Made by a program: the position numbers and the translations under genes
Shown here: one piece after another, positions 1-64,000 of the stretch
How the letters are laid out: each line of letters opens with the position of its first letter
Numbering within the stretch: position 1 is the first letter of the stretch
Assembly: GCA_964526475.1 (NCBI GenBank)
Contig: CAZGKF010000009.1
Span: 10,248-74,247, forward strand
DNA from: an uncultured Bacteroidaceae bacterium
GTDB taxonomy: Bacteria > Bacteroidota > Bacteroidia > Bacteroidales > GCA-2748055
DNA: 64,000 nt
Reading direction: 5' to 3'
The notes under the pieces: model-generated
Told to the model about the DNA's origin: nothing
Seen by the model: only the letters and a program-made list of their open reading frames with translations
Database searches by the model: none

Positions 1-3000
1 ATTTCCCCGGATTTTGAAAGTCCGTCATCAAGATTCTTATTGGTACCGGATTTTGGGTTTCTCACTCCTATCATAATAGTACGGATGTTTGAAAGGTTGG
101 GATTACCTGAAATACTTACTTTATTCCCGTTATCATCATAAATAACAAAAACAGTATTCAGGTCAACAATTGATCCGGGCTGATGCATTGCATTATTTCT
201 GGCTTGTTTAGCCTGTTGGAAAATTTCAAGCTCAATATCAAATCTATTTTCCTTTGGCCATACGACTCTTCTTTCGGTATCGCTATCTCCTTTGTATCTT
301 CCGGGAGGGGTTATTTTCAGGGGTACCTCATATTCATAGAAGTTCCCTTTATAATCTGATCCAAGCCTTATAAATGCAACCAGATCGTAGTCATTTAAGA
401 TTTGTCCGGTAACGGCTTCGGCATGAGCTTCCATCTCTATCCTTTTGTATTGTCGTATATCGAGGGCTACATTTTTGTATGCAGTTCTGGAATCTCCATC
501 TTCAAGATCTCTTACCTTTAATACAATAGATTGTTCATTCAGTTGTCTCAGTTGAGGTTGTGAAGGATCTATTACCCTCGTAATACCCGGAGGCAGAACG
601 TAGTTTACAGGTTCTTTGCCTGCATTCTCTTCAATGTTTACAGCGGAAATATCAAAAGAGCCGGTAACGGGTTCACTGCCTGTCCAGGTTTCCCCGCCCT
701 CAGCCAGATCAAAGTTATATTTTCTCCACTCACTGCGTATAAGATGAAGCCTGGCAAAACGGAGTACAACAGAATCTTCAAAACCGGTCATGTACATTCT
801 GACAAAACGTATAGATTTGAAGTCCTGAATATCTCCTACAGTTTTTTCATAATCCCTGATAGGTACCCTGAACTGATACCAGTACACAGCCGATTTTGAT
901 CCATTAATGAAAGTAATTTCATTTCTCACCTTGTCAACAATAAAGTTTCTTCCTACTTCCAGGTCCTGGGGCCGCATACTTATGCGATAGGAATAAAAAC
1001 TTTCACTTTCGCTAAGCGTATTATCGCGGTTTATATCTTCCACATCCGGAAGAGTGGAGCCTGTGGTAGGGTAAGGTTCCTCTGACTGTTCGGCGGTAGG
1101 GCTGTTACTTTCCAGACCATTGTAATATTTATATCTCTCCAGAATTCCAAGTCTCTGCCTGTCATAGTCTGTGCCTCTGTAATAATGAAAATTATCGCTG
1201 GAAGGGTCTTCCTCGATATTACTTAATGCCTCAGGGGTGAGTACGGATCGGAGGTTTTCAAGGAAGTCAGAAAAAAAAGATTGTTCATCTTCGTTGGAAA
1301 ATCCATCAAGTCCTACATCCTGATATTTTCTTGATTCCGGATCATAATTAAATGCGGGAACAAGCGATTGCACCCGGGGAACACGTCCCCAGGCAGTAGT
1401 GTCAACAAGTGTCACCTCTGCTGTTGATGGTAATCCGTTCTCGAATGATTTCCTTCCATCTTTAAGAACATCCTCTGAAATACTTCCCAGGTTAAAAAAT
1501 AAATCACCTCCACTGTGCCCATTGTCCTCAACAAAAGGATCCATCATCCAAAACTCTATAAATTCAACATTTGCAGCTTCAAAGTCGTTAGAAATTATCT
1601 CACGCATGATTCCTCCCCAACGTTCCTTTGGCTGTGATAAAGTGCCATCCGGGTTAATATTCTGCCAGTCATAATTATATGGGCCTCTTTCTTTAGGGTA
1701 GAAGGCAAGGTTTAGAACAGATATATTCGTGGGGATCCCACTCGGTGATTCTTTTTTGGGAAAAATATCTTTTTCAAAGATTTCCCTGACGAAATGACTT
1801 GATTGCTGATCAGGATTCTCTTTAAGATGAGAAGGAGTCAAAGCATTGTTTCTTAGAAACAGGGGATCAATATAGTACCATGCGAGTTTTGCCCTGTTAT
1901 AACCATATCTCAGATCATTGCTGAGCAGAGCTTCCGGAAAATTATCGGAAGGGGTACTTGAGATTGACCATGCGGAGAATTGCTTCAGATCAATAGTGGT
2001 TTCACTCCCTTCAAAATCGTCGATATACGCATTTCCTTTTTTTTCAATGGCCCGGGAATGGCCGGGAATGAGGTGTGCAAATTCACCGGTAAATGAAATA
2101 TTGGAAACCTCTTTCGTTTCCAGCAGGGGAAACTTGTCCAGGATGGTGGTTAACCATTGTGATTCTGTTCTATAGGAAGTATTCAATCCCCAAAGGGTGT
2201 TTGAAATAGGTTCATCGCCAATATTAACTTTCTGGGTAAGAGGCCGTTCAGTAAGATTTAAAATGGTACCTCCTATATTGAAATTATCAGAAACCCTGTA
2301 ATCGAGATGAGCACCAAAAAGGGTTTTTGTCTGAATATTGAAAAGAGTGTTACTTTCCAGTGAAATGCGAACGGGAGTTCCTGATTCCATAAGCCCCAGA
2401 TTAATTATATTAACTCTTCCAATTGTATAATCGACGGTGTAGTCAACATTTTCAACGAGTTCTCTCCCTCCGGCAGTTACTTTCACCGACCCGGGTGGTA
2501 TATTCATAGCGTTGAGCATTATTTCGGAACTGGATGCCGATTGATATGAACCGGATAGTTTAAATTTATTTTTTTCTGCTATCTGCTGGGCTTTTGTTTT
2601 CGTTGAATCATAAAGTTCGCGGAAAACATACCTGTTTATTACCTCCTGATTGTTTCCAAGTTGCTGGAGTATGATTTTCTCAAGATCTTCACCGAAAGGT
2701 TCAAGGATTGGAAAAATGACTCTTCCGTTAGTCGGATTTATGGTAATCCCCGGGATAAAGTCGAACTGTCCGTCGGGATAAGGATCGCTATTGGAGTTCA
2801 GGTTATCAAGGTTGAAAAGCTTAAGGAGAATTTTTTTATTCAGATCACCTTCCGGGATATAATTAATAGCATTACCGGTTTTGTCATCCTGATACAGAAT
2901 TTCCAGGGAAAAATCCTGTGGGTTCACCTGGTAAGCACCAATAGCATAAATATTTTTCATCATCAGTTTCCAGGTTGGAGAGGAGGGAGTAAAATTTGAC

Positions 3001-4526
3001 CCTTTAAGTAGTTTAAGATACAGAGCATTGGGTGCACTTATCCCGGAGGTCGATAATTCGCCGACATTATAGGTCTTTCCGTTGAAAGTATATTCATATG
3101 CAACTGCGAGAATTTCGTCGGAATTTAATGCTGAATTGAGTGAGATGTAACCCAGTTTATCATTAAAACTATATTCTCTTGAAGAAAGTCGACGGGCATT
3201 TTCTATTTTTTCATAATCTCTTACAGGTACAAAGTCGGGCTGCAATGGCTGGAAAATATTGGTAACCTGGTTTATACTTCTGACATCGGAATATATCCCT
3301 GAACTCATTTGCCCGTAAAGATCGTTTAATTCATTTCTGGGATTGTTGCCAGCTTCAGCCGGATTCCGGATGAACAAAGGAGAAAAGGGTTCCGGTTCTC
3401 CGAGATCAGTAAAGGCCAGTATGTTTCTGGATTCTTCAAAATTACTCGTCTTATTGGTTATCCATACTTCAATTCTTGTGATTGTAATTCCTGAGTTGAT
3501 CACCGGAAGATTTACAAGTGCTTTGTTATAGTTTTGCATGAAATATCCGGAAAGAAAAAAATGCCTGTTGGCATCGTAGTTATCAACTGTTATATCATAA
3601 TCATTTAGTTGCGCTCCCCCCTGTACTTCTATCACTGAAGTTTCTCCCTTTTGCTGGGAAAAAACATTTGTCACGGTCAGTTTCCCGAACTGCATTTCAG
3701 TTTTAAGACCGAATAAACTCTGACTCCCTGTTATCAGAGAACCGGAAAGTGGGAGGGTAATATTTCCGGCTTCAATCTTTTTTATTATCTCATCTTCTTT
3801 ACCTGAATATTCCAGTTTTGTCCTGTTCTCAAAATCGAAGGTAGCTTCTGTATTATAATTAACATCAAGTTTCATTTTGTCGCCGATATTTCCGGAAACA
3901 TTCATAAGGATTTTTTCCTCAAAGTTGAATGAAGGTGTTTTACGCAATCTTTCGCTAAGAGTGGGATTGTCGATCCTTGACATGTTAAAGCCGAATATCA
4001 GTTCTGCTGAACCGGTTGGATTGATGTTAATAACATTAGTTCCAAAAACCCGATCGAAGGTTTCTCCTCCGACACTCAACTGAGGGATGAATCCCGGCAG
4101 TGTTTCAATCCTTTCTCCCCTGGATTTCTGCCGCCAGTATTCCATCATGTTCTTTCGGTGTTGATATTTCTGAAACTCACTGAATGTCATTGTCTGCGGG
4201 GGACGGTAATAGTAATCTCCAATTTTTTCTTTAAAATAATACTGTTTTGTAACCGGGTCATATTCAATAATTTGTTTAATATTAGATGGTTGCCGGAGAT
4301 AAAGAGGGGATTCAAGACCTGAACCGGAGTAGGGGAAATTTCCTTTTTCAGAGAAGGGAAATTGAAGATCAGAAGTATCTGGTTGCGAAAAGATGATTAA
4401 ATACTCTGATGATAAATAATTGTCCAATGCTTTCATACTTCCTGCGGTGGCGAGCATCCGGAAGGAGAAGAAAATAAGGTGGAGGGCTAGAACCGCCGTG
4501 AGTTTGTATAAAAGTATTTTTCTCAA
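1..4526 (-). CDS. sprA: Type IX secretion translocon / gliding-motility protein SprA, N-terminal ~1500 codons (3' end of the gene lies beyond window position 1)
   Basis: It is absent from the ORF track because the frame runs off the window. My manual minus-strand translation from TTG 4526 (in-frame ATG at 4457) gives a signal-like LRKILLYKLTAVLALHLIFF. It continues with ..RKTPSFNFEEKILMNVSGNIGDKMKLDVNYNTEATFDFENRTKLEYSGKEDEIIKKIEAGNITLPLSGSLITGSQSLFGLKTEMQFGKLTVTNVFSQQKGE..ITRIEVWITNK, which matches the conserved SprA N-terminal region as I remember it. The same frame is still open at position 1 (..NPKSGTNKNLDDGLSKSGE). Only short plus-strand ORFs occur in 1-4500. Confidence 0.8.
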   Translation of the reverse strand, partial: MRKILLYKLTAVLALHLIFFSFRMLATAGSMKALDNYLSSEYLIIFSQPDTSDLQFPFSEKGNFPYSGSGLESPLYLRQPSNIKQIIEYDPVTKQYYFKEKIGDYYYRPPQTMTFSEFQKYQHRKNMMEYWRQKSRGERIETLPGFIPQLSVGGETFDRVFGTNVININPTGSAELIFGFNMSRIDNPTLSERLRKTPSFNFEEKILMNVSGNIGDKMKLDVNYNTEATFDFENRTKLEYSGKEDEIIKKIEAGNITLPLSGSLITGSQSLFGLKTEMQFGKLTVTNVFSQQKGETSVIEVQGGAQLNDYDITVDNYDANRHFFLSGYFMQNYNKALVNLPVINSGITITRIEVWITNKTSNFEESRNILAFTDLGEPEPFSPLFIRNPAEAGNNPRNELNDLYGQMSSGIYSDVRSINQVTNIFQPLQPDFVPVRDYEKIENARRLSSREYSFNDKLGYISLNSALNSDEILAVAYEYTFNGKTYNVGELSTSGISAPNALYLKLLKGSNFTPSSPTWKLMMKNIYAIGAYQVNPQDFSLEILYQDDKTGNAINYIPEGDLNKKILLKLFNLDNLNSNSDPYPDGQFDFIPGITINPTNGRVIFPILEPFGEDLEKIILQQLGNNQEVINRYVFRELYDSTKTKAQQIAEKNKFKLSGSYQSASSSEIMLNAMNIPPGSVKVTAGGRELVENVDYTVDYTIGRVNIINLGLMESGTPVRISLESNTLFNIQTKTLFGAHLDYRVSDNFNIGGTILNLTERPLTQKVNIGDEPISNTLWGLNTSYRTESQWLTTILDKFPLLETKEVSNISFTGEFAHLIPGHSRAIEKKGNAYIDDFEGSETTIDLKQFSAWSISSTPSDNFPEALLSNDLRYGYNRAKLAWYYIDPLFLRNNALTPSHLKENPDQQSSHFVREIFEKDIFPKKESPSGIPTNISVLNLAFYPKERGPYNYDWQNINPDGTLSQPKERWGGIMREIISNDFEAANVEFIEFWMMDPFVEDNGHSGGDLFFNLGSISEDVLKDGRKSFENGLPSTAEVTLVDTTAWGRVPRVQSLVPAFNYDPESRKYQDVGLDGFSNEDEQSFFSDFLENLRSVLTPEALSNIEEDPSSDNFHYYRGTDYDRQRLGILERYKYYNGLESNSPTAEQSEEPYPTTGSTLPDVEDINRDNTLSESESFYSYRISMRPQDLEVGRNFIVDKVRNEITFINGSKSAVYWYQFRVPIRDYEKTVGDIQDFKSIRFVRMYMTGFEDSVVLRFARLHLIRSEWRKYNFDLAEGGETWTGSEPVTGSFDISAVNIEENAGKEPVNYVLPPGITRVIDPSQPQLRQLNEQSIVLKVRDLEDGDSRTAYKNVALDIRQYKRIEMEAHAEAVTGQILNDYDLVAFIRLGSDYKGNFYEYEVPLKITPPGRYKGDSDTERRVVWPKENRFDIELEIFQQAKQARNNAMHQPGSIVDLNTVFVIYDDNGNKVSISGNPNLSNIRTIMIGVRNPKSGTNKNLDDGLSKSGE

Positions 4527-4533
4527 ATTTTGC

Positions 4534-5115
4534 TCACAAAATTTTCAAAGCTTGTTTAATGAGCTCTTCAGCTGTCAGGGCTGAATTTTTCGACAATATG
4601 TCGCCGACAACTTTCTCAACTTGTTTTTTCTGAAAACCTAAAGCGACTAAAGCAATTAACGATTCTTCACGGATTGTATTGCGTTCTGGAAGGAATATAT
4701 CATATGCCCGGGCGCCTTTACCGATTTTATCTTTAAGATCAACGATTACTCTCTGAGCAGTTTTAGCACCAATTCCTTTAATATTTTGCAGGGCATATAC
4801 ATTTCCGGTTAGAATAGCCTCTTCAACTTCAGACGGTTCCATGGATGATAATATAAGCCTGGCAGTATTTGCTCCTATCCCGCTTACAGTAATAAGCTGG
4901 CGAAAGATCTCCCTTTCTGTTTTATCAATAAACCCATAAAGAATATGAGCATCTTCCCTGATTACTTCATGGATAAAAAGCCTGCATTGTCCGCTTTCAG
5001 GAATACCGGAATAGGAATAAAGAGAAATATTTACAAAAAAGCCGGTTCCTCCTGATTGAAGTACAATGTTTGCCGGTGTTCTTTCTATAACTGAACCCTC
5101 AATGAACTCATACAT
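4534..5115 (-). CDS. ruvA: Holliday junction branch migration complex subunit RuvA
   Basis: 193 aa starting MYEFIEGSV..; two helix-hairpin-helix pairs (VSGIGANTARLILSS, IKGIGAKTAQRVIVDLKDK); typical RuvA length and C-terminal domain III. Confidence 0.93.
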   Translation of the reverse strand: MYEFIEGSVIERTPANIVLQSGGTGFFVNISLYSYSGIPESGQCRLFIHEVIREDAHILYGFIDKTEREIFRQLITVSGIGANTARLILSSMEPSEVEEAILTGNVYALQNIKGIGAKTAQRVIVDLKDKIGKGARAYDIFLPERNTIREESLIALVALGFQKKQVEKVVGDILSKNSALTAEELIKQALKIL

Positions 5116-5216
5116 ATATTCAAATTTGGGCTAAAATTAAATAAAAGTTACGAAAGACGAAAGATTTAATATTTTGATTAAGTGAAGAAACGAAGATTGA
5201 TGAAAACTAATGTTCT

Positions 5217-7499
5217 CTATTTGCAATTTTCCCTTTCAATACATTGAGCATCCACCACTGCAATAGAGGCAATGTTTACAATTTCCCTTACAGAGCTTTC
5301 AATCTGAAGTATGTGAACGGGCTTTGCCAGACCTAACAATATTGGTCCTATTACTTCTGCCCCTCCGATTTCCTGCATCATCTTGTATGCAATATTTCCT
5401 GAACTCAGGTTTGGGAAAATAACAGTATTTACTACTTTCTCATGAATTTTTGTGAAAGGGAATTTATTTGTTCGTAATGATTTGTTAAGAGCAAAGTTAG
5501 CCTGCATCTCACCATCAACAATAAGTTCAGGATAATCTTTGTGCAGAATCTCAACAGCTTCGCGGACCCTTTGAGGACTTCCATCCCGTGTGGAGCCAAA
5601 GTTGGAAAAGGACAACATAGCAATCACTGGCTTAATGTTTAACCTTTCAACTGCTCGTGCAGTAAGAATTGTTGTGTCTGCAAGTGTTTGGGCTGATGGC
5701 TGGATATTTACAGTTGTATCTGCAAAAAAGAAAGGCCCTTTCTTTGTTTGAACAAGGTACATTCCGGCAATATGTTTCTGGGGATTGTTTGTGCCTGTAA
5801 TTTGCAGTGCGGGACGGATAACATCAGCATATTTGCTTGAAAACCCTGAGATAAAGGCATCAGCTTCATTGGTTTCCAACATCATCACCCCAAAATAATT
5901 TGGGTTGAACATTAGCTCATATGATTCTTCATAGTTCAATCCTTTTCTTTTTCTTTTTTCATAAAGAATTTTCGCAAAGCTTGTTCTTCGGTAGTCCTCT
6001 TCTTTGCTTCTGGGGTCAATAATCTTAATTTTTCCAAGGTCGAGATGGTTCTCCTCAATTAACCAGTGGATTTCTTCTTTATTTCCCAGAAGTACAGGAG
6101 TCGCAATTCTTTCATTAAGAAGTTCCTGCACAGCTTTCAATACTTTATAATTTGCTGCTTCAGCGAAAAGGATGCGTTTAGGGTTCTCCTGAGCTTTATT
6201 TCTTATTTCCCTGATTATTTGATTGTCTAACCCAAGCCTTTGTGTTAACTCTGTTTTATATGCCTCCCAGTCATCGATCTCTCTTTTGGCCACACCGGAT
6301 TTAATAGCAGCTTTCGCAACAGCAGGGGCAACTCTCGATATCAACCGGGGGTCAAGAGGTTTAGGAATAATATATTCTCTTCCAAATACCAGGTTACTTG
6401 CCATATAAGCACGGTTTACAGCTTCCGGTACATCTTCCTTGGCTAGTTCCGCCAGAGCCTGCACCGCTGCAATTTTCATTTCCTCATTAATAGTAGTGGC
6501 TCTGACATCCAAAGCTCCTCTGAAGATGAAGGGAAAGCCCAGAACATTATTTATCTGGTTAGGATAATCCGATCTTCCTGTGGCAAAAATGATATCTTTT
6601 CTTGCATCCATAGCCAACTCATATTTTATTTCAGGGTTGGGGTTAGCCATAGCAAAAACAACAGGATCTTTTGCCATGGATAATAACATATCCTGAGTAA
6701 AAACATCGGCAACTGAGAGTCCGAGAAATACATCTGCCCCTTTTACAGCTTCTGCTAAAGATGTTATTTTCGTTTCTACTGCAAATTCCTGTTTATATTT
6801 ATTCAGATCAGTACGGTTTTTATTTATTACCCCTTTACTGTCGATCATAATAATATTTTGTTGTTTTACTCCCAGTGATACATAAAGTTTCGCACAGGAA
6901 ATTGCGGAGGCTCCGGCACCGTTTACAACAACTTTAATATCTGATATTTTTTTCCCGTTTAATTCAAGGGCATTGAGCAAACCGGCAGCTGAAATAATGG
7001 CAGTTCCATGCTGGTCATCATGAAATACGGGGATATCGAGTTCCTTTTTTAATCGTTCTTCTATCTCAAAACACTCAGGAGCTTTAATATCTTCCAGATT
7101 AATCCCACCGAATGTAGGAGAAATGGCTTTTACTACTTCAATAAATTCATCCGGATTTTTTCTGTCCAGTTCAATATCGAACACATCCACATCAGCAAAT
7201 ATTTTAAAGAGTAAACCTTTTCCTTCCATAACCGGTTTTCCTGCCATTGCCCCTATGTCTCCCAGTCCTAATACTGCAGTACCATTTGAAATAACTGCCA
7301 CAAGATTCCCTTTTGTTGTATATTTATATACATCTTCCGGATTTTTTTCAATTGCCAGACAGGGTTCAGCTACCCCGGGAGAGTATGCCAGGGAGAGGTC
7401 CAATTGATTACTGTGAGGTTTGGTAGGGATCACTTCCAGCTTTCCGGGACGCCCCATAGAGTGGTAATTCAGAGCGTCTTCACGAGTGAATTTTGCCAT
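5217..7499 (-). CDS. maeB: NADP-dependent malic enzyme (malic enzyme domain fused to a phosphotransacetylase-like C-terminal domain)
   Basis: 760 aa; N-terminus [56 protein letters not shown] is typical of MaeB; the PTA-like C-terminal half is present. Confidence 0.92.
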
Positions 7500-7605
7500 T
7501 GTTTTTGAGTTAGCGTGGATAAATAAGTTAAATCAGAAAACAAAGTTAAAAAAAGTGTACACTCAAAACCAGAAATGTTCCTGATCGGACAGGTAAAAAG
7601 GAATG

Positions 7606-9138
7606 TTATTGAACAGTAACTCCGGGGGAATAATATAAACCGGCACCCGGACCTAAAGGAATGCCTATAATGATCCATACAACCAGCAGCAGAGCCCAGA
7701 GAATGAAAAATGCAATAGTATAGGGAAGCATGGTGGCAATGATGGTTCCAATCCCTGTCTTTGAATCATATTTCTGAAAAAATGCTATAATAAGTGCAAA
7801 GAAGCTCATCATGGGCGAAATAATATTTGTTACACTATCACCGATCCGGAATACCACCTGGGATAACTCAGGGGAATACCCCAGAAACATAAAAATGGGT
7901 ATAAAAATAGGTGCAAGAATGGCCCATTTTGCCGAGGCACTGCCCATAAACATGTTAAGGCATGCAGCAAATACAATAAAAAGTAGTACCAGGGGGATTA
8001 CCCCCATATTCGTGTTGGCAATAAAAAGAGCGCCTTTTATTGCCAGGATAAGCCCAAGATTACTCCATTTAAAATATGCAACAAACTGAGCAGCGAAAAA
8101 CACAAGTACAACATATGCAGCAAGAGTCCTGATACCCGATTCCATACTTTTCATTACATCAGAGTCGTTTTTGAATCTGCCAGTGACTTTTCCGTAAATG
8201 ATGCCTGTTACTGCTGCATATATCACCATGATAATCACAACTCCCTCAATAAGAGGGGAGTAAAGTATGCTTCCTTCCTTACCTCTGAGAAAACCGTCGA
8301 AAGGTATTATTCCTATAAGAATGATGACAGTTAGAATGATGAAACCGATAAAACTCCATTTGATTCCTCTCTTTTCCAGAGCATTTAAGGGTTCCATTCC
8401 ATTTACAGTATCTTCCTCCCCTGTATATTTTCCCAGTCTTGGCTCAACTATTTTTTCTGAAACAAATGTTCCTGCAATAGCTATGATAAATGTAGATATT
8501 ATCATAAAATAATAGTTGGCGGTTGGATTTACAATATATTTGTCATCCACTATTTGTGCTGCTTCCTGACTTAATCCGGAGAGAAGAGGATCAATAGCAC
8601 CAATAAGAAGATTCGCAGAGAATCCTCCCGATACACCGGCGAATGCTGCTGCCATTCCAGCCAGTGGATTTCTTCCCATAGCCATAAAGATGACTCCTGA
8701 AAGAGGTATAAGAAGAACGTAACCTACGTCACCTGCTACATTTGAAACTATCCCTGAAAAAACAATAACGAATGTAAGAAGTCTTTTTGGGGAAGAAAGA
8801 ATCAGAAGCCTTATAAGAGCAGAAATTAAACCACTCGACTCGGCAATACCTATACCCAGCATTGCAACAAGAACAATCCCAAGTGGAGCAAAATTCGTGA
8901 AGTTCTTTACCATCATAAGTATTACCTGATGGAATCCGTCTTTCGATAAAAGATTTACCGGATTAATCGCTTCTTGTGTTACCGGATGGAGTGCATTCCA
9001 GCCAACCCGGCAGGCCAGGCCGGATAAAAGTAATACTGAGAGAGCAAATAATGCGAATAAAGTGGCGGGATGAGGAAGAAGATTCCCGCCTTTTTCCACG
9101 ATATTTAGAAAACTGTTAAAAAATGATCTTTTTGCCAT
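7606..9138 (-). CDS. AbgT family (p-aminobenzoyl-glutamate-type) transporter
   Basis: 510 aa polytopic membrane protein. N-terminus ..FLNIVEKGGNLLPHPATLFALFALSVLLLSG and overall length are typical of the AbgT family. Confidence 0.82.
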   Translation of the reverse strand: MAKRSFFNSFLNIVEKGGNLLPHPATLFALFALSVLLLSGLACRVGWNALHPVTQEAINPVNLLSKDGFHQVILMMVKNFTNFAPLGIVLVAMLGIGIAESSGLISALIRLLILSSPKRLLTFVIVFSGIVSNVAGDVGYVLLIPLSGVIFMAMGRNPLAGMAAAFAGVSGGFSANLLIGAIDPLLSGLSQEAAQIVDDKYIVNPTANYYFMIISTFIIAIAGTFVSEKIVEPRLGKYTGEEDTVNGMEPLNALEKRGIKWSFIGFIILTVIILIGIIPFDGFLRGKEGSILYSPLIEGVVIIMVIYAAVTGIIYGKVTGRFKNDSDVMKSMESGIRTLAAYVVLVFFAAQFVAYFKWSNLGLILAIKGALFIANTNMGVIPLVLLFIVFAACLNMFMGSASAKWAILAPIFIPIFMFLGYSPELSQVVFRIGDSVTNIISPMMSFFALIIAFFQKYDSKTGIGTIIATMLPYTIAFFILWALLLVVWIIIGIPLGPGAGLYYSPGVTVQ

Positions 9139-9228
9139 GTATGCAGAACAGGATCAGAATATATTAAAGGCTGAAAATAGTGAAAATCTGTTAAAGCAGG
9201 TAATTTTTTGAATTAATCTGCCATGTTA

Positions 9229-10026
9229 TCACATATCCGAATAATCGGTCGGATATAAGATATATTTCACTATCCGGGATACAGTATTCTTATATTCTTC
9301 CATTCCAGATAAAATTTTCCAATCGGGGTGATTCCGGAAAGTATTCCATTTTTCTTCATGAGAGTTTTTATCGGAGTAGGTTGTCATATACATAAGATTT
9401 GGCATGGAAGATCCTGAAATAACCTCTCCATAAAAGACTGCATTGAAACCGAGTCTTTCAAAAAGTTCAATTTCCCCTCCTTCATTAAACATTTCCACTT
9501 TCTTCATATAGATTTTCTCGGTTGCCCCCTCGTAACTTCGTAATTCATATATTCTTTCCCTTTTAGATGTGGTATATTCCGGAACACTGTACTCTGGCAT
9601 ATGGGAAAAAGCCCTGAGCAATGTCGACTCAATTCTCTCATATGGTGGATTATTGTATTTAGCATTAATGTAATCAGCGCCATCTGACTGGTAATTCAGA
9701 TCTTTTTCAAGCATACGGGGGATTTCCTCAAATTGGGTTAACGACGTATAAGGGATAAAAACAACCAGGATTTTTTCTGGTGAATTGTCATCTTCATGTG
9801 GTTTAAATACCCCGACTTTACTTATTCCTGCTCTGTGTAATGCCGGGATATAAGCTTCTTTAAGATATTTATCCAAACGGGCTTCCTGAATATTGTCCTT
9901 AATACGAAATATTTTTATTTCATAAAAATCCCTATTGGATGCAAGGGTGTTATTAACAAGGAAGAAAGAAATTAACACTAAGAAAACAGCAAATGATTGA
10001 AAATTAAATTTAGATGAACTTTTCAT
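9229..10026 (-). CDS. Secreted NIPSNAP-family protein
   Basis: 265 aa with a signal peptide. Two NIPSNAP-like halves (FYEIKIFRIKD.., IYELRSYEGATEKIYMKKVEMFNEGGEIELFERLGFNAVFYGEV..MPNLMYMTTY). Confidence 0.6.
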   Translation of the reverse strand: MKSSSKFNFQSFAVFLVLISFFLVNNTLASNRDFYEIKIFRIKDNIQEARLDKYLKEAYIPALHRAGISKVGVFKPHEDDNSPEKILVVFIPYTSLTQFEEIPRMLEKDLNYQSDGADYINAKYNNPPYERIESTLLRAFSHMPEYSVPEYTTSKRERIYELRSYEGATEKIYMKKVEMFNEGGEIELFERLGFNAVFYGEVISGSSMPNLMYMTTYSDKNSHEEKWNTFRNHPDWKILSGMEEYKNTVSRIVKYILYPTDYSDM

Positions 10027-10102
10027 AAATGATATTTTTTAAAAAGGGTGTTAATAAAAAGTTTGTGAAGATAAACATTAGAATTTAAATGGCGAAAAGA
10101 AG

Positions 10103-10975
10103 TTAATGTGGGAGTAAGAAGGAACGGTGCGGATTACATTTATGATTCTCAATTATTTTAATAATTTCAGAATAATCAGATGATTTTTTATTGTTGATTT
10201 TTAACTGAGCGATATACGCTGCATTACCCGAACCCCCTGTGTAGTATCTGTAAAACCAGGAACTAAGAACAAAAAAACCATCTAAAAACCCGTAATTGGC
10301 CATTGTATAAAATCCATAAACAACAATTCCACTAAGCAAAAAAAATGAATTTAACCCACTTCCTGGTTCTCCGCAGTATAACTGTCCTAATCCAGGAAAA
10401 ATGAGGCTCATTATCTCTATTTTCCGTGGATTAAACTTTTTATTAAATTTCTCAAAGTTGGTAAAAACTGAGCTTATTTGCTGAATTCCGGTTGAATCTA
10501 AAATCACGGAAAAGTAATCAAGTGAAGTCTGGTAATCGTTTAAACCGTAATAGCAAATACCTAGAAATAAATTTCTTTTATATTGAAAGTAAGCAGAGCT
10601 ATTCCCTGGTAAATCTAGCAATTCATTTAAACCCTGGAAGTAGTTATTTAATTTGAAATGGCAAATAGATTTGTGAAAAATAAGTTCATTCCTTATACTA
10701 TCGTTTTGTTCAATATTCCAGGCAAGGTTGTAATATTTTAATGCATCTTCAAAATCTTGCTGAAAGTAAAAAACAAAGGCAATCTTCCTGTAAATGTCAG
10801 TATATTCTAATTCCGTATCAAAAAATAAAACCCGCTGGTACTCTTTTAACGCAATTTGATAATTGCCGTTAAAAAATTGCTGGTCAGAATAAGCTTTTAT
10901 TCTATGAATATCCTGTGAGAAAATGAAAAACGGGTATAATTGACTAATAATTATTGTAAATAATATTTTCCGCAT
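10103..10975 (-). CDS. TPR-like protein with C-terminal membrane segments (paralogue B of a tandem pair)
   Basis: 290 aa; signal peptide, TPR-like helices (YQIALKEYQRVLFFD.., DFEDALKYYNLAW..), then IFPGLGQLYCGEPGSGLNSFFLLSGIVVYGFY TM segments. Overlaps the upstream gene by 32 nt. Confidence 0.45.
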   Translation of the reverse strand: MRKILFTIIISQLYPFFIFSQDIHRIKAYSDQQFFNGNYQIALKEYQRVLFFDTELEYTDIYRKIAFVFYFQQDFEDALKYYNLAWNIEQNDSIRNELIFHKSICHFKLNNYFQGLNELLDLPGNSSAYFQYKRNLFLGICYYGLNDYQTSLDYFSVILDSTGIQQISSVFTNFEKFNKKFNPRKIEIMSLIFPGLGQLYCGEPGSGLNSFFLLSGIVVYGFYTMANYGFLDGFFVLSSWFYRYYTGGSGNAAYIAQLKINNKKSSDYSEIIKIIENHKCNPHRSFLLPH

Positions 10976-11786
10976 TTCTTTTATAATGTAAATTCAAATC
11001 AGCATTATATTTTTTGGCAGCTTTAAAAGAGCCCCAAATGTTTGCTATATAGAAACTTCCTCCAAGGCCGGCGAAAATCCAACCATTAATGCTCCCGACA
11101 CCCTTTTTATTAAAAGCCCTGTAGGAAGCATAAGTATTTGTTCCAACAAAAAGAAAAGAAACTAATGCATCGCCCCATCTTTTCGAATAGGCTTTCCCGC
11201 TACCTGGAATTATGGTTGACATTAATAATGCCACCCCTGGTTTTTTATATCGTTCGTTTTCAAAGGCAATAGTCAGTTTATGCAATTCGCTGAAATTTTT
11301 TGTAAATAATTCCTTGTTTTTATTGTTGCTACTGAATAAGGAATCTATTGGACCGTTAATCCAGTAGTATGCTGATAAGTAAAAAGCATTTTCCTCAGGG
11401 GATAAAACGGATACAACTTTAAAATACCGGGGATCGGGGTATTTACAATGTAGAGAAAATCTCAAATATTCGCGGCTGTAATCAGGTAATTTGAATATTC
11501 TGTCCTCTTTTGACAGCAAATTAAACGATCGGTTTAATTTCTCACATTGGTTATTCAGACGATAGTTTGCGACAAGCTCAAGCGGTATAATTATATTGCC
11601 AGGCCACAAAAAATTTATCCTTTCATATTCTTCTGATGCAAAGGAATATTGCCCGGATGCGCTTAAATATCTTGCAAACTTTAAGGAATTCTCAAAATTT
11701 ATAAGGTTTTCCTGGGCTTTTAATGGAAGGGTTATACAAATATATGCAATCAGTAAAAAAAAAAACATTTTATTGTACTGGATCAT
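10944..11786 (-). CDS. TPR-like protein with C-terminal membrane segments (paralogue A of a tandem pair)
   Basis: 280 aa; same architecture as 10103-10975, with IIPGSGKAYSKRWGDALVSFLFVGTNTYASY followed by a second TM. Overlaps the YidD-like gene by 17 nt. Confidence 0.45.
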   Translation of the reverse strand: MIQYNKMFFFLLIAYICITLPLKAQENLINFENSLKFARYLSASGQYSFASEEYERINFLWPGNIIIPLELVANYRLNNQCEKLNRSFNLLSKEDRIFKLPDYSREYLRFSLHCKYPDPRYFKVVSVLSPEENAFYLSAYYWINGPIDSLFSSNNKNKELFTKNFSELHKLTIAFENERYKKPGVALLMSTIIPGSGKAYSKRWGDALVSFLFVGTNTYASYRAFNKKGVGSINGWIFAGLGGSFYIANIWGSFKAAKKYNADLNLHYKRNAENIIYNNY

Positions 11787-12180
11787 AAAACCGGTTTTTT
11801 TCTATGTCAAAATGATAATGGGAATGGTTTACTAAGCCGTGACAACGTGATAAACGATCGAAAGTCTGCAGCCATCCCACGACCACACCTTTTTTCCGGA
11901 ATGCCTCCACAGCAAATTCTGAGCAAGAAGGTGTAAATACACAACTCGGTTTATCCTGAGACGAAAATACTTTTTTGTAGATAAAAAAACCTGTTGACAG
12001 AATTATGTCGAATTCACTGCTTGAATCCTCTAACGGGGTGTTATAATTTCGCTCAACTGGATCAGTTTGTTGAAAAAGTGTAAGAAGTTCAGGTTCAATT
12101 TTTGGTTGTGAATAAAGGTATGTTGGTAATAAAAACTGAGGTGCAGAAATCAAAACACAGAATATTATTATTCGATACAT
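11770..12180 (-). CDS. YidD-like (haemolytic domain / DUF37) protein with an N-terminal signal/anchor extension
   Basis: 136 aa; C-terminal half ..CVFTPSCSEFAVEAFRKKGVVVGWLQTFDRLSRCHG..RFYDPV reproduces the YidD Cys motif pattern (C.F.P[ST]CS...RC). It is about twice the length of canonical YidD and is not next to rnpA/yidC. Confidence 0.6.
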   Translation of the reverse strand: MYRIIIFCVLISAPQFLLPTYLYSQPKIEPELLTLFQQTDPVERNYNTPLEDSSSEFDIILSTGFFIYKKVFSSQDKPSCVFTPSCSEFAVEAFRKKGVVVGWLQTFDRLSRCHGLVNHSHYHFDIEKNRFYDPVQ

Positions 12181-12185
12181 TTATG

Positions 12186-12944
12186 TTAAATTTTTGGTAA
12201 TTGACTCTTATACAAATTATTGTCAACCACATTATTGATCCTGATATTTGTGAATTCAGTAAGCTGGTAATTTTCTTTTCCGTTTATATCGTACATAACC
12301 TGAATTATTTGTCCGGGAAACTCAAAAGCACCTATTTTAATGTAATTTTTAAAGAACTGCTGGCTGATTATTTTAGAATCATCCCCAACCATTACAAGAC
12401 TCTCGATCCTGTTGTTTTTTTTTGCAATTACTACGTGGTCCATGAATGAAACTGCCTGATCCGGAATTTCCCAGTATGAAAGCACCAAATCACCTTTTTT
12501 TTCAACTTTCCCAATTTTGTAAATAGAATTTCTCAAACCAAAATCATTCAAACTTGAATTTAGAGCCAAATGGAATACTGTAAATTCATTGATTGAAGGT
12601 ATCGAAGTTCTTTCAACTATATTATTTTCCCTGATTTTATAAAGGTTTGTATCTCTGATTGCCCATTTTTCAATCTCAGGGAAATCAATGTCATAAATAA
12701 GTTCTTTGTAGTTTTTGTCATAAAAAACTTTTCCCCGGGTAAGGTTCATTTTACCATCGCTTTTTTTGACTTTTACAGTAAAATCGGCTTCAATCCTGAA
12801 ATAATCCTGGCAGTATACTTTACCATAAAACAAAAAACAAAATGTAAAAAAGAGAAACAAAGATTTCGGCATTGATATGTATTTTAAACCAAAAAGTAAA
12901 GAGGGACTAATATAAGCAAAAGATGTCAGCAAGTAATGTGACAT
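12186..12944 (-). CDS. Secreted hypothetical protein, possibly a LolA-like beta-sandwich fold (weak)
   Basis: 252-aa ORF. The likely true start is Met25 (12872), giving signal peptide MPKSLFLFFTFCFLFYGKVYC. It is beta-rich and has no motif I can name. Its stop lies 5 nt before the start of the YidD-like gene. Confidence 0.35.
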   Translation of the reverse strand: MSHYLLTSFAYISPSLLFGLKYISMPKSLFLFFTFCFLFYGKVYCQDYFRIEADFTVKVKKSDGKMNLTRGKVFYDKNYKELIYDIDFPEIEKWAIRDTNLYKIRENNIVERTSIPSINEFTVFHLALNSSLNDFGLRNSIYKIGKVEKKGDLVLSYWEIPDQAVSFMDHVVIAKKNNRIESLVMVGDDSKIISQQFFKNYIKIGAFEFPGQIIQVMYDINGKENYQLTEFTNIRINNVVDNNLYKSQLPKI

Positions 12945-13005
12945 CTTTTGCTTTAAAAAAAATATGTTTACTTATAGATTAGTAAGAACTGACCTAAAAT
13001 AATTA

Positions 13006-13500
13006 TTATATTGCGTCTACTGAGGAAACAATCCAGACAACGTAAACAACATACAATGCAACTGAAACTCCTGTGCTAACAAGACATCCGGTAAACGCTT
13101 TTTTAACCTGGGCTTTGTCGTTATCTGTTAAGATATACACCAACAATAAACCTACCCAACCAAGGACACAACCCCATAAAAAAGGAGGAATTCCCATTAA
13201 ATCATCACCATCCTGGTCCATCCCCATTGGAGAGGAACTGCCACTGACATTAATAATTAATTCGCTACCAACTGCTTCCAAATCAGAGTAAGTTACACCT
13301 GCATTCTGATCTAAATACGTTTCGAGTTTATTTAGATCCTGCATGGCTGTCTGCAAGGATTCCATGTCAATATTGAATGCAGATTCGTCAATACTTGGCA
13401 TGTTTGCATTAATAGTCCTGGCAAAAAGACTTTGAGTCTGTGTGAAAAGCATAATAAATGCCAGAAGCATACTGATACTTCTTAAAAAAATTTTTTTCAT
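13006..13500 (-). CDS. Small secreted/membrane-anchored hypothetical protein
   Basis: 164 aa; signal peptide, acidic middle part, two C-terminal TM helices (FLWGCVLGWVGLLLVYIL.., CLVSTGVSVALYVVYVVWIV). Confidence 0.4.
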   Translation of the reverse strand: MKKIFLRSISMLLAFIMLFTQTQSLFARTINANMPSIDESAFNIDMESLQTAMQDLNKLETYLDQNAGVTYSDLEAVGSELIINVSGSSSPMGMDQDGDDLMGIPPFLWGCVLGWVGLLLVYILTDNDKAQVKKAFTGCLVSTGVSVALYVVYVVWIVSSVDAI

Positions 13501-13687
13501 TTTTCGTTAGGATTAAGGTTATTTTCAGGTTTGTTTAGAACAAATTTATTTAAAGTTTTTTAAAAAACAAATTTATTTTTTTTCTATATTCTTTTTTTAT
13601 ATTTTATTTTAATGACTGTATTTTTTCCCGGAACTTTGGACGACCTGTCATTCGGCTTAGAGTTTGCCTTTATGAGAGGGTTTATAT

Positions 13688-16675
13688 TTATTTCTTCACA
13701 TTTTCCAGTAAGGCCTCACGGATCATTTTTCGAAGCTCCAGCTGGCGACTTTCAACAGCCCTGCGGGAGGATGGACGGTAAAACTCCGCGTATCTCGGGC
13801 TGGCCAGCCTGTATTTCATATCGTCAGCGTTTCCGGCTATGTCAACACCCAACCTGATGGGTAAGAACGATTCCACAAGGGAAATATGATAATCAAAACT
13901 CAGATCGAAATTATGACGGCCTGCAACGACTGCTTTATACCTGTCCATCACAATAAGGAAAGGATATACATCTATTTCCTCCCGGAAAATAGTAAACTCA
14001 GCAGAGAGGGAATCTACCCGGTTTTCGGCTTTTTTACTAAACCGCAGGGAACGGGCAATTTCGCTGAAAGTTTCTCCATCCATCAGCACTAAATCTTCAC
14101 CTTTAATGGAAGAAGCCCCCCGGAGAGTTGATTTTTTAACATTATACATTGAATCGAGGTAGGTTTCCACCGCGATATGAAATTCCCCTGAACCCTTAAA
14201 AGAACGGAGCATTGGCATCAAAGTGTCGATATCAGGGATCATCTGCAGCAACCTGCTTATTTCCACATCAAACATGTGATAGTCAAGGCCAAGATAGAGG
14301 TGATTTTTCCGCGGTGTACGGTACATTGCTGTTAACTGCATATCAGCCGCGGGCGTTGTGAAAGTTAATCCGTCCAGAAGGAGTATCCCATCATTGACTC
14401 TTATATCACCTATTATATTGCTGATCGTATCGGGTCCCATACAGGCTTTTTTAACGTCGGCTTTAAGTAACACATCAATTCCCTTTGGCACCATATATGG
14501 CCCGGAGACAGTGTCGGCAGCGTTTTGTTGCGACGGGTTCAGGTTTGCCGTATCTGCCTCTGTCCCGATACCGCTTGTAAGACTCATGATATGAGCAAGA
14601 TCGGTATTTTTTGACTGGAAGCTGAAATCTCCCCTTAAAATGGAATCTCCCCTGAAATATGATAATACATTAGTTAATGAGCCTGTCAGTTCAAAATCAG
14701 ACTGATCAATGATAATGCTACCCTCATGAATATGGAAGTTCTCAGGGTTAAATTCCATTTTTATTTCCGGGATATAAACAGAACCTGAGAGTGCCGGCAT
14801 ATAAACTCTTCCATTACGCATACCAAGAGCGCCATTTGCCAGCCATTGCAGGAAAATATCTTCCTGCGACTGGTCATAAATAATATTTGAGTGGATGGTA
14901 ATGTCGTCAATAACAGCTGAATCCTGTCCCATTTTTGCTCCAAGCTTATAACTTGTATATCCCATCTGAATTTCAGGCTGAAGAGGTACACCAGGAACCG
15001 GTGAAATATTAAAATACCCCAGAGGCTTGGAGATGGCAAAATGCTGACTGTCCATTCCGGCAGTAATGGAATCCATACTGTAGGTACAGAATATATCAGG
15101 AATGAGGCTTGTATCTCTCACGTCCGACATTTCAACATAAATATGGGAGTTCTTAATGGAGGTGCTGAAATCACCGGGTTTTGATACATCAAGGTTTTCG
15201 GATGCAACTGTGACGAAGGCAAAGGATGTGTTTTTGCCGGAAGTTTCCGGATTAGGTAAAGCAAATTCTATTGCAGAGCTGGAGGTTTTTAATGAAATAC
15301 TGTCGTATTCCAGAAAGAAACCCGAGAGTGAGGCAAAACCTGAAATCTTCATCTTTTCCAGAGCAAGATCATTTGCCTGTGAGATAGTAAAATCAGATAC
15401 CAGTTTTCCCTTTATGCTACCATTGATGCTAAGATCCATATCAGCAGGTATAAATGATCTGAATTCATCAACTTCAACATCTGCCTCGGATACCAGTTTG
15501 AGATGAATATCGGAGAAAAGTTCATTGATCTTTCCGCTGGTTTTTAAAACTGAACGGGGAGTACTGGCTTCAAATCGACTTATATTAATATAAGAATCCG
15601 GATTATTGTTCATGTCAACATAAACATGAAAAATCCCGTTCATTTCCCTTAGGGGGAAAGGTAAGTCATCATACAAAAGATATCCCTTGTCCAGAGCAAA
15701 GTTAATATCCAGAACCGGCATAAGCGAATCACTTAATACTCCTGTAATATTCCCAAAGGAAGAAACTACTCCTTTTGCATCAAATGAACCATATTCTGAC
15801 AAAAATACAGGAGGGATAAGCGCCAGGATATTGTTTATCTGCAATGCTTGAGTCTCAAAGTTCAAATCCATAATAAGTCTGCTGAATGCCGTATCATTTT
15901 CTACCGGGCCATTAATTGTGATCCCCGATCCATTTACGGATGCAAAAGCTTTCTTCAGATTAACCAACTGACGGGGTATATTGAATTCAACCGGTATATC
16001 GAGTCTGACCTGAGCTTCATCCAGATATTTTTCCCCTGCGTAATTTAGAGAGACAATAGCGCTATTAAGATCAATATGTCCGTTAACCTGATTACCCCTG
16101 AGGTCACCCGAAATCTTTGCTTTAAGTCCTGTAAAGGAGGTAGTCAACTTTGCAGCGATGTCGGTATAAGAAATATTCAGGTTTTTCAACTCAATACTTC
16201 CAAGGTTTATCAGATTGAACCCTGATCCGGGAGCATCATCCGGTTCAACTTCACTTCCAGTCAGAAACAGATCGTAATTTGAGTGGCCAAGGCTGTCGGT
16301 AAAAATGTTCATTTTTCCATCACTCAGGCTAAGTTTATGGACGATCAGTTCATTGTTTTTCCATAAGGCCCTGACATCCACTGCTCCGACCACTTCGTTT
16401 AATCTCAGGAGTGTATCCGAAGGAAAGCTATCCGTTTTACTGATTACTACAATATTTTTAACGCGGATCCCGAAATCAGGGAAAGTGCTGTAAAAAGTAA
16501 GTTCCACTTCACCGAATTCACTTGGGTATGGAACGATCTTTTCCACCTGGGTACGCAATAAAGGAGTTAATTTTTCGGGGGTGAATATAACCCACATCAG
16601 GATACTAAAGGATAATATAAAGAAAAGTATCAGGGAAAACAGTGTGATAAGGAGAATCTTCAGGAACCTTTTCAT
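13688..16675 (-). CDS. AsmA-family / TamB-like large envelope protein
   Basis: 995 aa; single N-terminal TM anchor (MKRFLKILLITLFSLILFFILSFSILMWVIF) followed by a long beta-rich region. The C-terminal block (..GRHNFDLSFDYHISLVES.LPIRLGVDI.G) is reminiscent of the AsmA C-terminal domain. Confidence 0.65.
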   Translation of the reverse strand: MKRFLKILLITLFSLILFFILSFSILMWVIFTPEKLTPLLRTQVEKIVPYPSEFGEVELTFYSTFPDFGIRVKNIVVISKTDSFPSDTLLRLNEVVGAVDVRALWKNNELIVHKLSLSDGKMNIFTDSLGHSNYDLFLTGSEVEPDDAPGSGFNLINLGSIELKNLNISYTDIAAKLTTSFTGLKAKISGDLRGNQVNGHIDLNSAIVSLNYAGEKYLDEAQVRLDIPVEFNIPRQLVNLKKAFASVNGSGITINGPVENDTAFSRLIMDLNFETQALQINNILALIPPVFLSEYGSFDAKGVVSSFGNITGVLSDSLMPVLDINFALDKGYLLYDDLPFPLREMNGIFHVYVDMNNNPDSYINISRFEASTPRSVLKTSGKINELFSDIHLKLVSEADVEVDEFRSFIPADMDLSINGSIKGKLVSDFTISQANDLALEKMKISGFASLSGFFLEYDSISLKTSSSAIEFALPNPETSGKNTSFAFVTVASENLDVSKPGDFSTSIKNSHIYVEMSDVRDTSLIPDIFCTYSMDSITAGMDSQHFAISKPLGYFNISPVPGVPLQPEIQMGYTSYKLGAKMGQDSAVIDDITIHSNIIYDQSQEDIFLQWLANGALGMRNGRVYMPALSGSVYIPEIKMEFNPENFHIHEGSIIIDQSDFELTGSLTNVLSYFRGDSILRGDFSFQSKNTDLAHIMSLTSGIGTEADTANLNPSQQNAADTVSGPYMVPKGIDVLLKADVKKACMGPDTISNIIGDIRVNDGILLLDGLTFTTPAADMQLTAMYRTPRKNHLYLGLDYHMFDVEISRLLQMIPDIDTLMPMLRSFKGSGEFHIAVETYLDSMYNVKKSTLRGASSIKGEDLVLMDGETFSEIARSLRFSKKAENRVDSLSAEFTIFREEIDVYPFLIVMDRYKAVVAGRHNFDLSFDYHISLVESFLPIRLGVDIAGNADDMKYRLASPRYAEFYRPSSRRAVESRQLELRKMIREALLENVKK

Positions 16676-16710
16676 AACAGAATCCTTATTTGACTATCGG
16701 ATTATATGAT

Positions 16711-17070
16711 TTAGTTTACTTTAATGAAGCTGAAGCTTTTCCCAAAATCATCCTTATATTTCAGGCTTGTTTCGGTGAGTTCCGTAACCGTATATACTTT
16801 AGGCACGGTGGCACCTATTTCGAGAATATGGATATGAGTAAGTACTGTTTTTTGCAATGTCCAGGTAAAATCCTGGGCTTCAGCTTCATTTACATCATCC
16901 CCTTCATCCCAGCTATAGCCGTTCCCGTTTGCAAAATAGCGGTAGTATAAAGTGCCCGATTTCCACTTTCCCTCAAGCAGGGTTTCATCAAATAACTCCT
17001 CCGTTTCGCAGGATGTCATCATTAAAGTGAGCAGGACAGCGGATATAAGAAATATAAAAGACTTTTTCAT
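16711..17070 (-). CDS. Small lipoprotein (lipocalin-like size)
   Basis: The ORF track gives 16711-17085. The likely start is MKKSFIFLISAVLLTLMMTSC (lipobox Cys). The mature part is ~100 aa and beta-rich. Confidence 0.5.
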   Translation of the reverse strand: MKKSFIFLISAVLLTLMMTSCETEELFDETLLEGKWKSGTLYYRYFANGNGYSWDEGDDVNEAEAQDFTWTLQKTVLTHIHILEIGATVPKVYTVTELTETSLKYKDDFGKSFSFIKVN

Positions 17071-17313
17071 ATTGTAAAGAATCATTATGTAATTTTAAGC
17101 TTACTTTTTCCATTTTTATATGACAAATTTAATAAAAAAAGCATATACAATTACATAATTGTGAAAGGTGGAGAGCATGTTGTCAGCATTTAATCCGCCT
17201 TCGCTTTCTTTTTGTGGACTGTACCTTCGCGAAGCTCCTTCTCCGAAGTAAATCTGCGAAGGAGAAGCTACGGCGAAGCAAGTTGCTAAGTTTGGTTTAA
17301 TACCATTTATTAC

Positions 17314-18591
17314 TTACAAACACAAATCATTCATCTTTCCAGGGGTACCTAAGTCTCCTGTATTATAAGCGGAACTGGATATACACCATGACGTTCCTGA
17401 AATTGCATCGGCGGCATTCATTTTATCCGGATTTAATATGATGGATGCACCTGAAGGGGATGGGAAATAATCCGCTCCGTAATTAACGGAAAAGATCAAT
17501 GTTCCTGCCTGCATATCCTTATCTTCATTGTAGATTCCCAGTATAGCACCGTTATTGGGCATTAAAACAGATGTGCCATAAACATAAGAATTGGGAGCAT
17601 CCGTGGCATTTGCAGTCCGTGATAATACATAATAATCGCCTGGCTGTAATTCTATGAAATCCAAGATGGTATGTTTGTTGGTTTCATCTCTTGTTATAAC
17701 CAGGTTTTGAAGGTTTATTGTTTTATCGGAATTATTATAGATCTCAAACCATTCCCCCTCTGAGTCAGAAAGTGCTGCAGGATCGAACATGATTTCCGTG
17801 ATCAGTAATTTACCGTATCCTATTCCGCTATTATCCTGAACGCCTGAGTCATCATTAATTTCGATAACTTCAACCGGTATTTCTGTTGCATCCATAAGTA
17901 ACTCAAAACTGGCATTTCCTTTATCTAATGATGTATTTACGTAAATTTCATAGTGTCTGCCGGGCAGAGGTTCGGCAATTTTACCGGATAATGTCTTGCT
18001 GCTTTCAGATCCGTCGGGATTAAGGTATGTAAGTTCAACCACAATATCAATTGGAGAGGGTTGAAAATATCCTGATCTTGTTTCATCTTTTGTGAACACC
18101 AGCGATCCCAGTTCCGTGGAAACTGTTGCTGAATAATCAGTAAAACTGCTCGTTGTGGCATCGGAATACAAAACAGAAACAACAGTATTTGCCAGTTTGC
18201 AAATTACCTGAACAGAATGCTGCATATTGCTGTTGACAGTAAATACTTCTGATACCCCAAAATAATAGGGATTGTCGAAGGCAGCCGGATGGTTATTGTT
18301 AGAATGTGCTTCCACATAGTAATCGCCTGGCTGAATTTCTATGGATTCCGGCATAGCCGATGCAGTTTCAAATACCATTGCTTCTGAACCATCTGCCCTG
18401 AAAACAATGACCTTAAAATTTTCCGTTTGCTGTGTCGCTTTTAATCCCTTGTTTACCTCATATTCACGAATAACTAACCCAATATCAATAATTAAAATTC
18501 CGTTTTTTTTTGTGGGACTGACCTCCTCTTTATGGCAGGAAACAAAGATGATTGCTATTAAGCTTACGATAATAATAAACAGATTTTTCAT
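17314..18591 (-). CDS. Surface lipoprotein with a DUF4493-like N-terminal region and a C-terminal lamin-tail domain (LTD)
   Basis: 425 aa; lipobox ..IIFVSC; C-terminal LLITEIMFDPAALSDSEGEWFEIYNNSDKTINLQNLVI.. is the LTD signature as I know it. Confidence 0.65.
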   Translation of the reverse strand: MKNLFIIIVSLIAIIFVSCHKEEVSPTKKNGILIIDIGLVIREYEVNKGLKATQQTENFKVIVFRADGSEAMVFETASAMPESIEIQPGDYYVEAHSNNNHPAAFDNPYYFGVSEVFTVNSNMQHSVQVICKLANTVVSVLYSDATTSSFTDYSATVSTELGSLVFTKDETRSGYFQPSPIDIVVELTYLNPDGSESSKTLSGKIAEPLPGRHYEIYVNTSLDKGNASFELLMDATEIPVEVIEINDDSGVQDNSGIGYGKLLITEIMFDPAALSDSEGEWFEIYNNSDKTINLQNLVITRDETNKHTILDFIELQPGDYYVLSRTANATDAPNSYVYGTSVLMPNNGAILGIYNEDKDMQAGTLIFSVNYGADYFPSPSGASIILNPDKMNAADAISGTSWCISSSAYNTGDLGTPGKMNDLCL

Positions 18592-18767
18592 GAGTATAAA
18601 TTTTTGGTTAATAAATAGAAAATGTTTTTACTGCTTAATTTGAAAAAAATGAGGAAAATCAGCGTGGGAAAAAATCTTTTTTAGAATAAAGTGCACCAGC
18701 AATTTGCAGTGCAGTCAATACCTGACTAATATCACCTTTGCTCCATCCAATCATTTAACAGAGCTAA

Positions 18768-18892
18768 GGGCTAATAGTGAACGGGTTCTATTTCACACCA
18801 TAGCCGATGGTAATCGGTAATGCTAAATTAGAGCAATGGGTTAATAGCGAACAGGTTCTGTTTCATATCGTAGTCAATGGTATTCGGTAATC
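18768..18892. repeat. Two degenerate tandem copies (70-nt period, ~55 nt aligned, roughly 80 percent identity by eye)
   Basis: GGGCTAATAGTGAACGGGTTCTATTTCACACCATAGCCGATGGTAATCGGTAATG (18768-18822) versus GGGTTAATAGCGAACAGGTTCTGTTTCATATCGTAGTCAATGGTATTCGGTAATC (18838-18892). Both lie in an ~880-nt ORF-poor interval. Confidence 0.6.
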
Positions 18893-19475
18893 GGTGAGGC
18901 AATAACTCTACTATGGTTTTCTGTCTTCTGCATTCTTCATTCTGAATTATGACTTGAGTATTCTGCATTCTTTTAATATTCTTCCATTAAATTAATGAAA
19001 TATCTGATTTTTTTTAATTCACAACGGGCAAGATACATTGAACCCCTATCCGGGGTTCCGGTTAAAACCCGCAACATACAATTGTTCAATCCTTTCAGGA
19101 TTATTATTGACATTGGCTATGGAGGTAGGTTAATTAAGGATAGTGACACTGAAAGACTGGACAAATACGGAGGGTTGGCAAGGTGAAAAAAAGTTGGCAG
19201 AGGGCAGTTGGCAGAAGATAATTAGTTAACATCCAGCCGTCCAGTTAAAAAGGGTAATTAAAACAAAAAAAATGTGTGTTACTATCTGAATAATATATTA
19301 CATTCTGGCAATTATATTTTTTTCCAGGTCTGAAAAATACCAACGGTCAAGTGTATGTTACAGGAGGGAATTTGAAATGCTTGATTTTAATTTACTGAAT
19401 TGTTTATACAAAGCAAGTTATAAAATTCCATGGAATGCCCGCCTGGAATATACACTTTATTGTGCACTGGCATTC

Positions 19476-20591
19476 TTATGTTTTTACAAATTCTCTAAAG
19501 TTACTTCTATCAATTACAATTCCTTCAGCTTTGTAATTTTTGATGAAATTCTGAGGAAATTTAGTTTTTTTAGTATTCCATTTAAATTCAAATCCTACAA
19601 TTTGTCCATTGCTTTCTTCAACAAAATCAATTTCTTGTTGCTGTTTTGTTCTCCAAAAATGCATTTTAGCGAATGTGTCTTTATAGAGGTTTTGCTTCCT
19701 TCTTTCTGATATCAAGAAATTCTCCCATAAAGATCCTTTGTCTACTCTTAAATCCAATTGGTTAAAATTTCCGATAATCATATTTCGGATACCATTGTCA
19801 TAGAAATAAATTTTTCTATTCTGCTTTATTTCATTTCTTATGTTTCGGCTAAAACTGTTCAATCTGAAAACAATATACCCTTTTTCAAGGATGTCTATAT
19901 ACTTCTGGACTGTAATTTTATTAATCCCAATCAGCCCGGATAATTCATTGTAATTTACCTCGCTCCCCATCTGCAAAGCTAATGCCTGCAACAACTTTTC
20001 AAGAACTTCTGGTTTTCTAATATCCGAAAAAGCTAAAATATCGCGATATAAGTAGCTATTTACTAAGTTCTTTAATGTCTCTCGTTCTTTACCTTGATTA
20101 TTAATAACCTCGGGATAAAGTCCATATAATAATCTGTTTTCTATTTGCTGTTCAGATTTTATAAATCCAATTTTATTTTCATATTCTTCCCATGAAATAG
20201 GGAACAATTCGTATTCCCATTTTCTGCCTGTCAAAGGTTCATTCAGTTCGTTTCCTAAATCAAATGACGAAGAGCCACTTACAAATAATTGAACATCTTT
20301 GAATTGGTCGGTAATAAGTTTTAAAGTCAAACCGATTCCCGGTATTCTCTGTGCCTCGTCCAGGAAAATATATTTATATTCGCCGATAAAAGTTCTGATT
20401 TGCTCCGTTGTTGGGCTTTGCAAAAGGCTTCTTGTTGAAGGGTCATCAGCATCGAGAAATAAATAGTCCTTATCTTTAAGAATCTCTTTAAGTAAGGTTG
20501 TTTTCCCAACTTGTCGTGCACCTACAACAACGATAGCCTTTCCTCCATCAATTTTTTCTTTTATCGTATTTTCAATTGTTCTATCAAACAT
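19476..20591 (-). CDS. AAA+ ATPase with C-terminal DUF4143 domain
   Basis: 371 aa; Walker A VVVGARQVGKTTLLKEIL, Walker B YIFLDEAQ, then the DUF4143-type C-terminal region (..YFYDNGIRN..). Confidence 0.8.
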   Translation of the reverse strand: MFDRTIENTIKEKIDGGKAIVVVGARQVGKTTLLKEILKDKDYLFLDADDPSTRSLLQSPTTEQIRTFIGEYKYIFLDEAQRIPGIGLTLKLITDQFKDVQLFVSGSSSFDLGNELNEPLTGRKWEYELFPISWEEYENKIGFIKSEQQIENRLLYGLYPEVINNQGKERETLKNLVNSYLYRDILAFSDIRKPEVLEKLLQALALQMGSEVNYNELSGLIGINKITVQKYIDILEKGYIVFRLNSFSRNIRNEIKQNRKIYFYDNGIRNMIIGNFNQLDLRVDKGSLWENFLISERRKQNLYKDTFAKMHFWRTKQQQEIDFVEESNGQIVGFEFKWNTKKTKFPQNFIKNYKAEGIVIDRSNFREFVKT

Positions 20592-20623
20592 TTTTTTATT
20601 TCAAAGATACAATTAAATATCGT

Positions 20624-20661
20624 AATGACCAATAGTCATTGCTTTTAGTCATTAAAATGAC
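20624..20661. promoter_or_regulatory. Cluster of four AATGAC/GTCATT half-sites just upstream of the AAA ATPase start (candidate operator)
   Basis: AATGAC caata GTCATT gctttta GTCATT aa AATGAC, read directly from the sequence. The function is inferred only. Confidence 0.25.
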
Positions 20662-20890
20662 AAGATTTCGTTTCTTTTGCTTGTGCACATCAATGTATTG
20701 ATTAAATTCATATCCCCGGACTCAGGATAATACACGATGATTTGTCTGTTCAGTTAATTTTCTAAATTTACCATTCAAAATTGTTGTATGAAAATTTGTA
20801 ATATTACCTGGGACTTATAAAATATATTGCAGTTAGTCATTTAACTTTTAAATCGTTATATAGAATTCGGTACAGAAAAGAAAAGTTTTT

Positions 20891-21901
20891 ATGTCAATGA
20901 AAAAAATACAAGAAATATTGACCTGGGGTATAATTGGCGCAGGCGATGTTTGCGAGAAAAAAAGTGCTCCTGCAATGTATAAGCTAAAAGGGTCACGTGT
21001 TAAATCAATAATGAGAAGGGATCTTGCAAAAGCAATGGATTATGCAAAGCGGCATAACATATCATATTACTACGATAAGGTGGATGCTATTCTGAATGAT
21101 CCGGAGATCGACATTGTATATATAGCAACACCGCCATCAAGCCATAAGGAGCTTGCCTTGAAAGCTGCTCATGCAGGAAAACCGGCTTATATTGAAAAGC
21201 CGATGGCAGCGAATTATGAGGATTGTCTGGTCATGAATGAAGCTTTTCAAAAGGCCGGATTGCCATTATTTGTTGCGTATTACAGGAGGGCTCTTCCAAA
21301 TTTCCTTAAGATAAAGGGATTAATTGAAGAGGGCAGAATCGGTGAAGTAAGAACTGTTAATATTCTGATGAATAAGGAGCCTATACCTGATAATGTAAGG
21401 CAATTGGATTTTAATTGGAGAGTTATTCCGGAAATATCCGGAGGCGGATATTTTTATGATCTTGCATCTCATCAGTTTGATTTTCTCGATTTTCTTTTTG
21501 GTCCGGTTAAGGAGGCAAAAGGGATCGCTTGCAACCAGGCCGGACTATACAATGCGGAAGATGTGGTAACAGCATCGTTTATATTCGGGAATGGGGTTGT
21601 TGGAAGCGGAAGCTGGTGTTTTACCGCGGGAAAAACCTCGGATATTGACCGAACGGTGATCATAGGCAGCAGAGGCCAAATTGAATATTCCACTTTTGGA
21701 GATCCGACTGTAAAACTAATAACCGGGGAGAAAGGAGTTGAAAGCTATACTTTTGAATTACCCGGGCACATTCAGCAAAACCTCATTCAGACAATTGTTG
21801 ATGAAATGAAAGGACGGGGAAAATGTCCCAGCACCGGTATAAGTGCCGCCCGTACAAGCAAGGTGCTGGATCTTATTGCTAAATCATCAGAAAACAGGTA
21901 A
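20891..21901 (+). CDS. Gfo/Idh/MocA family oxidoreductase
   Basis: 336 aa; N-terminal Rossmann motif WGIIGAGDV and ..VYIATPPSSHKELALKAAHAGKPAYIEKPMA.. are typical of the family. Confidence 0.88.
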   Translation: MSMKKIQEILTWGIIGAGDVCEKKSAPAMYKLKGSRVKSIMRRDLAKAMDYAKRHNISYYYDKVDAILNDPEIDIVYIATPPSSHKELALKAAHAGKPAYIEKPMAANYEDCLVMNEAFQKAGLPLFVAYYRRALPNFLKIKGLIEEGRIGEVRTVNILMNKEPIPDNVRQLDFNWRVIPEISGGGYFYDLASHQFDFLDFLFGPVKEAKGIACNQAGLYNAEDVVTASFIFGNGVVGSGSWCFTAGKTSDIDRTVIIGSRGQIEYSTFGDPTVKLITGEKGVESYTFELPGHIQQNLIQTIVDEMKGRGKCPSTGISAARTSKVLDLIAKSSENR

Positions 21902-22229
21902 GCCGGAAATATGTTTGTCTAAACATCTAAATGAAGGCTCAATCAATATACCAGGGGGAGAAAGTTAGATGTGAGGAGAACATTCCGGATGCTTCATCCT
22001 TAGAATCTGTAGCTCATGGATATAGTTAAGATCTTCGACACTTTTTTCTTTAAGAGAATTAAAAATACAATTCACCGGTAAAAATCTTCAACTTACCGAT
22101 TTTTTGTTTCCCTGACTTTCTTTCTCTTTTACTTTTGCTTCATATTTCTCATTCAGCATATAAATTATAATACAAAATGTTTTTGAAATTTTTAGTATCA
22201 CGAATAAAACAAATCAGGAGGATCAAATA

Positions 22230-22958
22230 ATGGAAAAATTAAATGAAACAAGACACGAAACAAGAAAAAACAGAGTTGGTTTTTTAGGACTAATCCTAAT
22301 CATTGCAGGATTGCTGATTATTGGTGATCAGTTTAATCTTTTTCACTTCAAAACCAGAGAAATCCTGTTTACCTGGCAGGCTCTCTTAATAGTACTGGGT
22401 ATTATATTTGTCAACAAACGTGACGGGCGGTTTACAGGAGTATTACTAATAATTATCGGCGCCTTTTTTTTATTACCAAAATTTATGGTTTTACCGGTAA
22501 GTGCCTTTAAACTCTTCTGGCCTGCTATGCTGATTTTCCTCGGGGTATTAATACTCTTTAAGGGAGTGTTTAACCGTGGATTCGGAATTTCAGCGAGTAG
22601 TACGGACGGTGATATGATTGAGGATGTGAATGTTTTCGGAGGTCATGATCGTATCATCACCAGTGAAAACTTCAAAGGTGGAGAGATCATTAATGTTTTT
22701 GGAGGAGGGAAATATAACCTTCTGCAGTCGAAACTCGCACAGGGAAAAAATGTTATTGAGATGGTAATGGTTTTTGGAGGATCGAAATTCATTGTCCCCC
22801 CGGGCTGGGATATAAAGGTGGAAGTGGCAGGTGTGTTTGGAGGCTTTTCCGATAAAAGGATGATAACCGGGGATGAAATATATGATCCTGCAAGAACACT
22901 GGTAATAAAAGGAATAGCTATCTTTGGGGGAGGAGAACTTTCAAGTTACGACAAATAA
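22230..22958 (+). CDS. LiaF-like / DUF2154-type membrane protein (cell-envelope stress module component)
   Basis: 242 aa; four N-terminal TM helices, then a C-terminal domain with repeated VFGG motifs (NVFGGHD, NVFGGGK, MVFGGSK, GVFGGFS, AIFGGGE). It ends 3 nt before the histidine kinase gene. Confidence 0.6.
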   Translation: MEKLNETRHETRKNRVGFLGLILIIAGLLIIGDQFNLFHFKTREILFTWQALLIVLGIIFVNKRDGRFTGVLLIIIGAFFLLPKFMVLPVSAFKLFWPAMLIFLGVLILFKGVFNRGFGISASSTDGDMIEDVNVFGGHDRIITSENFKGGEIINVFGGGKYNLLQSKLAQGKNVIEMVMVFGGSKFIVPPGWDIKVEVAGVFGGFSDKRMITGDEIYDPARTLVIKGIAIFGGGELSSYDK

Positions 22959-22961
22959 GAT

Positions 22962-24014
22962 ATGAATCCGATCTTAAGGAGCCGGATAAACCTGATAGCA
23001 TACATACTTGCCTGGATAGTTGTTTCCGCTATCCAGACAGGTATTATTATTTTTTATTTCCACCTTGATGTTACTCATGCAATTACCGATAGCCTGGTTT
23101 TTAATACCATTTTTTTCCTGATAGCCCTGGCTATTTGGTATCCGGTAAGATATATTCCGTTGAGTAACAGGAATATAATATATGTAGTGCTGAATATACT
23201 GGCCCTGGGGATTCTGGTTATTGTAGTGTGGATGTCAACAGGATTTTTAATAATGAAATCTTTATTTTCCAGTGATGAAGCTTTTATGTATTCGCTCCTG
23301 CTGTCTGTTCCTTACCGTATCATCTCAGGGATACTGTTATTTTTGATTTTGCTGATGATTTATTACCTTATCGTCTATTCCCAAAATCTTAAGGAAAGAA
23401 TAAAAAATGAAACCGACCTGAAAGCTCTGGTGAAGGAGGCTGAGCTGAACATGTTAAAATCACAGATAAACCCCCACTTTCTTTTTAACTCGCTGAATTC
23501 GGTAAGTTCACTCACCCTGCATGATCCTGCAGGAGCCCGGGAGATGATCATCAAGCTTTCGGATTTTTTGCGTTACTCATTAAAACATACTGAAAAAGAC
23601 AAAACTCACATGAAGGATGAAATGGAGAATATACTCAGGTATCTTGATATTGAGAAAGTTCGTTTCGGAGAAAAACTGCAGTTCAGCATTGAATGTGAAA
23701 GCACTTCTGAAAGCTGGCTTGTTCCAAATATGATACTTCAGCCTTTGTTCGAAAATGCTGTGAAGCACGGTGTATATGAAAGCACCGAACCTGTTTTGAT
23801 AGAGATGACATGCAAGGTGGAAAGAGGAATGCTGGGTATTCAGATCACTAATAATTACGACGAGGAGAGTCCCGCCAGGAGGGGTGCAGGTATAGGGTTA
23901 AAAAATATTATGGAAAGGCTGCGGCTGGTTTACGGGAGGGAAGACCTTATGCAGTACCGAAAAGAAGATGGGCGGTTCATTGTTAAATTATATTTTCCAT
24001 ACCATGAAGATTAA
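22962..24014 (+). CDS. LytS/YehU-type sensor histidine kinase (His_kinase + HATPase_c)
   Basis: 350 aa; multi-TM N-terminus, phospho-acceptor motif SQINPHFLFNSLNSV, ATPase motifs ..LQPLFENAVKHG.., ..GAGIGLKNI... Confidence 0.85.
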   Translation: MNPILRSRINLIAYILAWIVVSAIQTGIIIFYFHLDVTHAITDSLVFNTIFFLIALAIWYPVRYIPLSNRNIIYVVLNILALGILVIVVWMSTGFLIMKSLFSSDEAFMYSLLLSVPYRIISGILLFLILLMIYYLIVYSQNLKERIKNETDLKALVKEAELNMLKSQINPHFLFNSLNSVSSLTLHDPAGAREMIIKLSDFLRYSLKHTEKDKTHMKDEMENILRYLDIEKVRFGEKLQFSIECESTSESWLVPNMILQPLFENAVKHGVYESTEPVLIEMTCKVERGMLGIQITNNYDEESPARRGAGIGLKNIMERLRLVYGREDLMQYRKEDGRFIVKLYFPYHED

Positions 24015-24747
24015 TTCACTGATCATTGAAGATGAAGAGCTTGCCAGGAGTCTTCTGAAAGAATACCTGGAAAGTTTTCCCGGAATTGAAATATGCGGGG
24101 AGTATGCTGATGGTTTCTCTGGTCTGAAGGGTATTCAGGAACACAAACCAGATTTGGTTTTTCTTGATATACAGATGCCAAAACTGAACGGATTCGAGAT
24201 GCTTGAACTTCTCGATGATACACCTGAAATAATCTTCACTACTGCTTACGATCAATATGCTATCAGGGCTTTTGAACTCAATGCAGTGGATTATCTGCTG
24301 AAACCTTTTCCGGAAGACAGATTCCGGGAGGCAGTGAGTAAAGCCCTGGAAAGAATTATGATGAAAAAGAAGTCCGGTTATACAGGCTTGAAGGAACATA
24401 TTGACAATACTGCGGAGATACTTTCCAGGGTGGTGGTTCGAACGAGAAATGAGATCAGGATTATTCCGGCCGACCAGATTCTTTTCCTTGAAGCACAGGA
24501 CGATTATGTGATGATATATACCACTTCGGAGAAGTACCTGAAACAAAAAACCATGAAATATTTCGAGGATCATCTGGGAAAAGATGAGTTTGTAAGAGTG
24601 CACAGATCATACCTGGTAAGGGCCGATCGGATAAGCAAACTTGAACCCTATGAGAAAAATGCCTGGTTGTTGATTTTAAAAGGTGGTCAGAAAGTTCCGG
24701 TGAGCCGTTCAGGATACGCTCTTTTGAAGAAGGTGCTGGATATATAG
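24004..24747 (+). CDS. LytTR-family response regulator
   Basis: The receiver domain starts MKINSLIIEDEELARSLL.. (ATG 24004; the ORF-track start 23968 is an upstream extension). Receiver motifs DLVFLDIQMP and KP are present. The C-terminal LytTR domain reads ..DDYVMIYT..FVRVHRSYLV... It overlaps the kinase stop by 11 nt. Confidence 0.9.
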   Translation: MKINSLIIEDEELARSLLKEYLESFPGIEICGEYADGFSGLKGIQEHKPDLVFLDIQMPKLNGFEMLELLDDTPEIIFTTAYDQYAIRAFELNAVDYLLKPFPEDRFREAVSKALERIMMKKKSGYTGLKEHIDNTAEILSRVVVRTRNEIRIIPADQILFLEAQDDYVMIYTTSEKYLKQKTMKYFEDHLGKDEFVRVHRSYLVRADRISKLEPYEKNAWLLILKGGQKVPVSRSGYALLKKVLDI

Positions 24748-25312
24748 AAATGCCTGAATTGGAAGTTGAAATTATTTATTAACTTCCGTTCCCGGAATAT
24801 TAAAGTCAAACAAAAGGAATCCTGCCAATTAAAAACCCACCACGGGACAGAAGTATATGTTATTATCGGATATGTTAAAGATACCTGCATTAAAAGTAAC
24901 CGTAAAATCTTGTCGGCTTCCATACAATTGCTATATTTGGTACCTGAATAGTTTCATGAAGGAAAATCATAATTGAAAATAAGTACCACATAATTGCAAT
25001 AGTATTCCTGCCAACTGACTTTTATCTGAGGGGAATTGATCTTTTCAAAGTTCAGAATTGTTGCGATAGCTTCACACTAAAGTGTTAACGGACGCCCTTA
25101 AGAAATCATTATATCATTGCAGATCCCTGGATTTTTGCAACAAAAACAGGATGGATCCTTTCCTTCATCGGCCAATTGATCATTAAACTCATTTAACCTT
25201 AATGAAAGTGAACCGGTGCTATAAAAAAAATGTTAGTAGTAATAGTCTCTTTGGTTTTATTGAGATTTTCATGCCTGCAAAGCAGAGAAAAAATAACGAA
25301 AAATAGAAAATT

Positions 25313-27328
<2,016 letters not shown>

Positions 27329-27540
27329 TAATCTTTAAACTTCTTATTATAGGGCGTTTTTGAGTCACTTCAGACAGAAAATCATCTTTTGTTTATTCTG
27401 TTGTGATTACAGAAAGTATATAAGAGCTTTTGTCAAGAATATGTTGGTGAATAGCGGAAATTGGGTGGCAGATGACGAATGGCTGCTAAAGGTAGTTATT
27501 TATCACGTTTGCCATAATCCTCTCCTTACTGATAACCATG

Positions 27541-27972
27541 TCATACAAATAAAATCCCACCGGTTTTCTGATAGCTCCCTCCAAGTATATAAAATAAGCC
27601 TGCAGCCGTAAAGCTAATCGCAAAGGTGATTGCAAGGAATAATCTCGTTTTTTCAATAACTGCATCACTTGTATCTTCCAGGATACAACCGACTTCGGAA
27701 CGAAGCTTGCTTTTTTCTAATTTCCGGGGATTATCATAATAAATACCAAAACCTTTGAAAGTTTTTATCTTATCCTCTTCCAATAATGAATAATAGATCG
27801 TATCCATCACCCTTGCGCAAAGTTTGTAGTCACCTATGTATTCTTCATAAACGAGGGTTTCTCCACCCTGTTTTGTGATGCTGACTTTGATTTTTCTAAA
27901 TCCATCGAAGTAGATAAGAAAAATAAGCAAAAGGGTAGCTAATACTACTAATATTAATAATGCGTTTTTCAT
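27541..27972 (-). CDS. Membrane-anchored hypothetical protein (possibly a GyrI-like fold; weak)
   Basis: 143 aa; N-terminal TM and a C-terminal hydrophobic segment. The family assignment is not secure. Confidence 0.35.
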   Translation of the reverse strand: MKNALLILVVLATLLLIFLIYFDGFRKIKVSITKQGGETLVYEEYIGDYKLCARVMDTIYYSLLEEDKIKTFKGFGIYYDNPRKLEKSKLRSEVGCILEDTSDAVIEKTRLFLAITFAISFTAAGLFYILGGSYQKTGGILFV

Positions 27973-28148
27973 GGTGAGAGAATTTTATTAAACAATAAGA
28001 TCGGTCTATATCTTCAGAAATGTCTTAAACTGAACAAAACCCGATATACGTTGTAAAATTCCGAATTATACCAGAAAAGATGAAATATTGTTTAATGAAT
28101 GCCTTGTTTTGTTTGTTGAAAGGCGGATAGTTTAGGGTAAGATTTTTT

Positions 28149-28627
28149 GTGTTGTTTTTTCTGGTGGGTATCATGGAATCAGATGTTTATATGACCACAA
28201 ACTACAAAATCCAGACTTTCTCCAGATCCAGGCTCGCTACTTTCGATGAATTCTCTATGGGTAAACGGTTGGTTTATTCACAATTCCGTCCATCCCGTAT
28301 CCTTCGGCATTGGAACGAAATGATCATAAAGCGGTGGAAGCACTTATGAAATTGGATTTTCCCGGTTCGGATGCAAACGTTAATGAGTGGATAGAATATC
28401 TGATGGCAGAAAGAAAATATGTAAACCGCTATGGAGGAGGCACAACAAGAGAAATGCCCGGAATGTGGCCACTGATAAAGATCGTATTAAATTCCGGGAT
28501 TTATACCCTTGGTGAAAAACTGAATTTCATGAATGCCAGTATGTTTTCTCTTGAAAACCTCTGGCTTGATGTAGTAAACACCAACCTGTTTCATGAGATT
28601 GACAGTATGAGTTTTCTTTCAGACTAA
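28149..28627 (+). pseudogene. Two short gene remnants: the N-terminus of a 2-oxoacid-dehydrogenase-acyltransferase-like protein, then a fragment resembling the C-terminal part of an alpha/beta hydrolase
   Basis: ORF 28149-28349 contains ..YKIQTFSRSRLATFDEFSMGKR.., then turns into nonsense-like sequence. The overlapping ORF 28310-28627 (..FPGSDANVNEWIEYLMAERKYVNRYGGGTTREMPGMW..) stops directly at the stop of the convergent gene 28628-29740. Both are far shorter than the families they resemble. The family calls are from memory and weak. Confidence 0.35.
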
Positions 28628-29740
28628 TTAATTACCGTTATTTTTATAATTTATGATATTATATTGTATCGATATAATTTCCAAATCTAACCATGTCCAA
28701 TCCTTTTCATCGAGTTCCCATGTGGCTTTCATTTTCGATGGAACTTTAATCCCCTCAAAAACAGCGTAATCATCCACGGTTAAAACCCACGGAAAACGCT
28801 TAGAATCCGCTTTGTTGCCCATATACCGCAACGCAACAAATTTCACAAAATCGCCATTTTCATTAAAATAAAAAGTACCTTCTCCGGTAGTTCCTTCATA
28901 AGTCATGGTAGCTTTTGCCGAATTTTCATCAACCGCTTCCCAATATATATAAGGGCTTAGTGCTAATGAAGGAAACCAGACCAATTCGCCCAAGAATCGT
29001 TGAAGGGAACCTTCGTCCATTCGGGGGCCTTTTTCGTTCACTATATTTATGAGTGTATTTATCTTAATAAGCATTTCGCCTTTACCCCCAACAAACTTAT
29101 CACGGCCTCTGACTTTGATAAGTGGTGACATTTCCATGTTAACTGTCCAGATAAAGGCTGGCGGATTTATAGTAGTGTATTGCTCTGCATGAGCAGCATA
29201 CCAATCCTGCTGTTGCGGCTTCATTTTCATCAGTGCCTTTTGTTTTACAAAGCCCGTATTAATTGCAGGTTTTCCTATAATGCCTGTGCTGTGCATCCAT
29301 CGTTGTACGGGAACGGGCAGTTCATGAATATCCGAATCAGTAATAATTACTGATTCAGATGTTTTTAAAGCATCGAGAATTTCTTCTGTTTCGCGGGCAA
29401 CCATTTTATTCATGCTGCAGGATGAAAACGAAACAGATGCCAAAACCAAAATAATTACATTGGGTATCATACCGTACTTGGCATCGCCCCATGTACTCGC
29501 TATAAGTATGCTTGAAATAATTATAGCCGGAACAGCAAAGTATGGCCAAAGGTCTTTCCCTAGTGTAAGGCCAACAGCCGAAAAGGCAAACAACAAAAAT
29601 GCAACAAACCAGAATATGCCCGAAACAGGTGAAATATCAGCTTGCAGATTTGATATCTGGGCAATTTTAAATCCCTTCACAAAGCCCATTATATGAATGG
29701 CGCCGTGTAGAAAAATGAGAATTGAAAGAAAGTACTTCAT
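28628..29740 (-). CDS. Membrane-anchored hypothetical protein (3-4 N-terminal TM helices + ~250-aa soluble domain)
   Basis: 370 aa intact ORF; MKYFLSILIFLHGAIHIMGFVKGF..; no family that I can name with confidence. Confidence 0.45.
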   Translation of the reverse strand: MKYFLSILIFLHGAIHIMGFVKGFKIAQISNLQADISPVSGIFWFVAFLLFAFSAVGLTLGKDLWPYFAVPAIIISSILIASTWGDAKYGMIPNVIILVLASVSFSSCSMNKMVARETEEILDALKTSESVIITDSDIHELPVPVQRWMHSTGIIGKPAINTGFVKQKALMKMKPQQQDWYAAHAEQYTTINPPAFIWTVNMEMSPLIKVRGRDKFVGGKGEMLIKINTLINIVNEKGPRMDEGSLQRFLGELVWFPSLALSPYIYWEAVDENSAKATMTYEGTTGEGTFYFNENGDFVKFVALRYMGNKADSKRFPWVLTVDDYAVFEGIKVPSKMKATWELDEKDWTWLDLEIISIQYNIINYKNNGN

Positions 29741-30050
29741 AATCTTATGTGTTTTGTATTTACAAATTTATACCAATTGATAAATAGAAATGGTTTTTTA
29801 ATTGAAAAAACCGGTTTTCAATTGACAGGCCATCATGTTTCATTTTTTCTTTTCGTTTTCGTATGGTTTACCAAGGCGTTGAATAATTTGATATTATTTA
29901 TTTAAATGCGTTTGAAAAAGTCACAGAGTTTTTTTAGGATAACTTATAAATTGAAATCTAATTCTAAGGGGCCAGGGGTAGCGTTGGCTTTTCTAAAAAA
30001 ACAACATGGTTAATTTAATCCCGATAAATATTCACCAAAATCAATCTAAA

Positions 30051-30419
30051 ATGAAAAGCAGTTTCAAATATGTCTCAATACTCATCCTTTTTCTTATGCT
30101 CTCCTGTCAAAAAGAATCCATCATCCGGTTTGGCTTCGATACCGATTTTGGCAGGAATTCTCATGGCTTATCCATCATGCATGTGGGTAAGCAGGTTAAA
30201 AGAATAAGCCTGGAGGGTGAGCTTTTTGTATCCGAAGGGGGAGTTCTTTTGGAGTTGATAAACCCAAATAGGGAAACCGTTTTTACAATCCAACCTCAAT
30301 CGCCTGAAAACCTATACCTTGATGAATCCTTCCAGGCAGTTTCCGGAAATTGGAAGTTGAAATATAGGAGCATTGAGGGGTCGGGAACAATAACATTGCA
30401 TTTAAACGCAGTAAATTAA
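30051..30419 (+). CDS. Small lipoprotein
   Basis: The ORF track gives 30006-30419. The likely start is MKSSFKYVSILILFLMLSC (lipobox). The mature part is ~105 aa. Confidence 0.45.
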   Translation: MKSSFKYVSILILFLMLSCQKESIIRFGFDTDFGRNSHGLSIMHVGKQVKRISLEGELFVSEGGVLLELINPNRETVFTIQPQSPENLYLDESFQAVSGNWKLKYRSIEGSGTITLHLNAVN

Positions 30420-30617
30420 TTTCTGTTAAGAGATGAAAGCCAACTCACTCAAAGAACAAAAACAAAGGATTTTCTGATAACAGAAAACATTACTCGCGAA
30501 ACATTTTGGAATTTATTTAAACCCGGTTGCGACGAACATTTAGTTTTACATAATCTAAGGAAAAGTAATTGTTACGTATCCAACCTTGACATAGTTGCCC
30601 AATCGGAAAATAAAATA

Positions 30618-31046
30618 ATGGGTCATATAATAACTACCAAAGCGAATGTAGTAGATATACAAAATAAGGAACACCAAGTGTTATGTGTAGGACCAATCTC
30701 GGTGCTTCCTGAGTTTCAAAAGATAGGTATTGGAACAAAACTCTTAAAAGAATCAATTGCTATTGCTAAAGAATTAGGCTATTCGGCAATGATACTATTT
30801 GGACACCCAGATTATTATCACCGTTTTGGATTTGTTAATGCACAGAATTATGGAAATACAACAAAAGAAGGAAAGAATTTTGAACCTTTTATGGTTTTGG
30901 AATTATATCCAAATGCTTTGGCAGCTGTGAGAGGAAAGTTTTATGAGGATAAGGCATTTGAAATCAAAGAAGAAGAACTCAATGAGTTTGAAAAACTTTT
31001 TCCAAAAAAAGAAAAAGGCAAATCTAAAATTGACATTAATCATTAG
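30618..31046 (+). CDS. GNAT (YhbS-like) N-acetyltransferase lacking a canonical start for its N-terminal ~65 codons
   Basis: The 142-aa ORF has the acetyl-CoA motif VLPEFQKIGIGTKLLKESI. Family-like sequence continues upstream in the same frame (..LLRDES..DFLITENITRETFWNLFKPGCDEHLVLHNLRKSNCYVSNLDIVAQSENKIMGHI) back to the TAA of the preceding gene (30417-30419). There is no ATG/GTG/TTG in that stretch, only CTG at 30423. Confidence 0.7.
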   Translation: MGHIITTKANVVDIQNKEHQVLCVGPISVLPEFQKIGIGTKLLKESIAIAKELGYSAMILFGHPDYYHRFGFVNAQNYGNTTKEGKNFEPFMVLELYPNALAAVRGKFYEDKAFEIKEEELNEFEKLFPKKEKGKSKIDINH

Positions 31047-31053
31047 AAACAAA

Positions 31054-32051
31054 ATGACACTAGAATAATTAGGATATAATAAAAATATTGAAGCATTTAG
31101 AATCGAACAAAAACTGAATGACTTTGAACCAGGAAGAATAATTGCAGAACATAAGGAACGATATACTGTAAAAACAACACAAGGAGAATACGAAGCTGAA
31201 ATAACAGGAAATATGCGATTTTCAGCCGAAAGTCGTGAAGATTTCCCAGCAGTAGGCGATTGGGTAGCAATGTCGACTTATGATACGGATAGTGCAATAA
31301 TTCATAGAATATTACCAAGGTTCTCAATAGTTAAAAGACAAGCAGTTGGACAATTCGGAGAAATTCAAGTTATAGCAACAAATATTGATTACGCTTTTTT
31401 GGTTCAAGCAGTTGACCGGGATTTTAATATAAACAGACTTGAAAGATACCTGACTATATGTTATTCTTCTAAGGTAAGCCCGATAATTATTCTAACAAAA
31501 ACAGATTTGATAAATGAACAAGAAAAAATTGAATTAATAGAAAACGTTAATCAACGGATACGAAATATTCCAGTTTTTGCAATTAGCAATGAAACGCAGG
31601 ATGGATATGATGCCTTAAATCGGATAATTGAAAAAGGTAAGACATTTTGTATGCTCGGTTCTTCTGGTGTTGGAAAATCTACTTTGTTAAATAACCTCTC
31701 TGGCAGGTCTATAATGAGAACGGATTCAATAAGCCAAAGCACAAGTAAGGGCAGACACGTTACAAGTCACAGGGAACTAATAGTGTTGGAAAATGGCGGA
31801 ATACTTTAGATAATCCCGGAATGAGAGAAGTAGGAATTACTGACACCTCAAACGGATTAGAAACCACATTTGATAAGATTATTAGCTTTTTACAGAATTG
31901 TAAGTAAAAAGATTGTACTCATTCAAACGAGATAGGATGTTCGGTGCTTGAAGCGGTTAAAAATGGAGAAATAGAGAAAAATTCGTACGAAAATTACTTG
32001 AAATTGGAAAGAGAGAAAGCGCATTTCGAATCAACCGCAAATATCTGGTAA
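31054..32051 (+). pseudogene. rsgA: Ribosome small-subunit-dependent GTPase RsgA (YjeQ), disrupted by two nonsense codons and one frameshift
   Basis: My translation gives MTLE*LGYNKNIEAFRIEQKLNDFEPGRIIAEHKERYTV..(ORF 31213-31809)..TNIDYAFLVQAV..IILTKTDL..FCMLGSSGVGKSTLLN..GRHVTSHRELIVLENGGIL*. It then shifts frame to LDNPGMREVGI..LQNCK*KDCTHSNEIGCSVLEAVKNGEI... The lesions are TAA at codon 5 (31066-31068), a 1-nt frameshift in a T-run at ~31805-31809, and TAA inside the C-x2-C-x-H zinc knuckle (~31905). Confidence 0.8.
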
Positions 32052-32196
32052 ATATGGCTTCCATTTCCAATATGGTGGCATATTCGCGAAGCCGGGTTAA
32101 ACTGGAACTGAAACCAAAAGCTGATGATGATTCTGAAACTATTGTGAGTATTGACCGGTCATCTGATTTTAAGAAATGGTTGAATAATTAGGGGCA

Positions 32197-32259
32197 GCCC
32201 CTTGTGGTTGAACCTTTCCGAATGGCCCAGTTGTTTCGTTTTGGGCGGCCACAAGGGGC
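32197..32259. repeat. Perfect 11-bp inverted repeat with a 41-nt spacer (GC-rich hairpin element)
   Basis: GCCCCTTGTGG (32197-32207) pairs with CCACAAGGGGC (32249-32259). It is embedded in AT-rich non-coding sequence. Confidence 0.7.
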
Positions 32260-32581
32260 GTCTGTACAATGAAAAAATCAGCTGGCAGTTAATATTTATT
32301 TTAACACATTTAAATATATTTACGTGAAAATATAAACTAAAAGACACTTTCACGAAAAAATGTGCCCCATATTATTAAGCGATAGAATAATAAAGAGTTT
32401 AGGTTCAGAAAAAGCCTTCATGATTATTTTTATTCGGAGCAATAATTTGAAAACATACAGCTTTATGGATTTACCCTGATGCTATGAATATTAGCGGTTA
32501 TGAGATCAGCATTTTCATAAAGCTGGTGAATAGTTATTTATTCTGAGATATACTTGCAAACGCAGAATTACGAAAAATTAT

Positions 32582-33088
32582 ATGACAACCACCCTCGAAC
32601 ACCTTCTCACTAATTTTTACAAAGACCAGATGATTTCAGGCATGGCTGCCAATCCCGCTTTTTTTGAGGAAGCCGTTCACCTGGCCATTTCAGATAAACA
32701 GCCTTACGCCTGGAGGGCATCGTGGTTGCTCTGGAGCTGCATGGATACCAATGACCAACGAATAAGAAAACATATCCCGGATATTATTCAGTTTCTCCCT
32801 GCCTGCAGAGACAACCAGCAAAGGGAGTTGCTCAAGATACTTTACCTGATGGAAATGGATGAGGAGCATGAAGGGATACTATACTGCCATTGCGTGAGTA
32901 TCTGGGAAAAGCTCAACAAACAACCCTCGGCAAGATACAATGCCTTTAAAATGATCCTGAAAATCGCAAAAAAATACCCTGAACTGTACCAGGAAATTGG
33001 ATTTCTTACACAGGAACAGTACACCGAAACACTCACCCCGGCTGTAAGAAGAGGTGTACTAAGAATGTTAAAGGAATCTAAACAGTAA
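32582..33088 (+). CDS. Hypothetical all-helical (HEAT/ARM-like) protein
   Basis: 168-aa intact ORF; helical repeat character. It sits directly upstream of an AlkD-type HEAT-like repeat protein. No secure family. Confidence 0.4.
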   Translation: MTTTLEHLLTNFYKDQMISGMAANPAFFEEAVHLAISDKQPYAWRASWLLWSCMDTNDQRIRKHIPDIIQFLPACRDNQQRELLKILYLMEMDEEHEGILYCHCVSIWEKLNKQPSARYNAFKMILKIAKKYPELYQEIGFLTQEQYTETLTPAVRRGVLRMLKESKQ

Positions 33089-33103
33089 ATAACCCAACTT
33101 ACC

Positions 33104-33832
33104 ATGAACCCTGTCATTTCTATTGCACGCAATAAGCTCAAAGAAAGCATTGACGAAAAAACCATTGTCACCGGACAGAACTTTTTCAAAGAGAAAATAA
33201 AGTCTTATGGAGTAAAAGTTCCGGTAGTCCACAAAATAAGCAGAGAACTTTTTGTCTCAGTGAAAAATATGCCGAAAGAGGAAATCTTTACTATTTGTGA
33301 AGAATTCTGGCGTTCAGGTTTTCTGGAAGAATCCTTTATTGCCTGTAACTGGTCATATTATCTGCATAAGAATTTTGAACCTTCTGATTTTGAAATTTTC
33401 AAAAGGTGGATTTCCAAATATGTAAAAAACTGGGCATCATGCGACACATTTTGCAATCATACGGTAGGTACCTTTATTGAAATGTATCCTGCTTTTCTGC
33501 CCAGGTTAAAAGAAATGACCAAATCTAAACACCGCTGGATGCGGCGTGCTTCCGCTGTCTCATTGATCGTCCCCGCCCGCAAAGGGAAGTTTCTGAAAGA
33601 AATTTTAGAAATAGCCGATTACCTGTTGCATGATAAAGATGATATGGTTCAGAAAGGATATGGATGGATGCTTAAAGTGGCGAGTAAGCCACATCAGATG
33701 GAGATTTTCAATTTTGTCATATCAAGAAAAGAAACTATGCCAAGAACAGCATTGAGATATGCGATCGAAAAAATGCCGGAGGAATTGAAATCAAAGGCAA
33801 TGGAAAAATATGGTCTTTCGAAAATAAAATAA
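33104..33832 (+). CDS. DNA alkylation repair protein (AlkD/AlkC-type HEAT-like repeat family)
   Basis: 242 aa; ..NWASCDTFCNHTVG..HRWMRRASAVSLIVPARKG..DDMVQKGYGWMLKVAS.. are motifs I associate with the DNA_alkylation (PF08713) family. Confidence 0.75.
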   Translation: MNPVISIARNKLKESIDEKTIVTGQNFFKEKIKSYGVKVPVVHKISRELFVSVKNMPKEEIFTICEEFWRSGFLEESFIACNWSYYLHKNFEPSDFEIFKRWISKYVKNWASCDTFCNHTVGTFIEMYPAFLPRLKEMTKSKHRWMRRASAVSLIVPARKGKFLKEILEIADYLLHDKDDMVQKGYGWMLKVASKPHQMEIFNFVISRKETMPRTALRYAIEKMPEELKSKAMEKYGLSKIK

Positions 33833-33885
33833 ATAAAATTAGACTTAAAAATCCAAATTGAATTTTTTGGGCCGGTTTTAATAAA

Positions 33886-34406
33886 AAAGGAATATCACAA
33901 GCTGGTTAAGGATGATAAACTGGATCCCGAAATCCATAGCAATCCACTGAATGATTCAATAAAAGCAAAAGATCTTTTTTATGACGAAATCGCTGCTTTT
34001 CAGGATATCGATGAATCGTTGAAAGTAATATACTACAGGCTCCTTGCTGTCCCCTCCTGCTTTGGAAATTTTTTCAGATATTGTAATTACACCTCCGAAA
34101 TAAACAATGAGCAGTTGGAAGCTCTCATCCATGACCATTTCCAAGGAAAAATTTGTTAAGAAGCGGAGCTTAAAGATTTTATTCATGAAAAACCTGAAGA
34201 TTACCGTGCAGTTGAGTCATAAAGATGTGCAACTTGACTATTTCAGATATATCCAGCTTCGCATGTCTGAACTCAATAGTGGCGATGCACTTATTGCAAA
34301 TCCGGAAGGATTTACCAACCCTAAAGGCCAAATGGTTTTGAAGTTTTCAAGTCATTTTAGAGGGAAACTTGAAAAACTCCGGAATGATGGCTACCATATA
34401 AAATAA
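33886..34406 (+). pseudogene. Unknown gene split over three reading frames (at least two frameshifts)
   Basis: Consecutive stop-free segments lie in different frames: KKEYHKLVKDDKLDPEIHSNPLNDSIKAKDLFYDEIAAFQDIDESLKVIYYRLLAV..NNEQLEALIHDHFQGKIC*, then EAELKDFIHEKPEDYRAVES*, then KDVQLDYFRYIQLRMSELNSGDALIANPEGFTNPKGQMVLKFSSHFRGKLEKLRNDGYHIK*. No segment has a convincing start codon of its own. Confidence 0.4.
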
Positions 34407-34500
34407 GCTCTGGTAAATTTCATAGTTTATTGGAGGGATGATAAAACAGACAGAGAAGTGAAAATTGTATTGGGGGAGGTATGTTTTGGGAAGGTGGAGG

Positions 34501-34577
34501 ATATCATGTTTTTAAATGATATTTCAATATATCACTTAATTGAGTGATATATTTGCTTATCACGCATAAATGTGATA
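34501..34577. promoter_or_regulatory. Three consecutive inverted repeats sharing an ATATCA(C)/(G)TGATAT core, upstream of the SatD-family gene (candidate operator array)
   Basis: ATATCA-N10-TGATAT (34501-34522); AATATATCACT-N6-AGTGATATATT, perfect 11-nt arms (34526-34553); TATCAC-N8-GTGATA (34558-34577). The ATG of the downstream gene is at 34597. Confidence 0.45.
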
Positions 34578-34596
34578 CATTTGAAAAAAAAGCAGT

Positions 34597-35205
34597 ATGA
34601 CAAGCATAATAACCGGTGATATTATACATTCTCAGAAAGCGAATCCACAGATTTGGCTGGGGAAACTTAAATCGGAATTAAGTAATGTCGGGAGTAATCC
34701 TGAAACCTGGGAAATATACCGGGGTGATAGTTTTCAGGTGGAAATTAAAGATCCGTCGTATGCCCTTTTAGCAACGATAAAAATAAAGGCTGCTATTAAA
34801 TGTATAAAACAAATCGATGTTCGAATGGCCATAGGCATAGGAGAAAAAACCTATACGGCCTCAACGGTTACAGAGTCAAATGGAACTGCTTTTATTTATT
34901 CGGGAGAAATATTTGAAAAACTTGTAAAGGAAAAACAAAACCTGGCTATTGCAACTTCATCCGAGGCATTTAACGACGAAATGAACCTGCTATTCCGCTT
35001 TGCCCTGATAGCGATGGACAATTGGACCAATAACTCGGCTGAAATGGTATACCTTGCATTGACAAATCCCGGTTTTTCACAAAAAGAATTAGGTGAAATG
35101 CTTGGTATTAAGCAAAATGCTGTGAGTAACAGGTTAAAACGGGCATATTACGATGAAATTTCAGAACTGCTTACCAGATACCAAATCAAACTAAAAGAAC
35201 TTTAA
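34597..35205 (+). CDS. SatD-family protein (N-terminal GD..RGD motif domain + C-terminal HTH)
   Basis: 202 aa; MTSIITGDIIHSQ..WEIYRGDSFQVEI..VRMAIGIGE.. and the C-terminal ..QKELGEMLGIKQNAVSNRLKRA.. match my recollection of PF16264 SatD proteins. Confidence 0.6.
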   Translation: MTSIITGDIIHSQKANPQIWLGKLKSELSNVGSNPETWEIYRGDSFQVEIKDPSYALLATIKIKAAIKCIKQIDVRMAIGIGEKTYTASTVTESNGTAFIYSGEIFEKLVKEKQNLAIATSSEAFNDEMNLLFRFALIAMDNWTNNSAEMVYLALTNPGFSQKELGEMLGIKQNAVSNRLKRAYYDEISELLTRYQIKLKEL

Positions 35206-35206
35206 A

Positions 35207-35911
35207 ATGATACTCATTAAACTAATCCTGGCACACTTGCTGGGTGATTTTATATTTCAACCAAATTCATGGGTAGCTGCCAAGGAACAAAAAAAACTAA
35301 AAGCCTGGCAGCTATATATTCATGCCCTGATACATTTCGCGCTGATAACTTTACTTGTGTGGCAAACTGCTTTTATTAAATGGGCACTATTGTTAACAGG
35401 AGCTCATTTAATAACTGACATCTTGAAATTGTATTTTCACAAGGAACAAACCAAACGACTCTGGTTTTTTATAGACCAGCTATTTCACTTCGTGCTAATT
35501 ATTATAGTCTGGTCATGGAGCCAGTCAGCCTGGGTTATACCGGAATTTGTAAAAGATGAAAAAATTCTCTTGCTCATTACATGTGTATATGCCCTTACGC
35601 AGCCGATATCGGTCTTAATTCGAAATATCATTTCCCGTTGGACCCCGGATACCAATACAAATAATTCAGAATCATTGGCTAATGCTGGAAATTTCATAGG
35701 TATCCTTGAACGAATGTTTGTATTTGCCTTTGTAGTATCCGGGAATTGGGATGCCATTGGATTTCTGTTAGCTGCAAAATCAATTTTCCGATTTGGTGAT
35801 TTAAAGGAATCAAAAGACAGAAAACTTACCGAGTATGTATTGATTGGTACTCTGTTAAGTTTTGGTATAGCCATCTTAATCGGAATGATTTTCAATGGAG
35901 TGAAAATATGA
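35207..35911 (+). CDS. DUF3307-family membrane protein
   Basis: 234 aa; N-terminal LILAHLLGDFIFQPNSW motif and 6-7 TM helices. It starts 1 nt after the SatD stop. Confidence 0.6.
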   Translation: MILIKLILAHLLGDFIFQPNSWVAAKEQKKLKAWQLYIHALIHFALITLLVWQTAFIKWALLLTGAHLITDILKLYFHKEQTKRLWFFIDQLFHFVLIIIVWSWSQSAWVIPEFVKDEKILLLITCVYALTQPISVLIRNIISRWTPDTNTNNSESLANAGNFIGILERMFVFAFVVSGNWDAIGFLLAAKSIFRFGDLKESKDRKLTEYVLIGTLLSFGIAILIGMIFNGVKI

Positions 35912-36542
35912 CAGAACCCCTGCCTGCTTTTATTATCCAATCAGGTATATGTATTTCAGTGCTCTGAGTCATTTAATGGGCCTGTTTTCGGCCTATATTC
36001 TGGAAATATTTGCGACAAAAAGAAATTCTTTCTTGTAGTTCTTCCGAAATCGCAACCCGATTTCGTCCTGCGATAGTTTATTTATTCATATATCTCTTCT
36101 TTATTTATTCCCTTAATGGATTGCTTTTGAACATATAAATAAAAAATGAAATGCATCATCAAAAACACGCCCCAAATGAGAGCTGTAGTATAAACAACCC
36201 TAATATTCTCAGACGGTGAATGAAAGCCTAGCAAAAACCAGAATAGCGATATAGAAATAAAGAGTAAAAAGGTGACAAAATGAAAGCGGAATCCAACAAA
36301 TAAGTTTTAACTTTACTTCAGCGATATTGTTATTGGCAGTTTTTACAAGACAATTTGATCAAAGGCGCAAACTTAGGTATAAAGAGTAGCCCGTTAGGGG
36401 GATGGGGGGTTACACCAGAATTTGGAGTATTTATTACTTTCCGGAGCAGACTCAAATTTGTAATTTAACAATCGCAATACCCCTTCGCGCCTGAAAAAGC
36501 TGATAAGGTAAATAACTAATTAAAACTAACTAAACCAAAATC

Positions 36543-37472
36543 ATGAAAGACTATTTTAATTTCAATTTAACAGGGAAGAAACTTTTACCAGTCTGGATAG
36601 TATTCCTGATAACATTTTTAGCTCCTTATGTAGCTTTAATATTTCAATTGAAGGATGTCCAACCGGGGGATACACCTTCTTTATGGATTTTTCCGCTTAT
36701 AATTTTACTGTTATTAATTGCTTTTATTTTGGCATTTTACATCGCGAAATTGACAATTGAGAATGTCTCCTATAAAGATAAATCCATTGTCTTTAATGGA
36801 ACTATTGGTAAATATACCGGGACTGTTATTCTTGGGCTATTTCTAAGTATTATTACGCTGGGGGTTTATCTTGCCTGGTTTATAAGAAATATCCATGGAT
36901 TCTTCATTGATAATTCAAGCTATAATTCAATGAACTTTAAATTTCAAGGAAAGGGAGGAAAGCTATTTGTAATTTTATTATTAACCTTATTGTTACCGAT
37001 AATTATTTTTGCAGTTTTAATGGCTAAATTTATGATAAGTGATCCGGGTAAATACATGGGCATAGTAATTATTCAACAAATTGTCATGATGATAATTATG
37101 ATCCCATATATGTATTTAATATATAAATGGATGGTTAATGTTGACTATAAGGATTACCACATTAAATGGGAGACTGATTTTTGGAATTCATGCGGTAAGA
37201 TCGCCGTTGAAATGATACTGACCATTATTACTATTGGAATTTACATGCCTTTGGCCGGACTTCGTTTGTATAAATATTTTGCTGAAAAGACTACATCTAC
37301 GTCAGATGAGAGAAAACTCAAGTTCGGATATGATATCGACCCGTTAAATGATTTCCTGTTTATTTGGGGACAGTCTCTTTTAACCATAATCACGTTGGGC
37401 ATTTATTTTCCCTGGGCATTCTGTAAAATAGGGGACAGAATATTAAGTAAAACCTATTTGGCAGAGGCTTAA
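36543..37472 (+). CDS. DUF898 (YjgN-like) family membrane protein
   Basis: 309 aa; repeated TM pairs each ending in a ..TLGIY.PWA.. type motif (ITLGVYLAWF, TIGIYMPLAG, TLGIYFPWAFCK). Confidence 0.7.
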   Translation: MKDYFNFNLTGKKLLPVWIVFLITFLAPYVALIFQLKDVQPGDTPSLWIFPLIILLLLIAFILAFYIAKLTIENVSYKDKSIVFNGTIGKYTGTVILGLFLSIITLGVYLAWFIRNIHGFFIDNSSYNSMNFKFQGKGGKLFVILLLTLLLPIIIFAVLMAKFMISDPGKYMGIVIIQQIVMMIIMIPYMYLIYKWMVNVDYKDYHIKWETDFWNSCGKIAVEMILTIITIGIYMPLAGLRLYKYFAEKTTSTSDERKLKFGYDIDPLNDFLFIWGQSLLTIITLGIYFPWAFCKIGDRILSKTYLAEA

Positions 37473-37483
37473 GGCTGCATAGT

Positions 37484-38191
37484 TCAGTTACCCTTCAGCA
37501 AAACCTGCTTACCCAACACCCATAACCACACAACATGAACCAGTAATGCCATACCGATTACCAAACCGGAATGGGGATACTTAATAACCATCGTAATCCA
37601 GTAGGGTGGGAAAAACCAAGATAAAACTGTTAGCCACTTCATAGCAAACAGATCAGTAAATGCAAAGAGAACAAATAAATTCAATGCTTTGGCAAAGGTC
37701 AGCCCCTTTACTTTGTCATCGGCGCCCTGGAAAATTAATAACCCGATAATTGCAGAATATATAGCCATAAGCAGGGATAAAAATAGAACCAGGATCCATG
37801 GCAGACTGACCAGGCTTAGGACATAGAAACCGGCTATACAATATACAAAGGATAAAATGGAAGCAAATGAAAGTCTGTTAATTAAGTACCCACTCCTTCC
37901 CAGGGGTGTTACCGACATTAATTCGGCAATGTTTCCATCCCGCTCATCCAGCATCATAAATCCGGTAACTATACCCAGCAGGCCTGAATTTATCAACAAC
38001 ACGAATACTAAAATGTAATTAAGCCAGGGTAAAAGATCAAAGCCTGTTTTAATAGTAATAAACGGGATGAGAAATATCACCAGCAGCTTAAAAACTATGA
38101 TCGTGAAAACCGGCGCCATCATCACGATAGTCATGACCGGATCGCGCATAATCTGTTTAATATCGTTCTTAAAATGAATGATTTGTATCAT
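37484..38191 (-). CDS. ABC-2-type exporter permease subunit
   Basis: 235 aa, 6 TM; last gene of a 3-gene operon with an ABC ATPase. 5-nt gap to the preceding permease. Confidence 0.7.
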   Translation of the reverse strand: MIQIIHFKNDIKQIMRDPVMTIVMMAPVFTIIVFKLLVIFLIPFITIKTGFDLLPWLNYILVFVLLINSGLLGIVTGFMMLDERDGNIAELMSVTPLGRSGYLINRLSFASILSFVYCIAGFYVLSLVSLPWILVLFLSLLMAIYSAIIGLLIFQGADDKVKGLTFAKALNLFVLFAFTDLFAMKWLTVLSWFFPPYWITMVIKYPHSGLVIGMALLVHVVWLWVLGKQVLLKGN

Positions 38192-38196
38192 GGTGC

Positions 38197-38889
38197 TTAA
38201 TCCTGGTAAACAATTTTATTTTCAAATACACGCATGGTCCGGAGCAAGAACAGATAGTTCATTCCGGTAAGGTAGAGAATCAATCCAAATGCTTCATACC
38301 ATTCAATTCCCATATAGGCTCCCAACATTAACCGTAATGCTGCCACACTGGGAATAACTGTAAACAGGTATGAAAACGGAAATCCTATCAGCGAAAAGCA
38401 TGGCAGAACAAAGAGCAGCATATACGGAATGGTTTTTAACATATACTGATTTACCGTATTGCAACCGGCATTGATCATAATGCCGGCCATGGTGAAAACT
38501 CCTGAGGTTAAAATAGTTGACAGCAGGAGCAGCAACCAGTTAACACTTCCATGGTGACTGAATAAAGTAATGGCAAAAGCCGCCAGCACTGATATAATTG
38601 CCAGGGAAATTACTTTGGATAGTATGTATTCTCTTGTTCGCAACGGTGATACCACCAGTACCATAAGTACTCCCTGAGTTTTTTCAAGCAATATGATTCC
38701 GCCGATGAAGAATAGTCCGAGAACCGAGGGATCGGAGAAAACGACCAATGGAAGCGCTATGGAAAAAATGTCCGGAGGTAAAAACGAAAGAATGATCAGG
38801 TACATGATGGTAATTATTACATACACCAGATAAAATCCCTGTTTCATCTGAAATTGCATATCTGCCCAAATAGCGTGGATCAGCCTCAT
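38197..38889 (-). CDS. ABC-2-type exporter permease subunit
   Basis: 230 aa, 6 TM; overlaps the ATPase stop by 4 nt (ATGA-type coupling). Confidence 0.7.
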   Translation of the reverse strand: MRLIHAIWADMQFQMKQGFYLVYVIITIMYLIILSFLPPDIFSIALPLVVFSDPSVLGLFFIGGIILLEKTQGVLMVLVVSPLRTREYILSKVISLAIISVLAAFAITLFSHHGSVNWLLLLLSTILTSGVFTMAGIMINAGCNTVNQYMLKTIPYMLLFVLPCFSLIGFPFSYLFTVIPSVAALRLMLGAYMGIEWYEAFGLILYLTGMNYLFLLRTMRVFENKIVYQD

Positions 38890-39740
38890 AACAGCTTCCT
38901 CCCGGTTAATTTGATAAATATGTCCTCCAGGGTAGCCTCCATACTGTGAATGGTTTTTATTTCCGAGCTTTTCAGGATATCCATAAACGCATTATTGCTC
39001 CCAAGACCATTCATTTCAAAATCCTGTAACGAAAGTTTTCCATTCCATGTATATTCTACCTTAACAGCCCTTTTACCATATTCCACCATTAAATCACCGG
39101 GGGAACCAATTAATACAATCTGCCCGTCAACAATAAATGCCACTCTGTCGCACAGCTGTTCTGCCACAGTCATGTTATGGGTTGTCAGAAAAATTGTTTT
39201 CCCTTCTTTCTTCTGCTTCAGGATAATTTCTTTTATGATATTAGCATTTACCGGATCAAGACCGGAAGTAGGTTCATCGAAAAACATCAGCCTGGGGTTG
39301 TGCATTATTGAACGGATAAAGTTAAGGCGCATCTTCATTCCTTTTGAGAAGCTCTCAACACGCGTATCCTTGTCGGGAAGTAAGCCAACCAGATCAAGCA
39401 TTTTATCCGGGTTTTCGACCGGATTCTTATAATATGCACCAATAAGCTGTAGATTTTCTTTGGCTGTCAGTTTTGTATAGAGGTTGGGGAAATCAAATGC
39501 CACCCCGATCTGCTCATAGAAATCTTTGCCCCAAAGGCTTCTTTCTTTCCCCAGCACTTCAATATGTCCCTGATAATTTCTGAGCAACCCGATAACAAGA
39601 CGTTGGGTGGTCGTTTTGCCTGCCCCGCTGGGCCCCAGAAATCCAAAAACTTCTCCATCGCGAATGTCAAACTGCATATCACGAATAGCTTGTTTCTGAG
39701 TCTTTCTGTAAGTAAAATTTAAGCTGTTAATCTGAATCAT
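38886..39740 (-). CDS. ABC transporter ATP-binding protein
   Basis: Walker A GFLGPSGAGKTT, signature FSKGMKMRL, Walker B LMFFDEPTSGLD. The likely start is MIQINSLNFTYRK at 39740; the ORF-track start 39764 adds 8 codons that overlap the upstream fragment. Confidence 0.9.
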   Translation of the reverse strand: MIQINSLNFTYRKTQKQAIRDMQFDIRDGEVFGFLGPSGAGKTTTQRLVIGLLRNYQGHIEVLGKERSLWGKDFYEQIGVAFDFPNLYTKLTAKENLQLIGAYYKNPVENPDKMLDLVGLLPDKDTRVESFSKGMKMRLNFIRSIMHNPRLMFFDEPTSGLDPVNANIIKEIILKQKKEGKTIFLTTHNMTVAEQLCDRVAFIVDGQIVLIGSPGDLMVEYGKRAVKVEYTWNGKLSLQDFEMNGLGSNNAFMDILKSSEIKTIHSMEATLEDIFIKLTGRKLL

Positions 39741-39744
39741 AATA

Positions 39745-39981
39745 TTAATCCACTTTAATTTCATTTAGTAAACCTCTGTTTATTGCATTGCTATCGGTAA
39801 AAATACCTCCCCTAATTGCATTCGTACCGCAAAGTATAAAAACTTTTGGCTCAGGAACTGCTTTGTATACTATTTCCAGCGCTTCAGCCATATTACCGGA
39901 TACAGGGCCTGTAACTAAAATCCCATCGGCATGACGTGGTGAAGCCACAAAATCAATTCCGAAACGCCCAATCTCTGCCAA
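39745..39981 (-). pseudogene. Internal fragment of a NuoB / HycG-type (20-kDa, [4Fe-4S]) subunit of a group-4 [NiFe] hydrogenase or complex I
   Basis: 78 codons: ..EIGRFGIDFVASPRHADGILVTGPVSGNMAEALEIVYKAVPEPKVFILCGTNAIRGGIFTDSNAINRGLLNEIKVD*. This is colinear with the ..ERFGI..SPRHAD.L..TG.V...M...L......P.PK....G.C...GGIF........G....I.VD.. core of the family. The N-terminal Cys-rich part and the C-terminal ..IPGCPP.. motif are absent. A stop codon lies immediately upstream of the TTG. Confidence 0.7.
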
Positions 39982-41197
39982 TATCTACCCCGACCCAGGC
40001 TTTCTTTGAAGTCCAATCCTGTGCTGCTGCCGCCCAGAATGGATGAGTACCGGGCAAACCTAAGGGAAGCATGCCAACAGTACACAGGTACATGCTGCCA
40101 GTGGACAAGTAAGTCTCGGCCATATCAGGCTGGTGCCCGGCCAGACCAATGTTTAACCATCCGTTTTCATCGAATGTATTTTTGGGTTCAATACAATTTC
40201 GGATAACTTTAGTAAGTGCAGCGCGCACTTGTGCCGGATGAACCTTTTCAGGTAATTTATCGAGCAGGGCCATTTGTGCAAGAGACTGAAATGCACCAAA
40301 CCTGTATGTAACAGACCTTCCGGTAACAGGGAAAGTTCCTTCTGGTGATATCAGGCGTTCCTGGATTTCGGCATAACGCTGCGACCTTTTTAAAATGGTA
40401 TCATAGTGGTCTCCATGTTCAGCCTTATGCTTTTTTAATAAAGCTACAATATCCACCATAAAAGGTTGAATAACATAACTATTGTAATAATCAAAGGCAA
40501 ATTCTGGTCCATCTGAATATACTCCATCTCCAACATACCATTGCAAGAGTTGACGGATGACGTAATCCATACGCATCTTATCGTACTCACCGGTAAACTC
40601 AAGAAGGAAAGCCTCTACCATGCCACTGAAAAGCAGCCAGTTGGAGAACCCAGGCCTGATCAATCTTGATGATTTTATGGCCGTAATAAGCTGGGTTTTC
40701 GTTTTCTCATTAAGGGGATGAAATAATACATCTGGTGCACGCAGAATCCCATGAGCTAAAAATGCTGTGTCTACAAGAGGCTGTCCGTAATTGGTAAAAT
40801 TCATGAAATCGGGTGAATCGGGGTCAACTGCCTGGGCTATTGCAGCCCTGCCTGTATCTGCATATTTTTTACGTAATTGACCCTCAGCATCATCGCTTTC
40901 ATCCAGTGCCAGCCACGGAGCAATACCGGCCATGGTTCTTCCCAGAGCTTCCAGGTAAGTAACATTTTTACGGCTTTTACCATTGGATCGAACCGGCATG
41001 TTTTGTTTCAGTTTACCTTCACTCAGGTTTTTCAATACGGGATCCACAATTTTTACAAGGGTTGATACCCAATACTCACGGTCAGAAACTGCCTGATGCT
41101 CGAGGTTTTGTGTTCGGTTAAACAGTTTCGATGGACCGAACGACATCCCGGCAAGACTTGCTAATGAGACGTTTCGAATGAATTTTTTTCGTTTCAT
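39953..41197 (-). CDS. DUF2264-domain protein with a Tat-like signal peptide
   Basis: The likely start is MKRKKFIRNVSLASLAGMSFG (ORF-track start 41248 is 17 codons upstream). ..WLLFSGMVEAFLL.., ..YYNSYVIQPFMVDI.. are typical of DUF2264 as I recall it. Confidence 0.65.
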   Translation of the reverse strand: MKRKKFIRNVSLASLAGMSFGPSKLFNRTQNLEHQAVSDREYWVSTLVKIVDPVLKNLSEGKLKQNMPVRSNGKSRKNVTYLEALGRTMAGIAPWLALDESDDAEGQLRKKYADTGRAAIAQAVDPDSPDFMNFTNYGQPLVDTAFLAHGILRAPDVLFHPLNEKTKTQLITAIKSSRLIRPGFSNWLLFSGMVEAFLLEFTGEYDKMRMDYVIRQLLQWYVGDGVYSDGPEFAFDYYNSYVIQPFMVDIVALLKKHKAEHGDHYDTILKRSQRYAEIQERLISPEGTFPVTGRSVTYRFGAFQSLAQMALLDKLPEKVHPAQVRAALTKVIRNCIEPKNTFDENGWLNIGLAGHQPDMAETYLSTGSMYLCTVGMLPLGLPGTHPFWAAAAQDWTSKKAWVGVDIGRDWAFRN

Positions 41198-41483
41198 ATA
41201 ATTAGTTTTTGAATGATATAAAGATAATAAGTTAAAATTTACACCCACTGCTTAGGTTTTTCATATTCGAATAAATATTCCGGAAATTAAAACAACCTGC
41301 TTCTATCATTGATAAGTTCATAATCAGTTTTACCGATGCGGACTGTGCTTCTGGCAATCAATGAAATTACGCCTGCCTTCTACCTTCTCAATCCCCACCC
41401 TCACCCCTCCATTTCCGTCATTCACCGATTCATTTTTGCCAGATGTAAATCGGGATCATAGTTTTGTGGCATAAAACCAATAA

Positions 41484-43841
41484 ATGCAGACAAGTAAAAT
41501 GAAATCACTAAAGTTTACACTAATCGCACTGGCCTTAACACTTATATGCCTCCAGAATTTATCTGCCACTGAACCGGATATTTCCGGTAATGCAGTACTC
41601 AGCGGGTATATAAAAGACGCCTCCAACGGTGAAACTCTCATCGGGGCTACCGTTTATATCAGGGAATTACATGCCGGAACAATTACCAATGTATATGGTT
41701 TTTATTCTCTTAGCGTTCCGCCGGGAGTTTATAATGTAAACTTTTCCTATGTGGGTTATGAAAATATCGAACAGCAGATTCAAATTACAGGGAAAATTAC
41801 TTTTAATCCTGATCTCCGGGTCAGTTATATTAATCTGCAGGAAGTTGAAGTAAGCCCGACTAAAACCAACAGTAATGTTTTTGATAACCAAATGAGTTCA
41901 ATCCGAATCAATACGGAAGATATTAAACGTATGCCTGCATTTATGGGGGAAGCAGATGTGCTTAAATCCATACAGTTATTACCGGGTGTTCAGAGTTCGG
42001 GAGAAGGTTTCTCGGGCTTTAACGTCAGGGGAGGATCGGCCGATCAAAACCTGATTCTTCTGGATGAAGCCACTGTTTATAATCCATCTCACCTTCTTGG
42101 TTTTTTCTCAGTGTTTAACTCCGATGCCATCAAGGATGTGAAAATCTATAAAGGCGATATCCCGGCACAATACGGAGGCAGGCTATCCTCGCTTCTGGAT
42201 ATACGTATGAAGGATGAAAATTCCAAAAAGCCACAGGTCACCGGAGGAATTGGAAGCATTGCCAGCCGGCTGACAGTTGAAGCTCCGCTTATTAAGGATA
42301 AGTCTTCAATCCTGCTTTCCGGAAGAAGAACCTATGCGGACCTGTTTCTTCCACTCACAAAGGATACCCTGCTGCACAATAATAAACTTTTTTTCTACGA
42401 TTTGAATATGAAAGCAAGTTACTCCATAAATGATAAAAACCGGATTTTTTTCTCGGGTTATTTTGGGCGCGATGTATTTTCTTTCCGCGATATGTTCAAC
42501 ATGCAGTGGGGAAATGCCACCGAAACCTTCCGTTGGAACCATATCTTTAATGATAGGCTTTTTTCCAATATTTCACTGATCTATTCCGATTATAATTATT
42601 CCATGGACATTAACCAGGGAATGAATACCTTTAAATGGGAATCGCTGATCCGCGATATCGGCGGCAAGGCTGATTTAACCTGGTATGCTGATCCTAATAA
42701 TACCTTTCGTTTTGGCATGCATGCTACCCATCACTATATTGAACCCGGTAATATAGAGAACAAAGTAAGTGGACAACAGATAGAAGTAGCTCTTAACAAG
42801 TCGATGGATTATGCCCTATATCTTTCAAATGATCAAAAAGTCAGTGAGAAATTCCTTATGAACTATGGTATGCGGTTTTCCGTCCTTCAAAATATTGGGA
42901 CAGCCACCGTATTCAGATATAACGATTCCTTTGAAGTAATCGATACATCGTATTACACCGGAAGTAAACCCTATCATAGCAATGCAGGATTTGAACCAAG
43001 ATTTAGTATGACCTATATCTTTAATTCATCACTTTCCGTAAAAGCCAGCTATTCGAAAACCCGGCAATACCTCCAGCTGGCATCCAATTCATCCGCAGGA
43101 CTTCCTACCGATGTCTGGTTTCCTTCTTCACCAAATATTAAACCACAGGTTTCTGAACAGGTAGCAACGGGAATTTTTAAAAACCTGTTTAATGATAAAC
43201 TGGAATTATCAGTTGAAGGATATTACAAGAAAATGTACAATCAAATCGACTTCCGGGAAAACGCACAACTTTACTTCAATGATAAGCTGGAAGCTGAAAT
43301 CAGAACTGGAAAAGCCTTTTCCTATGGAATGGAATTTATGATTCGGAAGCAGTCGGGTAAGCTAACCGGTTGGATTGGGTACACTTTATCAACTGCCCGG
43401 AGGAAGATCGAAGAAATCAACAACGGGGACTGGTACCGTTCCAGTTACGATAAGCCCCATAACCTGGTTGTGGTTGCAAACTATGATATTTCACCCCGCG
43501 TGAACCTTGGTGCAAACTGGATTTTCACCAGCGGGGCTCCCATTACCCTGCCTACCGGGAAATGGGAATATGGAAACATGATCCTCCCATCTTACTCAGA
43601 GCGTAATGGCTACAGACTACCGGATTATCATCGGCTGGATATATCCGCTACCATTCAACTCAACAGTAAACCCAAAAAATTCCTTTCAGAAATGAATATT
43701 TCCTGTTACAATGCTTATAACCGGAAAAATCCTTTTACCATATATTTCGAACCAGACCAAACAGATAATAATACCATGAAGGCTTATAAATTAAGTATGT
43801 TCGGAATTATTCCGGCCGTTACATGGAATTTTAGATTCTGA
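41484..43841 (+). CDS. TonB-dependent receptor (CarboxypepD_reg + plug + beta-barrel)
   Basis: 785 aa; signal peptide (probable start MKSLKFTLIALAL at 41499), ..LSGYIKDASNGETLIGATVYI..GFYSL..GVYNVNFSYVGYE.., a plug region, and a C-terminal aromatic residue (..TWNFRF). Confidence 0.9.
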   Translation: MQTSKMKSLKFTLIALALTLICLQNLSATEPDISGNAVLSGYIKDASNGETLIGATVYIRELHAGTITNVYGFYSLSVPPGVYNVNFSYVGYENIEQQIQITGKITFNPDLRVSYINLQEVEVSPTKTNSNVFDNQMSSIRINTEDIKRMPAFMGEADVLKSIQLLPGVQSSGEGFSGFNVRGGSADQNLILLDEATVYNPSHLLGFFSVFNSDAIKDVKIYKGDIPAQYGGRLSSLLDIRMKDENSKKPQVTGGIGSIASRLTVEAPLIKDKSSILLSGRRTYADLFLPLTKDTLLHNNKLFFYDLNMKASYSINDKNRIFFSGYFGRDVFSFRDMFNMQWGNATETFRWNHIFNDRLFSNISLIYSDYNYSMDINQGMNTFKWESLIRDIGGKADLTWYADPNNTFRFGMHATHHYIEPGNIENKVSGQQIEVALNKSMDYALYLSNDQKVSEKFLMNYGMRFSVLQNIGTATVFRYNDSFEVIDTSYYTGSKPYHSNAGFEPRFSMTYIFNSSLSVKASYSKTRQYLQLASNSSAGLPTDVWFPSSPNIKPQVSEQVATGIFKNLFNDKLELSVEGYYKKMYNQIDFRENAQLYFNDKLEAEIRTGKAFSYGMEFMIRKQSGKLTGWIGYTLSTARRKIEEINNGDWYRSSYDKPHNLVVVANYDISPRVNLGANWIFTSGAPITLPTGKWEYGNMILPSYSERNGYRLPDYHRLDISATIQLNSKPKKFLSEMNISCYNAYNRKNPFTIYFEPDQTDNNTMKAYKLSMFGIIPAVTWNFRF

Positions 43842-43861
43842 AGGTAGAGACCAGGCATGCC

Positions 43862-44575
43862 TTGTCTCTCACCTCCACCAGTCACTTCTTTAAAACTGTA
43901 TATATCCTGTTTATTGGTCTTTTGTGTCTGTACCTTCAATATTCCATCAAGCGTTTGATTATTAAGCAGACTGAGGTAAAAACCCAGGTCGTTGAACTTC
44001 AGAAAGAAAACCTGCAGGCACAATTCCAGATGCTAAAACAACAGGTTAATCCGCATTTCCTGTTTAACAGTCTGAATGTACTTACTTCCCTCATAAAAAC
44101 CGAACCTGAGCTTGCTGAGAAATTTACTGAACAATTATCTAAGGTATACAGGTATGTGCTTGAAAATAAGGATAAGGACCTTATCCCATTGAATACTGAG
44201 ATGAACTTTCTCAGGGCTTATATCTTTTTACTCGATATCAGGTTTATGGGAAAAATGAAAATAGATATAGAATTTGATGAGCAAAGAGAAGACAAACTTT
44301 TACCGCCCCTCTCGTTACAGATCATTATTGAAAATGCGATCAAGCATAATACATTTTCCAGAAAATCCCCCCTGCATGTGAGACTTTTTATTGATGAAAA
44401 TGATTATCTCAACGTAGTAAACAACCTGCAAAGCAGGGAAACTCAATTCGCATCTACCGGAACAGGATTGGAGAATATTATTAACCGTTATGCCCTGATC
44501 TCAGATCGCGTTCCGGTTTTTAAAAAGACGGATGATCAATATTTTGCTATGATACCTCTTTTAAATAAACACTAA
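43862..44575 (+). CDS. Short LytS-type histidine kinase (one TM + His_kinase + HATPase_c)
   Basis: 237 aa (TTG start); ..LKQQVNPHFLFNSLNVLTSLI.., ..LQIIIENAIKHN.., ..GTGLENI... Confidence 0.8.
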   Translation: MSLTSTSHFFKTVYILFIGLLCLYLQYSIKRLIIKQTEVKTQVVELQKENLQAQFQMLKQQVNPHFLFNSLNVLTSLIKTEPELAEKFTEQLSKVYRYVLENKDKDLIPLNTEMNFLRAYIFLLDIRFMGKMKIDIEFDEQREDKLLPPLSLQIIIENAIKHNTFSRKSPLHVRLFIDENDYLNVVNNLQSRETQFASTGTGLENIINRYALISDRVPVFKKTDDQYFAMIPLLNKH

Positions 44576-44675
44576 AATATATATGTAAACCTTTTTACCC
44601 ATCGTGTCCATCAATATACTGTCTTTATTGCGAAGAGAAACAAGGTGGGACTAAAGAGAGATAAATATCACATCC

Positions 44676-45443
44676 ATGAAAGTAATAATAATTGAAGACG
44701 AAATACTGTCAGCGCAGAGATTAAAAAAGATGATATCTGATTACAGTCCTGATATTGAGGTGATTGCTGAATTAGAATCTATTGAAGAATCTATCAAATG
44801 GTTCAATCAGAATCCTCATCCTGATCTTATCTTTCTTGATATTCATCTTGAAGATGATTTAAGCTTTGCCATTTTTGAGAAGGTAAATATTTCGAGTCCT
44901 ATAATTTTCACAACTGCTTTTGATGAATATGCCATTAAAGCGTTTAAGCTGAAAAGTATTGATTATTTGCTGAAACCGGTGGCTCAGGAAGAATTGAATG
45001 CTGCTCTTAAGAAATACAGGGAAATGACAAAAGGCCAGGGTATTTCTACAGAACTTAATGCCCTTTACGAGATGATAGTTCAAAAAATGCCTAAATACCG
45101 TGAACGGTTCTCTGTGGCTTACGGACAAAAAATTAAAACCTTCAGTATAGAGGAAATTGCATATTTTATTAGTAACGAAGGAAGCACCAGTGCATGTTTA
45201 TACGATGGCAAATCTTATCCGGTTGATGAAAGTATAGAAAAGCTAAAGAATGAACTGGATCCTGTTGATTTTTTTCGTATAAACAGGCAATTGTTGGTAA
45301 AGCTTAATGCCATTGCAAATGTGCATGTGTATCCAAAGAGCCGTTTAAAACTGGAATTAAAACCTGATCCGGGATTCGAAGTATATGTGAGTATTGATAA
45401 AGTTGTGCCTTTTAAGGAATGGTATGGGGGTAAAGTCAGATAG
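44676..45443 (+). CDS. LytTR-family response regulator
   Basis: 255 aa; receiver MKVIIIEDE..DLIFLDIHL..KP; LytTR domain ..FFRINRQLLV... Confidence 0.9.
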   Translation: MKVIIIEDEILSAQRLKKMISDYSPDIEVIAELESIEESIKWFNQNPHPDLIFLDIHLEDDLSFAIFEKVNISSPIIFTTAFDEYAIKAFKLKSIDYLLKPVAQEELNAALKKYREMTKGQGISTELNALYEMIVQKMPKYRERFSVAYGQKIKTFSIEEIAYFISNEGSTSACLYDGKSYPVDESIEKLKNELDPVDFFRINRQLLVKLNAIANVHVYPKSRLKLELKPDPGFEVYVSIDKVVPFKEWYGGKVR

Positions 45444-45544
45444 ACAAAATAATTCATAGTTAAGCAATTTTTTAATAGAGCGAGTTAATTGCCGGAGTTT
45501 CAAACTGATTGTCAAATATATAAACCGGATGATTGCAGCAATAA

Positions 45545-46042
45545 TCAAAGCCTGGGATTAATATTTGTTTTGTCAGCAGCCAGATATCCCCCCCTGACGG
45601 TGGCCCCTATTACGATTCCTGCACTTATCAGCACCAGGTTTTTAAGAATATATTGCCCTTCAAGGGTGGGAACCCAGGGCACCACATTAAAAACTTCGTC
45701 CGGAAATATAAATACCGGAGTCAGGGTGCCCAGCATCTGAAGAAGAAGTAAAAGAATAATTTCACGCAGAAATAATCCACTCAGCAGGCCAATCCCAATT
45801 ACAACCTCCCACACTGCAAGTATAATAACGCCTGACTTCCCGCTAACGAATCCAAAAGTCATAATCTCTATTGTTTTGGCAGCCAGTTCCTGAGCAGGGC
45901 TTACTCCTGGGAAAAATTTCAGTAGCCCGAACCAGAAAAAAATGATACCAACACTTACCCTAAGTAAAAGTATACCATTCCTAGCCATCCATGAGGTAAC
46001 CATTTTGTCGATACGGTTAAATCGGTTTCCTTTTAAATACAT
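45545..46042 (-). CDS. DUF417 (YkgB/RclC-like) or DoxX-like small membrane protein
   Basis: 165 aa; ..LLRVSVGIIFFWFGLLKFFPGVSPA.. and ..GQYILKNLVLISAGIVIGA.. resemble E. coli YkgB as I remember it. Confidence 0.5.
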   Translation of the reverse strand: MYLKGNRFNRIDKMVTSWMARNGILLLRVSVGIIFFWFGLLKFFPGVSPAQELAAKTIEIMTFGFVSGKSGVIILAVWEVVIGIGLLSGLFLREIILLLLLQMLGTLTPVFIFPDEVFNVVPWVPTLEGQYILKNLVLISAGIVIGATVRGGYLAADKTNINPRL

Positions 46043-46166
46043 CGGTTTATCTTTTGTTATTCCTGTAACAAACGAATGGCCAAAAATGTTAAATATATCG
46101 CAGAAATATCATAAAAAAAATTGGGGACTGCTCCGGTCTGATGAAACATCGTAGGTGGGGCGGTAA

Positions 46167-46258
46167 AGACGCAATGCATTGTCTCCCTGCTATTGTAAAT
46201 AAATCCTCAGCGATTAAATTTATTATTCCTTCAATAATTGTATTTTTACACTAGCAGC
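46167..46258 (+). repeat. Left copy of the ~95-nt composite element (half palindrome GACGCAATGCATTG + long imperfect hairpin)
   Basis: AAGACGCAATGCATTGTCTCCCTGCTATTGTAAAT..TTTTTACACTAGCAGC. It aligns with the right copy with a few substitutions. The stem CCCTGCTATTGTAAA / TTTACACTAGCAGC has 2 mismatches. Confidence 0.8.
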
Positions 46259-46405
46259 ACCACTTCGCCTGAAAACCCGAAAAAGGAGGATAGTTAGTGA
46301 TCATTTTATGCATTTATACTGGTTTCAGATAGAAGATATGAAATAGGAATTAGCACCACAAGAGTAGTTAATTCCAGAAAACAGAAAAAAATTGCTACAT
46401 AACCA

Positions 46406-47434
46406 ATGTCTGATCGGTTTAATAAAATATACCGCATACCTTCCGTCCGATTGCAAAATTGGGATTACAGCAGCAATGCGGCATATTTTATTACCATTTG
46501 TACCAAAGACAGGAAACATTTTTTTGGAGAAATAGCCGATGGGGTTATGATATTGTCCGATATTGGGATAATTGCGGAACAGGAATGGTTAAAAACATTT
46601 GAAATGCGGCCGGACATGAATTTACAAATGGATAAATTTGTGGTTATGCCGAATCATTTTCATGGTATAATCATTATAGGTGAAAATGAATATAATAAAC
46701 AGGTTACGGAACGAGGGTTGCAACGGGATACGGAACGAAATACGGAATGGGAAACGGAACGGGAAACGGAATGGGAAATGGAACGGGAAATGGAACGGGA
46801 AACGGAACGGGAAATGGAAAGGGAAACGGAACGGGAAATGGAACGGGAAACGGAATGGGAAACGGAACGGGAAACGGAACGGGAAACGGAACGGGAAACG
46901 GAACGGGAAATGGAATGGGAAATGGAACGGGAAACGGAACGGGAAACGGAATGGGAAATGGAATGGGAAACGGAATGGGAAATGGAATGGGAAATGGAAT
47001 GGGAAATGGAATGTAGAGACGCAATGCATTGCGTCTCTCCCACCGGTCCCACCGGTCCCACCGGTTCCACCGGTTCCACCGGTTCCACCGGTCCCACCGG
47101 TTCCACCGGTTCCACCGGTCCCACCGGACCCACCGGTTCCACCGGTCCCGACAACCCTGCCAAATCCAACCCCTCCGCCAACACAAAACAACCAGGCACG
47201 GTCGTTAAACCCAAAAACCAATTCGGACCACAAACAAAAAATTTGGCATCCATTATCCGTGGGTTTAAAATTGGTGTAACCACACGTGCGCGATTAATTC
47301 GTGATGATTTCGCCTGGCAATCCCGTTTTCACGAACATATTATCCGAAATGAGGAATCTTTTCAAAATATTTCAAAATACATTATAAACAATCCCGCCAA
47401 TTGGAAACAAGATGGATTACACAACAAACCGTAG
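46406..47434 (+). CDS. IS200-like / REP-associated tyrosine transposase (Y1 HUH family) carrying ~150 codons of in-frame repeat-derived insert
   Basis: N-terminal block ..[35 protein letters not shown] (H-U-H). C-terminal block [59 protein letters not shown]. Codons ~101-248 come from the tandem repeats and the palindrome. Confidence 0.8.
46706..47013 (+). repeat. 12-nt microsatellite AYGGAAYGGGAA: 22.7 contiguous copies (46742-47013) preceded by ~3 degenerate copies
   Basis: Counted unit by unit from the sequence. The only variation is C/T at unit positions 2 and 8, plus one A. Confidence 0.95.
47015..47038. repeat. Perfect 24-nt palindrome AGAGACGCAATG/CATTGCGTCTCT (REP-like hairpin) inside the transposase ORF
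   Basis: Self-complementary over all 24 nt. The same GACGCAATGCATTG core starts both flanking elements (46168 and 47436 regions). Confidence 0.95.
47041..47148 (+). repeat. 9-nt microsatellite CACCGGTYC, 12 contiguous copies
   Basis: Counted from the sequence. Each unit contains the palindrome ACCGGT. Variation is C/T at position 8 and one T-to-A at position 7. It is translated as (P/S)TG repeats. Confidence 0.95.
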
Positions 47435-47528
47435 AGACGCAATGCATTGCTTCCCTGCTATTGTAAAAAAAATCCTCAGCGATTAAATTTATTATTCCCC
47501 TAATAATTGTATTTTTACAATAGCAGGG
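47431..47528 (+). repeat. Right copy of the composite element, with a perfect 17-bp stem
   Basis: GTAGAGACGCAATGCATTGCTTCCCTGCTATTGTAAAAA(47453-47469)..42-nt loop..TTTTTACAATAGCAGGG(47512-47528). It contains the transposase stop codon TAG 47432-47434. Confidence 0.85.
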
Positions 47529-47637
47529 TAGTATGCAGCGCTTTGGCGCGCCAGCGAAGATTACCTGCAAACCTTAGACCTTATAGATAACAATTCTGCA
47601 CGATACTTAAGTTTGCAGGTAATGAACAAATTAAAAA

Positions 47638-48366
47638 ATGATGACAAAGCCAATTCTGATTCTTAGAAACATACCCAGGGAAAATCCCGGACTCATAGAA
47701 ATTTTATTGAAAGAATATTCTGTTAAATATCAAATAGTTGATTTTGACAATTCAACAGAAATTGTTATCGAAAATTACGGTGCATTAATTGTTCTGGGGG
47801 GACCTTATAGTGCAAATGATTTGTCTCCAAAAATGCAAAATGAATTATTATTAATCAGAAATGCTTTACAGGCACATATCCCCTTTCTCGGAGTTTGCTT
47901 AGGATTACAGACCTTAGTCAAGGCAATGGGAGGCAATGTGGTAAAGTGCCAAATCAATGAAATAGGATTCAGGGATCCTGCAAATAACTTCTTCAAAGTG
48001 ATATTAACTTCCGAAGGCAGAAGAGATAAACTCTTTAATAACTTGTCTGATAATCTTACTGTTTTTCAACTACACGGGGAGACAGTACAACTTACTCCAC
48101 AAATGATTCTGTTAGCCACCGGAGATTTCTGTAAGAATCAAATTATAAAAATTGGTAAAAATGCATATGGTATTCAATCTCATTTTGAATTAACCAATGA
48201 CCTCCTGGAATCATGGATTATCGAGGATACTGACCTCCAAAAACTTCAAGCTGAACAACTGCGATCTGATTTTGAAAAAATTAGAACAGAGTATCAAAAC
48301 ACCGGACGGCAAATATTTTATAACTTCCTTATTATTGCAGGATTAATAAATTCTACGAACGCCTGA
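47638..48366 (+). CDS. Class I (type 1) glutamine amidotransferase-like protein
   Basis: 242 aa; nucleophile elbow ..PFLGVCLGLQ.. and ..YGIQSHFE.. (His/Glu of the triad). Confidence 0.85.
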   Translation: MMTKPILILRNIPRENPGLIEILLKEYSVKYQIVDFDNSTEIVIENYGALIVLGGPYSANDLSPKMQNELLLIRNALQAHIPFLGVCLGLQTLVKAMGGNVVKCQINEIGFRDPANNFFKVILTSEGRRDKLFNNLSDNLTVFQLHGETVQLTPQMILLATGDFCKNQIIKIGKNAYGIQSHFELTNDLLESWIIEDTDLQKLQAEQLRSDFEKIRTEYQNTGRQIFYNFLIIAGLINSTNA

Positions 48367-48638
48367 CACAGACGATATAATTGATAAGCACGACATGGTT
48401 TTTGTTTTCCTGCTGGCAGGCAGGAAACCAGGATTATTCGTCGCTTCGCTCCTCATGATCCTGGTAAGGGGGGTAATTCAAAGAAAAAGCCTTCATTCGC
48501 ATCGCTATCGCTCGCTCATTACGGGCTTTATCTTCCATCCGCTTATGAAAGCGAGTGTAAAGTGAAATCAGGATTTAATTATTAATCTGAAACTTATTAA
48601 GTGCGAGTCAGCGCTTTCAACGCGTCTGTAAGAATAAA

Positions 48639-48662
48639 GCCCTCCCGCTAATGCGGGAAGGC
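48639..48662. terminator. Hairpin GCCCTCCCGC-TAAT-GCGGGAAGGC followed by TTTTTCTTTT (copy 1 of the duplicated terminator)
   Basis: 10-bp GC-rich stem (one G.U/A.C position depending on strand). A T-run follows on the plus strand and TTTATTCTT follows on the minus strand, so it could terminate transcripts from either direction. Confidence 0.55.
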
Positions 48663-48879
48663 TTTTTCTTTTGTCGGGGTGGCAGATTAGCTTTGCTGAT
48701 CCTGTATTGGGGGTGAACTAAAAGAAAAAGCCTTCATTCGCATCGCTATCGCTCGCTCATTACGGGCTTTATCTTCCATCCGCTTATGAAAGCGAGTGTA
48801 AAGTGAAATCAGGATTTAATTATTAATCTGAAACTTATTAAGTGCGAGTCAGCGCTTTCAACGCGTCTGTAAGAATAAA

Positions 48880-48903
48880 GCCCTCCCGCTAATGCGGGAA
48901 GGC
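48880..48903. terminator. Same hairpin (copy 2), located 12 nt downstream of the tRNA-Pro 3' end on the minus strand
   Basis: Identical sequence to 48639-48662. Its position fits a tRNA terminator (minus strand) and a terminator for the plus-strand GATase transcript. Confidence 0.6.
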
Positions 48904-48914
48904 TTTTTCTTTTG

Positions 48915-48989
48915 TCGGGGTGGCAGGATTCGAACCTGCGACCCCCTGCTCCCAAAGCAGGTGCGCTAACCGGACTGCGCTACACCCCG
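48915..48989 (-). tRNA. tRNA-Pro (anticodon UGG)
   Basis: The reverse complement folds as CGGGGTG-TA-GCGC-AGTCCGGTTA-GCGC-A-CCTGC-TTTGGGA-GCAGG-GGGTC-GCAGG-TTCGAAT-CCTGC-CACCCCG-A, 75 nt. All four stems are Watson-Crick. CCA is not encoded. Confidence 0.95.
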
Positions 48990-49007
48990 AAAATATGACT
49001 ATTAAAA

Positions 49008-49085
49008 GAACCTGCGACTCTCCCGACGCCCTAGTCGGGATGCACTATCGAAACCCGACTCATCGTCGGGACTACACCCCGAAAA
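49008..49085 (-). pseudogene. tRNA-Pro-derived fragment (T-arm half and 5' acceptor/D-arm start) interrupted by two CCCGAC..GTCGGG hairpins
   Basis: GAACCTGCGAC (49008-49018) and ACTACACCCCGAAAA (49071-85) match the genuine tRNA (48932-42, 48979-93). Between them lie CCCGAC-gcccta-GTCGGG (49022-39) and CCCGAC-tcatc-GTCGGG (49054-70). A further GGACTACACCCCTGAAAA copy is at 49151-49168. Confidence 0.5.
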
Positions 49086-49477
49086 ATTTTTATCAATACA
49101 TTTAATATGCTGTGATCAGCAAACTCAGCATGTTTGTCAGGCTGTAAATTGGACTACACCCCTGAAAAACAAGTTTGCAAATATAGGAAAGACTATTGTA
49201 ATATCCCAATGATAATTTTTTTTCCGCAGATTTTGCAGGAAAGTTGGCAGCAGGTTTTATCGTAATGTATAAATATTCCCCGCCGTTGGGAGATCGCGTT
49301 GAAAAAATGTAAGGAATGATTGTGCGAACCTGAAGCTTTTTGGCCGGAGTACGGAGGGAAGATTTGTTAGATTCGCTAACTCCCCCCTCCTTTTTTCAAG
49401 GTAGGGGGGGAGTCCATTTCAACCAACAAAGCTTATATCAGGCGGACATCCAAGGATTTGAACCTTAAGAAAATGTC

Positions 49478-50350
49478 CTATTTCACATAATCAGCATTCG
49501 TCAGAAATTCAAAGCTTTTCCGAACACTTTCAATGGGTTCGAAGTTATACTTCTCCACTTCAACAATATAATATTTCATGCCTGATAATTCTGCATTTTC
49601 AAAGATAGGCCTGAAGTCTATCTTTCCGCTGGCCCCGACTTCCATTTCATCTTTAATATGCCATAATTCAAAACGTCCGGGATATTTTTCAAAATATTCA
49701 ACAGGATCCTGACCACCCTTAATAATCCAATAGATATCGAGCTGAAACATTACCTTTTCCGGATCGGTATTTTCAACGAGAATATCATATATTACCTGCC
49801 CTTCTACCTCGGCAAATTCTTTGGCATGGTTATGAAAACCAAAACGAATGCCTGCTGCATTACATTTTTCACCAACAGCATTAAAATATTCAGCTGTCTT
49901 TTTTACAGATACTATACTATCAAAGCTGTTTTTACCAAGGGAAGGCTGAACAATATATTGCACACCGGCAGCTTTATGGGCGGCAATACAGGTGTCCCAC
50001 CATGCCATTGTGGTATCCCATTCAGCCTCATCCTGAGGCAGGGGTCGGCCGGTATGGGAGGCAAGGAATTTCATACCATGACTTTCTACAAGATCCTTGA
50101 AATCAACCGGATCCATCCCATAGAAATTGCCATCACTGTATCCGGCAGCTTCTACAAAATCGTAACCTATCTCTCCAACTCTGGCAACAGTACTTTCCAC
50201 ATCTTCCTTCATGTCGGCCCGAAGGGAATATAACTGAAGTCCGATATATTTTTCTGCTTTTTCCGGTTTGCAGGAGCTTATCCCACCAGAAAGGAGAATA
50301 GAGAAGATAACTAAAGGTACTAATTTGGAATAAGAAAATAAAAATTTCAT
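49478..50350 (-). CDS. Sugar phosphate isomerase/epimerase (xylose isomerase-like TIM barrel), lipoprotein/secreted
   Basis: 290 aa; signal peptide with ..GGISSC; ..IGLQLYSLR.., ..FGFHNHAKEF.., ..LWHIKD.. are typical of the AP_endonuc_2 family. Confidence 0.85.
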   Translation of the reverse strand: MKFLFSYSKLVPLVIFSILLSGGISSCKPEKAEKYIGLQLYSLRADMKEDVESTVARVGEIGYDFVEAAGYSDGNFYGMDPVDFKDLVESHGMKFLASHTGRPLPQDEAEWDTTMAWWDTCIAAHKAAGVQYIVQPSLGKNSFDSIVSVKKTAEYFNAVGEKCNAAGIRFGFHNHAKEFAEVEGQVIYDILVENTDPEKVMFQLDIYWIIKGGQDPVEYFEKYPGRFELWHIKDEMEVGASGKIDFRPIFENAELSGMKYYIVEVEKYNFEPIESVRKSFEFLTNADYVK

Positions 50351-50480
50351 AGATAATTGAAATTAAGTTAAATAATAAAAATTTTATGTGTTAAGAAAAA
50401 CACTGAATATTTATCTTTATTCGGGAAGAAATAAAACATTCATCTCTTTCCCTCATGAACATTTTGTTTCAATCATGGAT

Positions 50481-51467
50481 TTATTTCCCTTCGGGTTTTG
50501 GTCTTCCTCCGGGTTTCGCCAGACTGTCCCGCATCTGGGTATCAGCTTCAATGTTTTTCATCCGGTAATAATCCATAATTCCAAGATTACCACTGCGGAA
50601 TGCTTCAGCCATTGCCATTGGTATCTGAACTTCAGCTTCAATTACCTTGGCTCTTGCTTCCTGTGCCTTTGCTTTCATCTCCTGTTCGAGAGCAACAGCC
50701 ATGGCACGTCTTTCTTCTGCTTTTGCCTGTGCAATATTTTTGTCGGCATTGGCCTGATCCATTTGAAGAACAGCTCCAATATTTTTCCCTATGTCGATGT
50801 CAGCGATATCTATGGATAAAATTTCAAAAGCAGTACCGGCATCTAGTCCTTTCTCAAGAACTACGCGGGAGATGAAATCCGGGTTCTCAAGAACCTTTTT
50901 ATGACTGTCGGCAGAACCAATTGAAGAAACTATACCTTCTCCTACCCTGGCAAGAACAGTATCCTCACCGGCACCACCAACTAATTGCTTGATGTTGGCC
51001 CTTACGGTAACTCTTGCTTTGGCTATAAGCTGTATCCCGTCTTTTGCAACAGCAGTAACAGGAGGAGTATTAATGACTTTTGGATTAACTGACATCTGCA
51101 CAGCTTCAAAAACATCCCTTCCGGCGAGATCAATAGCTGTAGCCATTTTAAAAGTAAGATCAATATTTGCCTTATTGGCAGAAACAAGGGCATGAACAAC
51201 TCTTTCAATATGCCCTCCGGCAAGAAAATGTGCTTCAAGATCATTCCGGAGAAGTTCTATACCGGCTTTTGTTCCTTCAATCATGGCTCTTACAATAATC
51301 CCGGGAGGGACTTTTCTCCATCTCATAAAAATAAGCTGAAGGAGGCTTATTCTTACCCCTGAAACCAGAGCCTGGAACCAGAGTCCGATTGGAATGAAGT
51401 AGAAAAGAATCCAGAGACCAATAATGGCAACAATGCCAATGATAATCCATGATAAATTAGGGTCCAT
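50481..51467 (-). CDS. floA: Flotillin-like protein FloA (UPF0365 / YqfA family)
   Basis: 328 aa; ..[44 protein letters not shown].. is the FloA N-terminus as I know it. Confidence 0.9.
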
Positions 51468-51473
51468 AATACT

Positions 51474-51938
51474 TTATTTTAAAGGTTTAACAATTAATTG
51501 TGAACCGGAAATTTTAACAACCTCAATTTCTGTATGAGGGTCAACAAAACCGGCTATAGATTTGGCTTCCATTGTAATATTGTTAACTTTCACTTTTCCA
51601 ACCGGGGCCAGGCGGGTAACCGATTTCCCTTTATCTCCCGGATTTATGGAGCCTTCAGCAGGCCCTTCGTTTACTATACTGTCAATATTAGTGTTCAACA
51701 TCACTCTTTTCCAGGTCCGTGACCTGAGAGAGACAGCAAGAATCAGGACAGAGGCTACCAGCGAAGCCCCAAGGGTGATCAATCCCATTTCAGTACCATG
51801 TTCTGTAAATGCCAGATAAACTCCCGCAGTTATTAAGATCAAACCCCCTATCCCGGCTACTGTTATACCGGGTATCAATAAAAATTCTATCAGAAATAAT
51901 AAAATTCCCAGAAGAATTAAAAGAAATACACCAATCAT
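51474..51938 (-). CDS. NfeD-family membrane protein (partner of FloA)
   Basis: 154 aa; 3-4 TM helices plus a C-terminal OB-like domain (..GKSVTRLAPVGKVKVNNITMEAKS..). 6-nt gap to floA. Confidence 0.85.
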   Translation of the reverse strand: MIGVFLLILLGILLFLIEFLLIPGITVAGIGGLILITAGVYLAFTEHGTEMGLITLGASLVASVLILAVSLRSRTWKRVMLNTNIDSIVNEGPAEGSINPGDKGKSVTRLAPVGKVKVNNITMEAKSIAGFVDPHTEIEVVKISGSQLIVKPLK

Positions 51939-51947
51939 AATTGTCCT

Positions 51948-52229
51948 TTATTCAATCATAGATACTAACCCTCTGGAGACAAGACCTGATTGCATATCTT
52001 TCAGTTCTTCGTAATCCCCTCTCTTTACCTCACATCTTCCCTTATAATGAGCAAGCATGGCGCATTGTTCAGCCTGAATCCCTGAATGATTGCAAATTTC
52101 AACAAGGCTTTTAATAACGAAATCAAAAGAATTGATTTCATCATTAAACAATATGAGGAGATGCATCCCCTTAATGCCATTAGTTCGGCTATCCCTGATA
52201 AAAGGTTTATCCTGAGATTTTCCGGTCAT
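51948..52229 (-). CDS. clpS: ATP-dependent Clp protease adaptor ClpS
   Basis: ..MHLLILFNDEINSFDFVIKSLVEICNHSGIQAEQCAMLAHYKGRCEVKRGDYEEL... The likely start is MTGKSQD (52229); the ORF-track start 52283 adds 18 codons. Confidence 0.88.
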   Translation of the reverse strand: MTGKSQDKPFIRDSRTNGIKGMHLLILFNDEINSFDFVIKSLVEICNHSGIQAEQCAMLAHYKGRCEVKRGDYEELKDMQSGLVSRGLVSMIE

Positions 52230-52321
52230 AAATAATTGAGTTAATGTTGTCTCAAATGTAGGAAAATAAATCAGAAATGTCAATTTATTATTGGTAAGAG
52301 ATTATTCCGGAGGAAAAAAAT

Positions 52322-54340
52322 TTAATAATCCCTTTTTTCAAGCTCAACAACTTTTGCAGGAGGCATTTTCTGCCCATTATACCATGCTACAATAAAAGCA
52401 TCTTTGAATCCCTGTTTCTTTATGCTTTCCAATGCTTTAAGGGCATCATCATATGTTGAAAATTTTCCTGCATAAAATCGCCTGAGATTCCTGTCATGTA
52501 TTGTTTCTCCGGTAATGGGAGATATGCCTCCGAAAGCATCATAACTGACTTTCTGACTAAAAACGCCAAGCTGGATTTTATATAAAGCTCCTTCAGGGAG
52601 AGGAAGATCTAAAGGGAAGGGATTATTTACAGAATAAGGTGACTTTTCTGAAATTACGAAACGATTGAAAGGCTGGTGTTTATCTTCCTGTTTTTTAGCT
52701 TCATGAACAGGTTTTACCGGTATTATTTCCTTTTCATTAATAAGGGATTGCTCACTTATCTCAGACTTTTCTAATTCCTTTTTGTTTGTTTCCTCAGTGA
52801 AATGATACACTGTTATGTCATTTATAAGCTTTTCAGCTTTTATCGTGGCAGGTATTTGCTTTTCCTTTTGAATATCTCCCTCCATTTCTTTCATACTTAC
52901 GTAGTATTCATCAGCCCTGGATTGATATTCACGTGAATTTCTCTCCCATTCAAGAATTTCTTTCTGTAATGCCCACCTTTCATTCGGGTCACTCTGATCT
53001 TTTGTTTTTATTCTTGCTTCCCTCGCCAGTTTAGAAAGCGAGTCAGCTTTAAACTGAAAAACCAGAGCTTTCTTCAGATTGTCACTGTAGGAATCAGGTA
53101 AAGAGGAAGATAAATCCTTTTGTTGTTTTTGGTCTGCACTTTTTTCAGCGCTTTCATTTATCCCATTCTCTTCTGGAATAAATGAAACTTCCCTAATATC
53201 AACAATTCTTGGAATGGATTCTATACCACCAAAATTTCCGATCCGTTTAAGTTCATTCAGATCTGCATTTGCAAGGCTTTTTCTTGGTTCCTGGATGTTT
53301 AATCTGTAAACTGTCAGCATATCATTTATCCCCTGACGGTCGGTTACCAATAACACTGAACCAAGATCCGACCGGGGAATAAAAAGAAAATCATCATAAG
53401 GTGAATTAATCGGAAACCCAAGATTCACAGGCTCAGACCATGAACTACGAATTTCATCGTAGTGCGATTTGAATATATCAAAGCCCCCCATATTTTTGTG
53501 TCCTTTGGATGCAAAATAAAGGTCCTTACCAATCGGGTCGAAATAGGGAAGCACTTCATCATAAGGTGTATTCAGAGAAGATAGAGGTTCAATGTCACCC
53601 CACTTCTTACCGTTAATAAATTTAGCGCGAAAAAGATCTGAACCCGTTTTTCCCCCTTTTGACTGGGCTGCAAAATACACATAATCAGTTTTATCAATAA
53701 CTCTTGGCAGAAACATGAAATTTGTAAGCTCCCCGTCCTGCTCTCCGGAGTTTACCAGTTCAGAAGGTTTTTGAATTAATCGCCCTCCTGTTGAATTTAC
53801 CTGTCGGATATAAATGGAATCATTAAATGAAAAAAGAGAAGAGGCAATAATTTCAACAGGATTGTAATCAAGGGTAAACCCAATCGCATTTTCAACAATC
53901 TGTAATTGTCTGTCAACGTCCAGGGCTTTTATTTCCTGTCTTGTAGCAAGCCTGGAAAATCTCTCGAAGCTTATCCTGGAGTCAGTAAAACGATACGACT
54001 TCAGGTAAACAAGTCCAAGAAAATAAGATGCATCAGAAGGCACATTAGGCCTGGTAGAAGCAAATTCCAGTGATTCTGCTGCTCCGGAGAGATCTCTGTT
54101 AAGATGAAACAGGCAGATTCCCCTGTAATAATGAAAAAGCCCGTCTTTAGGGTATTTTGACAATAAAATATCATATTTTTCGAGGGCTGCAGCGTAATCA
54201 GAGTTATTAAAGTCATTAAGAGCATTAGATTTTATTACAGCAGTTGGTAATTCTCCGGATTGCGAATAAAGTGCTGAAAAAGAAATATGAAAAAAAATAA
54301 AAAGTATTTTTAGAAATCTGTATAGTTCCATTTTGTGCAT
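52322..54340 (-). CDS. Periplasmic TPR + TolB-like beta-propeller + coiled-coil + C-terminal SPOR-domain protein
   Basis: 672 aa; signal peptide, TPR helices at the N-terminus, PD40-like segments (..YFAS.., ..DLYFASKG..). The C-terminal YKIQLGVFSQKVSYDAFGG..FYAGKFSTYDDALKALESIKKQGFKDAFIVAW is a SPOR signature. Confidence 0.6.
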   Translation of the reverse strand: MHKMELYRFLKILFIFFHISFSALYSQSGELPTAVIKSNALNDFNNSDYAAALEKYDILLSKYPKDGLFHYYRGICLFHLNRDLSGAAESLEFASTRPNVPSDASYFLGLVYLKSYRFTDSRISFERFSRLATRQEIKALDVDRQLQIVENAIGFTLDYNPVEIIASSLFSFNDSIYIRQVNSTGGRLIQKPSELVNSGEQDGELTNFMFLPRVIDKTDYVYFAAQSKGGKTGSDLFRAKFINGKKWGDIEPLSSLNTPYDEVLPYFDPIGKDLYFASKGHKNMGGFDIFKSHYDEIRSSWSEPVNLGFPINSPYDDFLFIPRSDLGSVLLVTDRQGINDMLTVYRLNIQEPRKSLANADLNELKRIGNFGGIESIPRIVDIREVSFIPEENGINESAEKSADQKQQKDLSSSLPDSYSDNLKKALVFQFKADSLSKLAREARIKTKDQSDPNERWALQKEILEWERNSREYQSRADEYYVSMKEMEGDIQKEKQIPATIKAEKLINDITVYHFTEETNKKELEKSEISEQSLINEKEIIPVKPVHEAKKQEDKHQPFNRFVISEKSPYSVNNPFPLDLPLPEGALYKIQLGVFSQKVSYDAFGGISPITGETIHDRNLRRFYAGKFSTYDDALKALESIKKQGFKDAFIVAWYNGQKMPPAKVVELEKRDY

Positions 54341-54685
54341 AATAAAATTATCAATTAATTATTTATATCCTTCAGTTAATTAATACCGGATAAAAATATG
54401 AAATAAATGATAATTTATGAAAGTCGCTATTGTTAATAAACACATAACTTACTAACTGTTTTTAATATTATTTCATTATTTATATCTTCTACGCAAGGGC
54501 GAATGCCGGCAGCTTCTGCTTTGAGAAAATTATTTCCATGAGACAGTTTTTCTCAAAAGAGATAAAAACCATTATTTCATTCAGTATATTTTTAATAATG
54601 AAAAGTTATTTATACTTTTAATTGACTAAGTTTTTATCCGTTCAATTAACATGGCCATCAGGCGTTTTTTAAATCTATATCTATC

Positions 54686-54856
54686 ATGAAAAAAACCGTT
54701 TACATTTTGGGTGTTGTCTTTGGAATGTCTTTACTCATTGGCGTGGCCTTTAAAACCCAGCATTGGCCGGGAGCAGGTGCTATTTTATTGATCTCCATTC
54801 TGGCAGGATTAATCTTCATCCCCTTGCTTGCAGTTTACCGTTATAATAAGGACTAA
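54686..54856 (+). CDS. 56-aa two-TM protein with a K.QHWPGAG motif (GldL-N-terminus-like hairpin); below the ORF-track size cutoff
   Basis: My translation: MKKTVYILGVVFGMSLLIGVAFKTQHWPGAGAILLISILAGLIFIPLLAVYRYNKD*. Confidence 0.35.
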   Translation: MKKTVYILGVVFGMSLLIGVAFKTQHWPGAGAILLISILAGLIFIPLLAVYRYNKD

Positions 54857-54999
54857 GAAAATATTCCCTGGTTTTTTGGAAAGGAAATGGATTATTTTTT
54901 TCGTTTCTTTAGGATTCGAAGTCTGTTAATAAACTTTAGGGATTAAAAACTGTTTAATTCATGTTGAATTAGTATTTTTACATTTAATCCCTCAAAATT

Positions 55000-55452
55000 A
55001 TGACAACATTAAAAGTTGGAGATAAAGCCCCTGATTTCAAGGGAATAGATCAGAATGGTAGTGATATCTCGCTCGATCTTTTCAAAGGTAAAAAGATTGT
55101 CCTGTATTTTTATCCTAAAGACAATACCCCTGGCTGTACAGCTGAAGCTTGTAACCTGCGCGACAATTACCAGGATTTCTTAAACAAGGGTTATGTGGTA
55201 ATAGGCGTAAGTGCTGATGATGAAAAGTCACATCAGAAGTTCGCTTCAAAATATAATCTACCCTTTCCGCTTATTGCTGACAAGGAGAAAAAAATCATCA
55301 GAGATTACGGAGCCTGGGGAGAGAAAAAATTGTATTTAAAGTTGTATGAAGGTGTTATCAGGATGACATTTATTATTTCTGAAGAAGGAAGAATTGAAAA
55401 AATAATTGAAAAAGTAAAAACCAGCGATCATACGAAGCAGATTTTTGATTGA
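55000..55452 (+). CDS. bcp: Thioredoxin-dependent thiol peroxidase (peroxiredoxin Bcp)
   Basis: 150 aa; ..VLYFYPKDNTPGCTAEACNLRD.. with peroxidatic and resolving Cys. Confidence 0.92.
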   Translation: MTTLKVGDKAPDFKGIDQNGSDISLDLFKGKKIVLYFYPKDNTPGCTAEACNLRDNYQDFLNKGYVVIGVSADDEKSHQKFASKYNLPFPLIADKEKKIIRDYGAWGEKKLYLKLYEGVIRMTFIISEEGRIEKIIEKVKTSDHTKQIFD

Positions 55453-55479
55453 AAATAACATTAAGAAAAAAAGGATAAT

Positions 55480-56508
55480 ATGAGCAAGGAAAGTAACGAA
55501 AAGGGTAATGCAAATACCGAGAAATTAAAAGTCTTGCAGCTAACGCTGGATAAAATTGAAAAGGGTTATGGCAAGGGCGCAATCATGAAAATGGGCGATA
55601 ATGCCATTGTGGATGTGCCCGTTATCCCATCAGGCTCAGTCGGGGTGGATATTGCCCTTGGAGTTGGAGGATACCCGAAAGGCAGAGTAATTGAAATATA
55701 TGGTCCTGAATCTTCCGGTAAAACCACCCTGGCAATTCATGCTATAGCCGAGGCCCAGAAAGCCGGAGGAATAGCAGCATTTATTGATGCGGAACATGCT
55801 TTCGACCGTTTTTATGCTTCAAAATTAGGCGTTGATATTGAAAATCTTCTTATCTCTCAGCCCGATAATGGTGAGCAGGCGCTTGAAATCACCGATCACC
55901 TTATTCGTTCAGGGGCAATTGATATTATTGTAATTGACTCTGTGGCTGCGCTTACACCGAAAGCGGAAATTGAAGGCGAGATGGGTGATTCAAAAATGGG
56001 ACTACAGGCCAGGTTAATGTCGCAGGCACTGCGTAAACTAACGGCCAACATTAACAGGACCAACACTTGTTGCGTATTTATCAACCAGCTAAGAGAAAAA
56101 ATAGGGGTGATGTTTGGAAATCCTGAGACAACTACCGGAGGTAATGCCTTGAAATTTTATGCTTCAGTCAGGATTGATATCAGGAAAATCGGACAGATCA
56201 AAGAAGGAGAGGAAGTATTCGGGAACAGGACGCGTGTGAAAATTGTAAAAAACAAACTTGCTCCTCCTTTCAAAAAAGCCGAATTCGATATAATGTATGG
56301 CACAGGTATTTCGCGAACCGGCGAAATCATTGATATGGGAGTGGAATTTAACCTTATCAAAAAAAGCGGTTCATGGTTTAGTTATGGTGACACCAAACTA
56401 GGACAGGGAAGGGACAGCGTAAAGCAACTGCTTTTGGATAATCCTGAACTTTTCGAGGAACTTGAAAATAAACTAAAGGAAATTTTAAAAGGGAAAAAAC
56501 CCGTGTGA
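55480..56508 (+). CDS. recA: Recombinase RecA
   Basis: 342 aa; ..[64 protein letters not shown]... Confidence 0.97.
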
Positions 56509-56696
56509 TATCCTTTGCTTCAAAATAGTTTTTCTCCTTGTACCATACCGCTATATTTCTATTCCTGAGTGTTGTAATTAGTGAAATAGTTTTCCCGGAG
56601 CAACTTAATTCAATTGTTCAGGAAAAAGTTGTTTTATGTTTGCTAAACTCTTTTGAAATTAATACATTAGCTCTTTGCTGATTAATAATTTCTATT

Positions 56697-58787
56697 ATGA
56701 AAAACATACTGTATGCTTTCGTCTTATTCTCCAGTCTTTTTTATTTTTCCTGCGGGAAGAAACAATCTGCCGATTCTGATGCTGCTGATTTTACGGGACA
56801 ACTCTCGGAACAGGAGATAGCCGGAGGCATCCTTACCCCTGAAATTCTATGGAAATTCGGACGGTTGGGTGAGTTTGAACTTTCACCCGATGGTAATACT
56901 GTTGTTTATACAGTTACACGATATGACACGAAAACAAATAAAAGTATTACTGACATTTACAGTGTTCCTTCAAATGGCGGAGAACCAGCTATATTGACTG
57001 ATTCCGATGGATCTTACTATAACATACAATGGACTCCGGATGGAGAAAGGATAGCATATCTGGGTTTGCGCGGGGAAAATTTGCAGATCTTTGAAATGAA
57101 CCCTGATGGAACCGGTAAAGCAAAAATCTCAAATTTTGAAGAAGGGATAGAAGGGTTTAGCATTTCACCTGATGGAAGCAAATTGTTATATATTAAAAGT
57201 GTTAAAACAGAGAAAACTCCACAGGAGACCCATCCCGATCTCCCCCTGGTTAATGTAAGAATAGCTGAAGATCTCATGTATCGTCACTGGAACAGATGGA
57301 ACGATGGCAGCTATTCACATATCTTTGTTACGGATTATTCTCCGGATAATATTAAAACAGGAACTGATATAATGGAGAATGAACCCTGGGATGCTCCTAT
57401 GTCCCCATATTTCGACCAGTCAGAGATCAACTGGAGTCCTGATGGGAAATATATTGTCTATACCTGCAAGAAAATGAAAGGGAAAGACTATGCCCTAAGT
57501 ACAAACTCAGAAATCTATTTATTTGACACAAAAACCAGTACAACAGAAAACATTACAAGGGGAATGCCCGGTTATGATCGCTATCCTGTATTCTCAGGGG
57601 ATGGGAAATATATTGCCTGGCAAAGCATGAAAACACCTGGTTATGAGGCAGATAAAGATAGGCTGTATGTGATGGAATTAGCAACTGGGAATAAAGAATA
57701 TATAACAGAAAAACTTGATCAGAATGCATCCCATCTTGAGTGGGCTGAAGACAATAATTCAATTTATTTTATTTCAGGAATTAATGCTACTTACCAGATT
57801 TACAATGCAGAACTGAAAACAAAGAATATTAAACAGCTTACATCCGGTACTCATAATTATATTTCTTTTGTAAAAGGAGACGATTTTTTTATTGGAAATA
57901 AAATGTCCATGTCAATGGCTCAGGAATTATTCCACATTGATACCGGTACCGGTGAAGAAAAACAGATCACTTTTATCAACAGGAATATTTATGATAATAT
58001 AAGGTTTGGAGAAGTGGAAGAAAGATGGGTAACGACAAGTGATAAAAAGCAAATGCTCGTTTGGGTTATTTATCCCCCTCATTTCAATCCTCAAAAACAA
58101 TATCCTGCTCTGCTTTATTGCCAGGGAGGCCCGCAAAGTGCAGTAAGTCAATTTTTTAGTTATAGGTGGAATTTTCAGATGATGGCTGCAAATGATTATA
58201 TTATTGTTGCTCCCAACAGAAGAGGACTGCCTACTTTTGGGAGTGAATGGAACAAACAGATCTCCGGTGATTATGGAGGCCAGAACATAAAGGATTACCT
58301 GAGTGCTATAGATGCTCTTAAGACTGAACCTTATATCGATGAAAACCGGCTGGGTGCCGTGGGTGCCAGTTATGGAGGGTTTTCGGTATTCTATCTCGCA
58401 GGTCATCATCAGGGAAGATTTAAAGCTTTCATTTCACATTGTGGAATTTATAATTTTGAAAGTATGTATGGATCAACAGAGGAAATGTTCTTTGTGAATC
58501 ATGATCTGGGTGGAGCATATTGGGAGAAGCCAAAACCAAAAAGCTATGAATTCTCCCCACATCTTTATGTTAATAAATGGGATACTCCGATCCTTATAAT
58601 AAGTGGTGAGAATGACTTCAGAATACCTTATACAGAAAGTTTACAGGCTTTCAATGCTGCACAGCTCAGAGGAATTCCAGGTAAGCTGCTTCTTTTTCCT
58701 GAAGAAACACATTTTGTTCAGAAACCTCAGAACAGTATTCTCTGGCAGAGGGAATTTTTTAGCTGGCTCGACAAATGGCTGAAATAA
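56697..58787 (+). CDS. S9-family serine peptidase (beta-propeller + alpha/beta hydrolase; prolyl oligopeptidase / DPP-type)
   Basis: 696 aa; lipoprotein-like signal (..LFYFSC), WD40-like PD40 repeats, nucleophile motif GASYGGF, and the ..GENDFRIP.. / ..ETHF.. triad context. Confidence 0.9.
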   Translation: MKNILYAFVLFSSLFYFSCGKKQSADSDAADFTGQLSEQEIAGGILTPEILWKFGRLGEFELSPDGNTVVYTVTRYDTKTNKSITDIYSVPSNGGEPAILTDSDGSYYNIQWTPDGERIAYLGLRGENLQIFEMNPDGTGKAKISNFEEGIEGFSISPDGSKLLYIKSVKTEKTPQETHPDLPLVNVRIAEDLMYRHWNRWNDGSYSHIFVTDYSPDNIKTGTDIMENEPWDAPMSPYFDQSEINWSPDGKYIVYTCKKMKGKDYALSTNSEIYLFDTKTSTTENITRGMPGYDRYPVFSGDGKYIAWQSMKTPGYEADKDRLYVMELATGNKEYITEKLDQNASHLEWAEDNNSIYFISGINATYQIYNAELKTKNIKQLTSGTHNYISFVKGDDFFIGNKMSMSMAQELFHIDTGTGEEKQITFINRNIYDNIRFGEVEERWVTTSDKKQMLVWVIYPPHFNPQKQYPALLYCQGGPQSAVSQFFSYRWNFQMMAANDYIIVAPNRRGLPTFGSEWNKQISGDYGGQNIKDYLSAIDALKTEPYIDENRLGAVGASYGGFSVFYLAGHHQGRFKAFISHCGIYNFESMYGSTEEMFFVNHDLGGAYWEKPKPKSYEFSPHLYVNKWDTPILIISGENDFRIPYTESLQAFNAAQLRGIPGKLLLFPEETHFVQKPQNSILWQREFFSWLDKWLK

Positions 58788-58989
58788 AGCAAATAGAGCT
58801 TTATTTGAATAGAATTCCGGAGGATTTTAATAATTTTGCAGTAAAGTTTGATCTTTATACTGTGTTTAAAAATTTGAATCTTCATATAGATAATGAAATT
58901 AAAATGATCCGAAGAAATAATTTATTGACTGTTGGTAGTTATTAACAGTACAAACAATAATAATTTTATTTTAAAGGACCGGATGTAAT

Positions 58990-59409
58990 ATGAATGGATT
59001 TCTCAATTATATGTTGCATTTTATATTTATTGCAACATTCAGTTTTCTTTATGTTGTTTCCATCATTATTTTAAAACCTTTCAGACTTCATCGCAAAAGG
59101 CCTGGTTCAACGATAAGCCTTAAACTGAGTTATCTTTTGTACCTCCTCGTTTTTCTTTTGATGGCTTACCTTGTATTATTCTATTCAAAACTGGAAGGAA
59201 ATCTGGATGACATATCATTCGACAGCAGATATAATCTATATTACATAGCTGTAATCATTTCCTTTGTTGTTCCGAATGTTTCCATAATGTTCCGGAGAAA
59301 GATCAAAGCATTCCGTACAATCTACAATTATGTATTTACAGCTATAAATATAATTATAACTTTTATACTCTTTTTTATTATCAACAGTACCCCCTGGCAT
59401 TTCAGGTAA
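58990..59409 (+). CDS. Hypothetical 4-TM membrane protein
   Basis: 139 aa, strongly hydrophobic. Its last 82 nt overlap the convergent ORF 59328-59939. Confidence 0.4.
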   Translation: MNGFLNYMLHFIFIATFSFLYVVSIIILKPFRLHRKRPGSTISLKLSYLLYLLVFLLMAYLVLFYSKLEGNLDDISFDSRYNLYYIAVIISFVVPNVSIMFRRKIKAFRTIYNYVFTAINIIITFILFFIINSTPWHFR

Positions 59410-59939
59410 AACTCCGGCATGACATACTTTTTTGCTGCAAGACATATTCTATTCTTACTTTTTTCTGCCATTGTATCAATAACCATTAAGTGTCCACCGA
59501 AATGATATGCGCCAAGTGTTTTTACATAATGGTCTATCAATTTAGTTTTTGACTCAAACGAGACAAATCCTTCTCCACCTCTTTGAAATGAAACTTTACA
59601 TGCATATGCAACAAGGTTTCCAGGAACTCCCTCGTATAATTTATCCTTGCCAGGATTAAATGGAGCACTTTCAAGTAAAAACATATATACATGATCAGTC
59701 CTAACAGTATAGCTTATCAACCCTTGTCTAATGTCAGGGTTGTCAATTATTGTCAGTTTATATACTTCTCTGTCAGGTTGGTTAAACTCATGTTTCCAAT
59801 TGAATAACCATCCTCTCGATTTTGTCAATAAGGAAACTTCTGTTTGAAAACTATCTCCGCTTATCGTATTTAGTATCGAATCAGTCAGTTTATCAATCTC
59901 AAAATCAAGCTTGTATAAATCCTTTTTTGTCATATACAA
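59328..59939 (-). CDS. Hypothetical cytoplasmic protein (possible acyl-CoA N-acyltransferase-like fold; weak)
   Basis: 203 aa (probable start MTKKDLYKL at 59933). Conserved-looking core ..VYMFLLESAPFN.GKDKLYEGVPGNLVAYACKVSFQRGGEGFVSFESKTKLIDHYVKTLGA... The last ~35 codons are hydrophobic/low-complexity and overlap the neighbouring gene. Confidence 0.45.
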   Translation of the reverse strand: MYMTKKDLYKLDFEIDKLTDSILNTISGDSFQTEVSLLTKSRGWLFNWKHEFNQPDREVYKLTIIDNPDIRQGLISYTVRTDHVYMFLLESAPFNPGKDKLYEGVPGNLVAYACKVSFQRGGEGFVSFESKTKLIDHYVKTLGAYHFGGHLMVIDTMAEKSKNRICLAAKKYVMPEFYLKCQGVLLIIKKSIKVIIIFIAVNT

Positions 59940-60015
59940 ATAATTAAGGAATTATCTGTCTGTTGAGAGGCTTCCAACGTTAGGGGAGGGGACACAGGGG
60001 TGGGGCATGATTGCC

Positions 60016-60951
60016 CTAAGGGGTATAGTTATTGATAATATCCATCGATAATTTAATTTTCTCGTCCATGCTGAATTCTCCACGGATCCAATGTATTTTA
60101 ACTCCGTCTCTTTCCATTCTCCTGAACCATGTCATTTGTCTCTTTGCAAACTGGTGGATAGATGTGTTAAGTTTGTTAAACATATCATCATAGTTGATTT
60201 TCCCTGTAAGATACCAGGAAAGATATTTGTATTCCAGACCATAATATTCAAGTTGAGCAGGGGTAATGCCCGATTGCAGGAGCTTCTCAACTTCTTCTGT
60301 CATGCCATTTTTCAATCGCGAGATGAGTCTTTCTGTTATTCTTCTTCGTCTTTCTTCACGCTCAAAACGAATACCGAAAATTATTGGGTTAAAATCCGGA
60401 AAATCTGTTACAGTATCAGGATGACTCTTTTTATATGCTTCAATTTCAATTGCCCTTATTAATCTTTTCCTGCTTACTATGTCGGTGGTATTATGAAGAT
60501 ACCTGTAAGTAAGAAGGATGCGGGCTAACTCTTCCATAGAATTTTTAGCGAGATCTTTTCTTATTTTATAGTTAAAAGGAACGTTAATAAGTTCATATTT
60601 TTTCAACACAGCCTCCAGATACATTCCACTGCCGCCGCATAAAACAGGGATATTCCCTTTAGATAAAATAATTTTGTATGCTTTTAAAAAATCTTTCTGA
60701 AATTCGTGAACATTATACTCATCCCCGGGATCAGCTATATCTATAAGGTACACATTAATCTGTTCCCCATCAACATGATAGTCTGAATAATCCTTTCCTG
60801 TTCCGATATCCATTCCACGATATACCTGCCGTGAATCGGCACTGATGATCTCTCCTCCTGTTTTGCTTGCAAGCCTGGCTGCGAAAGCAGTTTTCCCCGC
60901 AGCAGTATGCCCCAGCACGGTTACTAATTTATCTCGATTTGAATCAGGCAT
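60016..60951 (-). CDS. miaA: tRNA dimethylallyltransferase MiaA
   Basis: 311 aa; P-loop ..GHTAAGKTAFAARLA.., ..IISADSRQVYRGMDIGTGK.., ..YAKRQMTWFRR... Confidence 0.93.
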   Translation of the reverse strand: MPDSNRDKLVTVLGHTAAGKTAFAARLASKTGGEIISADSRQVYRGMDIGTGKDYSDYHVDGEQINVYLIDIADPGDEYNVHEFQKDFLKAYKIILSKGNIPVLCGGSGMYLEAVLKKYELINVPFNYKIRKDLAKNSMEELARILLTYRYLHNTTDIVSRKRLIRAIEIEAYKKSHPDTVTDFPDFNPIIFGIRFEREERRRRITERLISRLKNGMTEEVEKLLQSGITPAQLEYYGLEYKYLSWYLTGKINYDDMFNKLNTSIHQFAKRQMTWFRRMERDGVKIHWIRGEFSMDEKIKLSMDIINNYTP

Positions 60952-61115
60952 ATTAAGAAACGAATTTTTTGAAAGTTAAAAAGGCTTAATAAGTTAACAA
61001 AATATTGCCGTGAAAATTTATGATATATAAGTATGAAAGTTCCATTTTCTCTTTTTCCGGCATTGCTCACTAAAAATTATTATTACTAACTTTGTGTTCC
61101 TGTAATTCCGATCCA

Positions 61116-61568
61116 ATGCAGAACAGAATCAATATAAAGAATAAAAAGGCCTATCATGATTTTGAGATCATAGAGAAATTTTCTGCAGGTGTTATACTTG
61201 CTGGAACAGAAGTAAAATCTGTTCGTATGGGGAAAGTAAGCCTGGCAGATGCTTATTGCCACTTTATTACAGGGGAGCTTTTTATCAGAAATATGCAGAT
61301 AACTGAATATCCATGGGCTAGTTATGCAAATCATACCCCTGGGAGAGAGAGGAAACTGCTAATGAACAGACATGAACTGAAGCGACTTGGACGAAAAGTA
61401 AGGGAAACAGGACTTACCATTATTCCTCTCAGAGTATTCATTTCTGAAAAGGGATATGTGAAAATCGATATTGGGCTGGCAAAAGGAAAGAAACTTTACG
61501 ATAAGAGAGAGACGATTAAATTAAAAGATACTCAGAGACAGTTTGACAGAAAACAGAAGATTAAATAA
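61116..61568 (+). CDS. smpB: SsrA-binding protein SmpB
   Basis: MQNRINIKNKKAYHDFEIIEKFSAGVILAGTEVKSVRMGKVSLADAYC... The ORF-track start 61092 adds 8 non-conserved codons. Confidence 0.93.
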   Translation: MQNRINIKNKKAYHDFEIIEKFSAGVILAGTEVKSVRMGKVSLADAYCHFITGELFIRNMQITEYPWASYANHTPGRERKLLMNRHELKRLGRKVRETGLTIIPLRVFISEKGYVKIDIGLAKGKKLYDKRETIKLKDTQRQFDRKQKIK

Positions 61569-62933
61569 TTATTGCATAAAAAAGAAATTATTCAGTTCGT
61601 AAAGGTCTTCAACCTTAAGGTTGAGACGGTAATCGAAATAATTATCTATGGCCTTTAATAATTCCTCAAACGAAATATAGCCGTCATTATCCATATCAAG
61701 ATTTTTAAATTTTTCCGGTATTTCAGTTACAGCTTTTCTGACGTACTTTTTCCCTATGGTATTGAAATATTCTTTAACGTATTCCCGGTTCATTGCATCA
61801 TCCCTTTCAGAAAGGAGTTTGAGGAAGCTTTCCTCTGAAATGCTTACTCCATTCTCATCAACCCAGTTAGCCTCAGGTGTATTGGGTTCCAGATCGAGAT
61901 AATCGGGGACTCCATCTCCGTCTGAATCAACAGGACAACCCAAAGTATCCACAACAGCTCCGAAAGGTGTTCCGGGACATTCATCAACCGGATCAAGCAC
62001 AAAATCCCCGTCTTCATCATCAAACATTACATCATCGACTTCAAGTTCCATGAAGAGCCGCTCAATGATTTTTTCTTTTGGCTGGGAAAACAGGTCAAGG
62101 TGAATCGTGAAATAATTGAAGGAAAACATGTCATTTCTACTATTTCCTTTAATTGAAGTCCCTTTTGAGCTTACATTATCAATATAATCTGACAATGTAA
62201 AATGCAATGAAGTTCCAAGCCTGCATGAAACTCTGTCGGTAATTTGGAAGTCAATACCGGCATCTAAAGGAAAGGTAAAAGCATTCTTCCCATAATTCCC
62301 ATAATTAACATCAATGTCGCGTTCCCATTTTCTAAGATCTGTTTCATACACATAATCCCTGAAAATTATTTCACTGGGCTGAACAGTCCCTAGAGATTCA
62401 GGAATATCTCTGATAGTACCATCCGACCAGTAGTTATAAAAATTCCCTTCACTGTCAAACAGATCACCTTTCGGAGTGAACTGAAGAGTACTTATTCCGG
62501 CAGAAATAAAGGGTCTTATCCATCTTTTTTTCCTGATAAAATGATCAAATGAATATTCAGCATTTATTCCAATATTAACAATATCTGTTTTAAAGTTCAG
62601 ATTATTCGAAAGATCGTTAACTGATCTTAGGTTACCGGATAAAGATCCGTAGATAAGAAAAAAATTTGTCTTGAGGTATCTTCCCGGGTCAACATAAGCT
62701 GAGACATTGAATTTAAAGGCATTATCCCCAATCAGGGGAATAAAATGATTATTACTGACGTCGCCATGGAAATTAAGCACTCCTCTTCCAAATCCAATAA
62801 CCGGTTTGTATAAAGGATCTTCTACAAGAACCTTTTCTTGTAAAAGCTCCTCATAAGGATCCTTCTGGGCAAAGGAAGAAAATGTCAGTAGCAGTAAACC
62901 CGATATCAAAAGGAAAATCCTTTGCATTGTCAT
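61569..62933 (-). CDS. Outer-membrane beta-barrel-like protein with thrombospondin type-3 Ca-binding repeats and a C-terminal EF-hand
   Basis: 454 aa; signal peptide, beta-rich N-terminal half, DECPGTP..DTLGCPVDSDGDGVPDYLD (TSP3-type), and DMDNDGYISFEELLKAI (EF-hand loop). Its stop codon abuts the smpB stop codon with zero spacer. Confidence 0.6.
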   Translation of the reverse strand: MTMQRIFLLISGLLLLTFSSFAQKDPYEELLQEKVLVEDPLYKPVIGFGRGVLNFHGDVSNNHFIPLIGDNAFKFNVSAYVDPGRYLKTNFFLIYGSLSGNLRSVNDLSNNLNFKTDIVNIGINAEYSFDHFIRKKRWIRPFISAGISTLQFTPKGDLFDSEGNFYNYWSDGTIRDIPESLGTVQPSEIIFRDYVYETDLRKWERDIDVNYGNYGKNAFTFPLDAGIDFQITDRVSCRLGTSLHFTLSDYIDNVSSKGTSIKGNSRNDMFSFNYFTIHLDLFSQPKEKIIERLFMELEVDDVMFDDEDGDFVLDPVDECPGTPFGAVVDTLGCPVDSDGDGVPDYLDLEPNTPEANWVDENGVSISEESFLKLLSERDDAMNREYVKEYFNTIGKKYVRKAVTEIPEKFKNLDMDNDGYISFEELLKAIDNYFDYRLNLKVEDLYELNNFFFMQ

Positions 62934-62962
62934 TTATTACAGTTTGACGGATGGGATCCCTG

Positions 62963-64000
62963 TTAGCGGTACCATCTTTGATTTGAGATCATGAGAGCTT
63001 CCTGAACTGTAATTCGTTTTCCGTTATGGTAGGCTGCAACAAAGGCATCGTTTATTGGTGTATTATTCCAGATCATGATTCTTTGGTCCCTTGCATCACG
63101 ATATTCCTTAAACGATCCTACGGTGTATTTACGCCATCCTTCATGAAATTCAAATTTCACATTATCTTTAACGGCCAAACGGTTAAAGTACCTTGTGATG
63201 TTAACTGGTTTGTGTCCTGCTGCAAGTTGTACCCTGTAATATATGCCGTCTTCGGAACTCAGAAGAAAATTTTTCTCACCGCTGGAAACGGAAGGTTTAA
63301 CAGCATCCTTTTTTTCTTCCTGAACAACAGGAGGTTTTTTCTCTTCCGTTTTAACTGGCTCAGGTTTTTCTACTTCTTCTATAACCGTAACATCCGCCAA
63401 TTTACTCTCAATATCTTTTACCTCTGCAATATCAGGTTTTTTTTCAAGAATTTCAACAGTTCTTGTCTGATTTCCATTTATATATGAAAAAAAGCCTGTT
63501 ATATTCAGGTCAGAAATAGTTTTTCCTCTTTCAGGGAAGAGTTTGTATTTTATTGTAAAATCTTGTTCTTCAGGAAGATTCATCCAAAGGATTCTGGCAA
63601 TCCTGTTTTCAAAACTAAAGATACCTTTTTTGGAATCCATCTCACTTGCAATAAAGCCTTCCGGAATTTTTTCTTCAATCTTAGCAAATTTATCAAGATT
63701 GCCTTTATTAAGGTGAAGCTCAACAATTATTTCACGTGGACTATTCTGGATGGGAGTTCTCCTTGTGCATTGTATATCATCAGCTTTCTTCACTTCTTCA
63801 ATATTTGTGAGCACATGTTCCTGAAAATCATTTATATCAATTTGAAGGGATTCAGCTATGTTTGGATTTGGGATGATAGTAATAACATTTTGTCCTTTAA
63901 TCTGAATATTTCTACGTTCGTTCCCATCGATATATGAGAACTCAGCATTTGCAGTAAATTTTCCTTTAAGTCTTTCATCAACCTTAATTTTATAAACAGC
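62963..64000 (-). CDS. Surface/periplasmic repeat protein with a C-terminal SPOR-like domain (5' part lies beyond the window end)
   Basis: The ORF track starts at a GTG (63814), but my translation shows the frame is open to position 64000 (AVYKIKVDERLKGKFTANAEFSYIDGNERRNIQIKGQNVITIIPNPN..). Similar ..F.Y..GN.. modules recur. C-terminus: YYRVQLAAGHKPV..YTVGSFKEYRDARDQ..AFVAAYHNGKRITVQEA. Confidence 0.6.
   Translation of the reverse strand, partial: AVYKIKVDERLKGKFTANAEFSYIDGNERRNIQIKGQNVITIIPNPNIAESLQIDINDFQEHVLTNIEEVKKADDIQCTRRTPIQNSPREIIVELHLNKGNLDKFAKIEEKIPEGFIASEMDSKKGIFSFENRIARILWMNLPEEQDFTIKYKLFPERGKTISDLNITGFFSYINGNQTRTVEILEKKPDIAEVKDIESKLADVTVIEEVEKPEPVKTEEKKPPVVQEEKKDAVKPSVSSGEKNFLLSSEDGIYYRVQLAAGHKPVNITRYFNRLAVKDNVKFEFHEGWRKYTVGSFKEYRDARDQRIMIWNNTPINDAFVAAYHNGKRITVQEALMISNQRWYR

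Follow-up and report, generated by a model that had tools for sequence, protein, structure and literature searches.

The locus at positions 46163-47528 of the window, the stretch of 64,000 nucleotides analyzed here, is very probably a REPtron, i.e. a RAYT gene of TnpA-REP subclass 2.4 accompanied by copies of the REP cognate to it. In addition to the REP copies upstream of the gene and at its stop codon, the gene itself harbors a third, perfect copy, which is in frame and separates the HUH motif from the Tyr motif. The locus is an extreme example of a published subclass and not a new system, and its extremity resides in the large in-frame arrays that border the internal REP. In itself it is ordinary, and a RAYT REPtron of subclass 2.4, not an IS, is a suitable annotation; it is also a clean and striking case of the little-studied fact that in this subclass the enzyme's own substrate hairpin is part of its coding sequence, the in-gene hairpin being a hot spot at which repeats expand in frame and segments are duplicated. 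The counts on hairpins, co-variation, arrays and the multi-phylum REP given below open two questions to testing: for what reason a domesticated transposase retains its own target in its gene, and whether local expansion of repeats is driven by REP hairpins. The features of the locus are as follows.

46163..46257, + strand: left composite element, a degenerate REP plus a long, partly degraded hairpin (repeat, inverted-repeat and folding analysis)
46258..46405, + strand: spacer of 148 nt between the left element and the ATG (sequence position)
46406..47434, + strand: RAYT / TnpA-REP gene, 342 aa, intact frame (motifs, profile searches, predicted structure)
46722..47011, + strand: left in-frame tandem array, unit YGGAAYGGGAAA, 12 nt x24.2 (tandem-repeat analysis)
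47013..47038, + strand: intragenic REP, GTAG foot plus the perfect 24-nt palindrome AGAGACGCAATGCATTGCGTCTCT (inverted-repeat and folding analysis)
47038..47149, + strand: right in-frame tandem array, unit CGGTYCCAC, 9 nt x12.4 (tandem-repeat analysis)
47431..47528, + strand: right composite element, a REP with 2 core mismatches plus a perfect long hairpin (repeat, inverted-repeat and folding analysis)

The RAYT gene and its product

Both the anatomy listed above and, by motifs and homology, the family of the gene are directly supported. The open reading frame 46406-47434, in which the earlier note had recognized a Y1-type gene with two conserved blocks, was confirmed by sequence and translation: it starts with ATG, encodes 342 aa with zero internal stops and contains both blocks, including YIINNPANW. 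The catalytic residues are N83-H84-F85-H86 (HUH), W304-Q305 and the Tyr motif Y325-I-I-N-N-P330, which conform to the NH[IFV]H, WQ and YIxNNP motifs of subclass 2.4; NHFH, WQ and YIINNP are invariant across a 26-sequence family alignment. The NCBIfam model NF047646 (REP_Tyr_transpos) matched the full protein with 59.7 bits (E = 2.9e-16) and the protein from which the insert had been removed with 67.1 bits (E = 1.4e-18), both values being below its cut-off of 80, which is an equivalog threshold, and the two NCBIfam scans (E <= 0.1) gave no transposase model beyond REP_Tyr_transpos. A Pfam Y1_Tnp search, proposed in the earlier note as a check whose failure would refute its reading, had a formally borderline outcome: the full protein gave no match, and removal of the insert raised the score to 16.1 bits, against a gathering score of 23. 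Despite this weak score, membership of the Y1 superfamily is clear from other tests. Thus, a profile of the 26 family members matched 4ER8 (E. coli TnpA-REP) in the PDB over the HUH and Tyr blocks (E = 4.7e-6), the WQ and YIINNP motifs lining up with WQPRF...YIYINP of 4ER8, and the top 29 matches obtained in Foldseek with the AlphaFold model were Y1 transposases throughout, including 4ER8, ISDra2 and IS608. The model has pLDDT values > 90 in its core, and the insert is predicted to fall outside this confidently folded core. The HUH motif and the C-terminal block are 186 aa apart. In those 114 of the 120 closest homologues in which both anchors could be located, the corresponding median is 46 aa and the largest value 107 aa.

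The gene is chromosomal and probably a single copy in its source genome, with one copy in the 64-kb window. A lookup of the identical 342-aa protein in the gene-position index returned no record elsewhere. The frame 55480-56508, which also encodes 342 aa, was considered as a second copy and rejected: it is RecA, a singleton at 90% identity. The sources of the homologues and a SusC-like receptor encoded near the locus suggest that the host is an uncultured member of Bacteroidota. The 148-nt spacer preceding the ATG is presumably the location of the promoter and the 5' UTR.

Flanking composite elements and the cognate REP

The cognate REP is a 28-nt 'double-foot' hairpin, GTAG-AGACGCAATGCATTGCGTCT-CTAC. 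Degenerate versions of it form the first part of two direct repeats of ~95 nt each (46163-46257 and 47431-47526/8) that flank the gene and are about 90-92% identical. The left REP (GTAA-AGACGCAATGCATTGTCTCC-CTGC, 46163-46190) has 3 core mismatches and shares part of its 3' arm with the 5' arm of the long hairpin that follows; the right REP (GTAG-AGACGCAATGCATTGCTTCC-CTGC, 47431-47458) has 2. Hence both the upstream REP, located 239 nt before the ATG, and the REP at the stop codon are decayed. The long hairpin of the right element (47453-47528) has a perfect 17-bp stem (47453-47469 / 47512-47528) and a 42-nt loop, and folds as DNA with -20 kcal/mol (z = -5.7); that of the left element (46185-46257) has mismatches in its stem and a truncated 3' arm, and gave -9.9 kcal/mol (z = -2.0).

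Most of this agrees with the earlier description of the ends, which had two direct copies around the gene, each made of a half-palindrome that continues into a long hairpin. The copies and the hairpins stand; the left copy however begins at 46163, with GTAA, and not at 46167, and the supposed half-palindrome is a full-length, mutated 28-nt REP. The perfect right stem with its 42-nt loop was reproduced, and the left stem, reported as having 2 mismatches, does contain mismatches and has moreover lost part of its 3' arm. Also as reported, the stop codon of the gene lies inside the right copy: it is the TAG at 47432-47434, within the GTAG foot of the right REP. TAG stop codons are often supplied by GTAG REPs (Di Nocera et al. 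2013). Since the similarity between the repeats ends abruptly at both borders, a larger segmental duplication unrelated to the gene, raised earlier as an objection, is rejected. The view that the structure of the ends cannot be assigned holds for the adjoining long hairpin but not for the palindrome, which is a known REP. Counterparts of this long-hairpin module are absent from the rest of the window and from the literature examined. A 27-nt piece of the hairpin loop, a 15-nt stem arm and the palindrome had no further occurrence in the 64 kb, their observed counts being attained in none of 100 shuffles, and a 24-nt piece of the long-hairpin loop gave 0 matches against JGI metagenome contigs.

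The REP itself is widely distributed. Its exact 20-nt core was found in at least 120 genome stretches from several phyla, and among the stretches listed ~14 have a RAYT gene in the same block and about 105 have none nearby. Because most core-bearing stretches of other genomes lack a nearby RAYT gene, the REP is dispersed, as shown directly for these genomes, in which the copy numbers are lower bounds. The remaining ~62 kb of the window contain no solo REP, and the evidence for dispersal accordingly comes from other genomes only.

The internal REP and its tandem arrays

The defining peculiarity of subclass 2.4, the in-frame intragenic REP with its arrays, is omitted from the earlier note. The perfect 24-nt palindrome spans 47015-47038, the GTAG foot begins at 47013, and the whole is translated as C-R-D-A-M-H-C-V-S (~aa 203-211). 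On its left side, the phase of the 12-nt array continues into the G of the GTAG foot, and the product of this array, (E-R/W-E-T/M)n, is predicted to form one long helix. On its right side, the 9-nt array begins within the 3' end of the REP and encodes a collagen-like (P/S-T-G)n sequence for which disorder is predicted. The sole Pfam match of the full protein, a sub-threshold one to Collagen, stems from this sequence and is regarded as a side effect of the 9-nt repeat. Positions 40676-46778 and 47098-48509 of the window are matched with 100% identity by a short-read assembly of independent origin (Logan SRR7048221). The flanks are thereby confirmed, whereas this confirmation does not extend to the copy numbers x24.2 and x12.4, as the Logan contigs end inside both arrays.

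The upstream, internal and stop-codon REPs are found in the same arrangement at other loci. Of the 120 best homologues, 110 have the REP in the coding sequence of their central loop, where it is read in two frames, as 'RDAMHCVS' in 101 and as 'VETQCIAS' in 10. Among 73 metagenomic relatives, selected on protein alone, 58 contain a loop hairpin with a stem >= 9 bp; its outer stem, GTAGAGAC..GTCTCTAC, is conserved, and its inner stem varies in such a way that the arms stay complementary. This conservation and co-variation are direct observations. A role of 'RDAMHCVS' at the peptide level as the main constraint was rejected, given the other frame in 10 homologues and the co-varying arms.

These data bear on the possibility that the intragenic REP is functional and more than a tolerated passenger, either as a cis autoregulatory site, which would restrain expression or integrity of the gene through the enzyme or through a DNA or mRNA hairpin, or as a heritable master copy that would hold enzyme and substrate together and seed the dispersed REPs. 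The fact that 79-92% of relatives carry a hairpin in the same loop argues for such a function, as do the arms that change together, so that the palindrome is kept amid hypervariable neighboring sequence, and the perfect state of the internal copy in the window, where both flanking ones are decayed. In addition, the skew of 101 to 10 between the two frames suggests inheritance over repeated random insertion. The hairpin is however lacking or lost, the gene being intact, in 10 of the 120 close and 15 of the 73 distant relatives, and cis-biased re-insertion of the current genomic REP into a permissive loop would produce matching perfect palindromes too. Taken together, we regard a functional role of the intragenic REP as possible but rather unlikely. 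A stronger version, which we likewise hold to be doubtful, is that the embedded REP is a selected, co-evolving self-target or master copy that accompanies the enzyme, that processing at its feet, by the enzyme in cis or by replication stalled at the hairpin, keeps spawning in-frame arrays, and that the loop acts as a hypervariable read-out or regulator of the enzyme's own activity.

Arrays adjoin 12% of REPs as compared with 2.3% of random positions, and they are roughly 14-fold denser inside the loop (2.76 per kb) than elsewhere (0.20 per kb). In relatives, the period of the in-loop arrays was divisible by 3 in all cases (28/28), as compared with 21/57 elsewhere, which indicates selection for an open frame; both this enrichment and the frame constraint are directly observed. 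Locus L156 has the same array-REP-array arrangement in a loop that is larger still.

The size of the insert allows for another explanation, namely that the gene is a decaying pseudogene whose center has been overrun by REP and microsatellites and whose protein is inactive. The 186-aa distance between the HUH motif and the C-terminal block, far above the values of the homologues given above, would fit this explanation, and so would the decayed state of the flanking REPs. It is nonetheless improbable: ~430 nt of repeats and REP are exactly in frame with zero stops, every invariant residue of the family is intact, the frame constraint on the in-loop arrays of relatives points to selection, and in the model the insert lies outside the confidently folded core.

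Comparison with known systems and proposed mechanism

According to Quentin et al. (2018, BMC Genomics 19:475), subclass 2.4, which corresponds to group 4 in the RAYT classification of Bertels et al. (2017), is the only one whose tnpA-REP genes contain in-frame REPs, placed between HuH and Y; its variable loop contains short DNA repeats and its mean copy number is 1.5 per genome. The locus shares with this subclass the NH[IFV]H / WQ / YIxNNP motifs, an in-frame REP (47013-47038) in the variable insertion between beta3 (HUH) and alphaC, short repeats in the variable loop, and presence in Bacteroidetes. It also shares the GT[AG]G-footed long or 'double-foot' REPs around the gene, for which we count the two flanking copies, the upstream one having GTAA and the downstream one GTAG as its 5' foot and both being decayed. 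Finally, the REP GTAGAGACGCAATGCATTGCGTCTCTAC itself is common to both: Table S1 of Quentin et al. (2018) gives it for a Chlorobium subclass 2.4 gene, and the sequence of the internal palindrome is that of this catalogued GTAG 'double-foot' REP. The locus differs from the subclass in that its loop is ~4 times the family median, with arrays of 24 and 12 copies adjoining the REP (relative L156 being larger), and in that its flanking REPs are fused to an extra long hairpin to give 95-nt direct repeats, a structure that the text of Quentin et al. (2018) examined here leaves unmentioned.

The REPtrons of E. coli (TnpA-REP / RayT, 4ER8; group 2) and of Stenotrophomonas and Marinomonas (group 3) likewise have a HUH/Y1 enzyme with a WQxR..EH.IRN...YI..NP block, a GTAG sequence at the 5' foot of the hairpin and REPs flanking the gene, and their chemistry, in which a single-stranded DNA hairpin is bound, cut at CT or CA, and its strands transferred, is presumed here by analogy. 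In contrast, their genes are without an intragenic REP and their enzymes without a long HUH-Tyr loop, and the bulged stem of the E. coli REP differs from the palindrome of the locus, which is perfect and has feet on both sides. Rickettsia palindromic elements (RPE) and other intragenic REPs (Di Nocera et al. 2013) are similar in being short palindromic repeats inserted in frame into protein-coding genes where surface loops tolerate them; at the present locus, however, the REP resides in the gene of its own transposase, and within the RAYT family the insertion is near-universal and co-varying instead of sporadic.

With IS200/IS605 elements (IS608, ISDra2) the locus shares the Y1 fold, hairpins of the same orientation at both ends and, presumably, the recognition of subterminal hairpins as single-stranded DNA. 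These elements differ by their subclass 1.1 motifs (DH[VI]H / Y[IV]ENQ), exist in multiple near-identical copies and have ends other than long direct repeats; they have neither dispersed solo hairpins nor GTAG foot recognition. That the locus is an autonomous IS of this type, with the 95-nt elements as its ends and 46163-47528 moving as single-stranded DNA, is extremely improbable: the similar same-orientation hairpins around a Y1 gene do reproduce the geometry of IS608 and ISDra2, whose transposases are among the top Foldseek matches, but the motifs are NHFH / WQ / YIINNP and not those of subclass 1.1, REP_Tyr_transpos is the sole transposase model given by the NCBIfam scans (E <= 0.1), a second copy was not found in 64 kb, the relative P0039 has an unchanged gene context (identical synteny) in four independent samples, the palindrome occurs mostly without a transposase gene nearby, and decayed flanking REPs combined with a perfect internal one are the reverse of the pattern expected for functional IS ends. 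From the two options of the earlier note, an IS or a domesticated RAYT with its REPs, the evidence of REP_Tyr_transpos, 4ER8, the subclass 2.4 motifs and the dispersed REP supports the latter.

For the REPtron reading we propose a mechanism by analogy with the TnpA-REP proteins of E. coli, Stenotrophomonas and Marinomonas; the in vitro work examined covers groups 2 and 3 only (Corneloup et al. 2021). The enzyme would bind REP as a folded hairpin of single-stranded DNA, with the GTAG foot serving as recognition or guide sequence, would cleave close by, at CT or CA, by way of a 5'-phosphotyrosine link, and could rejoin the strands. As a result REPs would be spread or rearranged, and the enzyme's own gene would not be moved. 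The perfect internal REP sits in the surface loop that separates the HUH motif from the C-terminal part with the Tyr, a loop that accepts any sequence in frame. The arrays beside it are most likely by-products of its hairpin, which could arise by replication stalling and slippage at the hairpin base or by nicking of the feet by the enzyme, and selection has since filtered these arrays such that the frame stays open.

As for the surroundings of the locus, an Rfam scan of 45000-49500 gave tRNA-Pro alone above threshold, the hairpins producing sub-threshold chance matches to microRNA models.

The RAYT gene and its in-frame REP

The locus is chromosomal and comprises a gene for a REP-associated tyrosine transposase (RAYT, or TnpA-REP), a REP (28-nt hairpin with a GTAG foot) inside that gene, an array on each side of this REP, and a direct repeat on each side of the gene:

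46163-46257: left direct repeat, ~95 nt
46406-47434, plus strand: RAYT ORF, 342 codons open, with both conserved blocks quoted in the earlier note
46722-47011: left array, in frame, left of the intragenic REP; 12-nt unit YGGAAYGGGAAA, 24.2 copies
47015-47038: intragenic perfect palindrome AGAGACGCAATGCATTGCGTCTCT, in frame, with GTAG at 47013
47038-47149: right array, in frame, right of the intragenic REP; 9-nt unit CGGTYCCAC, 12.4 copies
47431-47526/8: right direct repeat, ~95 nt

A search of the 64 kb detected three copies of the palindrome, all at the RAYT gene. The phase of the left array is unbroken as far as the G of the GTAG foot, and the first unit of the right array, which is imperfect, starts within the 3' end of the palindrome. 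The independent short-read assembly Logan SRR7048221 matched the window at 100% on both sides and its contigs break within both arrays, indicating that these behave as real repeats; the copy numbers (24.2 and 12.4) are those of the window assembly alone. Nearly all unit-to-unit differences in the two arrays (46722-47149) are C<->T. The left array varies at two positions, each the cytosine of a CpG (CGG/TGG and ACG/ATG), with T concentrated in the units nearest the REP. This pattern could arise if the array grows from its REP end, or if cytosines that are methylated or single-stranded become deaminated.

The earlier note had assigned the protein to the Y1 transposases and proposed a Pfam Y1_Tnp search. 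This model did not match the full-length protein, because the insert splits the domain, and reached 16.1 bits (cut-off 23) when the insert was removed. The family was recognized instead by the NCBIfam model REP_Tyr_transpos (E = 2.9e-16 for the full protein and 1.4e-18 without the insert, both under the 80-bit equivalog cut-off), the only transposase model found in the NCBIfam scan. A 26-member family profile retrieved E. coli TnpA-REP (4ER8) from the PDB with the HUH and Tyr blocks both covered (E = 4.7e-6), and the 29 best PDB matches by Foldseek were all Y1 transposases (ISDra2, IS608, IS200, Sulfolobus and 4ER8). Residues invariant in the family alignment include N83-H84-F85-H86, W304-Q305 and Y325..N329-P330. 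The AlphaFold model is confident (pLDDT above 90) for the core, residues ~25-95 and 280-335; it renders the left array (residues 109-202, (E-R/W-E-T/M)n), again at high confidence, as one alpha-helix of 94 residues and the right array (205-277) as disordered. The latter encodes a collagen-like Gly-X-Y repeat slightly below the Pfam Collagen threshold. Both stretches probably arose incidentally from the repeats in the DNA.

Relatives and the published subclass

The protein has more than 4,300 homologues, the named ones chiefly from Bacteroidota and some labelled 'REP element-mobilizing transposase RayT' in their sources. Among the best 120, 110 encode a REP in the central loop, i.e. between the HUH motif and the Tyr-bearing C-terminal block. 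It is read as RDAMHCVS in 101 and as VETQCIAS in 10; since two frames are used, the conserved object is DNA or RNA and not a peptide. In the 114 of these homologues in which both anchors could be located, HUH and the C-terminal block are a median of 46 aa apart and never more than 107 aa, compared with 186 aa in the window. Of 73 metagenomic genes that we collected by N-terminal peptide patterns alone, 58 contain in the loop a hairpin whose stem is 9 bp or longer. These hairpins share the outer stem GTAGAGAC...GTCTCTAC; their inner stem and apex vary by gene, both arms always being altered together.

A layout of upstream REP, internal REP and stop-codon REP recurs in gene-bearing loci. Locus L156 shares the array-REP-array architecture of the window and is larger, its 585-nt loop consisting of a 9-nt x43 array, a REP variant and a 6-nt x28 array. 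In the metagenomic relative L157 (2700-4250), ~3 tandem copies of the RAYT gene's N-terminal half occur together with a 6-nt array between a REP variant and a second REP, the REPs lying at junctions; the relative protein P0001 has a similar internal duplication that ends at the REP. In L126 the RAYT gene of a close relative lies between 71-nt direct repeats (2897-2967 and 3710-3780, 87% identical), which resemble the duplicated 5' end of a neighbouring coding sequence more than REPs.

TnpA-Y1 subclass 2.4, equivalent to Bertels group 4, has the motifs NH[IFV]H / WQ / YIxNNP and is frequent among Cyanobacteria and Bacteroidetes (Quentin et al. 2018, PMC6006769). Its unique feature is in-frame REPs inside tnpA-REP genes, generally between HuH and Y, and a variable-length loop with short DNA repeats is also described; Table S1 of that study gives GTAGAGACGCAATGCATTGCGTCTCTAC as the 'double-foot' (GTAG...CTAC) REP of a Chlorobium chlorochromatii gene of this subclass. 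Furthermore, GTAG REPs often donate a TAG stop codon, and some REP families are located within longer palindromes (Di Nocera et al. 2013, PMC3733652). On these descriptions the window locus belongs to a kind already published; it supplies an extreme case and some quantitative backing.

Dispersed REPs and the flanking repeats

The exact 20-nt REP core was sought in a single genome of each species and found in at least 120 genome stretches. The matches listed come from Bacteroidota, Planctomycetota (including anammox Kuenenia and Brocadiaceae), Desulfobacterota, Anaerolineales, Leptospirales, Balneolia, Fibrobacterota and a Rhodobiaceae MAG; their phyla include Chloroflexota and Spirochaetota, with one alphaproteobacterial MAG, and several genomes among them supply 2-5 core-bearing contigs each. 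Both feet are present on 81 of the 125 exact cores listed and one foot on 26; nine are centred in a longer palindrome (expected 0.9). Only ~14 of the 120 stretches listed contain a RAYT gene. In addition, the gene for the relative protein P0039 has an identical context in four independent samples (L122-L125, Saprospiraceae lineage). Mostly gene-free cores and this constant context fit a REP that is dispersed and an enzyme gene that is resident at low copy number; they do not fit a multicopy insertion sequence. Of the two interpretations in the earlier note, a RAYT with cognate REPs is supported and an IS200/IS605-type unit is not. A weak point of the REPtron reading (RAYT gene plus cognate REPs) is that the ~62 kb of window outside the locus contain no solo REP, i.e. 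no copy away from the gene. In L122-L125 (region 7473-13272) the P0039 gene lies between hsdR-like and hsdM/S-like genes of a type I restriction-modification cluster, and its 5' end overlaps the 3' end of the gene before it.

As the earlier note described and the analysis confirmed, the ORF lies between two ~95-nt direct repeats that contain hairpins, and its stop codon falls in the right copy. The TAG is part of GTAG (47431-47434). The perfect in-gene REP and its arrays were absent from that write-up. The two repeats are 90-92% identical, with an abrupt start and stop of similarity, and their pieces are confined to these two sites in the 64 kb, a count reached by no shuffle. Folded as single-stranded DNA, the right copy forms the perfect 17-bp stem and 42-nt loop reported previously (-20 kcal/mol, z = -5.7); the left copy, which is degraded, folds less stably (-9.9 kcal/mol, z = -2.0). 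Each copy starts with the 28-nt palindrome, taken at first for a half palindrome but in fact of full length and mutated (3 and 2 core mismatches, 3' foot CTGC). Because its 3' arm shares sequence with the 5' arm of the long hairpin (CCCTGCTATTGTAAA...), only one of the two hairpins can form at a time. The long-hairpin module had no further copy in the window and none in JGI metagenome contigs, and no description of it was found in the cited REP literature. The composite may be a locus-specific partial duplication starting at a REP, in which case the 95 nt that follow the stop-codon REP would be a repeat of those that follow the upstream REP.

Arrays, the role of the in-gene REP, and surroundings

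In the loci of the 73 metagenomic genes, the loop holds 2.76 arrays per kb and the remainder 0.20 per kb, and the period is divisible by 3 in 28/28 well-scoring loop arrays versus 21/57 elsewhere. In REP-selected loci, arrays adjoin 18 of 151 REPs (12%) compared with 2.3% of random positions; by our reading, roughly half of the in-gene REPs and fewer than one in ten solo copies are adjoined. Arrays at solo REPs have periods such as 5, 7, 8 and 17, indicating that the multiples of three stem from selection to keep the frame open and not from the mechanism. In several cases the array unit runs on into the GTAG foot: TGGAATG|TAG in the window, CGGTAA...CGGTAG in L070 (L034 is alike) and CCGTTAAT...CCGTAGAG in L156. 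Units would be duplicated against the hairpin base, perhaps where replication stalls and slips, or through nicking at the feet followed by rejoining.

TnpA-REP enzymes of groups 2 and 3 bind the folded single-stranded REP, with GTAG as recognition or guide element, and cut at CT or CA, 5' or 3' of the hairpin, forming a 5'-phosphotyrosine link; strand transfer is possible. By analogy, the window enzyme would apply this chemistry to the 28-nt double-foot REP. Our default view is that the permissive loop tolerates the in-gene REP as a passenger; that this REP is a selected self-target or master copy we consider unlikely.

Other features of the surroundings are:

18760-18891: tandem repeat, 70 nt, 1.9 copies, 80% identical
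41484-43841: SusC-like receptor
47560-47623: inverted repeat, 18 nt, 89% complementary, 28-nt spacer, between the right composite element and a glutamine amidotransferase gene at 47638
48456-48926: tandem duplication, 241 nt, 2.0 copies, 97% identical
48914-48989, minus strand: tRNA-Pro(TGG)
55480-56508: RecA, without a close relative in the sequence collection

Each 241-nt unit bears a terminator-like hairpin (AAGCCCTCCCGCTAATGCGGGAAGGCTTTTT), and the first ends in a partial copy of the tRNA-Pro(TGG) 3' end (~48672-48690). This structure could be a scar left at the tRNA by integration or excision, or it could have arisen by simple duplication. Here, too, the Logan contig breaks.

Follow-up and report, generated by a model that had tools for sequence, protein, structure and literature searches.

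In-frame minisatellites on both sides of a REP-type palindrome in the expanded linker of a predicted subclass 2.4 REP-associated transposase gene

The closest described counterparts of the locus analyzed here are the TnpA_REP genes of subclass 2.4, in which GTAG-footed REPs lie between the HuH and Tyr motifs without breaking the frame (Quentin et al. 2018, PMC6006769, BMC Genomics 19:475). According to that work, these in-gene REPs are of the "double foot" type, 5′ GT[AG]G ... C[TC]AC 3′, and the genes have a hypervariable linker with "short repeats" (Fig. S6, two box colors) explaining its length variation. In the model of the same paper (PMC6006769), the linker is a peripheral β3-αC loop, and its Table 1 gives NH[IFV]H, WQ, and YIxNNP as the subclass signatures. 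The original prediction for our locus held that repeats adjoining the hairpin had no prior description, which was wrong, as both the in-frame REPs and the short repeats had been reported there. Because these features are already published, the locus mainly adds an extreme example. We take subclass 2.4 to be RAYT group 4 of Bertels et al. 2017. In E. coli, the substrates bound by TnpA_REP are REP hairpins that have a 5′ GTAG guide, and the enzyme both cuts and rejoins single-stranded DNA (4ER8). REP/RPE insertions inside unrelated ORFs have reportedly been described as well, by Di Nocera et al. in 2013.

The gene at 46406–47434 (+ strand, 342 aa) lies in the 64-kb window, by which we mean the whole stretch of DNA that was analyzed, and all its catalytic motifs are intact. 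The HuH motif NHFH (residues 83–86, nt 46652–46663), WQ (W304-Q305, residues 304–305, nt 47315–47320), and YIINNP (residues 325–330, nt 47378–47395) fit the subclass 2.4 signatures of PMC6006769, and H84, F85, and H86 are invariant in the homologue alignment; 5831 homologues were found. The best NCBIfam match was REP_Tyr_transpos (NF047646), with scores of 59.7 and 64.3 bits that stay below the cut-off of 80, and Pfam Y1_Tnp (PF01797) did not reach its cut-off either (15.7 bits against 23). The core of the AF2 model has a pLDDT above 90, and Foldseek ranks 1–29 were all Y1 HUH transposases (ISDra2, IS608, IS200, or 4ER8), with probabilities of 0.93–1.00 over ~67 aligned residues, an alignment kept short because the insert splits the HUH domain. 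A profile match to 4er8_A had E = 8e-7. Judged by its motifs, the gene codes for a domesticated-type bacterial transposase, one of the REP-associated tyrosine transposases of TnpA_REP subclass 2.4/RAYT group 4, and in the model its product has the HUH-Tyr fold of Y1 HUH transposases; motifs, best NCBIfam match, and fold all bear out the earlier assignment to a REP-type HUH/Tyr transposase. The exact 342-aa protein had no other record in the protein databases, a genome scan with the transposase returned only relatives of at most 61% identity, and an Rfam search of the 64-kb window found only a tRNA-Pro.

The reading frame is open throughout and crosses (R/W)E(T/M)E ×22, CRDAMHCVS, and (P/S)TG ×12, and all three elements predicted for the linker are present at the positions given. 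For the upstream array, Tandem Repeats Finder reported 46722–47011 with period 12, 24.2 copies, 90% matches, and a score of 412. In codon register this amounts to 22 clean units of YGGGAAAYGGAA (46748–47011, + strand, each with at most one mismatch), which encode the (R/W)E(T/M)E repeats, and four degenerate units with 1–5 mismatches to YGGGAAAYGGAA at the end far from the palindrome (46700–46747, + strand), making the predicted count of ~23 plus ~3 degenerate 12-mers essentially right. The units differ by C/T at two CpG positions and by one C>A, and those adjoining the palindrome are identical T/T units. The downstream array (47038–47149, period 9, 12.4 copies, score 175 in Tandem Repeats Finder) contains the 12 contiguous 9-mers that had been predicted, YCCACCGGT at 47039–47146 (+ strand), which encode (P/S)TG and include one unit with a T>A change; no differences separate the three units closest to the palindrome. 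Four degenerate 9-nt-like units with 4–5 mismatches, in which the YCC-NCC pattern is kept, follow at the end far from the palindrome (47147–47182, + strand). Both arrays abut the palindrome without a spacer and are perfect where they touch it, and decay is seen only at their far ends.

The openness of the frame had also been predicted, and it was confirmed, but it is little informative in itself: neither the 12-nt nor the 9-nt unit has a stop codon in any of the six frames, which gives six overlapping ORFs, so the only informative point is that both unit lengths are multiples of 3. In the AF2 model, the strand of residues 84–91 leads into the insert (95–275) and then into the helix of residues 276–298, which places the variable insertion between β3 and αC, i.e., between the HuH and Tyr motifs. 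The 12-nt array is predicted to form one long α-helix (residues 109–199, pLDDT 92–98), and the (P/S)TG ×12 tract is a Gly-X-Y, collagen-like stretch predicted to be disordered (pLDDT below 50); its 12 triplets scored 24.1 bits with Pfam Collagen (PF01391), short of the 27.2 cut-off.

Between the arrays lies the GTAG-footed perfect palindrome GT-AGAGACGCAATGCATTGCGTCTCT (47013–47038, + strand), which is in frame and encodes CRDAMHCVS. Its 24-nt core AGAGACGCAATGCATTGCGTCTCT at 47015–47038 is the sole perfect copy in the 64 kb, as had been predicted, and shuffled sequences gave an expectation of 0 matches; a copy with two mismatches is found at 47433–47456. The GTAG foot is intact on the coding strand (47013–47016) and the 3′ foot is CTCC, where the family usually has CTAC and most relatives have the full GTAGAGAC...GTCTCTAC. 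As single-stranded DNA the palindrome folds into a hairpin of −10.6 kcal/mol (z = −4.7), and from its sequence we regard 47013–47038 as a REP-type recognition hairpin embedded in its own transposase gene. A literature search for the peptide or palindrome strings found no paper.

The REP family has three copies in the 64 kb, all at the RAYT locus. The half-palindrome GACGCAATGCATTG recurs at 46168 and 47436, where it heads two ~97-nt direct repeats, in line with the prediction that half of the palindrome heads both flanking elements; the half-palindromes flanking the gene span 46163–46181 and 47431–47450, and the right arm is lost in both. The left element (46163–46259, + strand), a direct repeat of the right one, consists of a degenerate GTAG-type foot and the left palindrome arm (GTAAAGACGCAATGCATTG), with a ~75-nt hairpin copy behind them that has decayed and folds weakly (z = −1.3). 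The right element (47431–47531, + strand) begins with GTAGAGACGCAATGCATTGC, in which the foot and left arm are intact and the right arm is degenerate, and continues with a strong hairpin (20-nt arms, 95% complementary, −24.4 kcal/mol, z = −7.3). The two elements share ~90% identity over their common ~97 nt, and the TAG stop of the gene (47432–47434) lies inside the GTAG foot of the right one.

We compared the locus with 80 genome loci from species-representative relatives. In 60 of the 80, the linker holds a palindrome whose stem reaches 10 bp or more, in reading phases numbering 30, 23, and 7, and ~98% of the 145 top protein matches have the palindrome as well, which agrees with the expectation that relatives carry a RDAMHCVS-type palindrome in this linker. 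The codons within it are frozen across relatives (Arg is AGA in 20/20, Val is GTC, Ser is TCT), the changes at its center are compensatory, and the four-fold sites in the catalytic motifs and in the first codon past the palindrome are scrambled. A peptide-level function of RDAMHCVS was ruled out, as one DNA sequence is read in three phases and its synonymous positions are frozen. As these synonymous sites do not vary, selection appears to act on the nucleic acid, keeping the palindrome as DNA or RNA and not as a peptide. Copies of the identical palindrome variant flank the gene at 24 of the 60 loci, and at 36 of the 60 the in-gene palindrome is the sole copy within ±4 kb. Beyond G/C at position −1, no conserved context was found at the feet of the relatives' palindromes.

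All 80 relatives keep the N and C blocks in one frame. Their linkers measure 0–210 nt, against 513 nt (a 171-aa spacer) in the window. The 24 and 12 array copies of the window compare with at most 7.3 in the 80 genome loci; one further relative, P0123, has ~32 upstream units, so the array size is outlying but not unique. Arrays with a period that is a multiple of 3 (3n arrays) occur in 25/60 palindrome-bearing and 2/20 palindrome-free linkers (Fisher p = 0.007, kinship ignored), and the non-palindrome part of the linker has a median of 51 versus 33 nt (p = 0.015, kinship ignored); among the arrays of relatives, 34/43 have a 3n period. Units holding at least 8 nt of the palindrome were seen in 10 arrays of relatives: in L085, for instance, the upstream units GACGCGCAATGC copy the palindrome arm GACGCAATGC. 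Neither the 12-mer nor the 9-mer of the window resembles the palindrome arms significantly (5/12 identities), and their only tie to the arms is through L085, whose AMER/ATEW units match the 12-nt unit at 11/12 positions. P0001, L024, and L036 have duplications that the palindrome delimits. Some homologues have a second, N-terminal insertion, and its DNA in L085 contains no clean palindrome.

Allele comparisons point to a labile linker. In three pairs of near-identical alleles, in-frame indels in the linker are the sole difference: a pair of ~98% identity differs by a 33-nt indel that holds the REP and thus shows presence/absence polymorphism, a 285-nt linker indel holding a second REP separates L083 from L084, and the upstream 12-nt arrays of P0122 and P0123 are 14 units apart in length. 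The long-array allele P0121 (308 aa) is identical on 15 contigs from several samples, so such arrays are not hypermutable on that timescale. The linkers of relatives are T/E/D/N/P/G-rich everywhere, and their sequences are not conserved between relatives. We also considered the two window arrays as mirror images forming one giant quasi-palindrome, since the 9-mer, when reverse-complemented (CCGGTGGGA), is similar to ACGGAATGGGA of the 12-mer less 3 nt and a single-stranded fold allows pairing between the arrays (z = −3.5); this was rejected, as 6% of the controls with permuted units did equally well. In 53 relatives, symmetric flanks outside the palindrome were no general feature (p = 0.18), and GC skew was uninformative as to the lagging-strand template.

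An assembly artefact, either in the array lengths or in the very presence of the arrays, is very improbable. Run SRR7048221 yielded two Logan contigs that match 42045–46778 and 47098–48509 at 100% identity, taking in 2.5 of the 12-mer units and 5.5 of the 9-mer units, the T>A variant among them, with the stretch from 47098 onward independently confirmed by L091. All 43-mers in 46690–47160 are unique, so reads of 100–150 nt resolve the path. An independent assembly therefore backs the outer array edges; as the Logan contigs break inside both arrays, the interior at 46779–47097, and with it the copy numbers, comes from one assembly. This interior, together with the lack of another record of the exact protein and of metagenome contigs matching a junction 39-mer or a flank-element 26-mer, is what speaks for an artefact. 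Against it stand not only the exact contig matches and unique 43-mers, which make the artefact option of the original prediction unlikely as to the existence of the arrays, but also the aperiodic pattern of C/T variants, unlike that of a collapsed or looped repeat, and the comparable arrays in relatives, one of which was assembled identically 15 times.

The explanation we favor, with a probability of roughly two in three, is that the locus is an expanded subclass 2.4/group 4 linker that contains an in-frame cognate palindrome and hairpin-nucleated in-frame minisatellites, which are likely tolerated; it belongs to a known class, in which its expansion is unusual, and is not a new kind of element. 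The linker would be a hypervariable surface loop of the RAYT gene (β3-αC, between the HuH and Tyr motifs), with the cognate GTAG-footed palindrome in frame within the ORF, as in most subclass 2.4 genes, and with degenerate copies of it at the head of the two gene-flanking direct repeats. We infer that the hairpin nucleated replication slippage or unequal recombination, by which the flanking arrays expanded, mainly at their palindrome-adjoining ends, and that selection may have purged lengths that are not multiples of 3 and units bringing hydrophobic or stop codons. The RAYT would have come out intact, and the loop that houses its 171-aa spacer would point away from the active site; the spacer is predicted to run from a long helix into a disordered Gly-X-Y tract and is most likely tolerated rather than adaptive. 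Hairpin-seeded slippage on both flanks was one of three options in the original prediction and is the best supported of them, on comparative evidence, because of array polarity, arm-derived units in relatives, REP-bounded duplications, and the 3n enrichment in palindrome-bearing linkers; adjacency of array and palindrome says less for growth at the hairpin, being nearly unavoidable in short linkers. Viewing the in-gene palindrome as a tolerated passenger fits poorly with synonymous sites that are frozen across phyla.

An ordinary low-complexity expansion in a permissive disordered loop, with arrays that are unrelated to the hairpin and merely share with it the protein's sole insertion-tolerant region, seems to us rather unlikely. 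It would agree with the peripheral position of the loop in the PMC6006769 model, the AF2 disorder after the helix, the linker composition common to all relatives, the lack of conserved sequence context beyond the feet, and window units that are not demonstrably arm-derived, and the palindrome-repeat statistics are uncorrected for phylogeny; against it stand the 6-fold enrichment of 3n arrays in palindrome-bearing linkers, the arm sequence within many units of relatives, and the duplications that stop exactly at the palindrome, and both arrays of the window decay on the far side only, as expected of growth at the hairpin. A more active role of the enzyme is doubtful. In such a scheme, units next to the hairpin would be gained or lost when the transposase nicks the GTAG foot of its own gene in single-stranded form and the ends are rejoined or repaired out of register, for which E. 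coli TnpA_REP offers a precedent; the coding-strand foot is intact, both arrays begin at the feet, and the REP itself is polymorphic between ~98% identical alleles. The 3′ foot, being CTCC and not CTAC, leaves the bottom strand without a guide, yet the downstream array also expanded, and slippage alone yields an identical pattern. To our knowledge, no subclass 2.4 or group 4 RAYT has ever been studied biochemically.

It is quite improbable that the linker is a functional, length-variable module of the contingency type or that the in-gene hairpin autoregulates transposase level or activity. Linker length is polymorphic between near-identical alleles, the palindrome is constrained at the nucleotide level and often the sole copy nearby, and the predicted 90-residue helix of the 12-mer array could be a spacer; but the identical long allele on 15 contigs and the lack of linker conservation between relatives argue against it, and units of 9 and 12 nt, being multiples of 3, cannot switch the frame. 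Of the contingency-type linker originally proposed, variable length stands, by the allele pairs in relatives, and the on/off switch does not. More speculatively, and with little probability in our judgment, the in-gene palindrome might be a conserved cis-acting site for the RAYT or the replisome: by binding or nicking its own hairpin, the enzyme would autoregulate the gene and remodel the linker, the minisatellites would be the footprint, and a protected master copy would link hairpin and enzyme even where dispersed REPs are lost. We know of no function proposed for the in-gene palindrome, and the comparative work sharpens this open point, as the palindrome is under nucleotide-level constraint across phyla. 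With long polar arrays at both feet, and with allele pairs in relatives that differ only in unit number, the locus is a natural substrate to ask whether a hairpin, or its transposase, drives local repeat instability, and instability tests on such loci could also inform what group 4 RAYTs do.

Among known systems, the gene shares with subclass 2.4 the motifs, the in-frame REP in the β3-αC loop, a very variable repeat-bearing linker, gene-flanking REPs, and relatives of the Bacteroidota type. It differs in a linker ~2.4 times the longest of the 80 (513 versus at most 210 nt), in copy numbers of 24 and 12 versus at most 7.3, in a palindrome with one foot (GTAG...CTCC) instead of the double foot, and in degenerate, directly oriented flanking REPs joined to a second hairpin of 75 nt. 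Like E. coli TnpA_REP with its REP/BIME (4ER8), it combines the HUH/Tyr Y1 fold, a hairpin with a 5′ GTAG guide, and a REP-bracketed gene, but the E. coli enzyme belongs to subclass 2.2 (DHLH, WE, YIHYNP) and has neither an in-gene REP nor a repeat linker, and E. coli REPs are highly repeated, whereas the three copies in the window all lie at the RAYT locus. The IS200/IS605 TnpA proteins (IS608, ISDra2), which are the best structural matches, also have same-strand hairpins flanking the gene in direct orientation; unlike them, the unit at 46163–47531 shows no signs of multiple copies or mobility, and the internal hairpin and repeat linker of the window gene are both absent from IS200 transposases. 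As in the REP/RPE insertions in unrelated ORFs, such as Rickettsia palindromic elements, a palindromic repeat is translated in a tolerant region, but those insertions are sporadic and lineage-specific, whereas the in-gene palindrome occupies one conserved transposase position across phyla. Finally, the locus resembles the contingency loci of phase variation in having intragenic repeats whose copy number varies between close alleles, here those of relatives, and it departs from them in its 3n units, with no frame switching and no sign of a high switching rate.

The ORF at 46406-47434 (+, 342 aa) is the sole long ORF with homologues at this locus. Without its insert, the protein has 5831 homologues with a typical length of 185-210 aa, many of them named 'REP element-mobilizing transposase RayT' by JGI. 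NCBIfam REP_Tyr_transpos was the best curated model, with a score under its cut-off, and the Pfam Y1_Tnp match was likewise sub-threshold. An AlphaFold2 model built from 60 sequences had a confident core (pLDDT >90), and its best 29 PDB matches were Y1 HUH transposases throughout (ISDra2, IS608, IS200, E. coli TnpA_REP 4ER8). The protein carries the motifs NHFH, WQ, and YIINNP, signatures given for TnpA_REP subclass 2.4 by Quentin et al. 2018 (PMC6006769), a subclass equivalent to RAYT group 4 of Bertels et al. 2017. These results show that the gene is a subclass 2.4 RAYT with a GTAG-footed palindrome in frame.

The linker between the HuH and C-terminal blocks holds three elements on the + strand, all read in the ORF frame, and we reproduced their originally predicted coordinates. 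The first, at 46700-47011, consists of 12-nt units YGGGAAAYGGAA that encode (R/W)E(T/M)E, four of them degenerate, followed by 22 clean ones; TGT and the perfect 24-nt palindrome AGAGACGCAATGCATTGCGTCTCT (47015-47038) follow, encoding CRDAMHCVS; and 12 clean 9-nt units YCCACCGGT, encoding (P/S)TG, extend over 47039-47146, with four degenerate 9-nt-like units after them to 47182. The palindrome is the sole copy in the window, where 0 are expected by chance, and as single-stranded DNA it has a predicted fold of -10.6 kcal/mol (z = -4.7). The frame is open throughout, as predicted, but this is automatic because neither unit contains a stop codon in any of six frames; the informative point is that each period is divisible by three. 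Both arrays adjoin the palindrome with no spacer, begin beside it with three or four identical units per side, and decay at their far ends only, the polarity expected if units were added beside the hairpin. Units of the 12-mer array (46748-47011) differ almost only by C/T at two CpG positions, with a single C>A besides, and the T/T units are grouped beside the palindrome; methylated CpG may have been deaminated to give this pattern, or two founder variants may have been shuffled. AlphaFold folded the 12-mer array as a single 90-residue helix (pLDDT 92-98), a confident prediction to be treated with caution for a charged repeat, and left the palindrome peptide and the Gly-X-Y tract disordered.

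Two ~97-nt direct repeats (46163-46259 and 47431-47531), each headed by the left half of the palindrome, bracket the RAYT, whose TAG stop codon falls in the right-hand repeat's GTAG foot. Both are composites of a REP left arm fused to a separate ~75-nt hairpin, which has 20-nt arms in the right copy (z = -7.3); the left copy is decayed. Neither the 64 kb nor the metagenome scan yielded further copies. Another hairpin (47560-47623; 18-nt arms, 89% complementary) sits between the right element and a glutamine amidotransferase gene (47638-48366). About 1 kb downstream of the locus, a 241-nt unit occurs twice in tandem (48456-48926; TRF, 97% matches) and extends into tRNA-Pro(TGG) (48914-48989, minus strand). 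Elsewhere in the window, 1.9 copies of a 70-nt unit (80% matches) lie at 18760-18891.

The original prediction stated that relatives sometimes carry such a palindrome in this linker, and this was borne out. We compared 80 loci from species-representative genomes, mostly of Bacteroidota, with Balneolota, Acidobacteriota, Calditrichota, and WOR-3 also represented. The N- and C-terminal blocks share one frame in all 80, and in 60 the linker contains a palindrome whose stem is 10 bp or longer, usually the 28-nt GTAGAGACGC-NN-TGCA-NN-GCGTCTCTAC; a recognisable version is present in all but about three of the 145 top protein matches. Its codon phases are split 30/23/7 among the 60 loci, so that one palindrome DNA has three translations (..RDAMHCVST.., ..VETQCIASL.., or a third reading). 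Synonymous positions inside it are invariant (Arg AGA, Asp GAC, Val GTC, and Ser TCT, 20/20), whereas four-fold sites are scrambled in the catalytic motifs and in the first codon past the palindrome, and the one third position in the palindrome that varies does so together with the base it pairs with. At the level of sequence comparison, these observations show that the palindrome is constrained as DNA or RNA and not as peptide. In 24/60 loci a further copy of the same variant lies immediately beyond the gene, mostly within ~160 nt of the gene ends, and in the other 36 the in-gene palindrome is the only copy within ±4 kb. Some homologues (P0088, P0104, P0108, P0121, and P0141) have an additional short insertion in the N-terminal block, ..DA(L/V)P(C/Y)VSLS.., between the equivalents of window G41 and I53; it resembles a decayed palindrome-encoded peptide, and its DNA in the relative locus L085 forms no clean palindrome.

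Linker length and repeat content vary widely in these relatives. The normalised linker is 513 nt in the window vs 0-210 nt across the 80 loci, and the HuH-to-KNL distance is 189 aa vs a median of 52 aa (IQR 44-57) in the 145 proteins, surpassed by P0021 alone (199 aa). Tandem arrays with a 3n period occur in 25/60 palindrome-bearing and 2/20 palindrome-free linkers (Fisher p = 0.007, not corrected for phylogeny); the period is a multiple of three in 34 of 43 arrays, and in 10 the unit incorporates 8 nt or more of palindrome sequence. The L085 locus, which encodes the 308-aa protein P0121, has upstream units of 12 nt, GACGCGCAATGC / GATGCGCAACGG, that visibly copy the arm GACGCAATGC; mixed with these are GCAATGGAACGG and GCAACGGAATGG, which match window GAAATGGAACGG and GAAACGGAATGG at 11/12 identity. 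This upstream 12-nt unit type is therefore common to the family, with a variable copy number. With about 32 upstream units, P0123 shows that the window, though extreme, is not unique. Duplications ending exactly at the palindrome were found in P0001, L024, L036, and others. Three pairs of near-identical alleles differ in the linker only: L081 and L082 by a 33-nt indel holding the REP, L083 and L084 by a 285-nt indel in the downstream repeats with a second REP inside it, and P0122 and P0123, identical at 270/272 residues, by a gap of 56 aa, the length of 14 upstream units. Taken together, these comparisons show that repeats are gained and lost in frame in the linker again and again, with palindrome-arm sequence frequently involved. 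The exact P0121 sequence is present on 15 contigs from several samples, indicating that long arrays are not wildly unstable. RAYT homologues of two lineages lie inside type I restriction-modification operons (L081 2501-3091, L082 2501-3124, L085 1501-2427, and L086-L088). One lineage has the gene between hsdS and hsdM, the other has it flanked by an hsdR-like helicase and an hsdM/S fusion, and in both its start and stop codons touch or overlap the adjacent genes.

We propose, with a probability of about 0.5-0.6, that the hairpin nucleates slippage or template switching, that unequal recombination among existing units would then alter copy number, and that only 3n, hydrophilic, stop-free variants would pass selection. 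An assembly artefact, originally raised for the array lengths, is made unlikely by two Logan contigs of run SRR7048221, an independent assembly reached via neighbouring genes. They are 100% identical to 42045-46778 and 47098-48509 and break off inside the arrays, the first covering the initial 2.5 units of the 12-mer array and the second the last 5.5 units of the 9-mer array. Because they reach into both arrays, the arrays are real; interior copy numbers rest on one assembly. All k-mers of the array region become unique only at k = 43, so such breaks are expected of short-k assembly. The exact window protein had no match elsewhere, nor did two diagnostic DNA strings scanned in metagenome contigs.

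Other rivals concern how the arrays arose or what the linker does. Length polymorphism of the kind anticipated for a contingency-type linker is seen in the three allele pairs of relatives, but an on/off switch is excluded by units of 9 and 12 nt. The linker could be a functional variable spacer, or its hairpin, conserved at the nucleotide level, could be autoregulatory. In the view of Quentin et al. (PMC6006769), this region is a peripheral extension that hardly affects activity. Passive low-complexity expansion in a permissive loop is a further candidate, against which the excess of arrays in palindrome-bearing linkers speaks. Alternatively, the transposase itself may nick its own gene, which carries its predicted recognition palindrome. 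Hairpin-nucleated slippage or template switching is the reading we prefer.

What keeps the locus of interest is the conservation of the in-gene hairpin and the use of such loci to test repeat instability driven by hairpin or enzyme. The palindrome and peptide strings had no match in the literature searched. The original view that repeats around the palindrome were undescribed is contradicted by Quentin et al. 2018 (PMC6006769), who reported REPs in frame inside subclass 2.4 genes and short repeats in the variable linker (their Fig. S6, with the repeats in two colours, and Fig. S10). The window locus is a real feature and an unusually expanded member of a published class.
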